Positions 1-64,000 are shown, numbered from the stretch's first letter. The stretch: 64,000 nt of DNA from Lepidodermella squamata (GCA_047495785.1 JBLDXI010000015.1:2480001-2544000), one strand, 5' to 3'. Numbers and translations are program-made. The notes: generated by a model from the letters alone, not told the origin.

Positions 1-2596
1 CCGTCAGATGCTAGAGCCTGTAAAGCCGCATCTCAAGTCGTCATCGACACAGTCAATTCAAAGCCAGAATTCCTGCCCGATTATCACATCGAATTAAAGG
101 TGAAAGACGAGGGCAGAAGTGCTCAAAAAGCTCCGCAGAGTTTCGTCGAATTTCTACGTGATTTTGAAAATTCCCCTAAAAATCGAACCTACATAGCCCC
201 GGTTGTAGTCGGCACGTCGATCGCATGTCAAAGTAAGCTTATTTTATTTTCGAATTACAATTTTTCCACCTTAATTTTTCAGGTGTTGCTTTCACTGTTC
301 GAATGAATAAATTTGTCCAATTCGCCGAGGGCTGTACCGGGCCGTTTTTGATAGGCCGCCGCTATCTTTATTCAACCTTATACCGAGTTCAAATGCCATA
401 CGAAAATCTCGCCGTTGCCACTGTCCTTTTCATGAAAAATGTCGGCAAATGGCGACAAGCTGGAATTTTCACATTTTCGCCCAATGCAAACGACTACATG
501 CTAGCCCAAACTACGCAGCGATTGATGATCGAAAATCAGATCGATGTGTTGTACTACACCAGTGAAGACGATGTGACTGAAGCAACAATGGCGGCTATCA
601 AGGAAAGCGGCGTGAGATTCGTTGTTTTGGCTCACAGCCAAGTTCCACTTTTCGTCAAATTTCTCTGCCTGAGTTACATTGCGGAAATGCGGGCGCCAAA
701 CTACGTGTTCACGGCTAATTTTTACACATATTTTTCGGCAGATAGCGCCGCGTTATTACTACCACATGGTTGTAGCCGAGAAATGGTGACTGAACAGTTG
801 AAAATAACGTTTTACATCGGTGGCTGGTTGGGTGCGACAAGAAATTTCGGGAAATCGTGGCTCGGTTACGATTTACCGTGGTTTGAAAGCCGTGTTTTGG
901 ACATTTTGAATAACACGCGGGTCCCTGACTATCCTCAACGGCATTTGTGCCACGATGCGACTATGGCGGCGGTTTATACGCTTCATAACACGGATTTGGC
1001 GCTAAAATCTCGATTCAATGCGTCGATTCGTGATTTTGGGACGCACCCGGACTTGGTACAAGCCATTGCCAACCAATCAGCGGCTTCGATTGATTTTCAA
1101 GGTTGGAAATTTGACTCGATGAGAATTTCGAATAATTAAAAAAAAAAATCGATTATGGTGCGAAATTTCAGATTATGCCTCTCATTTTTTGCGATTTGAA
1201 CTCATTTTTTAAGGATAAAATATGGGGTAGATTTTAAAACTTGAAAACAAATTGTTTATCCTTTAGAAACAATATAACCATAAAAGTTGTCAAGCAACTA
1301 AAATTTAAAATTAAATTAAATTAAATTTCAAAAGTTTGAATTTTAAGTTTTAACCGAAATTAAAAAAACTTAATTTTTTGTTTAAATTTAGGCCTCCGAA
1401 TCGGCCAGCTTAAATATTCCGAACGGCTCGAACTTGACAGCGAAGAAATGTGGATAATTCAGTGGCTGAATGGCACCGTTCGGTTCGCCTACAAAGTCGA
1501 GCGAAAATCTTCCGACTACCGAACCGTCCTGAACACCACGACCTACAACCTAGTCAAATCAGAAGGCGCTGTTTGGTTCACAAAATCAGGCCAGCCACCA
1601 AAAGATTTGACAGAAATTACTCTTATCGAGAAACGTTTTCCGCTTCTCTTCGTCGGCATTGTCATCGCAATCGCAGTTTTAGTGACTGGAATTCAAATTT
1701 TCACGGCGCTTAATGCAATCTTAAATAGCGATCTGATGAATTTTCTATTTTTCTTCGACTTGCCCACTAATTTAACTGCCTTTTTCGGCTATTTCACGCT
1801 GAACATCGGCGCAGTTGTCTTCGCCCTGGAGGCGTCAATATACCGCGAAAAATTATGCCTAATCCAGCCGATTTTTCTCGTCATCGGAATTTCTGCATGC
1901 AACGGTGTGTTGCTGTCGAGAATAACCGCCCTTCACCACATGTCGAAAGCCATAGCTAAGCGCTACTTGGCAAATCGATCAGTTATCAATTTAATTGCAA
2001 TCGAATTAGCCATTTCGGAGAAATTAGCTCGTTATCGTCCTTTCATGCACATTTTTTCGCTAGCTTTCCCACTCACAATGGCGACCCTCGTAGCAATCTG
2101 GTTGATTACTGATCCTTTCAGCGTGATTTCCAGTGTATCGGCGACATTCTCATCTGATGCCATGGAAGGTTATTTTGCGACCAAAACAAGTTACTGCGCT
2201 TCTGATAATCAATTAAGATGGATCAGTGCGATAGGCGCTGCTAATGCCTTTCTCCTCTTCGTGTCATGTTTCTCGGCTTTCGAGGTACGCAAAAAGCTGG
2301 CAATTTCCACTTTCATTAATTACGAGTGCTATCTCGCGCGGTTCGCTGTAATTAGCGCAACGATAATTTTTATTGCGACAACCATCCTCGTGCTGGCTAT
2401 TGATAGATCAGCGTTTGATTACCAGCTGATTGTGTTGGCCGTTGGCATGCTGGCCTACTCTGCGATGACCTGTGCCGCGTTTTATTACCCTGCGCTGACT
2501 AGACGATGGCCTAATGAGGAGGAGGTCGACGGCGTGGTCGATTTCTCAGCGACAGACTTTAAAAACCCAAGAAAAGCATCGCACAATTCGCAATAA
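1..2596 (+). CDS. Divergent class C GPCR, GABA-B-receptor-like (Venus-flytrap domain + 7TM), 5'-partial
   Basis: Exons <1-232, 283-1101 and 1392-2596 join in frame across GT-AG introns. The N-terminal 'VIDTVNSKPEFLPDYHIELKVKD' is typical of ANF/GABA-B flytrap domains. The last exon has several hydrophobic helices and 'YCASDNQLRW...FLLFVSCFSAFEVRK', resembling GABA-B ECL2/TM5. Confidence 0.75.
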
Positions 2597-2677
2597 AATT
2601 CCGCAAAAATAATTAAGGCGGACTTTTCCAAATTATTTACCTCTCTGAAATATTTTTTATTAATAAAAGGAGCGAGA

Positions 2678-3718
2678 TTATAACTTTGGGCTGGCACAAG
2701 TTTTGTGAAAATCTCTTTGATGGTGATATTCGAAATCGCAGAATTCGTAAACGTATTTCCGCCGGTCCAAATACATCGCAACAGTCAGGTATCTTAACGG
2801 CGCATCGCCCCATCGTCGCTCGTAAATCTGCAACGAAACCAAAATTTCCTTGGTAAATTGCCGAATTCCAGCATTTTCTCGCCACGTTGGGACGTGCAAT
2901 ATTTCGAAGTTGTTGTAGTACATTGGAAATTTGTAATTTTTCCGACTTTCATTATCAGCAGGGAATTGGGGCAATTGATTGACTAGAATAGCTTTTCGGT
3001 TCCTCTTGACGTAATCCTCCGTAAATTCGACCAGCCCCCGGGTCACATAAGCATCGTCTGTTCTCGCATTTCGATAGCTGTATTTGAAATCATTTTGAGC
3101 CATGAATTGAAAGATGTCGTAATTTATCGGCGATTCAAGGTACGAATCAGAATCCATCCGCCAATAATACCGAACGTCACGCATGACCGGCTCGTAAAAA
3201 ACTTGATTGAACCAGAACGCGATCATGTTGTGATAACCTGGGTACCGGTTTTCAAAGACTACCTTCGAAATAGACCCATCAGCCACCTTATCGAGGAAAG
3301 CTTTCGGCGGCTTTATTTCTATTAAAACGAAATGAAGCAGGGCGAAGTCTTCGTAGTTGAGTATTTGACAAGCGGCGATCGTTTTAAAAATAGCCCATCG
3401 GTCAAAGTCGTTCTCGTGAAAAATAATCACCGGGTATCGAAATTTGAAATTGAAATTTTGAAATAATAAGATTATTGACAAGGCGAATTTGTTGATGTGC
3501 CCTTTATCTGCTAGATAGATGATAACATCCCCCTCGAAATGCTTTGGTTGCTGTTTTTCCGCTAGCAATTTTCGAAGATAGATCAATTGAATGTAGTATC
3601 GAAGGGTATAAAATAATACGATGATAATCGCGAAAATTAAGATCGTGTTCCAAATTCTAATTAATCCTCGATTGCCGAAATATTGCCGTGAAAAATTCGT
3701 AGCAATTTTACGTAGCAT
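2678..3718 (-). CDS. Glycosyltransferase family 15 (KRE2/MNT1-like alpha-1,2-mannosyltransferase), type II membrane, single-exon CDS, copy 1
   Basis: N-terminal TM helix plus GT15 motifs GYHNM..F, YYWRMDSD, YDIFQFM...KYSY, YYNNFEI and YERRWGDAP. Confidence 0.85.
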   Translation of the reverse strand: MLRKIATNFSRQYFGNRGLIRIWNTILIFAIIIVLFYTLRYYIQLIYLRKLLAEKQQPKHFEGDVIIYLADKGHINKFALSIILLFQNFNFKFRYPVIIFHENDFDRWAIFKTIAACQILNYEDFALLHFVLIEIKPPKAFLDKVADGSISKVVFENRYPGYHNMIAFWFNQVFYEPVMRDVRYYWRMDSDSYLESPINYDIFQFMAQNDFKYSYRNARTDDAYVTRGLVEFTEDYVKRNRKAILVNQLPQFPADNESRKNYKFPMYYNNFEILHVPTWRENAGIRQFTKEILVSLQIYERRWGDAPLRYLTVAMYLDRRKYVYEFCDFEYHHQRDFHKTCASPKL

Positions 3719-4994
3719 TATTCATTATTTATTAAAAGATCCTAAAAAACGAGAAAATTCATTTTTCCACCTTAATTTTTTCGTCACCTAATTAAACACT
3801 ACATTTCTTGAATGATAGCGAGAAAATAGAAAATCGTCGAATTCTTAGTAAAATGTTAGTAAATAAGGGCGCTGAAGTGCACCTCTGGTGTCCCTTGGTG
3901 TCCCTCTCCTTAGACTCTCCCTTAAACATGTGGGATTACAGAATAGGACATCTCAGTATAATACAGTGGCTGTCTTTTATATTAAGGCTTATAGGCATGC
4001 GGTTGTCTGTGTAGTAGATTGGTTTGTATTTTGCCTATACGCCAATAATGTTTATTGAGTCGCCTATATAGTTGGGTATTAGGGTTGAAGCGCATACCTG
4101 TGCGTGCTCATTCATATTACCACGCTCAGTGGTGGCACAAGCCGCCAGCAAACAATGGGCTAGGCGACTCAATCCGCGGATGCTTCCGCCTATAATAAAC
4201 GCTGACAACAAAGCAGCCGAACTGCGTTGTAATAATACGCAAGAATTATATAATATGCGACCGCGAACAAGTGAAAAGTAGGGTTTGGCGAATTTCGCGA
4301 ATTTTCTAAAATTGGTTTCTCTAAAAACATAACGATTTTTTGTTTTTTTTCGCTATTTTTCCACAATTTTTCGAATTCTTGTATTACTTTTTTATTTTGG
4401 GACATTTTGAAAGCTCTCCTAAATTACTCCTTAAAATGATGAAAATGCGAATGGTTGACGGAGAAAATTTAGAATGAGAGGCCAGAAAAATCGGAGAAAA
4501 ATGTAAAAATTCATGAGAATAGTAATCAAGTATGTCACTTGTCAACGGGATTAAAAACTTCCGGAGAAATTTGGTACAACCGGGTAAAACACCAAAAATT
4601 ACCGAATTACCATCTGGTTTTTCCGGGTTTTCTCCGGTAAATTACTCTGTAAATTCGTGGATAATAAAGAAGGAAGATTCACCCGGTATGTTTGATTTCA
4701 CAAAATTAGCTAAATTCCTGCAAAAAAGCTCCGAAATTGAAGTTAATTAAAAAATGGTTGTGCAGCTTACGTGACACGCACCATATTATTGTTGCTACTT
4801 TTTGTTATCAATTTGCCAATATCACTTAATCAACGTGACTTTGGTACGGCAGTGATTCCATCTGTCCAATCCAACGCTAAGATCTTCGAAAATTCACGCC
4901 CAAGGAATAGTGCATTCAAAACAACAGCTATTATTTTTTTCTCATTTCTTTTCTCATTTTATTCATTTTCGTAAAAAAAACATTAAATAAAATA

Positions 4995-6068
4995 TTATCG
5001 GTTTAATTTTGGGCTTGCGCAAGTTCTGTGAATATTCATTTGATGCCGGTATTCAAAGTCGCAAAATTGATGCACGTATTTCCGTCGATCCAAATACATT
5101 GCTATGGTCAGGTACCGCAACGGAGCATCGCCCCATCTCCGCTCGTAAATTCTCAGTGAATCAAGAACTTCTTTCGTGAATTGCCGAATCCCCGCATTTT
5201 TCCGCCACGTTGGAACGTGCACAATTTCGAAATTGTTGTAGTACATCGGAAATTTGTAATTTTTCCGAGCTTCAACGTCGGTTGGAAACTGCGGCAATTG
5301 ATCGACTAGAATTTTCTCCCGATTTTTGGCGATGTAATCTTCCATAAAATCAACCATGCCTACTGTTACCCAGGCTTCGTCCTTTACCGCATGCCGATAG
5401 CTGTACTTGAAGTTATTTTGAGCCATAAATTGGAAAAGGTCGTAGTTTATCGGCGACTTTATGAACGAGTCAGAATCCATCCGCCAGTAGTACCGAACGT
5501 CACGCATGACTGGCTCGTAAAAAACTTGGTTAAACCAGAAAGCAATCATATTTTGATAGCCCGGATATCTGTCCTCGGAGACAATATTCCGAATCGTCCC
5601 ATTCGCCACTTTTTGCGTGAAAATTTCAGGTGGATTTATTTCTATTAAAACGAAATGTAGTAAGTCGTAATCGGTGTAGCGTAGCACTTGACACGCGCTG
5701 ATTGATTCCAAAACCGCCCATCGGTCTAAATTTTTCTCGTGAAAAATGATCACCGGATATCGAAATTGAAGATTGAAATTTTGAAACAGCAAAACTATCG
5801 ACAAGGCAATTCGGTCGATGTGCCGCTGATCGGCCAGGTACACGATAATATCTCGCGAGGCAGTTAAATTTTTCGCAGAATCTTCGGTAATAATATTAGG
5901 CTGGTTCTCCTCAGGCAACGTTTGAAGGCTTATCAAATGAAAAAAGTACCGCAGGGCAGAAATTGTTATACAAATCATTGTGAATATTAAGGTGGCGTTT
6001 AGTAGGGTGACCAAAAATCGGAAGCTGCAAACTGATCGCAGGTTAGAAGATAGGAGCCCAAGTATCAT
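4995..6068 (-). CDS. GT15 mannosyltransferase-like protein, copy 2 (tandem paralogue)
   Basis: Same motifs (YYWRMDSD, YYNNFEI, RWGDAP); catalytic region visibly very similar to 2678-3718. Confidence 0.85.
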   Translation of the reverse strand: MILGLLSSNLRSVCSFRFLVTLLNATLIFTMICITISALRYFFHLISLQTLPEENQPNIITEDSAKNLTASRDIIVYLADQRHIDRIALSIVLLFQNFNLQFRYPVIIFHEKNLDRWAVLESISACQVLRYTDYDLLHFVLIEINPPEIFTQKVANGTIRNIVSEDRYPGYQNMIAFWFNQVFYEPVMRDVRYYWRMDSDSFIKSPINYDLFQFMAQNNFKYSYRHAVKDEAWVTVGMVDFMEDYIAKNREKILVDQLPQFPTDVEARKNYKFPMYYNNFEIVHVPTWRKNAGIRQFTKEVLDSLRIYERRWGDAPLRYLTIAMYLDRRKYVHQFCDFEYRHQMNIHRTCASPKLNR

Positions 6069-6261
6069 TTTTCTTCACACTAAAAAATTTAAATAAAATT
6101 AAAAAATATTACAAAGACATCAGAATATTTTGAAGATGAACGAAATTTGAAAACTTTGCTAAAAATGCGAAATTTCAAACTTTTTCAAAGGCGTCTAAAT
6201 ATTTGTGCCATATTAATTGAGGTTCCACTGCCAAATTTCTCTGTACCTTTGCAGCTGCTGA

Positions 6262-6315
6262 CATCGGAAAAATCACTGATTTGTAAAATCGATACTGAAA
6301 ATCGATATCGGCTCT
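6262..6315 (+). repeat. Copy of a dispersed ~50-bp repeat (ATCGGAAAAATCACTGATTTGTAAAATCGAT...ATCGATATCGGCTCT)
   Basis: Related copies at ~8378-8430 (+), ~42441-42485 (-), ~46592-46620 (+) and ~49735-49790 (-). Confidence 0.7.
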
Positions 6316-7165
6316 ATAAATCGCATAGGATACGCGTAATAGGAATATTTTCATCGCGGAATAATTGTCTAATGTGTAATGCAAAAAAACCACTTTTGAA
6401 AGCCCTGCTGAAGCCCTTAATTTAGGGTTGTCACCTAGTTCCATTTTGATAGGTGATTAAATTTGCAAAAAATGAATGCATGTCCCGACAAATTATTGAA
6501 AATTGTGGTTCGGGGGAAGAAATTTCAGTGAACCGAGACATTTATTGGAGTGAAGGCGCTCGAAATATTTCGAAAGTTATTTTCGGGCATATGCGGGTGG
6601 GTGCAAAATTTCGCTTCATAACATGCGAAATTATAATGATAAATGATAAAACTAACGCGCTAAATGTTTTCATGGCGTGCGGCCTTAAAAATCTCGCATT
6701 GGTAATGGAATCGATAATTGTGATTCGCGGTGAAAATTGGCGCGCATACTGTGAGGGAATACACAAAATTGCCAGCTGTGGTATCAGGCATGACAGGTAA
6801 TCTGAACGAAGCGCGAAGGTATATGTGTAATAATGGTTTAGTATATAAATCCTCTGAGGCTCTTCCTTGTCCCGGTTCATGGGACCCGGGCGCATGTTTA
6901 CTTAGTCACTCTATTGTATTGCTAATACACACCGGCTATTTACGTAAACTGATGGAGAGCCGCTAGCTAAACAATGAACTGGGCTTGACTTCTTTTTACA
7001 AATAAAAGCCGGAGCATTTTCGCTATTTATAAACACGTCTTAGCAATGCCATTCACTCATTTAAGACACTTTGAGATTAAACAAAATTTTGCTAATTTTT
7101 AATTCGTGGTACAAGCCAAATGTAAAAACAACAACAAATGTCAGGTAAAATGCGATGAGTTATTT

Positions 7166-9711
7166 TCACGGGCGTGGTACTTGTTGCCGGCCGTGGACGA
7201 AATAAGGATGAAAATGCTGAGGCGGCGGCTTGGGACTGGTTGTTGAAGTGACCCGTCTCACGTTTGGGAGAAACGGATTTTTTGGCGCATGACTTGCTGG
7301 CTCTGATGCTGTATTTGGCTTGATCGGGTGATCGGGAGTCGATGCTTTTTCATGATCGGCCGCCGTAGGGGCTAAATAAAATGAAAAACGTAACGAGAGG
7401 TACTTTCGTCAAAATGATGCTCATTATTGAAGACCAAAATTTCTTTCAAACTAAAAAAATTCTAAAATTTGAAGCAAATAAGAGCCAGCAAATTATTTCG
7501 AATTCACATTAATTTTTGACAATTTAAAAATTGGTTCGAAAATTAGCGGGTAATTCCTGACCTAGAAACAATGTTGCGCGAATCGAAGGTAAAATTGAAA
7601 CTGTGCGCGCGAATTTTTCCGATTCGTTGTGATTTCGTTTCTTGATCGTTATACTGATCTCTGCCCTTCCTGTCCCTGTGATTTTTTATCTTAGCTACAG
7701 GGTGTCCTAAATGTCTCAATTCCGGGCCCATATTAGTTCCTTCCAGTCGGAGGGTAAAAGTGGAGCAAAACGCAAAGTCGAACATTTTAGAAATTTTAAG
7801 GCCGCGTGCGGTAAAGTCAAAGGGTGTTGTTAAAATTTGTTAAAAATAATTCAACTGACGCGCATGAACCGAGTCCTGATTTTTAACAAATTTAAAACCG
7901 CGCGCAAAGATGTTGAAGGGTTACTTTCAAATATCGTGTCGGCTTTTATTCTAAACAATAATTCGGACAATTCTATATCGATTGAATATGGTTCAAAAAA
8001 TAAAAATAAAAAAATGTACGCGCACTCTAAATTCCGCGCGGTGATCAGGAGCGCGCACACTCGCAAATGGAATGTTGGAATGCTCGTAAAACCTTTTCAG
8101 ACAAATTTTTCTCGCGAGAAACCCATATTCATTTGGATAGAGAATTATTTAAGCTTCATTTTGGAATAAAAACCGCTAGGATATTCGAAAATAGCCCTTT
8201 GACATCAGCGCGCGACCAAAATGTTGTTTAAAACTTGGCGTTTTGCGCTAAGTCCACTTTTACCCTCCAATTGCGCAACCGACGCTTGGGGGCTGGACAG
8301 AGCTAATATGGGCCCGGAATTGAGCTCCTAAAAGCTATGCAGGAAAATAACTGAAGCCTTGTTCCAAGACTGTTTATATCGGAAAAATCACTTATTTGTA
8401 AAATCGGTTCTTGAAATCGATATCGGCTCTGCAGGCTGAATTATAACTAGCAAACTAACGGTTAGTAACGCAAAATTCGAGTAATATCGAGTTCTATCAC
8501 TTGGCATGATAACAAAAAATGGATAGGACTTTAAAATCTAAAAAACCATATTTTGGGAAATGCACAGCGCTGGAGTCTCAAATTTAGTGCTGGGGCCCTA
8601 ATTCGATTAGAAAAATTGTAAGTGACAATCATAAATTTGTACAACTCAAATCGAAAATCGCCTTATGCAGTACATAATTTGGCGGTCGCGTGAATCACCA
8701 CGATGACCCCAAGTTGAAATGCGCAACGGGGAATATGAAATTTTAAATCGATGATCGATTATCGATTTTTTTGAAGTGAAATAGCGAGAACGTTTTATTT
8801 CTTCGGCGTTATCAGATTCGCCAAATAACACACACTAAAAACCAACAAAGTTTCTGATACTTACTAGAAGATGAGAAGCTGCCATGATTCACTGCTTTCA
8901 ACTTTTCAATTTCGGCATTGAGCGCTTCAATTTTCGAATCTTTCTCCGTCAATTGCGTCGACATGCGAAACACGACTTTTTGCAGCGCCGCCAGGCTGCT
9001 CTGAGCTTGAGAGTTCGCCGCCATCAAAGTCACCAAGTTTTTATTCGACGCTTGTTCCGTGATTATCGCTCTTCCAGCTATCAATTGATTCGCCCCGCTA
9101 GCAATTGCAATTTGATTCTCAAGTTCGGTGATTCGAGATCGAAGGCGTTCAATTTCATCGAAATTTTGCTCGTTGGCCGTGTTTATTTCGTTATTGTCAG
9201 CCATCGCCACCTCGCTGGACAATTTCTCGTTTTCAGCCTTAATTTCTTCGAATTGTTTCTGCAATTTCGCATTTTCGAACATTAGCTCAACTTTTTCCTT
9301 GCGCAGTTGGTCGTTGCTCTTCGTCAAATTGTCAACTTGCTGCTCGAATTTTTCGGCCGAAATTTTCGAATTTTCGTACAATTTTCGGAAATTTTCCAGC
9401 TCCAGCTGCGATATTTCGTGTTCTTGCTTTAGCAGCTCGAATGAATTGTTAATTTCATCGAATTTATGCCGTGGAACGCTCGACCTAGCGTGGTCCAGCG
9501 CGTCGATGAGTTTTTCGCGTTGAACAGCTGTATTAAGGCGGAGCAGTGATAAAGCTTTGCGGTGCTCGTCTGCCATTTCGATGAAGCAAGCCACAACGTC
9601 GACGCTGAGCGGCCAGTTTTCGCGGATGACTTGAACGACTCGTTTTGATAGGCCGGCCTCGGCAATGGCGGCGGATAATTCGATAGATGGCGCTGGCGAA
9701 GGTGACGTCAT
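7166..9711 (-). CDS. Orphan protein: putative SAM-like N-terminus, long coiled coil, Pro-rich tail
   Basis: Exon 1 (9711-8865) ends at a GTAAGT donor. A phase-1 join to the acceptor at 7371 gives an open Pro-rich exon (TPTAADHEK...QVPRP*) ending at 7166. The middle is a heptad-rich E/K/Q/L segment. Confidence 0.65.
7715..8324. mobile_element. MITE with 22-bp perfect terminal inverted repeats, intronic
   Basis: CTCAATTCCGGGCCCATATTAG (7715-7736) is the reverse complement of 8303-8324. Further subterminal inverted similarity (GGAGGGTAAAAGTGGA / TCCACTTTTACCCTCC). No coding capacity seen. Confidence 0.75.
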
Positions 9712-11107
9712 TTAATTGAAAAATCCTAATTTAAAACATTAATTCGATTAATTTAAAAAATTGATGAAAAATTTCTTGAAACTAAATAATTTGGAAATTT
9801 CTTTAGGCCTGTAAAAAATGCTCAAGTTCCATTTAAAATTGACCACTAATTTTTAAAATTAATCCTAAATGTGATTAAAATGGTCCAAGATGAATTGAAT
9901 TTCTAATTTCATAGCAAGGAACCGGATGCTGTGACGAGCTCGGATTAACGGATTAAGGTGTCACGCCCACTTCGATGACAGGAAGAAAATCTGCGTTGCG
10001 TAGCTGTAATCCGGTAAATAAACAGTAAGAAATTCTGTTTCAGAGAAACAATTTACGGGCATGAGAATGGGAAAGAAAACGGGATTTATGTGCGACTGCT
10101 ATTCTAGTGCCCAGTGAAGCTTAATTCAGTGAGTTCTATACTACATGCTGGCGTTGATTATTACGAGCCTTAACGACATGAAAATGCCATGGCAGGCTGC
10201 TCGTCGATGTCATGACCCTGGTAATAAAACTCATTAGCTCATTTTCTATTACGAGGTCACTCTGTTCCTGCGTTTCAAATAAAAATAATTATACATCAGA
10301 GATTGGAAAGAAAAACGGAAGAATTACAGACGAAATTAGGGTGAGTTCTGTTTATTGTTGTGGAATTCTGGAAGCTACGAAAAGCCGTGCTATATATTAA
10401 GGCTGCCGGTGATATATGGCAGCGGCATAAATGAATGAATGCGATTTATCCTATTCACTTACCAATTTATTTTTTCATGGGCTATTTTTACTATTTATAT
10501 GTTCATCAGAGGGCGGCACACCCTTTGAATGGAAGATTCTAAGGTGTTGAGGCTATTCCTGTATATCATGTATATCCTGTAAATATAGCATATCGTAGAC
10601 CCGGCTAATAAAGCTCAGTTGCTATCAATATTACTTGCAGCAATGTACAATTACTCCATTTTCCTACCCTGATGGGTTGTACACACGGAATTAGTTTATA
10701 CAACCTTACCTACCTACGTGGGACAACTTCCGAGGATACTATTTTAAGAAAATAAAAATTACAAACTTTCTATATATTTAGACAAAGGTGGCCAGCAAAT
10801 TCCGGCGATTTCTCAAATTTCATTAACAATTTTTAACTATTAAATTTCGATTTGAAGGGCAACACTAATCGACAGGCGAAATAGCACGGCTTCTAAAAAT
10901 AGGCTGTTCAATATTTTTCAATGATTGGGTAAATCGCGCCAACTCGTTTTTATTCAGTTCCCCTGTTCACGCGTTAGGCATTCCGTTTTTTATTATTGAT
11001 GAGCGATGAAAAAGCGGAAAAAGCAAAAAAACAAACAAATTAAAATGAATGTTTTTACGAGTCACTTTCAGGCCCAGTTCATGCGAAACATAGCGAAATT
11101 GAAGATA

Positions 11108-11826
11108 TCAGATTATTTCCATGGGAATTTTCACGCAGACTAAAGGTCGCCGATATTCATCAACAATTCGTAAGGTCAAGTCCATGGAAACCTGTTATTA
11201 AATATATGTGCCTACAAAAATTGCTAACAAATCGCTATGAATTACGTGCAACGGCATTATATCTTGCACTGTAATGCCATCAATGTAACGGTAAGTTTTA
11301 CCGCGTTGCAATGGACACTCGTTGCTAAGCAAGCCTCGGGCCAAAGCAACTGCTTTCAGCGATTGACAAGCGTCGGGCAATAGTTTATCGTTGATCGGAA
11401 ATTGCAGCTGCGTTATAGTAACGTTACCGACGTGACAGTTTCCAACGTAAACCCACGTCGATAACGTATCAGTGTCGATATCTGAAAAGCATTAATAAAT
11501 TCGAATAAAATATCCTCCTTAAAAATTTATTTTTAATTTAATTTTTTTATTACGAGATTGAAAAGTGATGTCGAACTGCCAAATGGTGCCGCTGAAAACC
11601 ATGCAGTGCGGATTGACAGGGTCGTAGGATATCAAACATGGTTCGAAGTTGAAATGAAGGAGTTTTCCAACTCGAGAATCGGCTTGAAAAAATCAGAAAT
11701 TTGTCAAAAGAATATTGAATTGATTATAGCTTTATTACTGCAATTTTCATACAGGTCGGTTTCATCAAAGAAACCAGCTCGAATCGGAGGAAAAATTGAA
11801 AATAGAAATAAACAGGTTAAAAACAT
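11108..11826 (-). CDS. Secreted ML-domain (NPC2/MD-2-related lipid-recognition) protein 1, 4 exons
   Basis: Spliced translation: MFLTCLFLFS...YENCTDSRVGKLLHFNFEPC...PHCMVFSG...DACQ...CPLQRGKTYRY...VSMDLTLRIVDEYRRPLVCVKIPMEII*. This shows the NPC2 cysteine pattern and the CPLxxGxxYxY motif. Confidence 0.8.
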
Positions 11827-11872
11827 GTTTTTCTCAAGTCACAAAGTGCGATAAGTAAGGACATATTTTTTA

Positions 11873-12476
11873 TTACAAAATCTTGCATGTTACAGGGAAA
11901 CATGCAATAATGCCAGATGCGAAGCTTTCTGCGTCTGTCGTATCAGCCACCAGCTGAACTCGGCCGATGGCGATAAGCTAAAAATAGGAAAGTTGGTCGA
12001 ACTGAAAAATATGAGTACAAGTAAAAAATTACCGGCGCTGGTAAATAATCGGGAATATGTAACGCGACGTTATACGTGTAATTTCGGCCCATCTCCAGGC
12101 GGGGCGATGCTTCATCGCAGTCGACCTCGAGAAAATTGCGGCAATTATGCAGTAAGGGGACGTACTGGAATAATTCAGGGGAAAACAGTGGCAGCAGGTT
12201 TCGATTCTCGTCTAACCAGCCGGCGAACACTTTATCAACCTTCAGCAGCAGGCTGACTTTGTTCGCATTTTCAACCGGCTTGTTCAGGCGAAATTGAACT
12301 TTGACCTCGACATTGCCGCCAACCATAGCCTCGCATTGCTTGTCCGAGTTGACTGGTAGAATTTCGAACTTTAGGCTTTCGGCTAGAAACTGGTCCCAAT
12401 CGTTAGGACAGCGCTTTGCCAGTAGACATGTGCGAAACAGAACGCAGACGATAATAATTAATTTCACAGAAATCAT
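11873..12476 (-). CDS. Secreted ML-domain (NPC2/MD-2-related) protein 2, 2 exons
   Basis: Signal peptide MISVKLIIIVCVLF, then 'C...GGNVEVKVQF' and 'LEMGRNYTYNVALHIPDYLP'. Intron 12032-11978 leads to a last exon ending IACFPVTCKIL*. Confidence 0.75.
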
Positions 12477-12601
12477 TTTGGCAAAATGACACAAGAAATC
12501 ACGATATGGTAGCAATTAATTCGACGCGACAGATGTTTAATTATTTCACGTACCTACGTGATTTACAAGGAAAACTTAACATTTATTATTTTTTAGTCAA
12601 A

Positions 12602-15600
12602 ATGAATTTCTCTGCAATTATGCTCCTCATTTCTTGTCTGGGTCATCGCTGTTATTGCTTTGACCTATTTCAGTGTGATGGTGCGGCCTTAAATCCTGTA
12701 ATTAAAGAATTTCCTGGCGAGTTTTCGGCCAATGTCAGTGAAATCGCTGCGGAACAAGAAGTTGCATTCAACTGTTCGTGGCATTTTGCAACTGATGAGG
12801 GTTACTTCATTCGATTTCGTTTTTCTCACCTCAATTTACACTGGTGCGAAAATCACTGCGCCGACGAGCAATGTTCGTCCGTTTCGATTTACTCATTGGC
12901 GAAAAATTCCAGCCTGAGTCTTGTCCATCAGAGGCAGTGCTCATCCTCGGCGCCAGATTATCCTTTCACGACCGAGACTAATGAAGCCGTATTAGTGTTC
13001 ACGGTTCGCCAATTCAAGCAGGAAAAACGCTTCTGGAGTGACTTCTTTTTAGACTACAAGCCCAGCAAAAATAAGAGGGCTTTTACGATTTACTTCGAAA
13101 AAGGTAGACGATATTGAAAAAAATTGACATTATTATACTTATTTTGGTAGTTCCAACTCAAATCAGCCTCGAAGATTCTCTGAACTGCAACAAAACGGTT
13201 GAATTACATGGGGACCTGTTCACCTATGGAACAATTCACAGCTTTATCCGAGCATCTGGGCTTTACCGGCCTAATGAAAAATGCAAATGGCTGATTCGAT
13301 CCAACAGCCCTTTCGGCCAGGTGCGTTTCAAATTCCGCCACACTGACCTGCAGGACATGTGTGGCTGTCGGAACCTCGAAGCGTGCGTCGCGAATTGCCG
13401 CCGCGATTTCGTCTCGATATGGAACGGCCGCAGCGAATTCACGTCGCCACTGGTAACGCGGCGATGCGGTTTGAGACTTCGGTTTTGCTTTGCCTGGTCT
13501 ACGAGCAATGAAGCTCTAGTAACCTTTGAAACGGACAGCCGCGTCGAATTTCCGATCGGGTTCATCCTGGACTATCAAATTGTGCCCGGAGACCATCTTC
13601 CATCAGGTTAGATTACCATTCCATCACCAAGTAGGCATGTATGTATCATTCATTTCGAACTTCCGCACTGCCTCCTTGGTGTGAGCTATATTGTTATATT
13701 GGTGTGAGCTTTAAGGTGACTCCTTTCCAAAAACTCCTAAGCCCTGTTAAAGCGCGCGCTGGGTTCAAAAGAATGTTTAGAACATGCGCTTCAAAGGTTT
13801 ATTTATTTATTTAAAGAGCCATAACGCCCAGAAGAGGACAGCTCAGACAAGTGATCAATAGAAAAGTAAAGACAACAACAACATTGAAAATCGAAATAGC
13901 ATAAATAGCAGACTGATCGGGATCACTATCGAAATCAATGCAATGATCAACATAACATGAAAAATATATGAATATTCAACAATCAGAGCAGAGCGGCATT
14001 AATGTTGTTGTAGTGTAGATAAGCCGCTTGGCGACACGCCTTCGCTGACTCCGCTTCGTGAACGCTCGAAGGCATTTGATTCCACAAGTGCGGGCCACGG
14101 TACGACATGCTTAGCTGGCCTCGCTCGGATGTGTAGGTCGGTTTAAACATGGGTTCGAAATTACGGCAGCTGTAGCCGTGGCTGCGATTGTTCAGCTTAA
14201 ACAGCAACGTTAATTCATCCGGCGCCATCTTGTTCAGGCTCTTCCACATGAGTGTACATAGGTGCATCGCATGTTTCTGGCCGACTGTTAGCCGGATCCG
14301 CCAATGGATGAGCGCCGTATATGATTTTGATATAGCTCGATCCTGTGACGATTGCAGTTTGTCGCGAGTCGATTTTGAGGCCTGTCCGAGGGTGAGGTCG
14401 CCATAATTCAGATGGCTGAAGACGAGGCCATTTGTCATCATAACAGCAGTTTTGCGATCGATTCCAGCGTTGACAGCTTGTTTGAGAGCAATCAGGCCTT
14501 TTCGGGCTTTGCCTTTGGCCATCTCGACGTGCTCATCCAATTGTAGCTTGTTGTCAATTTTGAAACCAAGGGTATCCGTGATTTCTGACGGCTTTATCGC
14601 AACTCCTCCGATTGTGACCTTGAAATCGGGCGCTGTCGAGAGGTGTGGCTTGAGAAACATGAATTCCGATTTTTTCCCATTTACTGCGAGGCTGTTCTGT
14701 TTTAGCCATGCGTATACCCTGTCAAGTTCCAGTTGCAGAACTGAGTGGCGTTCGTTGATGTTCTTCGATCTGTAAAAAATTGTAATGTCGTCGGCGTATT
14801 GTGCTATACCGCATCTCCTTAAAATCAAAGGCAGGTCGTTTACACAAATTGTAAACATGAGTGGCCCAAGGACCGATCCTTGTGGCACACCGCAATCAAT
14901 TGACTCGAACGGGGATGCTTCGCCGTTGATTTTCGTGGTTTGGCGGCGATTGCTCAAGTAGTTAATCAATAGGCGAATTGACTTTTCCGTTACACCAGCA
15001 GATCGGAGAGATTCGATAATCCCATGGTGGTGGAGCGTGTCGAAGGCTTTGGATAAGTCGACCGACACGGCTCCAACCACGTTTCCTTTGTCAAGTAGAT
15101 GTCGCCAGCGTTCGGTGAACGATGCCACGCAGGTGTCAGTCGAATGGTATTGACGAAATCCGTGTTGTGCCGGTGTTAAGAATTTGATCGCTCGCAAATG
15201 ATCTTTCAGCTGTGTTGCCAGGCAACGCTCGAACGTACGAGCTAGCGGTGAAGTGATCGAAATCGGCCTAAAATTCCCAACCGCAGCCTTTGATCCGGAC
15301 TTATGCAGCGGTGTGACAACAGCCGTTTTCCAATCACTGATGAAGACACCATCTCGAATGGCCAAGTTGAAGAGCGCTGTGAGATGCCGAGCAATTGAAG
15401 GCTTTGCCATCTTCACGATGCACTCGGGAATGCTGTCGAACCCGGTCGTAGCCTTGTAACTCAGTTTGTCGATCGCTTTTTCGACATCGGTGACCGAGAC
15501 AGGTCGAAAAATAAACGGCGTTGAGGTTCGTTTACGTCTTGCGGAGTTCAGACAGCCTCCGAGACTTTCGGCCACGATTTTTCCTGCTTGTGAGAAGAAC

Positions 15601-18600
15601 TTATTGCGATTTTTTGTACTTTTTCAGCACATGTACGGAAAAAGTACGGAAAATGTGCAGAAAGGATTTATTTGAGAAAAAGTACGGAAAAAACACGGAA
15701 AAACCTTCCGTATTGCAATAAAACCAAGTACGGAAAATGTACGGAAAATGGATGATTTCATAAATTTCAAAATTTCGTATTTTTCAAAACAGATTTGCCT
15801 GAATTTTAACATTCTGCGCAGGCTCCAATAGCAAGTCTTCAGAATATGCAAACCTTTGTCGCGATGTTTCAAGGTTTTCATAGAAAACCCGCGCGTATCC
15901 AAAATTTTGCAGTCGGCGCATTTTTGCAGTGTTTGAAGCGAGCTTTCTCGCGATAAAGGATCTGCATCCGGGATTACTTTCCAGAAGTGTATTTGAGAGG
16001 ATATTCTTTCTCTGCGATTCGGAAACTTCGTAGAGGATGCATTTAAAAACTGCCGCAATTTCGCATATTAGCACGTCTACGGCGTTTCGCTATATTTTCT
16101 CCGGTGTTTAGAATAGAATTGATACTACTTTATATTGATTTCTCAACTTGACGCATAGGAAATTTAAGGCATAAGAACTTAATTTTCTCTCTTAATTTTC
16201 GAACACCACAAGCTTTTCCAGAAAAAGTAATTCCACAAGCGGGTCGATGCGGCCGCCGTTTAAACATTCCTACTAAGATGAATGTAAACTTAACCTGGTT
16301 AACCTATCATTTCTGAAAGTTCGAAGTCTGCGCACCATGATAGTCCGAAAACCGAACAACATAAGATGCGTAATAATTTATAACATTCGAATACATTTAA
16401 CGCTTAACGCGGAATTTCACTCAACTTCCGCCACTTTTGACCCGTTTTAAAGCATCTTTTGACATGGAAAACGACGCAGCGGAGTTTTGACAATTACACC
16501 TTAAATAAAGTTAGATGTTAGATAGCAGATGGCAGGTTGTTTCATCACAAAAAATTCTCATTGGATCGCATGAGAATGTATGGAAAAAATCGGCAGATTG
16601 ATTAGTGGCGTTTTGCAATAACTCATCTCTTGATAGCTGCTTCCAGATGTTGCGGTTCTTTGGCTTGGGAGGAAATTTTTGACGATTCGCAACAATTTTC
16701 GCGGGTCGTTGCCAGCCTCCTTAACTCGTAGACGATATCGAGCACGGCGCGCCTTGCGTCTTTGTCGTTGGCGTTGTCGCCGCGTGAGCGTTGGATCAAA
16801 GTGCTTCTTCTTGGCTTGGCGATTTCGCTTTTTAGCTTGTTCTTTGTCGATCAACGGGGCCACTTCGTCCATCACTGCTAGAAGCCGGAGTTTGATTTGA
16901 GACCAGAAAGTTTCGCAATCGTCCGACTCGTTGACCGTCGCAAGTTTCTCCTGTAGTAGTTGATTGATCGTTCAGTATCAACACTGTTGTAGTCGCGAAA
17001 TTTTGAATTTGTCTGGGATTTCGATTTTTCCTCGCCGCCGTTATCAAGAACCAACGATGTCGCGTAGTGGTCGCTGAGACCCATGATCGTGCCAGTTTGC
17101 GCTATTTCGGCCTGAGGAATGTTGGCCCAGAAGTGATCTAGGCATTTCTCAGACGCGGGTCGGGTTACTAGTTAGGTGTAGGCTGGTCGTAGATCGAAGT
17201 CAGCAAACACTCGAAGTCATCGCGCTGGCAACATTTACGTCACGTAGGTTCCAGTTGAAGTCTCCGCCGATGATGTGGTAGTCAGCCGTGATGTCTTTGC
17301 AGAGAAGAAGAAATTCCTCTAAATCGTCGGCATCGTTGTTATTGAACTCGTCGCTGGAACCCTTGGGTCGCCTGTAGATCGTGGTCATAGAAAGACCTTT
17401 CCCGAATGGTAGTGTTAAGTGCGGTTCACAAACTCTTGTGTAAAATACACATTCATGATTCATCGTTCTTTTCTTACGCGCAAAATTCATCTTTTGCAAA
17501 AAACGGTCGCATGGCCATTTGAATCATGAACGATGAACGAAACCCGCTCACAAATTATTTTTCATAATTCATGATTCAAATAGCGATTTTTTGTGTGCGC
17601 CTTCGCATCGATAAAAGAAAGGAAGCCGCCACCGAGCACAGAACCCAGTATTCTGGTTTAGCATGGTCAGAGCTAAACCACTATGCTACTAGCGAGCTTC
17701 GGTGATTGGTGGCGTTACTGTCATCATCTTCCATTTTTGCTGTTGACTTGATTTTTGCAATATCAGAACTGCAAAACTAGCGCAAATTAAATTTTCGAAT
17801 TTTTTAGACTGCATTGCCCGCTTTAACGCTAGCCCGCATCAAATTTCGGATTCATAGCAATAGCCGATATAATCATCGCCAAAAATGACTGACTCGAATA
17901 TAGTTTGAAGCCCAATTATTTATACTTCTGAAAAATGTATCGGTGTGGACTAATTAATATCGGCCCAATCAGAGTGATCTAGCCTCTAGCCGAAGATAAA
18001 GGTCAAATGATGTTATTTATGGAATGGATTTTATGGAAAATCATCGAATTTTTAATGAAATTTTTTCAGTAGCTCAGAATATCTAAGTTAACAGCGAGAA
18101 TAGGAGATAATGACGATAACGCTCACATAAAAAAAAAGCTCACTGGTGGCACAGTGGGTTCAACTCGAACTACCATGCCCAGTGTAGTGAGTTCTGTGCC
18201 TTGCGGGCGCACTCCTTTTTAGATCTAAATCGCGCACATGAAAAAATGGCTAAACAGCTTCTTGAATCATGAATTATGACTAATAATTTGTGAGCGGGTT
18301 TCGCTCATCGTTCATGATTCAAGTGAGCCTGCAACAAATCTTTTGCATCATTCATGTGGAAAACACGAGTTTGTGAATCGCCCTTTTACAACGCATTGAT
18401 AATTTTCAAAGACTTTCGATGACAGCGATGTGTTTGTCAAATGTCAGGTCAAATGTCAAAGGACCTTTGGCGGTTTTAATACCAAAGTTAACTCAGACAA
18501 TGTTTCATCGAATGAATATTTTGTTCGAATGTGAAAAAATTGAAACGAGCACTCTCAAAGCACCCGTGACGAGCTATTCCAGCACATAACCAGCTCACAT

Positions 18601-20855
18601 GAATTTTCCACGCGTGAACCAAATAGTCATTCGATGAAAATTGTTCGAGTTTCATTTTGGTATAATATAAAAACTGCCAATAGAAGAAGAAAAAAGAAGG
18701 CGTGTAAGGACGTTCGGAATGACTGATACCTAAAGGCCCACTTACTCGAGAGGAGCCCGTTGGCATTTGACATAATTTGAAGCGTGAAGTCTTCTTCAAT
18801 TTCTAACTTGAACTTTGTGTCCACTTTTCATTGGCTGAATTGTTGCTTTTCAGATAAACATCATTTCGAACAGTATACCCAGTTGATAACTCTGGATACC
18901 GGTCAGAATGGTGTTATCACGAACTACCGTCGAAGTGACACAGGGAAGTATCGAGCAAATGAAAAAGTAGAATACATTTTCAAGCTACCAACCGGATGGA
19001 TGCTCAGGTTTTTGGCTTTTCAAAGATATTGTGAATTGTGAAATGAAAGACCAAATTTCGTTCAGCTTCCGCAAGATAAGTTGGGACATGGAAAGCGCAC
19101 CATATGCTAATTATCACGATGTCGATAATTATCGAGGAAGGATGACTAGTGATTGCCTAATTTTTTTATGGTATACAGAATTGAACGAAAATTGGAAAAC
19201 ACTTATGAACCGTGTCATTGATGCTTCACTCATGGAATTTGTTCTGATTGATTTTATGTCTGACGAACGCCGCGAGCTGACCGGTTTCAATCTCTCCTAC
19301 CAATATGCCAACGTCACTGACCACGAAAAGTGCATACGAACCAATGTTGTTCCTGCTTCTGAACAGGGTCAAATTTCTAGCCACATCCGCCAGAGCGGTA
19401 CCTTTCGATACGGAGAAAATTGCTCGTGGGCCATCTCGTCGGAGAAAAAAAACTCTCGGCTACGACTCTTTTTCACCCGAGTCAATCTCGATCCCTGCCC
19501 CAGAAATTTGTCTTCTTGCGAATGTAATTACGTTCAAATTTTCGATGGTCTCGGCGAAGAATTCCCTCCATTAACACCAAAACTATGCGGACTGAATTTG
19601 ACAAATTTCACAAAAATCACATCAAGCGGCCGCGGGGTTTTAGTCAAATTCGAAACGTACGATTTCGACCCTACCTTATCTGAAGATCCTGTGGGAGATG
19701 GATTTCATCTAATCTATGAGACTATCTATGACGATGTGGCGGCAGCTTTACCAGTCACGATATCTGCAATGGTTGGCGCAATAATTGTGGCAGTCGTCAT
19801 CGGAGCGATAGCTACAGCTTTCTCTAAGCTCTACTACGACAGGAAAACAAAAAGGCTGTTGGCAAGTCGGAAGAAAGTTGTCCAGACTATATTAGCTGAT
19901 ACCTACATTGTGCCGCTGCCCCATATACAAGACTTGCTGGAAGCTATGGGCATCCAAGAATACAGCGAGTTGATCGAAACACTGACCATTGAAACTAAGG
20001 ATATCAAATTTCAAGAGAGTTTGGATCAAAATATCGGCCAAGGCGCTTTCGGGGTTGTATCGAAGGGCGTACTGTGTAACTCGACTCAAGTTGCCTTGAA
20101 ATCGTTGAAAACTGTTCACAATTGCGATGAATTGCTGGCGTTTTTCAAAGAAGGCCTCATAATGCAAACCCTTGACCACCAAAATGTGCTCAAATTGTTG
20201 GGAATCGTTTTGCTTCACGACCACGGCGAGCCGAATCTTGTGTTCCCCTTCATGGAAAACGGGTGTTTGCGTGATTTTCTTTGGGGGAGATTCGATCGAT
20301 GCTATTTTCATGTCGATTTTATGCGGCAAATTTGCTGTGGCATGGCGTACTTGTCGCGAAAAAATTGCATCCATCGCGACTTGGCTTGTCGAAATGTTCT
20401 TGTTGATGGCGATTTTACGCTGAAAATCGGTGATTTCGGCTTTGCGCGGAAAATGAATGACGACAGCAACTACTATCAGATTAGGCAGAAAATAAAAGTC
20501 CCCTATCGCTGGTATCCGCCCGAGGCCCTCAAAGAGCCGTTTGTCTTCAAGCGAAAAAGTGACGTATGGTCATTCGGCGTGACGTGTTGGGAAATTTTCG
20601 AATCCCCCAACAAACTCCAGCCTTTCGGCAATCTCGGCCCTGGGGAAGTTATTGCTAGAATTTGCTCCGGTAAGCTACTGGAAAAACCCGAATTGTGTTC
20701 TCCGGAAATGTAAGATAGTATTTAGCCTTAATTTTTACATTAGAGTGACGAAAATTTTTAGATACGACAATATCTTGCTGAAATGTTGGCGAGCCACGGC
20801 TAATGAAAGGCCTAACTTTGACCAATTGCTTGATTTAATTGAAATGCTGTGCTGA
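12602..20855 (+). CDS. Receptor tyrosine kinase with ~4 extracellular CUB domains (CUB-RTK 1)
   Basis: In-frame exons 12602-13103, 13151-13606, 18854-19007, 19066-20709 and 20762-20855. Features: signal peptide; CUB motifs (NCSWHF, CKWLI...DFVSIWNG...F.LDY, CSWAI...NYVQIFDG...GFHLIY); single TM helix; kinase motifs GQGAFG, VALK, HRDLACRN, DFG, PYRWYPPE, SDVWSFG and CW...RPNF. Confidence 0.85.
15608..16610. mobile_element. ~1-kb non-coding insertion nested in the LINE ORF
   Basis: Removing it rejoins ...SSYQEMS to KFFSQAGKIVAESL in frame. It carries repeated TACGGAAAA motifs near its left end. Exact ends and TSD are ambiguous. Confidence 0.6.
17418..18385. mobile_element. PIF/Harbinger-type foldback MITE with TTA target-site duplication, nested in the LINE endonuclease
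   Basis: TTA at 17415-17417 and 18386-18388. Long imperfect inverted arms (GCGGTTCACAAACTC / GAGTTTGTGAATCGC; 17521-17579 vs 18263-18321). Excision restores the frame ...FENYQCVVTLPFGKGLSMTTIYRRP. Confidence 0.8.
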
Positions 20856-20942
20856 ATTGAAAAGACAACTTGATGCTTTATGATTATATCTAAGTAACTT
20901 TGCTTGCTTAATTCAAAATCGCGGTTTTTGTGTTTAATTTAG

Positions 20943-23900
20943 ATGCGATTTGTCTCTTTATTTGTGGTGGTTGTTGCGATTTCCTACGGCACAGTTTCAG
21001 GCCAAGCTTCGAATCGTGGGTTTTTTCTTAATCTTTTGAAAAAGATTCTTGAGATAGCCGCCAATAACTTCAAACCTCGTTGCGATGATACAGTGGAGAT
21101 AACCTTCGAAAACGCGAGTGAAACGATCAGAGTTGTCAGCGGCGTAACCTTCAATGTTGATAAGGATTACAAAAAGTGTTGGGCAGTAAAAGCGGAAAAT
21201 GGCCACAAAATAAGATTCACTGTTCAGCATTTAAACTTCGAGCACTGCGCTCTGTACTGTTACCAATGCCACAGCTTGGCGTTTTACGACGTGAAAGGGC
21301 CGAAATTGTGGAATTATTACTTGCAAATTCTGCGCAAACAATGCACGAGATACAAGCCGCCCTATTCATTTCTGAGTGCGGAAAAAGATGCCATGATGGT
21401 TCTCCATCTAGACAGCAAGCATAGAATCGGGCACCGAAATTACACGGTAAAAATTGAACAAGGTATGCTAGCTGTGGAATACACAACATTTTGTTATAAC
21501 TATAATTTTCAGTAAGAAATGATTATCTGGAATTGGATAATAGCACCTGTGGCGGCGAAATTCCGAGCTCAGTAAGATCTGGTACGATTCAAAATTTCCT
21601 GCTGCAAAATGGTAGCTATCGCTTGAACGAAAACTGTACTTGGGTTCTGAAGTCACCCGACCGACATCACGTTCTAAGATTCACCATTCGGGCCATCCAC
21701 ATGCCAGGGAGATGCTCGCCCGCCAGCAATGACTTTGATGATTATTGCAAGAAAGAGTGTTACAAGCTTGGAGACTACTTGGAATTGCGAAATTCGCCTG
21801 AGGAGAAAATCCACAACCTCCTATGGACCAGCTGCAGTAAATGGCCGCCAATGAGACGTTTCACTCCTAGAACTCAATCTGCACTTGTACGATTTGTAAC
21901 TGGCCCTGTGCGATATTCAAAAATTAATCCATTACCGGCTGGGTTCATTTTGGATTTTGACGGTTAGAAATACGCTTTTCTTTCAATACTGATGTGTAAA
22001 TAGCGCAATTATCAGTCGTTAGCGCTGATTACATTGGCGGCGTTTACTCATTTGGAGAGAGTGATAGAAACCCGGAATTCGTCAAGCCATTCGAGTCTTT
22101 CCTAATTTCGAGCTATAAACGAGCTGAAGATGGCTTTACAAGGAGGAAAGATGTAACAGAAAAAACTTTCGAAACCACGGAAGGTTATTCGTTCCGAGTC
22201 CAGACGATCTCAATTAGTCTGACGTTTTACAACACAGAAATTTCTGGTGCAAAGGGCGATGGGTTAGTAGGATCACGATACCAGTTAAAAACAATTGACG
22301 CGCCTGGCCTCGTGAGATTAACAGTGGAGTCATCATTTACATTAAGCTTGTCAACTTTCTTCCCCGTTCAAAGTGAAGGCTTCAACATAAGCATTACATC
22401 AGTCAGCCGATACGACTACTCTCGGAAATGTCATGGTGGCTCATCGGGAGTTTACACAATGACTGCTGATCAAACAACCAAAATTCTTCAAAATGAGAGA
22501 AGGCAAATAGACGGTAAGTATCGGATGTATGAAGACTGTCAATGGACGATTTTGTCTCCGGGGCGCGATTACATTCTCGAAATCATCGTTACATATGCCT
22601 TCATCGATGGCGAACAAGATTACCTGAAAGTTTCCGACGAATCCAACGAAAATGAGTTGACCATCGGCCCGAAGTATGAAAATAGCAAAATTCGCAATCA
22701 ATCTTTTGTCACTAAGTCTAGCTCGGTCCTGGTTCACTTCTACGTTAACGATTTATATGACAATCATTCTGGTGATGGTTTCATCCTGACATATCAAGCA
22801 ATTCACGTTGATGATGATGAAGGTAACATGGAAACGGCAATTGTAATATTTTCTGTCAGCATTGCCGCTCTGCTGGCATGTATCGTCGTATTCTTGCTAA
22901 TTGTGAGATGGCACAGGCGAAAATTAGCTGCTGAAAAAGAAAAGTGAGTTTAGTGATAACAGTTCCTCCTTAAAAATGTCAAATGATTTTTTAGGAGAAG
23001 AATTTTGGACGCGATGCTGAAGGAGCCCTACGCTCTTCCATCCGATAGTTTTGAAGCTATGTTGAAGGAATATGGCTGCGAACGTTTGATAAACCTCGTC
23101 GAGCGGCTGAATATTCCGGCAGATCGTATCGAGTTTTCTTCCGATGGCAGTGGAGGATTTCGGACATCAACTGGGGGTGAAATCACCCAGGGAAATTTTT
23201 CGAAAGTCACCCGAGCTAAGCTCGTTTGTGAAGATGGTGTCCACCTTGCTATCGCTCTGAAGCACTTGAAGCCAAGTGGTCAACGGCAGGATGATGTCAT
23301 TCAAATTCTTCGTGAGGCATTCATAATGCAATCTTTGGACCACGAAAATGTCTTGCCGCTTCTGGGAATCGCTGTTTTGAAAGAAACGCCGAATCTGGTG
23401 TTCCCATTCATGAAAAACGGCAATTTGAAGAGTTATCTGTCTACCCCGCGATTGCAAGTGACAAACGGCAAACTAATCAATTTTTGCCGCCAGATTGCGA
23501 ACGGCATGGTCTATTTGCATTCCAAGAACTTTGTCCACTGCGATTTGGCCTGCCGAAACGTTCTGGTTGACTTGGAACTGACTTTGAAGATCAGCGACTT
23601 CGGGCTGGCTAAAGATGCCGACCCAGCAATGACCCGGTTGTACGAGCCGCTTACGACTGATAACGACGGAAAGGAGGAACAAGAAAACGACTGTCCATTG
23701 CCGGTTCGGTGGTCACCGCCTGAGTTCTTCAATAGGCCTCGAATAGTTTCGTTAAAGAGCGACGTTTGGTCATACGGCGTTGTTTGCTGGGAAATTATGT
23801 CGCGTAATTACGAGGCAGCAGCTATTTTTGCTTTATGTATAACTGTGTTAATTTTCAGTTTGCCAAACCGAGCCTTACTCGGACTTGCGAAAGGTTACGG

Positions 23901-24070
23901 ATGTGATTGATTTTATTTGTTCCGGCAAACGTCTCGAAAAACCAGCTCGTTGTAGTGATGCCATGTTCGCGGCCATTGTACTTCCTTGCTGGAAAACAAA
24001 CCGGGTGGAACGACCCGATTTCCAAGAATCGCTGTCAAAGCTTGAGGAATCATTTACGGAGAGCGAGTGA
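20943..24070 (+). CDS. Receptor tyrosine kinase with ~4 CUB domains (CUB-RTK 2), non-RD catalytic loop
   Basis: In-frame exons 20943-21462, 21513-21962, 22016-22943, 22995-23803 and 23859-24070. Features: signal peptide; CUB motifs (KCWAV, NCTWVL...DYLEL...GFILDF, DCQWTI...DYLKV...GFILTY); TM helix; kinase motifs IALK, HCDLACRN, DFG, PVRWSPPE and SDVWSYG. Confidence 0.85.
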
Positions 24071-24409
24071 CAGCGCATGCACGGATAATGACTCTCAAAC
24101 TTGAGCGATTTGCGTTGTTCGCTTGCTATGCTTTTGTCTTACGTTCAAGAAATGAAAGCAACTTCATTGGTGTATAGTTTACCCATGGTCTCATCTCAAT
24201 TTAGGTTGGCCTCAATGGAACTTTCAGCCTTTGTTTTTATGAAAATTGTGAAAATTTCAAATATTTACTTCAAGAAAGGTTCAGCCTCTAGTTTAAGGCA
24301 CATGACAAATTAACGCTAGAAAACAACGATTTTCCGAGCACAGAAGATACAAACGGACAAAAATGCTGACAAATAGTTGCTGATGTATAGGTTTTAGAAG
24401 TTCGAAAAT

Positions 24410-26543
24410 CTAGAGCTGCATTGGTGGATGTGCAGCTGTGAGAGCTGAGAGAGGAGTTAGATTGCACCCATGCACGCTCCAGTGTGGCAGATTGTCCGCC
24501 ACGCGTTTTGCCTCCATTTGTTCCTCAACACCTAAATCATCGCTCCACCACCGCTTTTTCTCCGCGCCGTTCGTACTGTGGTGTAGCAGCGACCGATTAT
24601 CCTCGAAAGCCCGTAGATCGCACCAGAATGTGTAGTCATTCGTAAACCAAGCGTGGCGTTTGAATTTAGCACAACCAGCGCGATTCCGCGCGGATAGCTC
24701 CATCATTTTACGCACGATATCGCGGCCCTCCTGGCTCACGTCGTTCCAAGCGTCGGGTTTGAAGAAAACCTTCTCATCGCCAACTTGCGCCTTCATGTTC
24801 TCGTGAGGATTGTACGGGAAGACGCCGGTTAGCGATACGTAGACTACCACGCCGCATGCCCAAGTGTCGAGGGAGTTGTTGAAATTCGGAGTTTGGCAGA
24901 TAGCTTCAGGGGGCAGGTAATTCATCGTGCCAACAAATGATCCACGTCTAACTGAGCCTTTGTTCAAGATTCGACTGTAGCCGAAATCGCACAGCTTAAT
25001 CTGGAGCGGAGAAACAAACAAATTTATGAGAGCAACATTCACAGTTTTTGAGCAGGTCACCTGAGGGAAAGGATGTCGCTCGACCAGGAGAACATTCTCG
25101 GGCTGTACAGTAAGAAAATAGGCTTTCAAGATAAATAGGGAGAAGTAATGAACCAACCTTGATGTCGCAGTGAACGACGTCAAATTTGTTGAGAAATGCT
25201 ACCGCCGAGAGAACTTGATATGTGATGAACTTTGTGACGCGTTCGTCAAGTCTTCGATTTGGCTGCTCCAGTATAAAATTAAGGAGGCTAAACATTCGGG
25301 AAAATTCAACGTTAGTCAAAACGTGAAAATCCCTCGAAACCTAGAACCCTAAATCCTAAGTCCTAAATGTTAGCCTGATGTTGATTCTCGATATTGCTTT
25401 GATCCTAACTCTGACTCTAAAACTAACCCTATCCCTAACCTTAGCCTTTGCCCTGATCCTTACCCTCATCCTCTAATCCCAACCATTATCCCCATTCTAG
25501 CAGCCATTTTCATTTTATTTAGGAATCCTAACCCCAACCCCAACCGTAACCCTAAATCCTCGTTTTTAGCCTAATGTTGATTCTCGATATTGCTCTAACC
25601 CTAACCCTAACCTTAACCCTAATCCTAATCCTAACTCTAAGTCTAAAGCTGACCCTATTCCTTATTCCTAACCTGATCCTTAGTCCTAATATCTTTTAAT
25701 CCCAACCCTTGTCCTCACTCTAGCAGCAATTTTCATTGGATTTATGAACCCCGATCTTTGAAATGAACTTACTCGCCATGCAGCTTTTCGGTAGCTATGT
25801 AGATTTTGTCCTTGGTATAGTGGAGTCCTAGGATGCGTATAACACCCGGGTGATTGAGCATTTTAGGTATTTGCGTCTCCGGCTTCAGTTGTTTGATGCT
25901 GGCTTGAGCGTAGTCGATCGCTTTCAGAGCGACAAGCTCTCCACTCGACCTCTGCAGCGCTGTATACACTATGCCATACTGCCCCTGGCCCAACACGTTA
26001 TTCATATTGATTTCGTACAATTCATGGATGTTGCAGTCTGTCTGAACTCGAGGGATCCACACCATGCGAAGAGTTGACATCCAGTTGTTGTAGTACTCGA
26101 ACAATTGTTCAGGGGCTGAGGGTAGAAATGCGATTTCGCTAGGGGTCCTCGTTGATGGCTGACGGTTTCCAACATACAAAATGGTTCCAACAGCACGAAT
26201 TATAAAGAAAAATGGTGAATCTTGACCAGCTTCTTCAACTGCAATAATTTCCTCGAGCTAAAATCAAGAAATTAGAGTGGATTATTGAATTATTCCTAAT
26301 TGTTACCAAAACTTGAACATTAGGCTTGCAACGAGGATCAATTCCATTCGGGTAAAGCGAAACAGCTTGCCGGTTGAGACGCCAGTAGGCGGTTGTCAAA
26401 ACGGTGATATCTCTGGAGAAGGATGATTCAACCCAGCCTTCGAGGATGACATCCCCTAGCTGGCTGTCACGCTTCACCGACGACTTGTGACTCTGTGTTA
26501 ACGGGCGTTGTAAGAACGCCGTTGATCCAGGCGGCTGTTGCAT
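24410..26543 (-). CDS. Protein kinase D-like kinase (PH + kinase domain), paralogue A
   Basis: PKD hallmarks EGW...YWRL, VLGQGQYG, EKLHG, VHCDIKPENVLL...PFPQIKLCDFG, LTGVFPYN and W.DLR.FE. Multi-exon; start codon uncertain. Confidence 0.8.
25330..25745. repeat. Degenerate (CCCTAA)n telomere-like tract arranged as two ~200-bp tandem units, intronic
   Basis: Runs such as CTAACCCTAACCCTAACCTTAACCCTAA. Shared blocks ATGTTGATTCTCGATATTGCT and CTAGCAGC..TTTTCATT each occur twice. Confidence 0.7.
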
Positions 26544-27382
26544 GACGCAAATTGACTTATTGCGACGAGGTAGATCTCGAACACTTAGCAGCATTAAATT
26601 TTCAATGAAAACAAATACAATCGAAATATTGAAAGAAACTCACGTTGATCCACAGGCGTTATTATCGGATTGTTTTAATTAAATTTCGCAATTTCGAAGG
26701 TGGGCTTTTATTGCTGTAATATGATTGAAATGTGTTTTATCAGACCGGAGCATTAAGCAATGAAAAAAGCACACATGCCTCGGAGTCTGCTGGTTCTGTA
26801 CAAAACAAACAGCAGGTATGATGGTAGTAATACAATAATTGTGTCTGAAAATGCTGTAATAATAACAGTATTATATAGCCAAAACATCTGATATGAGAGA
26901 GAGAGCACCGTACGGCCTGTCGCCACGCTATTTTTTGCCGTTGTGCTCACGCTACTACTACTATACTACTATACGTTATGGGCATGTGTAAATTGAAAAA
27001 TTCGGTGCCAGGTGAATAATATTGGTGGCTTATCTCCCGAAATTAACACCTGGAGCAGTTTGATTTCTGATAACCTGACTCTTCTGTGGCTGCGAACACC
27101 TGCTCGCAGCTATTTTAGGCGCAAGATGTCAATATCGACTGCGAAAATTGTAGAAAGTTGGGCGTATGCCAACAAAACCGTTGGTTACCGAGGTAATTGT
27201 GATTATCCAACAAAAATTCGACGACTATTATGAGTTTTTTCATTGAAAATGATAATTTATTCAAATTTTAAATCAACGGAATCCTTTTATGAAATAAATG
27301 ATATAAATAATATTATATAAACAGAGAAACAACAAAGCGTAAATTGCAACCAAGTTTAAAGTGGTCAATTTTATGCATCTTT

Positions 27383-29220
27383 TCAAGGCTTTGCGCCGAC
27401 TTCTTGCCACGGTGGTAGGCCGTAGTTTGCGATGAATTGCTCCATTCTAACGTCGATGCCCAGCTGGGAAAGCCAATGCGACGGCATTATCTCTCCTCTA
27501 ACCGCCGCTTCTTCCTTCAAGCGTTGCTCGAACGCTTTCATATCCGACCAAAATTGGTATGTTGCGAGGTTGATATCCGTGAACCACGGCGCCGTTCTGG
27601 CTCGCTTAATCACCCCACGACGCCGCAAGGTGGATAAGCTCAGCATTTCACGCACCAGGGTCCGAGCGGCTTGAGTGATATCAGGACTCCAACGGTGGGG
27701 CGAAAAAAGATATTCGTCGTTGGACACTTGTTTGACGATATCACCCTTTGTGTTGTATGGGAAAATACCAGTGAGGAAGATGTAGATGACTACTCCGGCT
27801 GACCACGTGTCAACGGTCAGGTCAAAGGCGGCTCTTTCACCCGGACGTACTACAGCCTCAGGTGGGACGTAGTTTTGCGTACCAATCTGCGATCCACCTT
27901 GATAAACCGAGCCTTCATTTAGAACTGTAGTGTAAGTTAAAATTGTTATGAAAATTCAAATATTCAATCTAAGATAGAAGTTTACTTTTTGAGTAACCGA
28001 AATCGCATAATTTTATCTAAAAAAAGAAGAAGAGGATTATATAAAAAAATCAAGGGCTGGGACCATACCGGGACCAACCTTCAATAAACGTTATCAAGAA
28101 CATCCCTCCCCCTCTTCCCAACCCCGAAATAGTACCCACCTACCTGCGCAAACAGATGATTTGTAACCAGCAATATGTTTTCAGGCTAAAATAACAAATG
28201 CAATTATATTATGAGTCCTTTCGAGTTATTTCATGGAAACCTTTAAATCGCAATGAGCCACGTTGTTCGACTCAAGGTAAGACAAGGCGCAAATCATTTG
28301 ATAGGCGTAAAATTTGGACATTCGTTCGTCCAATTTCTTATTCGGTTGTGATAAAATAAGATTCAGCATGCTTACGAAAGAAACGATAAATTATAAAAAA
28401 AATTGATGCTATTAATGTTAAAACTTACTCGCCTCCATGAAGCCTCTCTGAAACGATGTAAAACTTGTCGACAGCTGCGTGTAGTCCGAAAACCCGTATA
28501 ATTCCAGGGTGTTCTAATTTCAGCGGAATTTTAACCTCGCCGATGACCTGTTTCGCCCGAATTCGCACCTGGTCGATAGCTTTAATCGCTACTTCAATGC
28601 CATTCGACCGACTGCGGGCTGAATACACGACGCCGAATTGGCCATAGCCCAAAACGGTGTCGTCCAGCTGGTATAAATCGTGTAGATTGAAATTTAGATC
28701 TTTCGCCAAAGGCTGAATACAAAATTGTCTGATGTGTTCCATCCAATTGATGGACAGCTCCTTCTCTGGAACGGTCGAGTTATCGCCGACGTAGTAAACG
28801 GCGCCCGTTAGCCGAATGACGAAAACATGACGCCAACCAGTTTCGGTCTCTTGATCGACGTAAATGATTCGATCAATCTATCAGACGAAAGGTCATTCAG
28901 GCATAAAATGAAAAATTCAGGTCTCAATTCATTTGTTAACAATATACCGGAATTTCTTCAAAGGGTGGGCTATTGGGATCCTCGGTTGTGTACATAGAAA
29001 TCGCTCGATAACTAAGGCGCCAGAATGCCATAACAGGCTGTTGATCTCGAATTTTGCTGAACTTTACCCAGCTGCATAAAATTGTATCGGCAAGGTATTG
29101 GTTGAACGGTTGCATTAACTGAGCTCGCAACAATTGGTGGTACGGCTGCAGGGGAATATCCTCACCGTAGGAGGGAAACGTCGCCCCTGCTGGTGTTTGA
29201 TCGAACACAGCTTTAGCCAT
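27383..29220 (-). CDS. Protein kinase D-like kinase (PH + kinase), paralogue B
   Basis: FWRLSYRAI...EEIP (PH), VLGYGQFG, VAIK, ERLHG, AHCDLKPEN, IKLCDFG and LTGIFPYN. An in-frame TAA lies immediately before the ATG at 29220. Confidence 0.8.
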
Positions 29221-31085
29221 TTATCGAAGCCTATCAGATGAAAACTGTAAAATATATGCTCACTGCCTGGTGCCTTGAGTTCTGGCCTCGGGCACACGAC
29301 AATTTTTTCTGTGAGCAGCTTTGGAATAAGAATAACGTTAAATCTGAGTTTAACAAAGAAGCGTGCAAGAATAGACGCATGCCACTAAACTCAAGCCATT
29401 TTTTCTTTCATAATACAACACATTGGTCAATGCTTTGGCCATGTGGCATGCGTGAATCATGCAACTGTCGAAAAAGCGGATGCAGTGTTAAAAAATAGTA
29501 CAGAAGTAATTTTGATCTTTTTTATTCAACTGAATGAATATTTGTACATAGTATGTAAGTACGTGAAAATTGCTATTTGTACATAGTTTTGAGATGAAAT
29601 TGCCGAGATCACTAGCTTTCTCAATTTGCATCCGATCAATCCAATCTTTTGCGTGCACATAGCACGGACCTCATGCCCGGACCCCCTACGGAAGAGTCAC
29701 AAAGCTGTATACCGTAAATACTGAACTATAAGTGAGGACCTACTTAGAAGGGAGGACCTATTTAGAAGAGAGGGCTGCAGGCCTTTCGCAGTAATAAAAA
29801 CGAGGACCTAAATTATAGAGAGGGGCAAATGCCAACCTGATGACGTCACCAGGTCGTAATTCGGAAAAATTTATCGAGCCTGTTTTTATTATTATTTGCA
29901 ATATCATGGCTGGGCGAAAACTTTCTGCATTAATATCTTCGCCGACTTCTACTTCGCCGCCTAAGCGCCTAAGATGCGCCTGGCCTCTGTCGAAGAAAAT
30001 CGAGATTTTACGTTTTAATGAAAATAACAGCTTATCCGCTACTTGCGAAAAATATTGCATCCGCGAAAAAGCAAAAGACGGAGCTGCTGATGTTCTTCTT
30101 GCTCTGTCCTTTGGCCATGGCTCTGTAAAACAAAAGTACTGTTCAAACGGACAGTAACATCAAGTACGGCCGATGCCCTGTACTCGCTGTTCAGCTGGAA
30201 AAAGCTCTAGAGCCCAGTACAGCACCCCTGACCGTACTGCTGAGTACGATTGTGTACACATTCGCAATTTGCACGGCCAAACGGCACTGTACTTGTAGTA
30301 CAGGAGAGATGCCGTACTTTTAAGTTGAGGTTTACTGCCCGCAATTATGAAGGCCTCTTTGTCATGCATGTGAGCAACCGGACGTTGCGTCGAAAAAATT
30401 ATTACCTCAATATATGTCCGATTTCGCTCCTTAAAACAATCGCAAATGGAAATATTTACTGAGATAGCGGGCCGTAAGTTCCATCTACTACGTTTTATTG
30501 GCTTCTGAGCACCTAACCCTGAGTTGTCCTGGGGTCGGGTCAGGTCGGGTCTTCAGAGGCACACAACCTAGCGGGTTGCCGCCAAGCTGTGGAACAGTTC
30601 GCATTGCTTACTGCTAAGATCTCATCCATGTTTGTGGCCAAGACATGGCCGACAGCCACTTGGGCAGGAAATAACAATAATAGCAGTTGTCGGCAGAGAG
30701 TGTTTGAATGTCCTTATTGTCGCGGCTACGCTGAAGGCAGCCTGACGACGGCACTGGCATTAGGCAACCAACAAGATACCTATAGCACATTCAGGATTTC
30801 CCTGGCAGTGAGGCTCTGGATCTTTAGCTGGTCAAGCGGTACCACCACGTCAAGGTTCCAGTGCAAAGGTCCGTATATAACATAAAATATAACAACCAAT
30901 AATGCGAAATAACTAGCGAATTTTCAACTATGACTCATGAGATGCAGACACATATTCTATTAAAATGCTAATTTATTCAATTTGACACCGATGAAATACT
31001 TTCATTATATGAAAAATATAATCTAAATAGAAACAACAAGAGAAAAGTGCACCTAAATTCAATGCAGTAAATCTCGCGAATGTTT

Positions 31086-33035
31086 TCAGGGCTTTGCGCC
31101 GACTTCCTGCCACGGCGGTAGGCCATAGCTTGACATGAATTGCTCCATTCTATCGTTAATGCCAAGCTGCGAAAGCCAACGCGACGGCATTTTCCATTCT
31201 TTATGCGCCGCTTCCTCGGCCAACCGTTGCTCAAACGCTTTCATATCCGACCAAAATTGGTAGGTAGCGAAGTTGATGTCTGTGAACCAAGGCGACGTTC
31301 TGGCTCGTTTAATCACACTGCGACGCCGCAGGGTCGACAAGCTCAGCATTTCACGCACAAGGGTCCGAGCCGCTTGAGTTATTTCGGGACTCCAACGGTG
31401 GGGCGAAAATAGGTATTCGTCGTTGGAAACTTGTTTGATGATATCACCCTTGGTGTTGTAAGGGAAAATACCAGTGAGGAAGATGTAGATGACTACTCCG
31501 GCTGACCACGTATCATTGGTCAGGTCGATGGCGGCGCTTTCATCAGGACGCACGACGACCTTTGGTGGGACGTAGTTTCCGCAGCCCATTTCCACTTTTC
31601 GGCAATGAATCGAGCCTTCGTTCAAAACTCGATTAAGAAGTATAATTATCATAAAATTAACAGATCAAAACTTAGAATCAAGCTTACTATTTGAGTGACC
31701 GAAATCGCATAATTTTATCTGAAAAAGGTGAGAAGATAAAAGTTCAGCGGAAGTTACGGGCATCCGATTTGCGCAAAGGTAGAGATGCGACGATAATTCT
31801 TGCCCAACTCGAAAGAGATGTGCTATATGTTCAGTTGTGCAAAAACTGAATTGCGCAAATCTTACTTGACCGCGCCACCATCACAACTTAGCAAGCGAAG
31901 AGGAAAACACGGATGTGATTAGTTATTGAATTCACATTGCAAAACACCGCCTTCAATGCTTGGTCCGGAATCCGGAAAGCAAAGGCCGAAATAGTACCAG
32001 ATCCTAATACTTCGCACACTGATTGAGAATTACCTGCGCAAACGGATGATTCGTAACCAGTAATATGTTTTCGGCCTAAAATAAATGAAAACAATTTTCA
32101 TTGTAAGTTTTTTTCGTGCTCTAAATTGGAAACCTTTAAATCGCAGTGAGCAACGTTCATCAACTCAAGGTAATATAAGGCGCAAATCATTTGATAGGCG
32201 TAAAATTTGGACATTCGCTCGTCTAATTTTCTGTTCGGTTGCGATGAAATAAAATTCAGCATGCTAATGAAAGAAACGATTATTTATAAATTTGTTAATG
32301 CATGTCGCAACTTACTTGTCTCCATGAAGTCTCTCCGAAACGATGTAAAACTTGTCGACAGCTGCGTGTAGTCCGAAAACCCGAATTAGCCCGGGGTGTT
32401 TTAATTTCAGCGGCTTCATCTCACCTATGATCTGTTTCGCCCGAATTCGCAAGAGGTCGATAGCTTTAATCGCTACTTCATTCGACCGACTGCGGGCTGA
32501 ATACACGACGCCAAATTGGCCGAAGCCCAACACAAAATGGACAGCTCATTTTCTGGGACGGTGGAGTTATCGCCAACGTAGTAAACAGCGCCTGTTAGTC
32601 TTATGACGAAAACATGACGCCAACCAGTTTCGGTTTCTTGATCGACGTAAATAATCCGATCGATCTATTAAAGGAAACAAATGAATCAGGCATAGGGTGA
32701 AATATTGAAATTTTTGGATTATATGAAAAATGAACGTTCAAATTAATTTGCTATCAATTTACCGGAATTTCCTCAAACGGAGGGCTATTAGGATCCTCAG
32801 ATGTGTAAATGGAAATCGCTCGATAACTGAGGCGCCAGAATGCCAAAACAGGCTGTTGATTTCGAATCTTGCTGTATTTTACCCAGCTGCATAAAATGGT
32901 ATCGGCAAGGTATTGGTTGAACGGTTGCATTAACTGAGCTCTCAACAATTGGTGGTACGGCTGTAGGGGAATGTCCTCGCCATAGGAGGGAAATCTCGCC
33001 CCTGCGGGTGTTTGATCGAACACGCCTGTCTCCAT
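31086..33035 (-). pseudogene. Protein kinase D-like paralogue C, probably pseudogenised
   Basis: Relative to paralogue D (39679-39773), 95 bp are replaced by 4 bp near 32534, a net -91 frameshift. There are further small deletions, and the APE motif has become PPK. Confidence 0.7.
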
Positions 33036-34278
33036 CGAAGCCTTTGAGATGAAAACTGTTAGATATATGCCCACTGCCTGGTGCCTTGAGTAATGGGCAC
33101 ACGACAATTTTTTTTGTGAGCAGCTTTTGAATAAGAAAGTTAAATCTTAGTTCAGCTAAGAAGCCTGCACGAATAGCTCAAGCTTTTATTTCACTTATAA
33201 ACACTATATTCGTCATGCGTGAGTCATGCTACTGTTGCGAAAGCGGATGCAGAGTTTTTGAATTTCGCGGAAAAAAAATTCATTTTCATTTACTGAAAAT
33301 TTTAAGTCCTCCACTTATTTGATTATCAGAGATCAGAAGTGCAGCAAATTGTTTTGTTCGCAAAATAACCTTTTACAGCCTCCGACGAAATAATTGCCTG
33401 TCTGCAACTGTCGAAAAAGAGGATGCAGTGTTATGAAATTGTACAGAAGTAATTTTGATCCGATTTTCTTTCTGATCAGTTCAAGTCTTCTACCTAATTG
33501 ATTATCAGACGGGCAGTGACTTTTGTAACGGAGTTTTGTAACGGAAACTACCTTCGAAAAACGGAAAACGTTTTATGTCCTTCCCTTCATCCAAAGCATC
33601 AAGCCGACAGCAATTAAACAAGCCCCGATGAGTGAAAAAATGATGAATTTTATGCGAAACCAGCGCGGTGATTTTGTGCTACGGCAGCACGAAATCGTTT
33701 TAGACATTTGCAAACCAGGCGCCGTTGTAGTTTTGGCAACAGACGCCGACCTAATTCGACTTGCCAATTTGAAGATGGTACTTTTAAATGAGTTCCCGAG
33801 ATTATTTAAATACTTGTCACTTTTCTGTCACTGATTGACTACAACAAATTCGCAGTTCATGGTGGCTTCGTGCTGATGACCAATAAAACCGAGGATCTAT
33901 ACCTACGAGTTTTCCAGTACCTTCGGATGGAACCCGATTTTAGCTACAAGTGACTGTTTTAGACAAGCGGACCAATTTCTTCGTCGAGGGAGGTAAAAAT
34001 AAATTGACCCGCTTGACCAAAAGACGTGTTCGCTTTTTGCTCATGAATATTCAAAATAATTTACAGCCTAAAAATTTGAAATGACGGGGCTCCATTCGAA
34101 TTTGTTCTATAATTAAAATTCAAAAATTTAAAATTAATTGGTTCAAGTTCTAAAGATCGCAAAAAGTAGTGTTTTCCGAGATGCTTCCAAGATGAGATGC
34201 ATCTTTGAAGATGAATTCAGATAATGGATGGCAGCATCTGCTTAAAATTTGATCAAAATTCAACAGAAATAGCACAAA

Positions 34279-35584
34279 AGCCCCTTTTACACTACTACTA
34301 TGCGTATGGTAAATGATGGTAATTGATGGTAATTACTCAATTGTTGAATAACAAGGATTAGCTTGCTTTTCAATTTTTTACAGTTTTATCGATCGCGATT
34401 TAGAGTGAACTAAAAGATGATAAAAACATTTCTTTTATTTTGTGCCTTATTTCGAGAGGCATTAAAATTTTGAGTAAAACTGGATCTGATTCCCGAGCTA
34501 TATTCGTGCCTTAGCATATTTTATCGCGAAAAAATAATCGTGAAAATTAGAGAAGCCCTTGACTTGAAGTACATTTTTTGGAAAAATTGCTTGCTGCATA
34601 ATTTATTCAGGAGCTAATTTTTGAATATTTTTCTCCTGGTTCCAAGGTGTTTATTGACTGCTGACTGCTTTTCCCACGAAAAATTGGCACAAAATAATTT
34701 CAGTGGAACCAAATTTCTAGGAACAATTTCGCTAAAATGCGTTTACCAAATTTTGTCTCATTTCACGATTAATTTGAAAAATCGAAATAAATGATAGGTA
34801 AGTATACTCCGTGATGTTCGGTTTGAGGCATGGGCGTCGATTCAAAAGGCAAATTTACTTCCGCTAAGAATATTTTGAAATCCTTGTTGAAGATGTGTAG
34901 CATTTTGTGAGCTTCTGATTATCAAAAAAATCGTCTTGGGTAAACCGCTTCGTCGGCGCTTCAAGAAATTTTCGCAACTTCGAATTATGGTTTATAACGA
35001 TAATTTTAGAAAGTCAAGAAATCGTCGGAATTTCGGTAATCCATATCAAAGGGACTCCTCAAAATATTCCCGAAAATTGTCTGATTTTTAGCCTGATTTC
35101 CTGTCATTTTTCTGTTAATTAATAAAGAAATTATATTAAAAAAATTGGATAGGCATCAATTTTTTGAATAAGAAGAGTGGCAGTTATTTTTCAGTTTCTC
35201 CAACGAAGAGTAAAAAATGCGGCAATTATCGAACCTTGATCGGAAAATAAGGAAGTTCGTTATATCGGTTCCGTTAAAATTGATTAATATGCTAAATTAT
35301 TTCGGTTTTCATTCCTGAACATAGCCTAGGAAAATAAATTCTCCATATTCAGAATTATTGGTTGTATTTCCCTCAATTTATTAAGTAATCCGAGGCCATA
35401 TTTCGAAGGTCATAACGTGAACTCGAATAAACGCTATGAATAAAAACGAATCTGTTAAAAATCGAAAGCAGCAAATTCTTCATTTTGCTGTGTTACTCAC
35501 TCACCATCTGTTGTCACACAATCATTTGTAATTACCATCATTTACCATCATTTACCATTCGAATGGTGTAGTGTAAAAGGGGCT
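34279..35584. mobile_element. PIF/Harbinger-like non-autonomous DNA transposon (~1.3 kb)
   Basis: TIR AGCCCCTTTTACACTAC / GTAGTGTAAAAGGGGCT, subterminal (ATGGTAA(A/T)TG)n repeats at both ends, and 3-bp flanking AAA. Confidence 0.8.
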
Positions 35585-37023
35585 AAATTGGGGTGGAAAG
35601 TAATGACATGATTAATCTCATTCAATATGAAACAATGAACTTTGCTCCTAATTAGTCTGACTTCAGTTTTTCGTTTCCGAAAACTTCTTAGTGCGGCGTC
35701 CTATCTACGTCACATGGCCTTATTGGCTAATAGATTGCCGATTCAGGATTATTGAAACTTGTTTTCGCTGGTAAGGAGTTATCAGCCTATTTATTGCACT
35801 ACAACGCCCTATAGGCGAAAAATCGAAAAATCACAGCAAATAAACACAAGGCAGTTAGATATGTGGTAAGGTTTAGTAAAGATGGCTCCACAATTGAATG
35901 CTTCACAGCCGTCAACTAATCGGCTCGACTTGGCAAGCTTCACAGCCGATGCATGGGGTATATATAATTAAGCGATTGACATAATCAAGTTTACAGTGGC
36001 GTCTTGCATCTAATAGACTTGACCGGTTGCTTCTCATTCGCTAGCTGCTTCTATCTCTTCATTCGGGATCGCATTTTCATTCTTGTGACCTGTCCACTGA
36101 CCTAACGGTGCTTTGCGGTGCCGCCGCGGCGGGGTTCTCTCTTATTGCCACGGGCCTCAGGAATGAGTATTCCTCTTGCCGCCGCATAGAGATGGCTATC
36201 AACGACTCCCATGCGAGCAGCCTCCTCGTGGTCAGCTTCACTCGCTGCCTCTGATGCGCTCCAAACAGCAGCAGATACCTGAGACGACAGAACAATTCAT
36301 TAATCCGGAATAAATATCACACAAGCGAAACTCACAGCAAGAAGCGTGAAGAAGAGTAGTTTGTTCATTCTGTGGACTAAATACCAAGATAAAGTCAAGT
36401 TCAAATATAATGAAGTTTTGATACCATCAGCCGATATTAAATAGCCGCCAGCTCGTGGAGCCTTGCCACCTGTTCAAATTCGGGTTCAATTGCTCCCACT
36501 ACGCGGTTGTGATGAATTATCTCTTTAGTGACGTAGCTAACTTACTTCCCGTGAATATTTCTAATAATTTATCTAAAAGCAAACAATTCGCGCCGTATTG
36601 ACTCTCTGTCTAGACGTGTAAAAAACTGTCTAGACAACGGCATGAAAAATATTAGTTAATGAATAATGGTCAAATGTTGACAATTTTTACGATTCATCTC
36701 CCTCTCCTCCTTCTCTCCGCTACAGTCCTTATGTTACCCTCTTTTCTTTCCGTTTCTTTTTTCTATCTGTTTATGTTATATCCGCTTATAATTCATGTCT
36801 GCGGCCTCCTGTTCCGCCGTGCTTCAAGTTTATTTCTGCCTTCTCACCTCGTCTACCACTAGCATTCCTCTTATCCTTCACCTTCTCCCTGACCGTTAAA
36901 CCTTACGCAGCCGATAATTTCGATCATATGCCTCCCCAATAGTGTAGTCCGTGCACTGTCTAAGACAAGCGCGTGTCCCCGTTGTGCCGGCGCCTTACTT
37001 GTCATGTCTGTTATGTAGTTAAG

Positions 37024-37101
37024 GACCCGTGGGTCGACCCGCCTGGGTCGAGTCGGGCCCGGTCGGGTTTGGGTCCAACATTTTGGACCCGGGGCCAACT
37101 C
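37024..37101. mobile_element. Probable end of a hAT-like MITE (GACCCG-rich subterminal repeats)
   Basis: GACCCG/CGGGTC arrays ending in ...GGCCAACTCT; the partner end was not identified. Confidence 0.4.
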
Positions 37102-37612
37102 TCAGGGACTGTTACGGGAGAGGCTTAGAACATGACAATTCAATGTTAAGAGCACCTGATGCTGAAACTAGTATGTTTGGAAAATGTGCTGAAATCAGCT
37201 GGGCCAATAGGGCGATTTCGACCACATTTTGCACAGCCTTAACGGTGATGGATAGGGACAAGCGGGTTTCTAGATCGCGACCCCTAAAACCTCTAGAAAT
37301 GTTGTCAAATGTTTTTTCTACCGGAGATAAATAAGTCGGCCAAGTAAAGGTTAAGACACACATCTATGAATTGATAAATTTTAGCACAGGATAAAAAAAT
37401 GTATAGCAATAATAAAATTATTATTACCCCAATTTTACGAAGTACTTCGTGACTCTTCAACTACAAAAAATCGATGACTCATGAGATGCAGAAACATTTT
37501 CCATAAAAATGATAGTTTTTCACATCCATGAAATAATATGAGTAATCTAAATAGAAGAAACAACAAATTCAGAGTTTAATTCAGTGGTCAGTGGTCAATT
37601 TCATGAATGTTT

Positions 37613-40271
37613 TCAAGGCTTTGCGCCGACTTCCTGCCACGGCGGTAGGCCGTAGTTTGCGATGAACTGCCTCATTTTATCGTCGATACCCAGATTCGAA
37701 AGCCAATGCGAAGGCATTATCTCTCCTCTAAGCGCCGCTTCCTCCTTCAAACGTTGCTCGAACGCTTTCAAATCTGACCAAAATTGGTAGGTTGCGAGGT
37801 TGATGTCCATGAACCATGGCGCCATTCTGGCTCGTTGTATCACCCCGCGACGCCGCTGGGTCGACAAACTCAGCATTTCACGCACCAGGGTCCGCGCCGG
37901 TTGAGTGATATCTGCGCTCCAACGGTGGGGCGAAAATAGGTATTCGTCGTTGGAAACTTGTTTGATGATATCACCCTTTGTGTTGTATGGGAAAATACCA
38001 GTGAGGAAGATGTAGATAACTACTCCGGCTGACCACGTGTCGACAGTTAGGTCAAAGGCGGCTCTTTCACCCGGGCGCACTACGGCCTCTGGTGGGACGT
38101 AGTTCGGGGTACCAATTTGCGATCCACCTTGATAAACCGAGCCGTCATTCAAAACTGGAGTCAAATGTCAAATTATTTAACAAATTACACAAATTGAAAC
38201 TAATAATTCAGCTTACTTTTTGAGTAACCGAAATCGCATAATTTGATCTGAAAAAAGTAGGCAGTCACGATTTCCGCCACAAAAATTGAGGGTTCAGTAT
38301 TTAGTTCAGTCCCGGCAATGTCCAGCTTGCAGAGAAGAGAAGGCGTAGATCTCGAAAAAATCCCACCGCCCCCCCCCCCCCCCCTCTACATCTCTCTCTC
38401 TCTCTCTCCCTTATCGCGATCCCTCAGCTGGAGAGTTCCACGCCCGAAAAACCACAGGGTGTCCCTTAGGCAGGCCTTGTCAATCGTGGCGATTTACCCC
38501 AAATTTTCAATTTTTAAAATGACAGCAGCCGCCCAGATTTCAGCCGAACGATTTCATGAAAATGTGTGGAGTAGTACTTTAAATGACGGGGAATCGTCAC
38601 TCCGAGGCATGACTGAGCCACAAAATCGAAAATTAAATATTGCGTATCGAATGGACTTGACCCCGTTTACCAGCCCTACCCTTGGGTCCGGAAATCCATG
38701 ACTAGATCGACGATCCTACTTCGCACATGGATTCACTGTAAAAAATCTCTGGCTATATGGCAGTTGGTATTTAGCCACTTTGGGTATTTACTGTTTCACA
38801 ATTTCGAATAAAATAGGATAAATAGCCAAATATATTTAACTTTGAGAGGAATCCAATTAATGTTCCATATTTTGCTTTAATGATAATTACAGGATGAAAT
38901 ATACTCATTTAATATGGAACTGCGATAGCGATGTTTTTGGCCCAAGAGTGAGAAAAAAAAGTTGCGCAAAACAGCAACCTTGCTCATTTTCAAATACAAT
39001 TTTTTGGTTAATTACCCAAACTAACTTCATTTGGCTAAATAGTCCGCGTAAAATAATTTGAAGGGCTAAATAGGAGGTTCTATGGGGGTTTTTTATCCAA
39101 ACAATTATATGGGCTCGAGTGGCTAATTAGCGGATATATAGCCAGAGATTTTTTACAGTGTTAAGAATTACCTGCGCAAATGGATGATTTGTAACCAGCA
39201 ATATGTTTTCTGGCTGAAATGAATACATTAATAATTGCAAGTTCTTTCGTGCTCTAAATTGGAAACCTTAAGGTCACAATGAGCCACATTTTTATTCTGG
39301 AGGTAAGACAAGGCGCAAATCATTTGATACGCGTAAAATTTGGCCATTCGCTCGTCCAATTTCCTATTCGGTTGCGACAAAATAAGATTCAGCATGCTAT
39401 AGAATAAATTACAATATTAAAAGCATTTATCAAATAAATGACACAATTTACTCGCCACCATGAAGCCTCTCCGAAACGATATAAAACTTATCGACAGCTG
39501 TGTGAAGCCCGAAAACCCGGATAATACCAGGGTGTTCTAATTCCAGCGTTATTTTCGCCTCGCCGATGACCTGTTTCGCCCGAATTCGCACCTGGTCGAT
39601 AGCTTTAATCGCTACTTCAATACCATTCGACCGACTGCGGGCTGAATACACGACGCCAAATTGGCCGAAGCCCAACACGGTATCGTCCAACTGGTATAAA
39701 TCGTGTAGGTTGAAATTTGGATCCTTCGCCAGTGGCTGAATACAGAATTGGCGGATGTGTTCCATCCAATTGATGGACAGCTCATTTTCTGGGACGGTGG
39801 AGTTATCGCCAACGTAGTAAACAGCACCTGTTAGTCTTATGACGAAAACATGACGCCAACCAGTTTCGGTTTCTTGATCGACGTAAATAATCCGATCGAT
39901 CTATTAAAGGAAACAAATGAATCAGGCATAGGGTGAAATATTGAAATTTTTGGATTATATGAAAAATGAACGTTCAAATTAATTTGCTATCAATTTACCG
40001 GAATTTCCTCAAACGGAGGGCTATTAGGATCCTCAGATGTGTAAATGGAAATCGCTCGATAACTGAGGCGCCAGAATGCCAAAACAGGCTGTTGATTTCG
40101 AATCTTGCTGTATTTTACCCAGCTGCATAAAATGGTATCGGCAAGGTATTGGTTGAACGGTTGCATTAACTGAGCTCTCAACAATTGGTGGTACGGCTGT
40201 AGGGGAATGTCCTCGCCATAGGAGGGAAATCTCGCCCCTGCGGGTGTTTGATCGAACACGCCTGTCTCCAT
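37613..40271 (-). CDS. Protein kinase D-like kinase (PH + kinase), paralogue D
   Basis: Same exon structure and motifs as paralogue B (VLGFGQFG, AHCDLK, DFGYS, GTPNYVPPE); a large intron carries insertions. Confidence 0.8.
38734..39160. mobile_element. CACTA/EnSpm-like MITE (CACTG termini, 2-bp TT TSD) in the PKD-D intron
   Basis: 25-bp perfect TIR CACTGTAAAAAATCTCTGGCTATAT / ATATAGCCAGAGATTTTTTACAGTG, flanked by TT on both sides. Confidence 0.8.
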
Positions 40272-40788
40272 CGAAGCCTTTGAGATGAAAACTGTTAGAT
40301 ATATGCCCACTGCCTGGTGCCTTGAGTAATGGGCACACGACAATTTTTTTTGTGAGCAGCTTTTGAATAAGAAAGTTAAATCTTAGTTCAGCTAAGAAGC
40401 CTGCACGAATAGCTCAAGCTTTTATTTCACTTATAAACACTATATTCGTCATGCGTGAGTCATGCTACTGTTGCGAAAGCGGATGCAGAGTTTTTGAATT
40501 TCGCGGAAAAAAAATTCATTTTCATTTACTGAAAATTTTAAGTCCTCCACTTATTTGATTATCAGAGATCAGAAGTGCAGCAAATTGTTTTGTTCGCAAA
40601 ATAACCTTTTACAGCCTCCGACGAAATAATTGCCTATTCACAGTAAACACGCTGTGGTTTCTCATGGGCCACCAAGTCTCGTGACTGTAGGCTCATTTTT
40701 AGTGTGAATTACGCACTGTTTCCAAGAAAGCAAACCGCATTATTGACAATTTTCATTTTATTTACCTCCTTAAATCAATTCAATGTCC

Positions 40789-42123
40789 TCAATGTCCAGA
40801 CAGTATAAGAATCGATATGGTCGTACTAGTTGATAGCATAACAGCAAGAAAAACCGTGAAAAACACCATGTCGTAAAACCTGACCCGAGTGACATCCAAC
40901 GTAATGCATTTAAACATCTTGATCCTGATTAGCTCATTCGCAGCTTTGCTCTGGGCGTACGCACATGATAAGAGTGAATAAACAGTCGAACCCAGTCCAA
41001 GAGTTAACTGAATCGTAATGACTAATAACAGAAGAACAGTCTCCGATGTCTCCGGAATGCTTGAGTGAATCAATTGTTGCATTAACATGAAGGCCATTAG
41101 AATCGTAGCGCAGTAGATTGGCCTATTGGACTCTCCACTAGGCATGCCAACAAAGGCGGCTTGCAGAACTCCAAGAGCAAAGCATGGAAGTATGATTCCA
41201 GTCACATACGTATCCGTCTTCCGCTTCAGGCCGAAAGTAAAAATTGTCCTGCAGTACGTTTTGTTCGGGAGGGAGTAATATGTCATAGACCGTATGCGGG
41301 ACCAATTTCCGTTGAGAAGCCATCGCGATGAGTCCGAAATTAGTTCTTCAGGGTAAATGTAAATGTCATTCCGATAAGAGTCGACCAACCGCTGAAAAAT
41401 GTCGATTTTTCAAGCAGATTAAGAAAGAATTCTTAAATTACTTGATCAAGAAGAAATTCAAACATTATGTGACACTTTTGTTCATCGAACGGGAAATGGC
41501 GCAGATTCAGATCACCTTGATTTGAGAGAGAAATGAATCCCTTTGGAAGCAATGAGTCAAATTTTCCTTACAGTGAGTTTCGTACTTGATGACAGTTGTC
41601 CATTTGACTTTGCCATCGGGTAAGATATAAACATAACTGTAAGCTGCCATCCTGTTAGGAATAAGGTAGGAATTTCAACAGAATGCAAGCGATTTTCAAG
41701 TGTTTACTCCTCGCTAAGCATGATGTAAATTCCAGCCGAATTAACGATCATCACCGGGGCTCGCCAAACATTACTAGCAGATTCTGCAACCTGATCAACC
41801 ACAGCGAATGCTGGATTGCTTTCCCACACTCTTCGAACGCAATCAATCGTCCAGTACATACTCATTCGTCCGATAAGAGATAGCTTTTCCTTCATCTCGT
41901 CGAGTTCAATGAATCTCAAGGGCGTGAATGAGAGTTGAACTATAAGTTTTTCCCGATAGTCTTTTACAGGTCTCGTTGTGGAGGAGAGGTGGCATTGGGC
42001 GAATAACTGTTCCCGAACTAACTCTTCTTGTGAAAGGGTCGGAGATATGTCTGGTGAATGTTGAGATTTCATGATAGGAACTGTAAGAATCAGGTGAAAA
42101 TAGAAAATACGATCCATATGCAT
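40789..42123 (-). CDS. Divergent Cys-loop (nAChR-related) ligand-gated ion channel subunit, copy 1
   Basis: Four exons. Motifs TTRPV...LDEMKE.L, VWRAP, spliced Cys-loop CDLNLRHFPFDEQKC, LKRK and four TM helices. No vicinal Cys-Cys. Confidence 0.8.
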
Positions 42124-42952
42124 TTTCCAATTCTGAGACAATTATATGATGTCTTTTTCTTCGTTCTGTTTTCTTGGACAAAATCCTTATTTGCTCACTT
42201 TTCAAGTTTGCCAGAGGGAAATATTTGAAAATTTTGGAATGCATTTAAGTATGGTGATGTCATAGATGTTTTGTCCTGTCAGTAATTGCTCAATCGATTT
42301 GTGAGTCTGAGTAGATGCAGTGATTCAAAGGAATTGAGGAGAAATTACGTGATGGTGTGGCGATCGAAGCTTTTTTTACGGTAAATATAGGATTGGATTT
42401 TTATTGCTGCCTGCTACTCGCTGAGTTTCAATTCAAGCAGAGCCGAAATGTATCGATTTCACAAATCAGTTATCTTTCCGATATCAAGCGCCTTGAAATC
42501 CAATATCGACTTCCTACAGGTAGCCATCGAAATCTCAAAGATTGGAGATAAACTTGTTGTATGGTGAAACATAACCAAAAAGCCACAGCCTTAGTTTTCA
42601 CAGTTTAGTGATCCGATGAAATCCCTATACACAACTGAATGCTTGTCGAACCTGTAAAAATATGCTAAAAATTGCGACATTCTGCGTCCGAGCAATCAAA
42701 TATTACTACCCAATTCACATCAATTTTTCCTTGCTTTATCAATGAGCTGGGCTCTAAATCCGGTTTTCAGTCGAACAACGTTGGACGAAGCGAGCTTTAT
42801 AGCTATTTTTGAAGATGTTTTCTGAAAGAGCGACCAAAGGAGTGAATTGAATCGCCGCAACTTTGCAGTTGAATGAAAATCATCTGGCTCGGCGACCCAC
42901 GGAAAAAAGGTCTCGTGTTCGCCCAAAATTATCCGCTAATTTTCCATAGTTA

Positions 42953-44306
42953 CCGTAATTTGGGGTGATTTTGGTTAGTGGGTGACATTAGCATTTAGCA
43001 TACGTTTTTGCGATCGACTTTCAATCAATAAAATCTTCGCAAATTGACTAGCTAACCCCGTCAATATGTATTAATAGTTCCCCAGGGGAGGCCTGTTTCG
43101 AGAAGATCACATAACAAGCCGAGGCGCAGTTATGTTATCATCGAGAAACAGGCCGGACCGTGGGAGATATTTTACATATTGCCCGAAGGAGACAGCTATC
43201 ACCGTTCTCGAGAAACAGGGGTTTGAGTGCGTCAAAATCCACATAGTTCACATAATTCGCTGCATATTAAAAAACCGAGGGGACGAATTTGTAAACAATA
43301 AAAAATCCATTTTAATTATGAAAGCTAGATGATTTCGCATTAATAAACTCTGAATCTGAGGTTTCTGAATTGAAACGCATTTAGACGATGAAAAAGCCGG
43401 GCCAATTTCTGAGTTAGCAAATTGCTGATGACACGTTCAGCAGCTGCACATGTGATTCTCGTGCATGCAGTAGTGGGAAAATAGGCCTTGAAAAAATTGA
43501 AATTATTGAAACTCGTCTCCGCATTCGTTGCACTCGGCTGCGCCTCGTTTCACTCATGCTTCGACTCGTTTCAAGTTTTGATCTGACAGATTTCATTTTG
43601 TTTCTGGCCGGTTTTACCCGCCTGTGACAGTGTAAGGCAGTTGCTGGTCACGTTTATTTAGCGGAATGAAGAAACTAGTTGTCGTTCATTCATCTCGCTT
43701 CGCTCGACTTAATTAATTAAGAATTAATTGTTGCTTTCTCGCTTTGCTCGGTGCCTCGCTACGCTCGTCCCAAAATCCTTGCCCCGTAATGCTCGCTTTT
43801 ACGGCGAGGCAAGGATTTTGGATCATATGGCTCGCTTCGCTCGCATTTTAAAAAATCCGCCTTAAACTGTCAATATGTGAAGTTTTCCCCTGGGGGAATT
43901 ATGTAACATAATTGAAATATGTGAGCTGTCCCCTAGGGTAATATGGATGTCGGCGGAAAGCCAGTAACGAGTAGAAACAGGTAGTGCAGTCAACGCAACT
44001 ATCAGGTACAAGGATGAATTGTAGTGGACAGGTAACGGTGGTCAAAGTCACCCGAAACACATTTTAGATGCTGATGGGGTGACGTTGTGCCACTCAACTA
44101 TCGAAGCCGATAACATAAAGACCCCATGAGTGGGATACCGTTGGATAGCCTGTAAAAAGAGTGGTTCGAAAATGACATTCGATATCGATTTCGATCGGAT
44201 GGATTCCTTTGGTTAGTCACACAAATTCTCCTGGAAATCGGACTTTTTAAAATTCCCCTTACTTTACCTGTCATATTTGAGGTGCCAAAGTCACCCCAAA
44301 TTACGG
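42953..44306. mobile_element. Tc1/pogo-like non-autonomous element (TA TSD) containing a nested element
   Basis: TIR CCGTAATTTGGGGTGATTTTGG / CCAAAGTCACCCCAAAATTACGG, flanked by TA. Confidence 0.7.
43074..43900. mobile_element. Nested non-autonomous element with short IRs and CTCGCTTCGCTCG repeats (possibly Crypton-like)
   Basis: Inverted ends TTCCCCAGGGGA / TCCCCTGGGGGAA; internal GCCGAGGCGCAG, CTCGGCTGCGCCTCG and repeated CTCGCTTCGCTCG. The family assignment is tentative. Confidence 0.45.
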
Positions 44307-45363
44307 TAGTCAACGCGTTTGAAATTTTGAAAACGTTTGAATTTTTAAAATCGCAGGAAAATTGGCAACCTTCCAGCAAGCATGCAAGAAACTTTCTGTG
44401 GAGTTTTCGAACAAACTTTTCAGTCTTTGCCTCTAACGGATTTCGCTGCCGATAATTGCAGACGTAAGTTGCATTGATTAAACATTAAAACTGTCACATC
44501 TAATATTTTATATCTGATCCAAAAAGCAGTAAGTCCGTTAGAGAGTCATCGACAATTTAAAATCTTGAAACTGTCTATAGCCTTCCCATACAATTAATGG
44601 TTCTCTGATTCTTTGAATTTTTGAAAATTAGCAGCCGTTGACAGACAAAAATCGATATTGCAGGCACTTGCTAGTAATATTCACTCGCTCAATCAAAGAG
44701 TTGAATTTCTTAATTATTCATTGAGCGTCAATCAAACACACACGCAGAAATTAACCACAACCGCAAATTTCATTGATGACGCTTGTCGTGTGAGAAGATA
44801 CAAACAGCAGCCGCCGGTCAACGACTGAGCTGCTGCTGCAAATGGAAAGCCGCCGCCGCCTGCCTTCCCCTTTATCAGTCTAGGCCTTGCGCACGCGTGT
44901 TACTTAGTTTTAGATATCACACACGACCTTTCTGCAGCCATTTTACCTAACAAAGCGCACTGCTATAGTGATAATAATAATAATAATAATACGGCCTTTA
45001 CATCAGGCCATTCATAATACAGTTATTTACTACAAATACAACCCAACTGATATATAAGCGTTTGCATACATATACAACACATTTATTATTGACAAAGATA
45101 CACGACGCAGTCGTGACGAGTATGAAAATAGTGCCTATTCACGTTATATTTTGCTTTAATTCACTCGATTCTGACATTACTCAAATGCGCTTTGTCATAG
45201 GTGTTTTCAATCTCATAATGCCGGCCGGGTAAAAACTAAAAAAATTGCCGGAAAAAAACTAAAATTTGTCCTTGTCCGAAAATAGGGTATATTTGCTTTT
45301 ACCCCTTTATCTCAAATTTTATCATTGTTTTCTTCATTTTTGTCGAGGCTAGTTTAAAAAGAT

Positions 45364-45691
45364 CACTAGGAAAAAAACTAGGTTTATTAGCTGATTTGTA
45401 GCTCGGAGCCAAAACTGAGTCGTCAATTTACATGCAAAAACACAGCTAATTAGAGGGACATAGGAGGGTTTATTAGCCTATCCCAGCTATGACCCGAGCT
45501 AATTAGCTTGTCTTTCATTGTGAGACAAAATAAAGCAGTTTTAAGACAATGAAAATCTAGCTTATTAGCTAGCCAAGGCTAATAAACCCTCCTATGTCCC
45601 TCTAATTAGCTGTGTTTTTGCATGTAAATTGACGACTCAGTTTTGGCTCCGAGCTACAAATCAGCTAATAAACCTAGTTTTTTTCCTAGTG
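45364..45691. mobile_element. CACTA-type MITE with 116-bp perfect TIRs and 2-bp AT TSD
   Basis: 45364-45479 reads as the exact reverse complement of 45576-45691; it begins CACTAGG and is flanked by AT on both sides. Confidence 0.9.
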
Positions 45692-45768
45692 ATTGCATTA
45701 TCGCTTTTAAGGTGGATTTTTTCGTATTTTTATTTTTATAGAATTTTTTTCCGTAAAATTGACTGAAA

Positions 45769-48383
45769 ATGTCTCTCCTACTCGGCAGCGCTTTTCCTAA
45801 CGTCGACGTCGAAACAACTCAGGGTAACTTCAAGCTGCACGACTACCAGGGCGATTCATGGCTGATTTTCTTCACCCACCCCGCCGACTACACGCCAGTG
45901 TGCACGACCGAACTCGGCCGAGCTGTTAACCTGCTCGAAGAATTCACGAAACGAAACGTCAAACTGATCGCGTTGTCGTGCGACAGCGTCGAGGACCACA
46001 AGGGCTGGTCGGGTGATATTATGGCTTTTTGCTCGAAGCCGGGCCAGCCGCTGCCGTATCCAATTATTGCCGACCCACATCGTGACCTGGCGCTGCGTTT
46101 TGGCATGCTTGACCCAATTGCGAAGGACAAGCAGGGCATGCCGCTGACGTGCCGAGCGGTTTTTATTGTTGACCCTAGCAAAACTATGCGTCTGTCTATC
46201 TTATATCCGGCTTCGGTTGGCCGCAATTTCGAGTAAGAATTTATTGAAATGTTGATAATTTCATGCGAATAACGAAAAAGTGTTTATTTCAACGGATTCG
46301 AAAATTCAAAAATATTTGCAATTTTAAAAATAGGTGCACACATTTTCCTATAATGTTATAATGACATCTCGAATAATTTAAAAAATTTCAAAGTTAAATG
46401 ATCAAAAAAGGTGGATCTGACTACTTCCACTATTAAAATTGAGGTTCCAGCCTTCATCATTTATTTTATTTTGCGCAATCTATATCACTTTATTTTCCCG
46501 ATTTTATGCGATTGCGGCTTTTTCTTTTCTTGATCTTGATCGATATAATCCTGAGATTTTTTTCGATATTCGCTTCTTAGACTTCTAATATTGGAAAAAT
46601 CACTGATTTGTAAAATCGATTATTAGAATTAGAAAAGGGATATTTTTAGGAATTTACTGCTGAGCTTCAAATTTGGCGCTGTAGCACCGAAATTTTGCTC
46701 GAAATTAAAAATTATTAACTATTCTTATTTGTTAAATCAATGCGGTGACATGTCTATAATTTTCAATTTTTTTTGGGTGTGCCAACTGCACCTACCTAAA
46801 TAAAGACTCCAGCACTAAATTTAGAGCTCCAGCACTAAATTTGAAAGTTGCTCCCACTAATCCTATTTAAGACTAAATAAGCAACTCTAGCACTAAATAT
46901 ACAAAGCCACCACCTAATTCATAGATAGGAATGCAATCATATCGCACCAGTGAGGCCGCTGGATAGCAGTTACTTCGAGGATCCGCCAATCGACCTGGGC
47001 CCTATTCCCTATATCCTATAACCTATCCCCAACAAATTTGGTTGTAATGTTATTCCGCCGCTAAGCGCAAGCAGGGTCAGGCACCAATTTTGTAGGTCAA
47101 AGATCAAACGTTTGACAGGCCTATGCAAATAAGTCAGGGTGTTGAAATCTAAGTTACGTTGGGAGGGCCTCTTTCAGGAGAGAAGTATTAGTTTACCATA
47201 GCCATGGGCAAATAGCACCATTTTAGTCTTTGCTACCATAGCCGCTCGCCTGCGGAAACGAGACGTGGCAAATCATGGCAGTCCCATGTCTGTCCTATTC
47301 ATTTCAAAAGGTAAAAGCTGATTGTTACCATTATTACGCAACACCTAACCTTCAAGCAATGACTGCGATGATAGAGATTGTCCCGCCTCAATTAGCTCAA
47401 AAATGACTCTTGAAGCTACAAAAACCTATAGTGCCACCGAAATACCAAAAAGCCAATAGCGGCGGCGTTCGGATCAAAGTTGTTGGCTGTGAGCAAAAGA
47501 GTGCATCATAACGAGATGCCAACCTCAACGTCATGGCTCATTTGCATAATACGCATTATGTTTAAGTCGGCCACTCGAGCTAAAATTTCAAAATCTTCAT
47601 TTTTATCCAAAGTTGAATTTCTCAAAACGGATATCTCTGTTATTTACTAAACTTTGCATGCATACAGAACGCGAGCTGCTCTTTCGCGTGGTATGAGATT
47701 TGAGGTATAGGCAACCCAACCGTTGTTACGATACAAAAACCGCTTTTTTTACTATAGTTTCATTTATTTTGATGAGATCAAGACTGAGCGCAGCAATTGC
47801 CCTCCTCAAATCTTATACCACATGAAACAGCAGCTGGCGTTCTACATGCATGCAAAATTTGGTGAACAATGGAGAAGCACTCGATTTAATAATGCAGATC
47901 AAAATTTTAGCTTGAGGGCTTCTTCTGGTCACTTTTTTCTCTATGGAAATACGGTAAAACCCTAAGCATGCATCGTCTGAAGGCGCGTGGTCGAGAATGC
48001 CTGAGAGCCTCGCCTGGTCTTAACAGCAGTAATAGGTACTGAATGCTGATATTTAGTGCTGGAACCCATATTTAGGTGCCCAAATAATTTAGTGTGAGCT
48101 GTTTGCAAATTAGGTAAACGCACTCTCAAATTTAGTGCTGGAACCTCATTTTAGGTGGTGCACTTATTTAGACCCATTTTTTTTTTATTTTTTTAGTGAA
48201 ATTGTTCGAGTTATCGACGCTTTGCAGCTGAATGAAACGAAAAAAGTCGTCACACCGGTTGATTGGAAGCAAGGCCAGAAGGTCATCGTGCCGCCATCTG
48301 CCGACGCCTCAACCTACCCGAACCCGGTTGAAACCGTCACGCTGCCATCCGGCAAAGGCTATCTTCGCTTCACCACAGTATAA
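45769..48383 (+). CDS. PRDX6: Peroxiredoxin 6 (1-Cys peroxiredoxin)
   Basis: Motifs HPADYTPVCTTELG and ILYPASVGRNF|DEIVRVIDALQL...LPSGKGYLRFT. Intron 46233-48196 joins in phase. Confidence 0.95.
46787..48162. mobile_element. Non-autonomous element with imperfect ~38-bp TIRs in the Prx6 intron
   Basis: TGCACC...CTCCAGCACTAAATTT at 46787-46826 is inverted at 48125-48162. The CCAGCACTAAAT motif is repeated subterminally and also occurs near 8570-8592. Confidence 0.55.
47570..47919. mobile_element. Foldback MITE (~135-bp imperfect arms) nested in the Prx6 intron element
   Basis: TTGCATGCATACAGAACGCGAGCTGCT...GGTATGAGATTTGAGG versus inverted CCTCAAATCTTATACC...CAGCTGGCGTTCTACATGCATGCAA. Confidence 0.65.
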
Positions 48384-48903
48384 TTTCCCCAAATATTCGA
48401 AAAACTGACAAACGCAGCGGATGACATTAATTTCTTGCACATTGAAAAACTGCTTATTTCGGTGGATATGTTGTTATGTCATTGTTTCGCTTGGTGTTTT
48501 ATCCACCTATTGTTAAAATCTTATAAAGAAATTGTTCGGATAATCGCTTTAAAAAGCTGCTTAAAAGATATTTCATCTACAATAGCTTTAAACGCGTTGT
48601 TAAAACAACCTCAACTTCGATTTGTGGTAATAAAAAAATTCAATAATTAATGACTCATAATTTCTAATTTTTGCTTCGATGGAAGGTAAATAGTCGCGAT
48701 TTTCGTCATTTTTTATTTTTAAAAGAAAATTGCTTGCATATGAGATTTTTTCCATGTAAGAGTAGAATAATATTTCGAGTGATTCGATAATAATTCCGAA
48801 ACACGAGTCTATGGCAAGCATAAATATTTGATTCAGCGTTAAAAATCGATATTCATCGGAGTGCAAAGCCTCAGTCAACATTTCATTTTCATGTTCATGG
48901 ACC

Positions 48904-50684
48904 ATGACGAGGTGTTTCAAAATTTTATGGTCTAAAAATGTGTTTATAACACTCCCACTGACAATTGCTCTTGTTTTATCTTTGATTTTCGGCAAAAAAT
49001 TGCTGTTAATTTTGGAAAATGAGTTCTACGCCTGCAATGCTGATTGGCCTGATCTCGAGTTGTTCCTAACTACAGGGCCGCAAGGTGACTTGGAAAATGA
49101 GTTCAACAACTGGTTTCTGCCGTCTCTCGCCCTGTTTTTCCCTCGGAAATTTTTGAAACTAGTCATCGCGACTGATTTGGAGAATCCGAACTCGAAGCCG
49201 TTCATTCAACGAGCTGAGGAAAAAACGAAGCGATTAATACCCGGTCTAGCATCAGTTCGAAGCGTTCTAGTGCCGAAGGTGTTTGAATCTCGCGGCTGGG
49301 ACAAGTCGCAATGGATGAAATTTTGGGCTGATAACTACACGAACGCGACTTTCACGGCATTTGTAGATACGGATTCGGTTTTTGTGACGCGAGTTACTAG
49401 AAACGATTTATTTGTCGGTGACAAACCAATTTTGAGGCCGATGTACGGCAAGCCCAGGGTCGGCTGGTTTGGCTCATGGCACAAAATTCCGGCTAATACG
49501 CTTAAATACACCGGTTTGAAAGGTATATAAAATTACTAGAAATTCACCAAAAATAAAAATTTCCCAATTCAAATTACAAAATAAAAATTCACAATTAGAA
49601 TTTCAAAAATTTGAAAATGAAAATAATTTGAAAATTTGAAGATTGATTAAAAAATTGAAAATTAATTAATTAAACAATTAAATTTAGCCTTCCAGCACGG
49701 GATTTTTCTAAAATCATGATTATCGAGAGCCTGCAAAGCCGATATCGATTTCATGTATCGATTTCACAAATCAGTAATTTTTCCGATATCAGCAACCCAT
49801 AATGGAACCCATAATGAAAGATTTTTCTACCTAGCTGCTATTACCCGGTAGCTGGAACACTAAACCCCGGGGACATCAGTAGTGACTAGACGACATTAAA
49901 ATTATCGGAAAAAGTACCAGAACGGTTAAATCCAGGTACCTCTAACATTTTAGTGCGCCAATAATTTTGACCTGATTTTTTCGTTCAAATTTAACAATCT
50001 TAAACGACTTATTTCAATTGGTTAAACTTTCAATTTATTTCAGAGCCGTTCAACTGCATGAGCTTCTTCCCGCTGATCATCAAAACAGCTCATCTGAAAT
50101 TTATTCGCAAAGTGATTGAAAAACAGGCAAATGGCACACATTTCGACGCTGTGATGGCTCCGCTTGCCAAGCAAAGCTATTACGGCTTCTACTCCGAGTA
50201 CAACATGATGTGCGCTGTTTTATGGTGGCATTTCCGCGATGACTATTATTGGGTGGTTAACGAGGTCGAGGCGGGTTGGAATGACACAGCCCCGCCTGGT
50301 CAAGTTGCGAATTTGAAAGAGGCCGAAATTAGCCGAGACATGATCTCTCGAACGCGGCCACATTTGACAGTCCATTTCAGCTATTACCCCTACTATTTAA
50401 CGCCTGAAACAATTCGAGCTGTCCTGAAACGAGGCGTTTGTTATTCATTGACAGAAAGCCAGCCGCATCCGGTGGAATGTGTGCAGTATAACCGGTGGAA
50501 TCGCGTCAATGAGGATGAATTTATTTTCGAACACGACAATTTTTGCAACCGAACCGGCGCTTTTCAAGCTCATTTAGCGAGAATTCATCGCAATGAACAC
50601 TGCCCCCATGATTGGATTGATGAAAGAATCGGTGACCTGTTCAAAATACCTGGTTATGATAGTAAAATTATAAGCAAACAGTAA
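48904..50684 (+). CDS. Type II membrane DXD-motif protein, putative GT-A glycosyltransferase (DUF6492-like), copy 1
   Basis: N-terminal TM helix; GWDKSQWMKFWADNY...FVDTDSVF. Intron 49523-50043 joins LK|EPFNCMSFFP; YSEYNMM motif in exon 2. Confidence 0.65.
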
Positions 50685-50805
50685 CAAAATAAAAAACGCC
50701 AGAAGCATCACAAGTTCATTTCATTTGAAGTAGGTACTAAAAGGCCTTCATCTCAGCTTCACAGTACAGAATCATAAATGACTTGCGACAAAAGTAATAA
50801 AAAAA

Positions 50806-52669
50806 TTATCCAGTAATTAAGGTCAAATCAGTTAGATCTTTATCTAGAGTCCAGTTCAACCTCGCCACCATAATTGGGTTCCAAGCATGTGGACATTTCT
50901 CATTTAAACGCAAGCGTTCAATGTGCGAAGGCAACGCTAATGGCCGTTTTGATAAATCATCGTATTCAAACAAAAATTCATATCTATTCACCTCGTTCCA
51001 TCTCGAGTAATTCGCGCAGAATTGTGGCTTTAGTTCGAGCTCAGTCAACCCGTAGCAATAGCCTTTCCTCAGAGCATGGACTATAATTCCAAGTGGTACT
51101 TTGCCGGGTACAAAATAGGACCAATGTATCGATAAATGAGGTCTTAGTCTTGATATTGTTTCGTTGCTGATTCCAGCTTCTGATAAATTTGCCACCTGAC
51201 CGTAAGGCGCTGGGCCCGGCCAATTCGGCTCAACCTCGTTGACAATCCAGTAGTAGTCATCGCGAAAGTGCCACCAAAGTACGGTACACATCATGTTGTA
51301 CTCGGAATAGTAGCCGGGTAGGCCGAATTCAGCATAAGCTTCGTCGAAGGTTGTTTTATTCCGCTTCACTCGGATGATTTCGCGGAAAAATTTCAGGTGG
51401 GCAACTTTTACAATGACTGGGAAGAAGCACATGCAATTGAAGACTTCTGAGATGAAATAAATTGTATAAGAAATTTGTGTTGTACTAATTTGAGTTACAA
51501 CTTTGCAGCAGCCTGTGCGATAAAACGGTTAAATTTCGATATTTTATAGGCTATTTTTTGGAGTTCCTGGAGGCTTTTCATTTCGAATGATTTCGGGACA
51601 AACCTGAAAGCTTTATTTTTTTTATTTTTATTTTTTATTTTTCAAATTAGGATGACTAGAACCTAGAACTAACTTTCTCCATCCGGAAAGAAACATTGTT
51701 AAACGGCTGAATTTTCCCTAAGCTTTGATGGGTTCGAACTTGCCATCGATAGATTCCCTCTATATTTCTAGAGCCTTGTCAATTAGTTGGAAAAATTACA
51801 CGACCTTGCTCGAACTTTGCAAATCGGTTTATCAGACTCAGAAATAAAAAATTATAAAAATAAGAATTGAAAATCCGAGCTTTGAAATTACGACGTCTGC
51901 GGAGAATCGAACTCGAGGCGCCCGCTCCGGTACAATCCGAAGTCAAATTTTTATGGTAACTTGAACCCTTTAACTAGTTATATTATTCTCCAAATCCAAG
52001 TTATGCGTCAATACCTTTGAGTCCTGTATAAGCGTAAGTGTTGCCTGGGACTCGGTACCAATTACCCTGCCAGCCTTCTCTCGGCCGTCCATACAACGGC
52101 CTCAGTACAGGTTTGCCATCGATGAAAAGATCCCGGCCTGTAATCCTAGTCACAAACGCCGTATCAGTATCGACAAATCCAACATAAGTCGTATTAGTCC
52201 AGTTATCAGCCCACATTTTCAGCCACTGTGACTTGTCCCAACCCGGGCAAGGAAACACGCGTTGAGTTAGGACTGTCCTAACTTGGATTCCATCGAAAGA
52301 AGCCCGGGCTCGCTTTTCAACCCGATCAGCAAATTGCCGGACGTTTGGATCTTCAATATCGGTGACAATTGATACTTTAAGTTCCTGATTTGTAGGCCAG
52401 AACATTGCCAAAGTTGGAATGAACCAGGTTGATGTCTCAATTTCGCCGACTTCATTCGAAGGCGTTGTCAGCATTAACTCCATATCTGGCCACTTTTCAT
52501 TGCAAAAATCATTATTGAAGTTTGGATTGAAGTTTGCGACGATGAAATTAATGAGGTACGGCGAATGGTTATTGCCCCATATTATAAGGTTAAGCATGGC
52601 GAACAGAAAAATTGAGCTGAAAACTGCAAAGTATGGCTTTTGTCGTTTGAAAAAATCACGCGGGTGCAT
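50806..52669 (-). CDS. Putative GT-A glycosyltransferase (DUF6492-like), copy 2
   Basis: Same motifs (GWDKSQWLKMWAD, FVDTD, YSEYNMM) and same intron position (52014-51447). Confidence 0.65.
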
Positions 52670-53099
52670 CTTGTGAAAATAGTTTCAATCAATGATTTCA
52701 CGCTGCTTCGGGTGCTTTTACGATTTCTATTGAGAATAATAAATCATTTTTCCAATAAAGCTAACCAGTGTATGTTTGCTTAATAAACCGTAGCACCTTC
52801 AAATGTTGTCGCGTTATTGATTTTCACTTTATTGAATATATAAATATGGCTTAGTTCAACTTTGATAGTTCTAGGAAAAAATGTAGCTTCGAGCTTGTCA
52901 AAATAAACATCGGTCATTATTGGAAATTATTGACCTTAAAATCGTGCATTTTTTGAATTTTTCATTTGGGAATTCCCCTAGAATATTGGAAACGTGAACT
53001 CGGGAAACGTCAACTTTTGTTATTGATAATAAGAAAAATAATTTTTACTTCAAAACCAAGGTTTCGCGGACAGAAAGGGCCAGCAGACCACTTACGTAG

Positions 53100-53380
53100 C
53101 TTCGAGCACTTCGAGCTTCGAGCTTCGAGAATGCGAGAACGCGTCACTGCTGAAACTGGGCTCGGTATACCCGAAATTTGCAAGTCCGTGTTGAGTGCAA
53201 CTTTGGATGCATGGGGTTCTTTTCTTGGGCGATGCAGCCTATCAGCTCTCTAAACTCAAAAAAAGAAACCCGTGGTTGACGCCACGGGCTTGATGAGGAA
53301 GAAGGCGTTGATCTTGGCGCTATCATCGAAGGCGGTGATAGTGACCATGGAAACGATGTTAATATTGAAGAGTATTGAAG
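53100..53380 (+). pseudogene. Possible relic of a PIF/Harbinger DDE transposase
   Basis: Frameshifted fragments 'SRMRERVTAETGLGIPE' and 'VLFLGDAAYQLSK' resemble the Harbinger LGDxAYPL motif. Confidence 0.35.
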
Positions 53381-54265
53381 ATGCAATCGCGTCAATAAAG
53401 CGTGTTACGAAATGGTCACTACTCCGTTTTGAATTGGTACGAAATGATCACGAATTTCATAAATATTACCGTATTTCTCGAAAATATCCCCCACCCCGAA
53501 TACAACCCTACAAAAGTTACCGTTTGATCATTAATATACCGCACCTCGAAATTCTACCCCATATTATTTAAAAAAATCAGAGCGCAGTATCAATTTACTA
53601 TAAAAACGAAATAAGCAACCTATCATCCGGTTGCTTAGCTAGGGCTGGACCTAAGATTATCAGTGATAACTCAATAGAGGGATGAAGAACGAAGTTGGGA
53701 GAGGATCATTTCGAAATTTACAGTCAATTCTTTTCGAAATACGCATTCAAACTAATTTCATGGATGATCGTATCGTGTTCTGATCGTATAGAACTAAACC
53801 TAACTGATAAAACATGAATAAAAGCGTAAGTTATCCTTCTTTTTCTCGCTTCACTCCAATAAAACGAAAACGCGTTGTTAGCAGTATTTACCTTAGTCCT
53901 GTAAATTCGTTAGTGGATCATAAATATACCGCACCTCGAAATTACAACCCTATAAAATTGTTGGTTCAATCACAAATATACCCCGGTGTATATTTTCGAG
54001 AATTACGATATGCAGTTTTTCCCTTAGAATCACGTGGTGCAGTCCAAATCTCTATAGGACTAAGTGCTAGCGAGCTTTCGTTATGTCAAATCATACATTT
54101 CACTGATTTTTCGCATATAAAAAAACCTGTTGTTTTCAACAACAAAAACCGGTCGGTATTATATTTGGTATTTGGACCATCAAGCCCCGTGATCGTAGGT
54201 TCATTTTCCAGAATAAATGGCATACTCTTCCTGTGAAAGCATGCCTTTTATTGACAATTTTCATT

Positions 54266-55615
54266 TTATTTACCTTTTCTATTTCCAGAAAGCATAAGAA
54301 TCGATATGGTCGTACTAGTTGATAGCATAACAGCAAGAAAAACCGTAAAAAACACCATGTCGTAAAACCTGACCCGAGTGACATCCAATGTGATGCATTT
54401 AAACATCTTGATCCTGATTAGCTCATTCGCAGCTTTGCTCTGGGCGTACGCACATGATAAGAGTGAATAAACAGTCGAACCCAGTCCAAGAGTTAACTGA
54501 ATCGTAATGACTAATAACAGAAGAACAGTCTCCGATGTCTCCGGAATGCTTGAGTGAATCAACTGTTGCATTAACATGAACGCCATTAAGATCGTAGCGC
54601 AGTAAATTGGCCGATTGGACTCTCCACTTGGCATGCCAACAAAGGCGGCTTGCAGAACTCCAAGAGCGAAGCATGGAAGTATGATTCCAGTCACGTACGT
54701 ATCCGTCTTCCGCTTCAGGCCGAAAGTGAAAATTGTCCTGCAGTACGTTTTGTTCGGGAGGGAGAAATATGTCATAGACCGTATGCGGGACCAATTTCCG
54801 TTGAGAAGCCATCGCGATGAATCCGAAATTAGTTCTTCAGGGTAAATGTAAATGTCATTCCGATAAGAATCTACCAATCGCTGAAAAAATATCGATTTTT
54901 CAATCAGATTAAGGTGGAATTTTTTATTTACCTGATCAAGAAGAAATTCAAACATTATGTGGCACTTTTGTTCATCGAACGGAAAATGGCGCAGATTCAG
55001 GTCACCTGATTTGAGAGAGAAATGAATCCCTTTGGAAGCAATGAGTCAAATTTTCCTTACAATGAGTTTCGTACTTGATGACAGTTGTCCACTTAACTTT
55101 GCCATCCGGTAACAGATAAACATAACTGTAATCTGCCATGCTGTTAGCAAGGTAGGAATTTCAATTAAAAGAGGGCGATTTTTTTAAACGGCATACTCCT
55201 CGCTTAGCATGATGTAACTTCCAGCCGAATTGACTATCATTACCGGGGCTCGCCAAACATTTCTAGCAGGTTCTGAAACCTGATCAACCACAGCGAAAGT
55301 TGGATTGCTTCCCCAGACCTTTTGAATGCAATCGATCGTCCAGTACATGCTCATTCGTGCAATTAGAGATAGCTTCTCCTTCATCTCGTCCAGTTCAATA
55401 AATCTCAAGGGCGTGAATGTGAGTTGAACAAGAACTTTTTCTTGGTAGTCTCTCACAGGTCTCGTTGTTGAGGAGAGGTGGCATTGGCCGAATAACTGTT
55501 CCCGAACTAACGCTTCCTGCGAAAAGGTCGTCAAAAATATACCTGGGGATGTTTGAGATTTGATTAAAGGGACTGTAAGAATCAGGTGAAAATATAAAAT
55601 ACGATCCATATGCAT
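54266..55615 (-). CDS. Divergent Cys-loop channel subunit, copy 2 (duplicate of 40789-42123)
   Basis: Same four-exon structure, Cys-loop CDLNLRHFPFDEQKC, and a near-identical TM exon. Confidence 0.8.
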
Positions 55616-56752
55616 GTACCAATTCTGAGAAAATTAGGGCGGTGTCGTTTTCTTCGTTCTATTTGCTTGAAAAAGTCTGTATTTGCTCACTTTTCAAGTT
55701 TGCCAAAGGGAAATATTTGATAAACTTGGAATGCATCTAATTAATCTGTTGTCAAAGATGTTTCGTTCGGGAATCGATAAACAATGGTGTTTGAATTTTA
55801 CTCGAATTTTGCTACAAGTTCATTCGCAAGTTAAAAATTCGAAGAGAAAGTGGCTAGTGTTTATATTTGTATTTCGCCTGTTGCGGCATTAGCTGAAATC
55901 CTGCAAATGGACGTGTTAAACTGCCGTTTTCCATCGGTTTTCTTCGCCAGCTCCCTATAATGGCACCGATTAACATAGGATAGAAAATCTTTACTCTAGC
56001 GCGCCTTAGTCTTAGTTTCAAAAATCCTTCAAAAATTAGGTTGTGACGATCGGTCGCCATCCAAATCATTACCGAAAATGATCATATCTGTTCTCTTGTT
56101 ATCGAGTCCGAGTTCTGATTGCGAAGCCACTTCCATTCAAGCGTTCAATGTCCGTGGGATCCCAACGTCGAGGCTTGGAAGAATGCAAGGAGGCTAAATC
56201 AATCTCTATTGATCTCGAAATACGGGCGATGGTAAATAGCCTCAAAATTCGTAAAGACAGCTTAACTCCTTTGCTTAACCATTTGTTGAGCCTCGGTGGG
56301 ATCAGTAGAAGAAAGCAAAAGACAAAAGCATCGCTCACGATAACATGGATTCAATTTATGCGGCGAGCTTGGCCTCTCCTTGTTATCGCACGGTAGAACT
56401 ACGGTACAATCCCCTCAGTCCAGATCCCCTGCCAAATCCTCACGCTTACGAATTTCCATGACTGAAAAATATCAGCATGTTACGGAAGGCGGCCCAGTCG
56501 AATTACGTTGAAGCCCGACCAAAATCGCATGTTGAATTTACACAGCTCAATGTTGCGTTGACGTAGGTGTTCAAAGTTGTACCGGATTACGGATTACGGT
56601 AACTGTTTAACAGTGTTTCAAGCACATCTTCAATAAGATCAAAACGCCGGAAACCTAAAAATATTTACATTTACTGTTAAAGACTTCATCAGCTTTGCAA
56701 TTCAGAATAATGAATGAGTAATGAGGTCATTTTTGTGCGAAGTAATAAAATC

Positions 56753-58251
56753 TCATCCAGTAATTAAGGTTAAATCTGCTAGGTCTTTATCTCGAGTCCA
56801 GTTCAACCTCGCCACCATAATTGGGTTCCAAGCATGTGGACATTTCTCATTTAAACGCAAGCGTTCAATGTGCGAAGGCAACGCAAATGGCCGCTTCGAT
56901 AGATCATCGAATTCAAACAAAAATTCATAGCTATTCACCTCGCTCCACCTCGAGTAGTTCGCGCAGAATTCGGGCCTTAGTTCGGAATCAGTCAACCCGT
57001 AGCAGCAGCCTTTTCTCAGAGCGTGGACTAAAATTCCATTTGGTACTTGGCCGGGTACAAAATATGTCCAGTGTATCGATAAATGAGGTCGTAGTCTCGA
57101 TATCGTTTCATTGCTGATTCCAGCTTCTGATAAATTTGCCACCTGGCCGTAAGGCGCTGGGCCCGGCCAATTGAGCTCGACCTCGTTGACAATCCAGTAG
57201 TAGTCATCGCGAAAGTGCCACCAAAGTACGGTAAACATCATGTTGTACTCGGAGTAGAGGCCGTTCCGGCTGAATGCAGCGAATGCTTCGTCGAAAGTTT
57301 TTGTATTTCGCTTCACTCGGATGATTTCGCGGACGAATTTTAAGTGTGCAACCTTGACGATGACAGGGAAGAAGCACATGCAATTGAAGACTTCTGAAAT
57401 GAAATACGTTATGAATTATACCTATAAGTAATATAAGTTGTACTAATTTGAGTTCCCAAGTTAAAAAACGTTAGAGAACGTTGGCATCTGTGGAGAATCG
57501 AACCCGCCGAAGTCAAATTATTTTTGGAAACTATGAACCTTAAACCTATAAATAATATATTATTCTCCGAATCTAAGTCATATCTGATATCAATACCTTT
57601 GAGTCCTGTATAAGCGTAAGTGTTGCCTGGGACTCGGTGCCAATTACCCTGCCAGCCTTCTCTCGGTCGTCCATACAACGGCCTCAGTACAGGTTTGCCA
57701 TCGATGAAAAGATCCCGGCCTGTAATCCTAGTAACAAACGCCGTATCTGTATCGACAAATCCAACATAAGTCGTATTGGTCCAGCTATCAGCCCACATTT
57801 TCAACCATTGGGACTTGTCCCAACCCGAGCAAGGAAACACGCGTTGAGTTAGGACTGTCCTAACTTGGATTCCATCGAAAGAAGCCCTGGCTCGTTTTTC
57901 AACCCGATCAGCGAATTGGCGGACATTAGGATCTTCGATATCGGTGACAATTGATACTTTTAGTTCCTGATTTGTAGGCCAGAACATGGCTAGAGTTGGA
58001 ATAAACTAGGTTGACGTCTCAATTTCGCCAACTTCATTCGAAGGCGTAGTCAACATCAACTCCATATCTGGCCACTTTTCATTGCAAGAATCATCATTGC
58101 CATGAGGAGTTGAGTTAGCGACAATGAAATCAATGAGGTACGGCGAATGGTTATTGCCCCATATTATAAGATTAAGCATGGCGAACAGAAAAATTGAGCT
58201 GAAAACTGCAAAGTATGGCTTTTGTCGTTTGAAAAAATCACGTAGGTGCAT
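56753..58251 (-). pseudogene. DUF6492-like putative glycosyltransferase copy 3 with an in-frame nonsense codon
   Basis: Close paralogue of 50806-52669. The Trp codon in ETSTWFIP is TAG at 58008-58006; the remainder of the frame is open. Confidence 0.7.
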
Positions 58252-58812
58252 CTTTTGTTAATTTAATATTGTTTGCTATCGCAATGATTTTACGCTCTGA
58301 GTTACATAAGGCGATTTTTACTGGGATGAATAATAAATAATCGTTTTTTCCAATATCCAACGCATGATTATGTTCATTAAACAGCAGCACCTCCAAAAAT
58401 TGTCGTGGTATTGATTTTCATTTTATTGAAGATACATTCAAACTCGATAGTTTCTCTATATCTGGCTGTTTAGCTTGGAGCCCATGAAACATTATAAACA
58501 ATTTGTCATTGGAGATTGTCTTACTTTGGGACATTTTGAGTGAAGTGACCTAATAATAATCAAGCAATTATGGCGAAGCAGGGAGAATAATCTCCATACA
58601 TTTTCTGGACGGCAAGGTGATGCCAGCCGCCGCCAGCCAGCCGCAATAATTATAGGGGGCTTCATAAACTTCCAGGTTTAACATAAAAAAAGCTTAATTA
58701 CTGACATCCCGTCAAAAACAAGAAACCCACCTTGATATGAATTTTGAAAATAATTAATCAATTATTTTTTAATTTTCCAACATAGCAAAAATAGCATTAG
58801 GCATGGTAAAGT

Positions 58813-59847
58813 TTATTCATTCTTGCAAATTGACATACAAGTCTGATGGCAGTAGGCGAAATCACAGAATCCTTTCACATCTTTCCGCTTGTCAAAGAAC
58901 AATGCGACTGTTAAGTACCTCAACGGAGCATCGCCCCACCGTCGCTCGTAGATATTCATCGATTTGACAACTTGCCTCGTAAATTCCGCAACGCCAGCGT
59001 GATCGCGAAATGACGGCACGTGCACAATTTCAAAATTGTTGTAGTACATTGGCAGGAAGTAAACATCTCGCATTTTGTCACCAACCGGTGGGAACATCGG
59101 CAGTTGATTTTTGTAAATTTTCCCCTGATATCCATTAACGAAATTCTCGATAAAATCAATCAGTCCTATTGTGAAGTTGCAATTATCGGCAGCTTCGAGT
59201 CGAAATGCGTATTTAAAATCGCTGTCGGACATGACCTTGAAAAAGTCGTAGTTAATAGATGATTTTATGTAAGATTCCGAGTCTAGGCGAAGGTAATACC
59301 GCACGTTCCGCATGACTGGCTCGTGGAAGATTTGCGAGAACCAAAAGCTGATCATATTTTGATAGCCTGGGAATCGCTCTTGAGCCGTGAAATTTTTCAA
59401 TCGACCCGAGTCGAGTTTTTGTTGAAATTCAGCTGGAACTCGGAGAGTTATTTGGCAAAACTCTAGAAGGCTATAATCATTGATTTCCAGTTCATTGCGA
59501 TGGGATAATAATTTCACAGCGTGCCAAGGTTTAACGGAATTTTCGTGAAAAATCAGCACCGAATTCCTATATCGGCGATTGAAATTTTTGAATACCAGTC
59601 CAATCGATTCGGCAAGGTCCTCTAAATCGTTTTCCGAGGTAAGGTAGACGATAATATCTCGTAACTGGCCGGTTTTTCCTGATGAGCCGTCGTGAACTTT
59701 GATAAGGAATGAGCAGATCGTCACAACTTTGAGCCATGGAATTACGACGAATATTAGAAGAACAATTCCAAAGGGTAGGATTAAAAGAACTTTTCGTTGA
59801 CGATACAACCATTTGCGCATAAAAAATGTGAAGAAATTGAATGGCAT
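58813..59847 (-). CDS. GT15 mannosyltransferase-like protein, copy 3 (more diverged)
   Basis: TM helix; GYQNMISFW, YYLRLDSES, YYNNFEI and YERRWGDAP; single-exon CDS. Confidence 0.85.
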   Translation of the reverse strand: MPFNFFTFFMRKWLYRQRKVLLILPFGIVLLIFVVIPWLKVVTICSFLIKVHDGSSGKTGQLRDIIVYLTSENDLEDLAESIGLVFKNFNRRYRNSVLIFHENSVKPWHAVKLLSHRNELEINDYSLLEFCQITLRVPAEFQQKLDSGRLKNFTAQERFPGYQNMISFWFSQIFHEPVMRNVRYYLRLDSESYIKSSINYDFFKVMSDSDFKYAFRLEAADNCNFTIGLIDFIENFVNGYQGKIYKNQLPMFPPVGDKMRDVYFLPMYYNNFEIVHVPSFRDHAGVAEFTRQVVKSMNIYERRWGDAPLRYLTVALFFDKRKDVKGFCDFAYCHQTCMSICKNE

Positions 59848-60257
59848 CCTCTTAATAAGGAAATGCTGCTGCTCATGGCATTATAACTTGAATACCTAGT
59901 CTCAGGTTGGTAGTAACAGTCAACTATGATGTATTTAACGTGTATTTTCGCTTCATCAATAGCACGGCACTGCATACATAGTATAGACATTGTTGCTATT
60001 TCCTTAGCGTTACAACTCAATAATTAGTTTAGTGGGGAAAACGCGTATAATTAAAAGTCTAATAATTTTTTTGATAATAATCATTAAAGATTGGAAAGTA
60101 ACAAAAACATAGCTCTCGTGCTGACCTTGACGGTGAGTAATTGCGGTCAAGGTAAGATCGGTAACATTGAAGATAATTAAATTTCCAGGATTAAATGTTA
60201 GGAACTTGGAATTTTTCGCATACAATACCCTTTCGCTTCAAGGTGATTAAAGAAATA

Positions 60258-60760
60258 CAGTAGAAGCTGTACAATCCGGACACCATCGGTCGCGGAAAAT
60301 TTGTCCGCATTAGCGCGCTGTCCGCATTGGGCGATCCTCTATATTCCGAGGCTCCCCTTGAAACGGCCTCAGCGGACAGGATTAGGCCCCCTTTTACGCG
60401 CAGGTGCTGTTTGTTTTCTAATTAGCGCGCTTTTTAATTAGATTTTAGTAGTTTTTATACATAATTTGCAACTTGAGGCTAAGTAAGCGAAGATTTGAGA
60501 CAATATCCATAACCCACTCGGAGACATGGAGTTGAGGGGTGTCCGCGGTGTCCGCATTAAAGAGCCTAAAATACCCATATGGATAGTGCGACTGTAGCTA
60601 GAAAACTGGCCGTATTACCACGAGTCCGCATTAAGAAGCTGTCCGCCTTAAAGAGCGCGATGTCCGCATGTTATAACATAAACTCTGTCCGTCGCCCTAA
60701 AATCGTCCAGACTAGCCCGCTGTCCGCATTGCTGGGGTTCGGATTATACAGCTTCTACTG
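60258..60760. mobile_element. Tc1/mariner-pogo (Tigger-like) MITE with TA TSD
   Basis: TIR CAGTAGAAGCTGTA(C/T)AATCCG / CGGATTATACAGCTTCTACTG, flanked by TA; internal GTCCGCAT repeats. Confidence 0.85.
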
Positions 60761-61081
60761 TAATTGATTTCCAAAAAAAGCTCAGTGTTACCTATCGTTT
60801 CCGTGACTCCCTAATATGTACCTTCCATTGATCGATTTGTTTAATGATTTTTCAACTGAAGCTAATTATAATACCTTCAAACATGTATTTTCCCATCATC
60901 CTTTCATTTTACCAATGAAATGCTCTCAGCTTGCTTTACGGTGCCTTTATAGATGTTTCGAAAACCTTTCAAATATTTATTCCATCAAAAATTAAAAAAA
61001 ACATAAGGCAATGCAGTTAGGAATCACCGGAGCGAGCGGTATCGTGTCTACCAGATAATTCCATAGATATAATTGAACCTT

Positions 61082-63775
61082 TCATTTATAACCAAATAAA
61101 TTATTAGAATTGGGTAGAACAATAAACAGAAATATCGGCGTGAATGAGGCAGACATGAGTGAAATGATGAACAAGTATCGATCGATGACACTGAAAAAGG
61201 CCAACCAGACCTCACGGCCGAGTTTAGCCAAGTGTCGATCGCTCAATTCTTCAGACACCCGCTGCAATTTGGCGACGTCATTGCGCAGAGCGGTCAACTG
61301 GCGCAGCATTCGAACGGCATTTGTTGGCGTTCGGTTTTGAGGTGGAGGCTTACTTGGAACTATGGGCGGTAATGGAGGGCGGTAAAATCCCGGTTCGGCC
61401 ACTGTTCGACGACGGCCTTTGTTTGGGTTCGGGATGTTCGAAAAATCGCCGATAGTAAACGTGGCTTTATGGCCGCTTTGATCGATCGATAAATTGCTCT
61501 CATAGCCACTATAAAAAATTCAAAGGTTTAAATTTTCAAAAAAATTCAATTATTCAATAAATTTTTGAAATTCACAATTAAATTTGTTAAATTTTGATTT
61601 TGTACCTAATTACTTCCGAAATTAAATTTTAAATTTTGAATTTTGAATTTGGAAAATTTTAAATTTTAAATTTTGAATTTTAAATTTTGAATTTTGAATT
61701 TTAAATTTTTTAAATTTTCGAATTTCTAAAAATTCTGATTGTTGAGTTTTCAAGATTTTGTCCTAGATTGCCGACATACCCATTGTGGTATTGCACGAGA
61801 AATGCGGACTTGGATTGCGGAACCACGTGTTGACTGGAGCGTTTCCGCTTCGGTACACTGAAATCGCTCTCGTTGTTACTCGCGGCCACCGCTTCGTCAT
61901 TATCCATGTCTTCCTCCTTTAAATGACTCAACGACTTCCGACTCAGTCTCAACAGCCGGCTGCGGATGCGCTCGTCTTCATCCGCTATATCCTCCTTAAT
62001 AGTATCTATAACCGACTGCTTCCGGGCTGATTCGCTCTCGCAAAGTTTTTCACAAAAATCACTGCACGCTGTGTTGTACAACTCGACAGGGAAGCATGCG
62101 ATCCGGCCTAAAATATCGACAAAAATCGTCCAGGCCACGGAATTCGGAACGGATTTCGACGTTTTCGCGAAAAAATGACGCGCGAAAAACGTCTCTGCAA
62201 TAAAAATCGCAATCGATATCATAACAATATCGATATGGCACGCCAAAATTGAAAATTGTTGAGACGACCTCGGTAATTCGTCCCGAATTGAAAAATTCAA
62301 AATTGAAATTGCAATCAAATTAGCGGCGGAGAAAAATAATCGATTCGATGAATCATCAACCGGTAGAAAGTGCGCGAGAACTTGCAGGGTGGCTACAATT
62401 AAAACCGGCCCTATCATCGTAGTGACGAAATAAAACGATTTTCGCTGCAGTGATAACGTGAAATCAACCCTTGAAAAATTGAAGTAAACATCGCCGTAGG
62501 TGATTATCGAAGTTTTAGCCGCTGTTTTAGCCACTTGCCACAAGTTGTTTGTAGCGAAATGAGCCGAACTCAACGTAATCGATTTGCCGGTTGCGTTTAA
62601 AAAATTAACTGGGTAGGACCAGCTTTCTAATCGGACGACGCACGTTTGATTATCGAATGGGAAGTAAGTGATGTCGAAATCGCATCGGGTAGCGAATTTC
62701 CCAGCTGGTACCCATAAAACATTCCCGGTATAATCGACAACGGCAGCAAAGCGCTGGTTTCGAGTGATTGAAAACAGCTCAGGCGTGTTGATTAGGCCTA
62801 AATCGGGTGTCCATATGTGTTCACTGGGTAGAACTATCCATTGAATGCCGCCAAACTGGCTTGGGCTCCATGACAAACGATCGTCGAGCCAGCCCTGAAT
62901 TTATAACATTTTAGAATATTTTTTTTCAAATTTTTCAAATTTTTAATTTTCAATAATGTCAAAGGGCTACTTTCGAATAATCTGGCGGTTTTTATACCAA
63001 AATAAAATTCAGAAAACTCCCTATCGATTGAACATGGGATGTTGGGCGAAAAAACAAACTGGAAAATAATTTAAGAGTACTCTCTTAAATTCTGTGTGCG
63101 TGAGGAGTTCCAGCACACAACCGGCTCACAGCTTGGTGTGCGCATGATATTTTTTTGGCATTTATTTCTTCATGCGATTGAGACCCTATATTCAATCGAT
63201 AGCCTATTGCCCGAGCTCTATTTTGGTATAAAAACCGCCACAACATTCGACAGTTTCCCTTTGACATCATAGCGTGCCAAACTTTGGACTTCGCGCACAC
63301 TTTTCCTCCCACTTTTTAGGGTGTCTAAAAATGAGCAAAATTAACCAGTTTGAAATAAGCGGTGATGGTCATTTCCTGGTCGCTTTCGGAGACACTATTG
63401 ATTTTTAAGATAACCATCTCGATACTGACGCGGACTGAATCGTCATCCCCGCCGCATGGTCGAGCCTCCTTAACATACCTCCTGCCATACAAAATATTTC
63501 TAAATAACTCAGCTTCCCAGTCATCTATGAAAATAGTTTTTTGATTGGCTTTATTTTATTTTATTTTCGAAAGATTTACGTCTCGACATTTGTTGAACTT
63601 CGGGCGGTGGCGTTGCGAATCGTTCATTGCCGGTTGTAGTCGACGATTTTAGCGTTGTGGTAGTTTTCAGGTAGTTATTGAAACGGGTTATCTGCTCAAC
63701 TCCCGGGGGTCGGTTCGTTTTTTGACCCCAGGCACCGATAACAGCAAAAAATATCAGGTTACAAAAGTGTTGCAT
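61082..63775 (-). CDS. Cys-loop nicotinic-acetylcholine-receptor-like subunit (non-alpha type), 4 exons
   Basis: Signal peptide; Y.KEARP; WLDDRLSW.P..FGGI; IWTPD; CDFDITYFPFDNQTC; ESWSY; LQRK; M1-M3, a long loop, then M4 'VIDRYLF'. Exons approximately 63775-63580, 63526-63348, 62895-61780 and 61509-61082. Confidence 0.85.
61560..61725. repeat. AT-rich (TTTTGAA/TTTTAAA)n low-complexity intronic minisatellite
   Basis: Repeated TTTTGAATTTTAAA units visible directly. Confidence 0.6.
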
Positions 63776-64000
63776 AGTTTTTATTTCATTTACGCCAGAC
63801 TGCCAAAAATAGAGAAAAAACTAGATTATTATTAGTTTTACCAGCATTGTACCGGAAAAGTGGTGACTTGTAGGGACCGGAAAGCGCTCCGCAGTCTTGT
63901 CTTTGTTCGCCAGCTATTCACTCGGGGCCAAAGTGCAGTAAATCACGCAGGGTCCTCGCGGATGACCGGAACCGCAATGACAGAACTGTCATTACGACAG

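What the first reader, a model, noticed from the sequence alone, without database searches (positions are those of the whole stretch)
11108..24070. Candidate lipid-sensing receptor cassette: two ML (MD-2/NPC2-like) proteins head-to-head with two CUB-ectodomain receptor tyrosine kinases
Seen: two secreted ML-domain genes on the minus strand and two multi-CUB/TM/tyrosine-kinase genes on the plus strand are packed together. The divergent ATGs are ~125 bp apart, the ML genes 46 bp apart and the RTKs 87 bp apart. Known: ML proteins such as MD-2 present lipids to a membrane receptor (TLR4), and CUB domains are ligand-binding modules of cubilin, neuropilin and complement C1r/s. Inference: this could be a co-regulated soluble lipid carrier plus RTK sensing system, possibly immune or nutrient-sensing, analogous to MD-2/TLR4.
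Basis: partly seen in the sequence, partly recalled or inferred. Interest (0 to 1): 0.8.

Follow-up and report, generated by a model that had tools for sequence, protein, structure and literature searches.

The report
ML-like genes beside CUB receptor kinases
Two small secreted, probably lipid-carrier-like genes really do sit back to back with two unusual cell-surface tyrosine-kinase receptor genes in this compact invertebrate genome, but nothing I could test shows that they work together, so shared neighbourhood is the more likely reading.

Summary
The geometry is exactly as reported. Start codons diverge by 125 bp, the two small genes lie 46 bp apart, and the two receptor genes lie 87 bp apart. 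All four genes give intact GT-AG models.

- RTK1 spans 8.3 kb, because intron 2 (5.2 kb) is a transposon nest.
- Each ectodomain has three CUB or CUB-like modules plus one unassigned module, so it is not all-CUB.
- The ML label is only probable. ML-B hits Pfam ML below threshold (E=0.018) and NPC2 structures weakly. ML-A has no sequence relative among 1.84 billion proteins, and only protein-language-model features point to ML.
- ML-A and ML-B share one intron position despite having no BLAST similarity.

Spliced RNA-like contigs cover both ML genes, and weakly the first RTK1 exons. RTK1 and RTK2 are old sister paralogues (37% kinase identity). RTK2 has HCD in place of HRD and a degenerate glycine loop.

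No relatives or synteny could be found, and both structure predictions failed. The MD-2/TLR4-like carrier-plus-receptor idea therefore stays untested.

Earlier notes of this scan, which I did not check, put ML/NPC2-like genes beside several unrelated families and describe many domain-shuffled RTK clusters. That fits incidental adjacency, perhaps with shared transcription.

The scan had already noted this same stretch (s1-398282) and a CUB-RTK on other DNA (s1-394127).

The parts
11108..11826 (-). ML-B: a four-exon gene for a 178-aa secreted protein, probably ML/NPC2-like. Exons: 11826-11739, 11682-11554, 11481-11246, 11191-11108. The 3'UTR reaches at least 11025.
   Evidence: Exon 3 scores PF02221 E=0.018 at profile positions 61-106. 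Three NPC2 chains are among its four PDB hits, at the motif CP-x4-KTY-x-Y. The Atlas top hit is ML, at 0.83. An X1 contig carries the 54-nt intron joint 11192-11245. Loose ends join exons 1 and 2, and contig ends fall at the exon ends 11554 and 11481.
11873..12476 (-). ML-A: a two-exon gene for a 182-aa secreted protein with six Cys after the signal-like segment, possibly ML-like. Exons: 12476-12033 and 11977-11873.
   Evidence: The Atlas language-model search gave 0.92, with 202 of 256 features shared and 20 of 30 hits in ML families. No Pfam, PDB, word-search or phmmer hit was found. The 55-nt intron is supported by an X1 loose end at 11978. The phase-0 intron lies 19 residues after the G of G-[KR]-x-Y-x-Y, exactly as in ML-B.
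12477..12601 (.). The 125-bp divergent spacer between the ML-A and RTK1 start codons. It holds the palindrome TCACGTA-CC-TACGTGA (12546-12561) and a splice-acceptor-like TTTTTTAG five bases before the RTK1 ATG.
   Evidence: Read from the sequence. X1 depth here is close to zero. Promoter function is inferred, not shown.
12602..20855 (+). RTK1: a five-exon gene for a 949-aa receptor. Order: signal-like segment, CUB1, CUB2, unassigned module 3, CUB4, TM (19748-19822), tyrosine kinase. Exons: 12602-13103, 13151-13606, 18854-19007, 19066-20709, 20762-20855.
   Evidence: Pfam CUB E=7e-4, 2e-7 and 3e-7, and PK_Tyr E=3e-63. Motifs GQGAFGVV, VALK, HRDLACRN, DFG, YY and PYRWYPPE are present. Best PDB matches are the MET/RON, JAK, ITK and IGF1R kinases. 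Only the 58-nt intron 19008-19065 keeps the frame; the 42-nt alternative runs into stops. X1 contigs lie on exons 1-2 at low depth. Exons 3-5 have no RNA check.
13607..18853 (+). RTK1 intron 2, a transposon nest. It holds a degenerate antisense non-LTR retrotransposon (RT ORF 13983-15575, minus strand; further broken ORFs up to about 17500) and an element of about 830 bp bounded by 84-nt inverted repeats (17506-17589 and 18252-18335).
   Evidence: RVT_1 E=7.5e-34. The donor GTTAGA and phase 1 match those of RTK2 intron 2. An X2 DNA contig departs from the window at 13616.
20943..24070 (+). RTK2: a five-exon gene for a 976-aa receptor with the same module order. TM is at 22837-22905. The kinase has HCDLACRN (non-RD) and the glycine loop TQGNFSKV. 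Exons: 20943-21462, 21513-21962, 22004-22943, 22995-23803, 23859-24070.
   Evidence: PK_Tyr E=9e-55. CUB hits are E=0.0076 and 0.0016 and E=5e-4. BLASTP to RTK1: CUB1 E=2e-9, CUB2 E=2e-10, CUB4+TM E=3e-9, kinase 37% identity with E=2e-52. Introns 1 and 2 share position and phase with RTK1. The start codon is directly preceded by TTTAATTTAG.

Best explanation
This is a compact neighbourhood of two gene pairs that each arose by old local duplication.

The first pair is two sister receptor tyrosine kinases specific to this lineage. The outer part of each is CUB1, CUB2, an unassigned module and CUB4.

The second pair is two very diverged, small, secreted, Cys-containing, beta-rich proteins that probably belong to an expanded ML/NPC2-like family.

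The receptors most likely work like ordinary single-pass RTKs: an unknown ligand bound by the CUB array brings two chains together, and they phosphorylate each other.
- RTK1 has every catalytic motif, plus a twin-tyrosine activation loop.
- RTK2 has HCD for HRD and a degenerate glycine loop, so it may be a weak or regulatory partner (inferred).

The ML-like proteins most likely carry small hydrophobic molecules outside the cell or in the gut or lysosome, as NPC2-type proteins do (inferred from family).

The 46-bp and 87-bp same-strand gaps and the acceptor-like sites at the start codons fit the spliced-leader operons that other agents report for this genome. Each pair may therefore be co-transcribed, and the 125-bp spacer may serve both directions (inferred, not shown).

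I take the meeting of the ML-like pair and the RTK pair as neighbourhood in a gene-dense genome, not as a matched carrier-receptor system.
For: Gene models are intact and in frame. Spliced RNA-like contigs cover both ML genes.

RTK1 and RTK2 are sisters (100/98) in a tree that also holds ACK, ALK/ROS-like and PDGFR-type kinases. They share introns 1 and 2 in position and phase. They are only 27-37% identical, so the duplication is old.

ML-B carries an ML signal from three methods. ML-A carries it from language-model features. The two share an intron position.

No CUB domain appears among the 88 kinase relatives, and the ectodomain has no relatives, so the family looks lineage-specific.

Earlier notes, unchecked, report ML/NPC2-like genes beside unrelated families (s1-407685, s1-430068, s1-410494). 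They also report many RTK clusters with other shuffled ectodomains (s1-387727, s1-393953, s1-393971, s1-374011) and spliced-leader operons (s1-374120, s1-374127).

NPC2-like gene expansion is published for a flatworm (PMC6979364, found).
Against: The head-to-head spacing of 125 bp is tight, and both pairs are old yet still together. That could reflect selection for linkage.

All three genes that could be checked are present in the same RNA-like sample.

The ML identity of ML-A rests on one method only. No fold, no ligand and no expression pattern is known. Operon transcription and the leader were not seen here. RTK1 exons 3-5 and all of RTK2 lack RNA support.
Confidence: 0.6

Rival explanations
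1. The ML-like proteins are soluble carriers that hand a lipid or microbial molecule to the CUB ectodomains of RTK1/RTK2. The four genes form a co-regulated sensing cassette, analogous to MD-2 with TLR4.
For: The arrangement is head to head with a 125-bp spacer and has operon-like gaps of 46 and 87 bp. ML-A, ML-B and the RTK1 5' exons all appear in the one RNA-like data set. A perfect 7+7 palindrome lies in the shared spacer. RTK2 is a non-RD kinase, a trait that from my own knowledge is enriched among innate-immune receptor kinases. ML proteins that bind LPS and feed Toll signalling are published for shrimp (PMC9832027, found).
Against: There is no test of binding, co-expression or conserved linkage. 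Earlier notes place ML/NPC2-like genes of this genome next to several unrelated families, and describe another CUB-RTK locus without naming an ML gene there (s1-394127, unchecked). The text search for papers holding the ML-domain, NPC2, co-receptor and receptor-tyrosine-kinase terms together listed none that describes an ML protein paired with an RTK. The MD-2 and TLR4 genes are themselves unlinked (own knowledge). The palindrome is expected by chance about once in 20 such spacers.
Confidence: 0.08
2. The small genes are not ML-domain proteins but orphan secreted proteins of another beta-rich fold. The 'lipid carrier' premise then fails, at least for ML-A.
For: ML-A has no hit in Pfam, PDB, the word search or phmmer against 1.84 billion representatives. 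ML-B stays below Pfam's cut-off (15.9 against 22.7 bits). ML-A and ML-B show no BLAST similarity. The AlphaFold model is unusable.
Against: Exon-by-exon scanning splits the domain score. Three methods point ML-B to the same family, at the right profile position. For ML-A, the Atlas score of 0.92 with 202 shared features is in the range the tool gives for true family members. Size, signal-like segment, six Cys, predicted strands and the intron position shared with ML-B all fit.
Confidence: 0.2
3. RTK1 is a decaying copy, and the locus effectively holds one working receptor. The 5.2-kb transposon-filled intron would hinder splicing, or exon 3 would not be used.
For: RTK1 intron 2 is 100 times longer than the other introns and is full of mobile-element remains. 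The most obvious 42-nt intron after exon 3 breaks the frame.
Against: A canonical 58-nt intron restores the frame and the whole 949-codon model is open. All kinase motifs are intact. The element is antisense and confined to the intron, and donor and phase match RTK2. X1 contigs do lie on exons 1-2.
Confidence: 0.12

Closest known systems
MD-2 (LY96) with TLR4, and MD-1 with RP105
   Same: A small secreted ML-fold protein that could hold a lipid, next to a single-pass surface receptor.
   Different: That receptor is LRR-TIR, not CUB-tyrosine kinase. In that system the partnership is defined by a physical complex, which is untested here. The vertebrate genes are not neighbours (own knowledge).
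NPC2 / Der p 2-type ML proteins and their expansions in invertebrates (for example Clonorchis sinensis, PMC6979364)
   Same: Signal-like segment plus one domain of about 150 aa with six Cys. The motif C-P-x-x-x-G/K-x-Y-x-Y in ML-B aligns to NPC2. Several scattered family members are noted in this genome.
   Different: ML-A and ML-B are far more diverged than usual. Neither reaches Pfam's cut-off when scanned exon by exon. No sterol or lipid binding is known.
Neuropilins and CDCP1 (CUB-bearing membrane proteins that signal through separate kinases)
   Same: CUB modules form the ligand-binding outer part of a signalling receptor. Signalling is by tyrosine phosphorylation.
   Different: Here the CUB array and the tyrosine kinase are one polypeptide. 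Neuropilin and CDCP1 have no kinase domain (own knowledge).
Lineage-specific RTKs made by ectodomain shuffling (Venus kinase receptors, choanoflagellate RTKs; holozoan tyrosine kinome survey PMC8662651)
   Same: A conventional tyrosine kinase of the receptor type is joined to an ectodomain not used by the classical RTK families. The genes are tandemly duplicated.
   Different: The module set is CUB-CUB-unknown-CUB. The word 'CUB' does not occur in the main text of that survey. The kinase groups with none of the sampled families.
Spliced-leader operons of nematodes, flatworms and tunicates
   Same: Same-strand gaps of 46 and 87 bp. An AATAAA overlaps the ML-A stop codon. Acceptor-like sites lie at or next to the downstream start codons.
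   Different: No leader and no polycistronic RNA was seen at this locus. The two genes of each pair are paralogues, unlike the unrelated genes typical of operons.

Membership tests
ML / MD-2-related lipid-recognition domain (Pfam PF02221) | Match to the family profile at or above the curated cut-off (22.7 bits) | tested here: inconclusive
   ML-B exon 3 scores 15.9 bits, E=0.018, at profile positions 61-106 of 133. ML-A exons give no hit. Exons had to be scanned apart, which splits the score.
ML / MD-2-related lipid-recognition domain (Pfam PF02221) | Secreted single-domain protein of about 130-160 aa with a conserved set of about six cysteines | tested here: met
   Both have an N-terminal hydrophobic segment. 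ML-A has six Cys after it and ML-B seven. Total lengths are 182 and 178 aa. Disulfide pairing is not testable.
ML / MD-2-related lipid-recognition domain (Pfam PF02221) | Immunoglobulin-like beta sandwich with a hydrophobic cavity | tested here: inconclusive
   The AlphaFold2 single-sequence model of ML-A exon 1 has pLDDT 42. Mostly strands are predicted, but the model is unusable for fold search. No homologues exist for an alignment.
ML / MD-2-related lipid-recognition domain (Pfam PF02221) | Binds a lipid, sterol or lipopolysaccharide | not testable with these tools
   This needs recombinant protein and binding assays.
CUB domain (Pfam PF00431) | Match to the family profile at or above the cut-off (21.4 bits) | tested here: met
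   RTK1 CUB2 scores 31.5 bits and CUB4 31.2 bits. RTK1 CUB1 scores 20.3, RTK2 CUB4 20.7 and RTK2 CUB2 17.0, all just below. RTK2 CUB1 is linked only by BLASTP to RTK1 CUB1, E=2e-9. Module 3 of both receptors has no CUB signal by Pfam or by hhalign against the six local CUBs, so the ectodomain is not all-CUB.
Receptor tyrosine kinase | Signal peptide, one transmembrane helix, and a cytoplasmic tyrosine-kinase domain with HRDLAxRN and P-x-x-W-x-x-PE | tested here: met
   PF07714 E=3e-63 and 9e-55. TM segments lie at 19748-19822 and 22837-22905. Motifs were located. RTK2 deviates, with HCDLACRN and glycine loop TQGNFSKV. Top PDB matches are tyrosine kinases.
Named RTK families (MET, insulin receptor, ALK/ROS, PDGFR, ROR and others) | Kinase domain nested inside that family, with that family's ectodomain | tested here: not met
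   RTK1 and RTK2 form their own pair (100/98), outside the ACK, ALK/ROS-like and CSF1R/FLT3 samples. None of the 88 relatives has a CUB domain. The sampling was small.
MD-2/TLR4-type carrier-receptor system | Physical complex of the ML protein with the receptor ectodomain, and ligand-dependent signalling | not testable with these tools
   No complex prediction or assay is available. Single-chain models failed.
MD-2/TLR4-type carrier-receptor system | Co-expression of carrier and receptor in the same cells | tested here: inconclusive
   The one pooled RNA-like run holds contigs of ML-A, ML-B and RTK1 exons 1-2. Contigs cannot give levels or cell types.
Spliced-leader operon | Same-strand genes about 100 nt or less apart, with a trans-splice acceptor before the downstream start codon | tested here: met
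   The gaps are 46 and 87 nt. AG is flush with the RTK2 ATG, and an AG lies six bases before the ML-B ATG.
Spliced-leader operon | Leader sequence on the downstream mRNA and a polycistronic precursor | not tested
   The single read-laying run showed no leader-bearing loose end at 11832, 12597 or 20942 among the rows listed. The leader is reported only in earlier notes (s1-374120, s1-374127).

The most novel reading that the evidence does not exclude
Two divergent spliced-leader operons share one 125-bp control region. One operon makes two ML-fold carriers. The other makes a catalytically full CUB-RTK and its non-RD partner. The carriers would deliver a lipid or microbial molecule to the CUB array. 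This would be the first ML co-receptor system wired to tyrosine-kinase signalling instead of Toll/TIR signalling.
Probability: 0.07. Interest if true: 0.8.

Novelty: new variant of a known kind. Interest (0 to 1): 0.3.

Why it matters
If the ML-like proteins really fed ligands to CUB-bearing tyrosine-kinase receptors, the MD-2 principle (a soluble lipid-holding co-receptor) would extend to a second great class of animal receptors. It would also give a rare genomic handle on ligand discovery for orphan RTKs.

As it stands, the locus mainly adds to a picture of a little-studied animal, probably a gastrotrich. This animal has built many receptor tyrosine kinases by shuffling ectodomains, here CUB modules, and has a diverged, scattered ML/NPC2-like family. 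The locus is a reasonable but low-odds candidate for a co-expression or binding test.

Tried and rejected
1. AlphaFold2 on ML-A exon 1 and on RTK2 module 3 plus CUB4, as single sequences: pLDDT 42 and 31. The models were unusable, so no fold search was run.

2. Relatives of ML-A: the word search, phmmer over 1.84 billion representatives, and Pfam and PDB on the whole exon and on sub-pieces all gave nothing.

3. Relatives of the RTK ectodomain: the region-restricted word search gave nothing. Two metagenome scans gave only a generic CUB exon on a 3-kb contig (L001) and a distant kinase (L002), neither of any use for synteny.

4. Module 3 as a cryptic CUB: rejected by hhalign against the six local CUBs (probability 0.3%) and by Pfam.

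5. RTK1 intron 3 as 19008-19049 (42 nt): this breaks the frame. I considered a GG-AG non-canonical intron or a frameshifted pseudogene. I dropped both for the canonical 58-nt intron 19008-19065, which keeps the frame.

6. I briefly took the genome for a larvacean tunicate, on intron size, gene gaps and G+C. I rejected this because no near-identical proteins exist in the public collections. The published Lepidodermella squamata assembly (122 Mb, 157 contigs, 43% G+C; PMC11660948) fits the scan's figures. The organism label remains a lead, not a test.

7. ATG 12506 as the RTK1 start would put 32 residues before the hydrophobic signal-like segment. ATG 12602 is preferred.


Full report
**What is there**

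The window is a compact animal genome of about 41% G+C with introns of 41-72 nt. In 11108-24070 I find four genes.

On the minus strand:
- ML-A: exons 12476-12033 and 11977-11873, 182 aa.
- ML-B: exons 11826-11739, 11682-11554, 11481-11246 and 11191-11108, 178 aa.

On the plus strand:
- RTK1: exons 12602-13103, 13151-13606, 18854-19007, 19066-20709 and 20762-20855, 949 aa.
- RTK2: exons 20943-21462, 21513-21962, 22004-22943, 22995-23803 and 23859-24070, 976 aa.

All twelve introns are GT-AG and the exon sums are multiples of three.

**RNA evidence**

One search for public runs gave two holders. X1 is marked as a guess at RNA. It behaves as RNA:
- It has no depth over the intergenic stretch 9628-10883.
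- Its contigs stop at exon ends (11481, 11554).
- One contig carries the joint that removes 11192-11245.
- Loose ends join ML-B exon 1 to exon 2, and ML-A exon 1 to exon 2.

Both small genes are therefore transcribed and spliced as modelled. X1 contigs also lie on RTK1 exons 1 and 2 at low depth. These are contigs, so levels cannot be compared.

X2 is DNA, 97-99% like the window and too close for comparative use. One of its contigs leaves the window sequence at 13616, inside RTK1 intron 2.

**The receptors**

Both carry a tyrosine-kinase domain (PF07714, E=3e-63 and 9e-55). The best solved matches are MET/RON, JAK, ITK and IGF1R kinases.

RTK1 has GQGAFGVV, VALK, HRDLACRN, DFG, a YY activation loop and PYRWYPPE. 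RTK2 has TQGNFSKV, IALK, HCDLACRN, DFG, one loop tyrosine with an insertion, and PVRWSPPE. RTK2 is thus a non-RD kinase with a weakened glycine loop.

Each has an N-terminal hydrophobic segment and one transmembrane segment. Both end right after the kinase domain, without a tail.

In the outer part, Pfam CUB is significant for RTK1 CUB2 and CUB4, and borderline for RTK1 CUB1 and for RTK2 CUB2 and CUB4. RTK2 CUB1 is tied to RTK1 CUB1 by BLASTP (E=2e-9).

The third module, about 135 aa, gives no CUB signal by Pfam or by a profile of the six local CUBs. Between the two receptors it is only marginally alike (E=0.07). The ectodomain is therefore CUB-CUB-unknown-CUB.

The two receptors share the position and phase of introns 1 and 2, including the donor GTTAGA. 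They are 27-30% identical in the CUBs and 37% in the kinase.

In a maximum-likelihood tree of 24 kinase domains they are sisters (100/98). They fall outside the sampled ACK, ALK/ROS-like and CSF1R/FLT3 groups.

None of the 88 kinase relatives found carries a CUB domain. The ectodomain found no relative at all.

**RTK1 is not compact**

Its intron 2 is 5247 nt. It holds a degenerate non-LTR retrotransposon on the opposite strand (RT ORF 13983-15575, RVT_1 E=7.5e-34). It also holds an element framed by 84-nt inverted repeats.

After exon 3, the nearest acceptor (19049) would shift the frame into stops. The next acceptor (19065) gives a 58-nt intron and an open frame. I therefore read RTK1 as intact, with the caveat that this junction has no RNA support.

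**Are the small genes ML proteins?**

ML-B exon 3 matches Pfam ML (PF02221) at E=0.018, over profile positions 61-106. That is below the cut-off. Three of its four weak PDB hits are NPC2, aligned at C-P-x4-K-T-Y-x-Y. Its best Atlas cluster is ML, at 0.83.

ML-A exon 1 has no hit in Pfam, PDB, the word search or phmmer against 1.84 billion representatives. The language-model search puts it with ML families at 0.92, with 202 shared features and 20 of 30 hits.

ML-A and ML-B have no BLAST similarity. But both have a phase-0 intron exactly 19 residues after the G of G-[KR]-x-Y-x-Y. That argues that they are distant paralogues.

I put ML membership at about 0.85 for ML-B and 0.7 for ML-A. The exons were scanned apart, which lowers every profile score.

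**Is it a system?**

Nothing I could run tests binding, co-expression in the same cells or conserved linkage.

The protein collections and two metagenome scans hold no relatives from which synteny could be read. Both structure predictions failed for want of an alignment.

The text search for papers holding the ML-domain, NPC2, co-receptor and receptor-tyrosine-kinase terms together listed none that describes an ML protein paired with an RTK. The word 'CUB' does not occur in the main text of a survey of the holozoan tyrosine kinome (PMC8662651).

Earlier notes of this scan are AI leads that I did not verify. They say that:
- ML/NPC2-like genes of this genome also lie among esterases, class C GPCRs and ion channels (s1-407685, s1-430068, s1-410494).
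- Another CUB-RTK lies in a CUB cluster for which no ML gene is mentioned (s1-394127).
- The genome holds many tandem RTK families with other borrowed ectodomains (s1-387727, s1-393953, s1-393971, s1-374011).
- The animal, probably the gastrotrich Lepidodermella squamata, uses spliced-leader trans-splicing with operon-like clusters (s1-374120, s1-374127).

The published assembly figures for that species (122 Mb, 157 contigs, 43% G+C; PMC11660948) fit the scan's own counts.

Against that background, the 46-bp and 87-bp gaps and the acceptor-like sites at the start codons are best read as the genome's general packing. They possibly reflect two divergent operons, not a special cassette.

The shared spacer holds a perfect palindrome, TCACGTA-CC-TACGTGA. 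By my estimate, such a repeat is expected by chance about once in twenty spacers of this size.

**Verdict**

The carrier-plus-receptor reading is neither supported nor excluded. I give it about 0.07.

The receptors are a new variant of a known kind: RTKs made by ectodomain shuffling. The ML-like genes are diverged members of a family that has expanded in a flatworm (PMC6979364).

The joined spliced proteins were not searched or folded. That step is listed under referred steps.

Noticed in passing
window 13607-18853: RTK1 intron 2 is a transposon nest. It holds an antisense, degenerate non-LTR retrotransposon (RT ORF 13983-15575) and an element of about 830 bp bounded by 84-nt inverted repeats (17506-17589 and 18252-18335). 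It also holds a short tandem array at 15611-15748. An X2 DNA contig leaves the window sequence at 13616, so the intron content seems polymorphic.
   Followed up: partly
window 23536-23559 and 23185-23208: The RTK2 kinase has HCDLACRN instead of HRDLAxRN (non-RD) and the glycine loop TQGNFSKV. Its sister RTK1 is canonical. RTK2 may be a low-activity or regulatory partner.
   Followed up: partly
window 12546-12561: A perfect palindrome, TCACGTA-CC-TACGTGA (two inverted TACGTG cores), lies in the 125-bp spacer between ML-A and RTK1. By my estimate, chance expectation is about 0.05.
   Followed up: no
window 12033 and 11246 (exon ends, minus strand): ML-A and ML-B share a phase-0 intron exactly 19 residues after the G of G-[KR]-x-Y-x-Y, although BLAST finds no similarity between them.
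   Followed up: yes
window 2678-3718 (-), 4995-6068 (-), 58813-59847 (-): Three uninterrupted ORFs match Glyco_transf_15 (E=1e-20 to 3e-23). From my own knowledge, these KTR/KRE2-type alpha-1,2-mannosyltransferases are best known from fungi. That is unusual in an animal genome and a possible transfer or lineage-specific retention.
   Followed up: no
window 24410-26179 (-), 31086-31652 (-), 37613-38164 (-): A tandem family of Ser/Thr protein-kinase genes (Pkinase hits on 24410-25183, 25769-26179 and 31086-31652) starts about 340 bp beyond the RTK2 stop, on the other strand. They share C-terminal tails. The copy at 37613-38164 is placed by likeness to 31086-31652 alone and was not scanned.
   Followed up: no
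window 40789-42141 (-), 54266-55615 (-), 61710-62876 (-): There are Cys-loop ion-channel gene pieces. The first two stretches are near-identical duplicates, and the third is a separate subunit with both Pfam halves.
   Followed up: no
window 48904-57987: A family of two-part genes (ORFs of 208-222 aa; two kinds of ORF that pair up) is repeated on both strands without any Pfam match.
   Followed up: no
L001 1911-2291: A 3-kb metagenome contig carries a single ordinary CUB exon, 31% identical to RTK1 CUB4, with no kinase nearby. It was of no use for synteny.
   Followed up: yes
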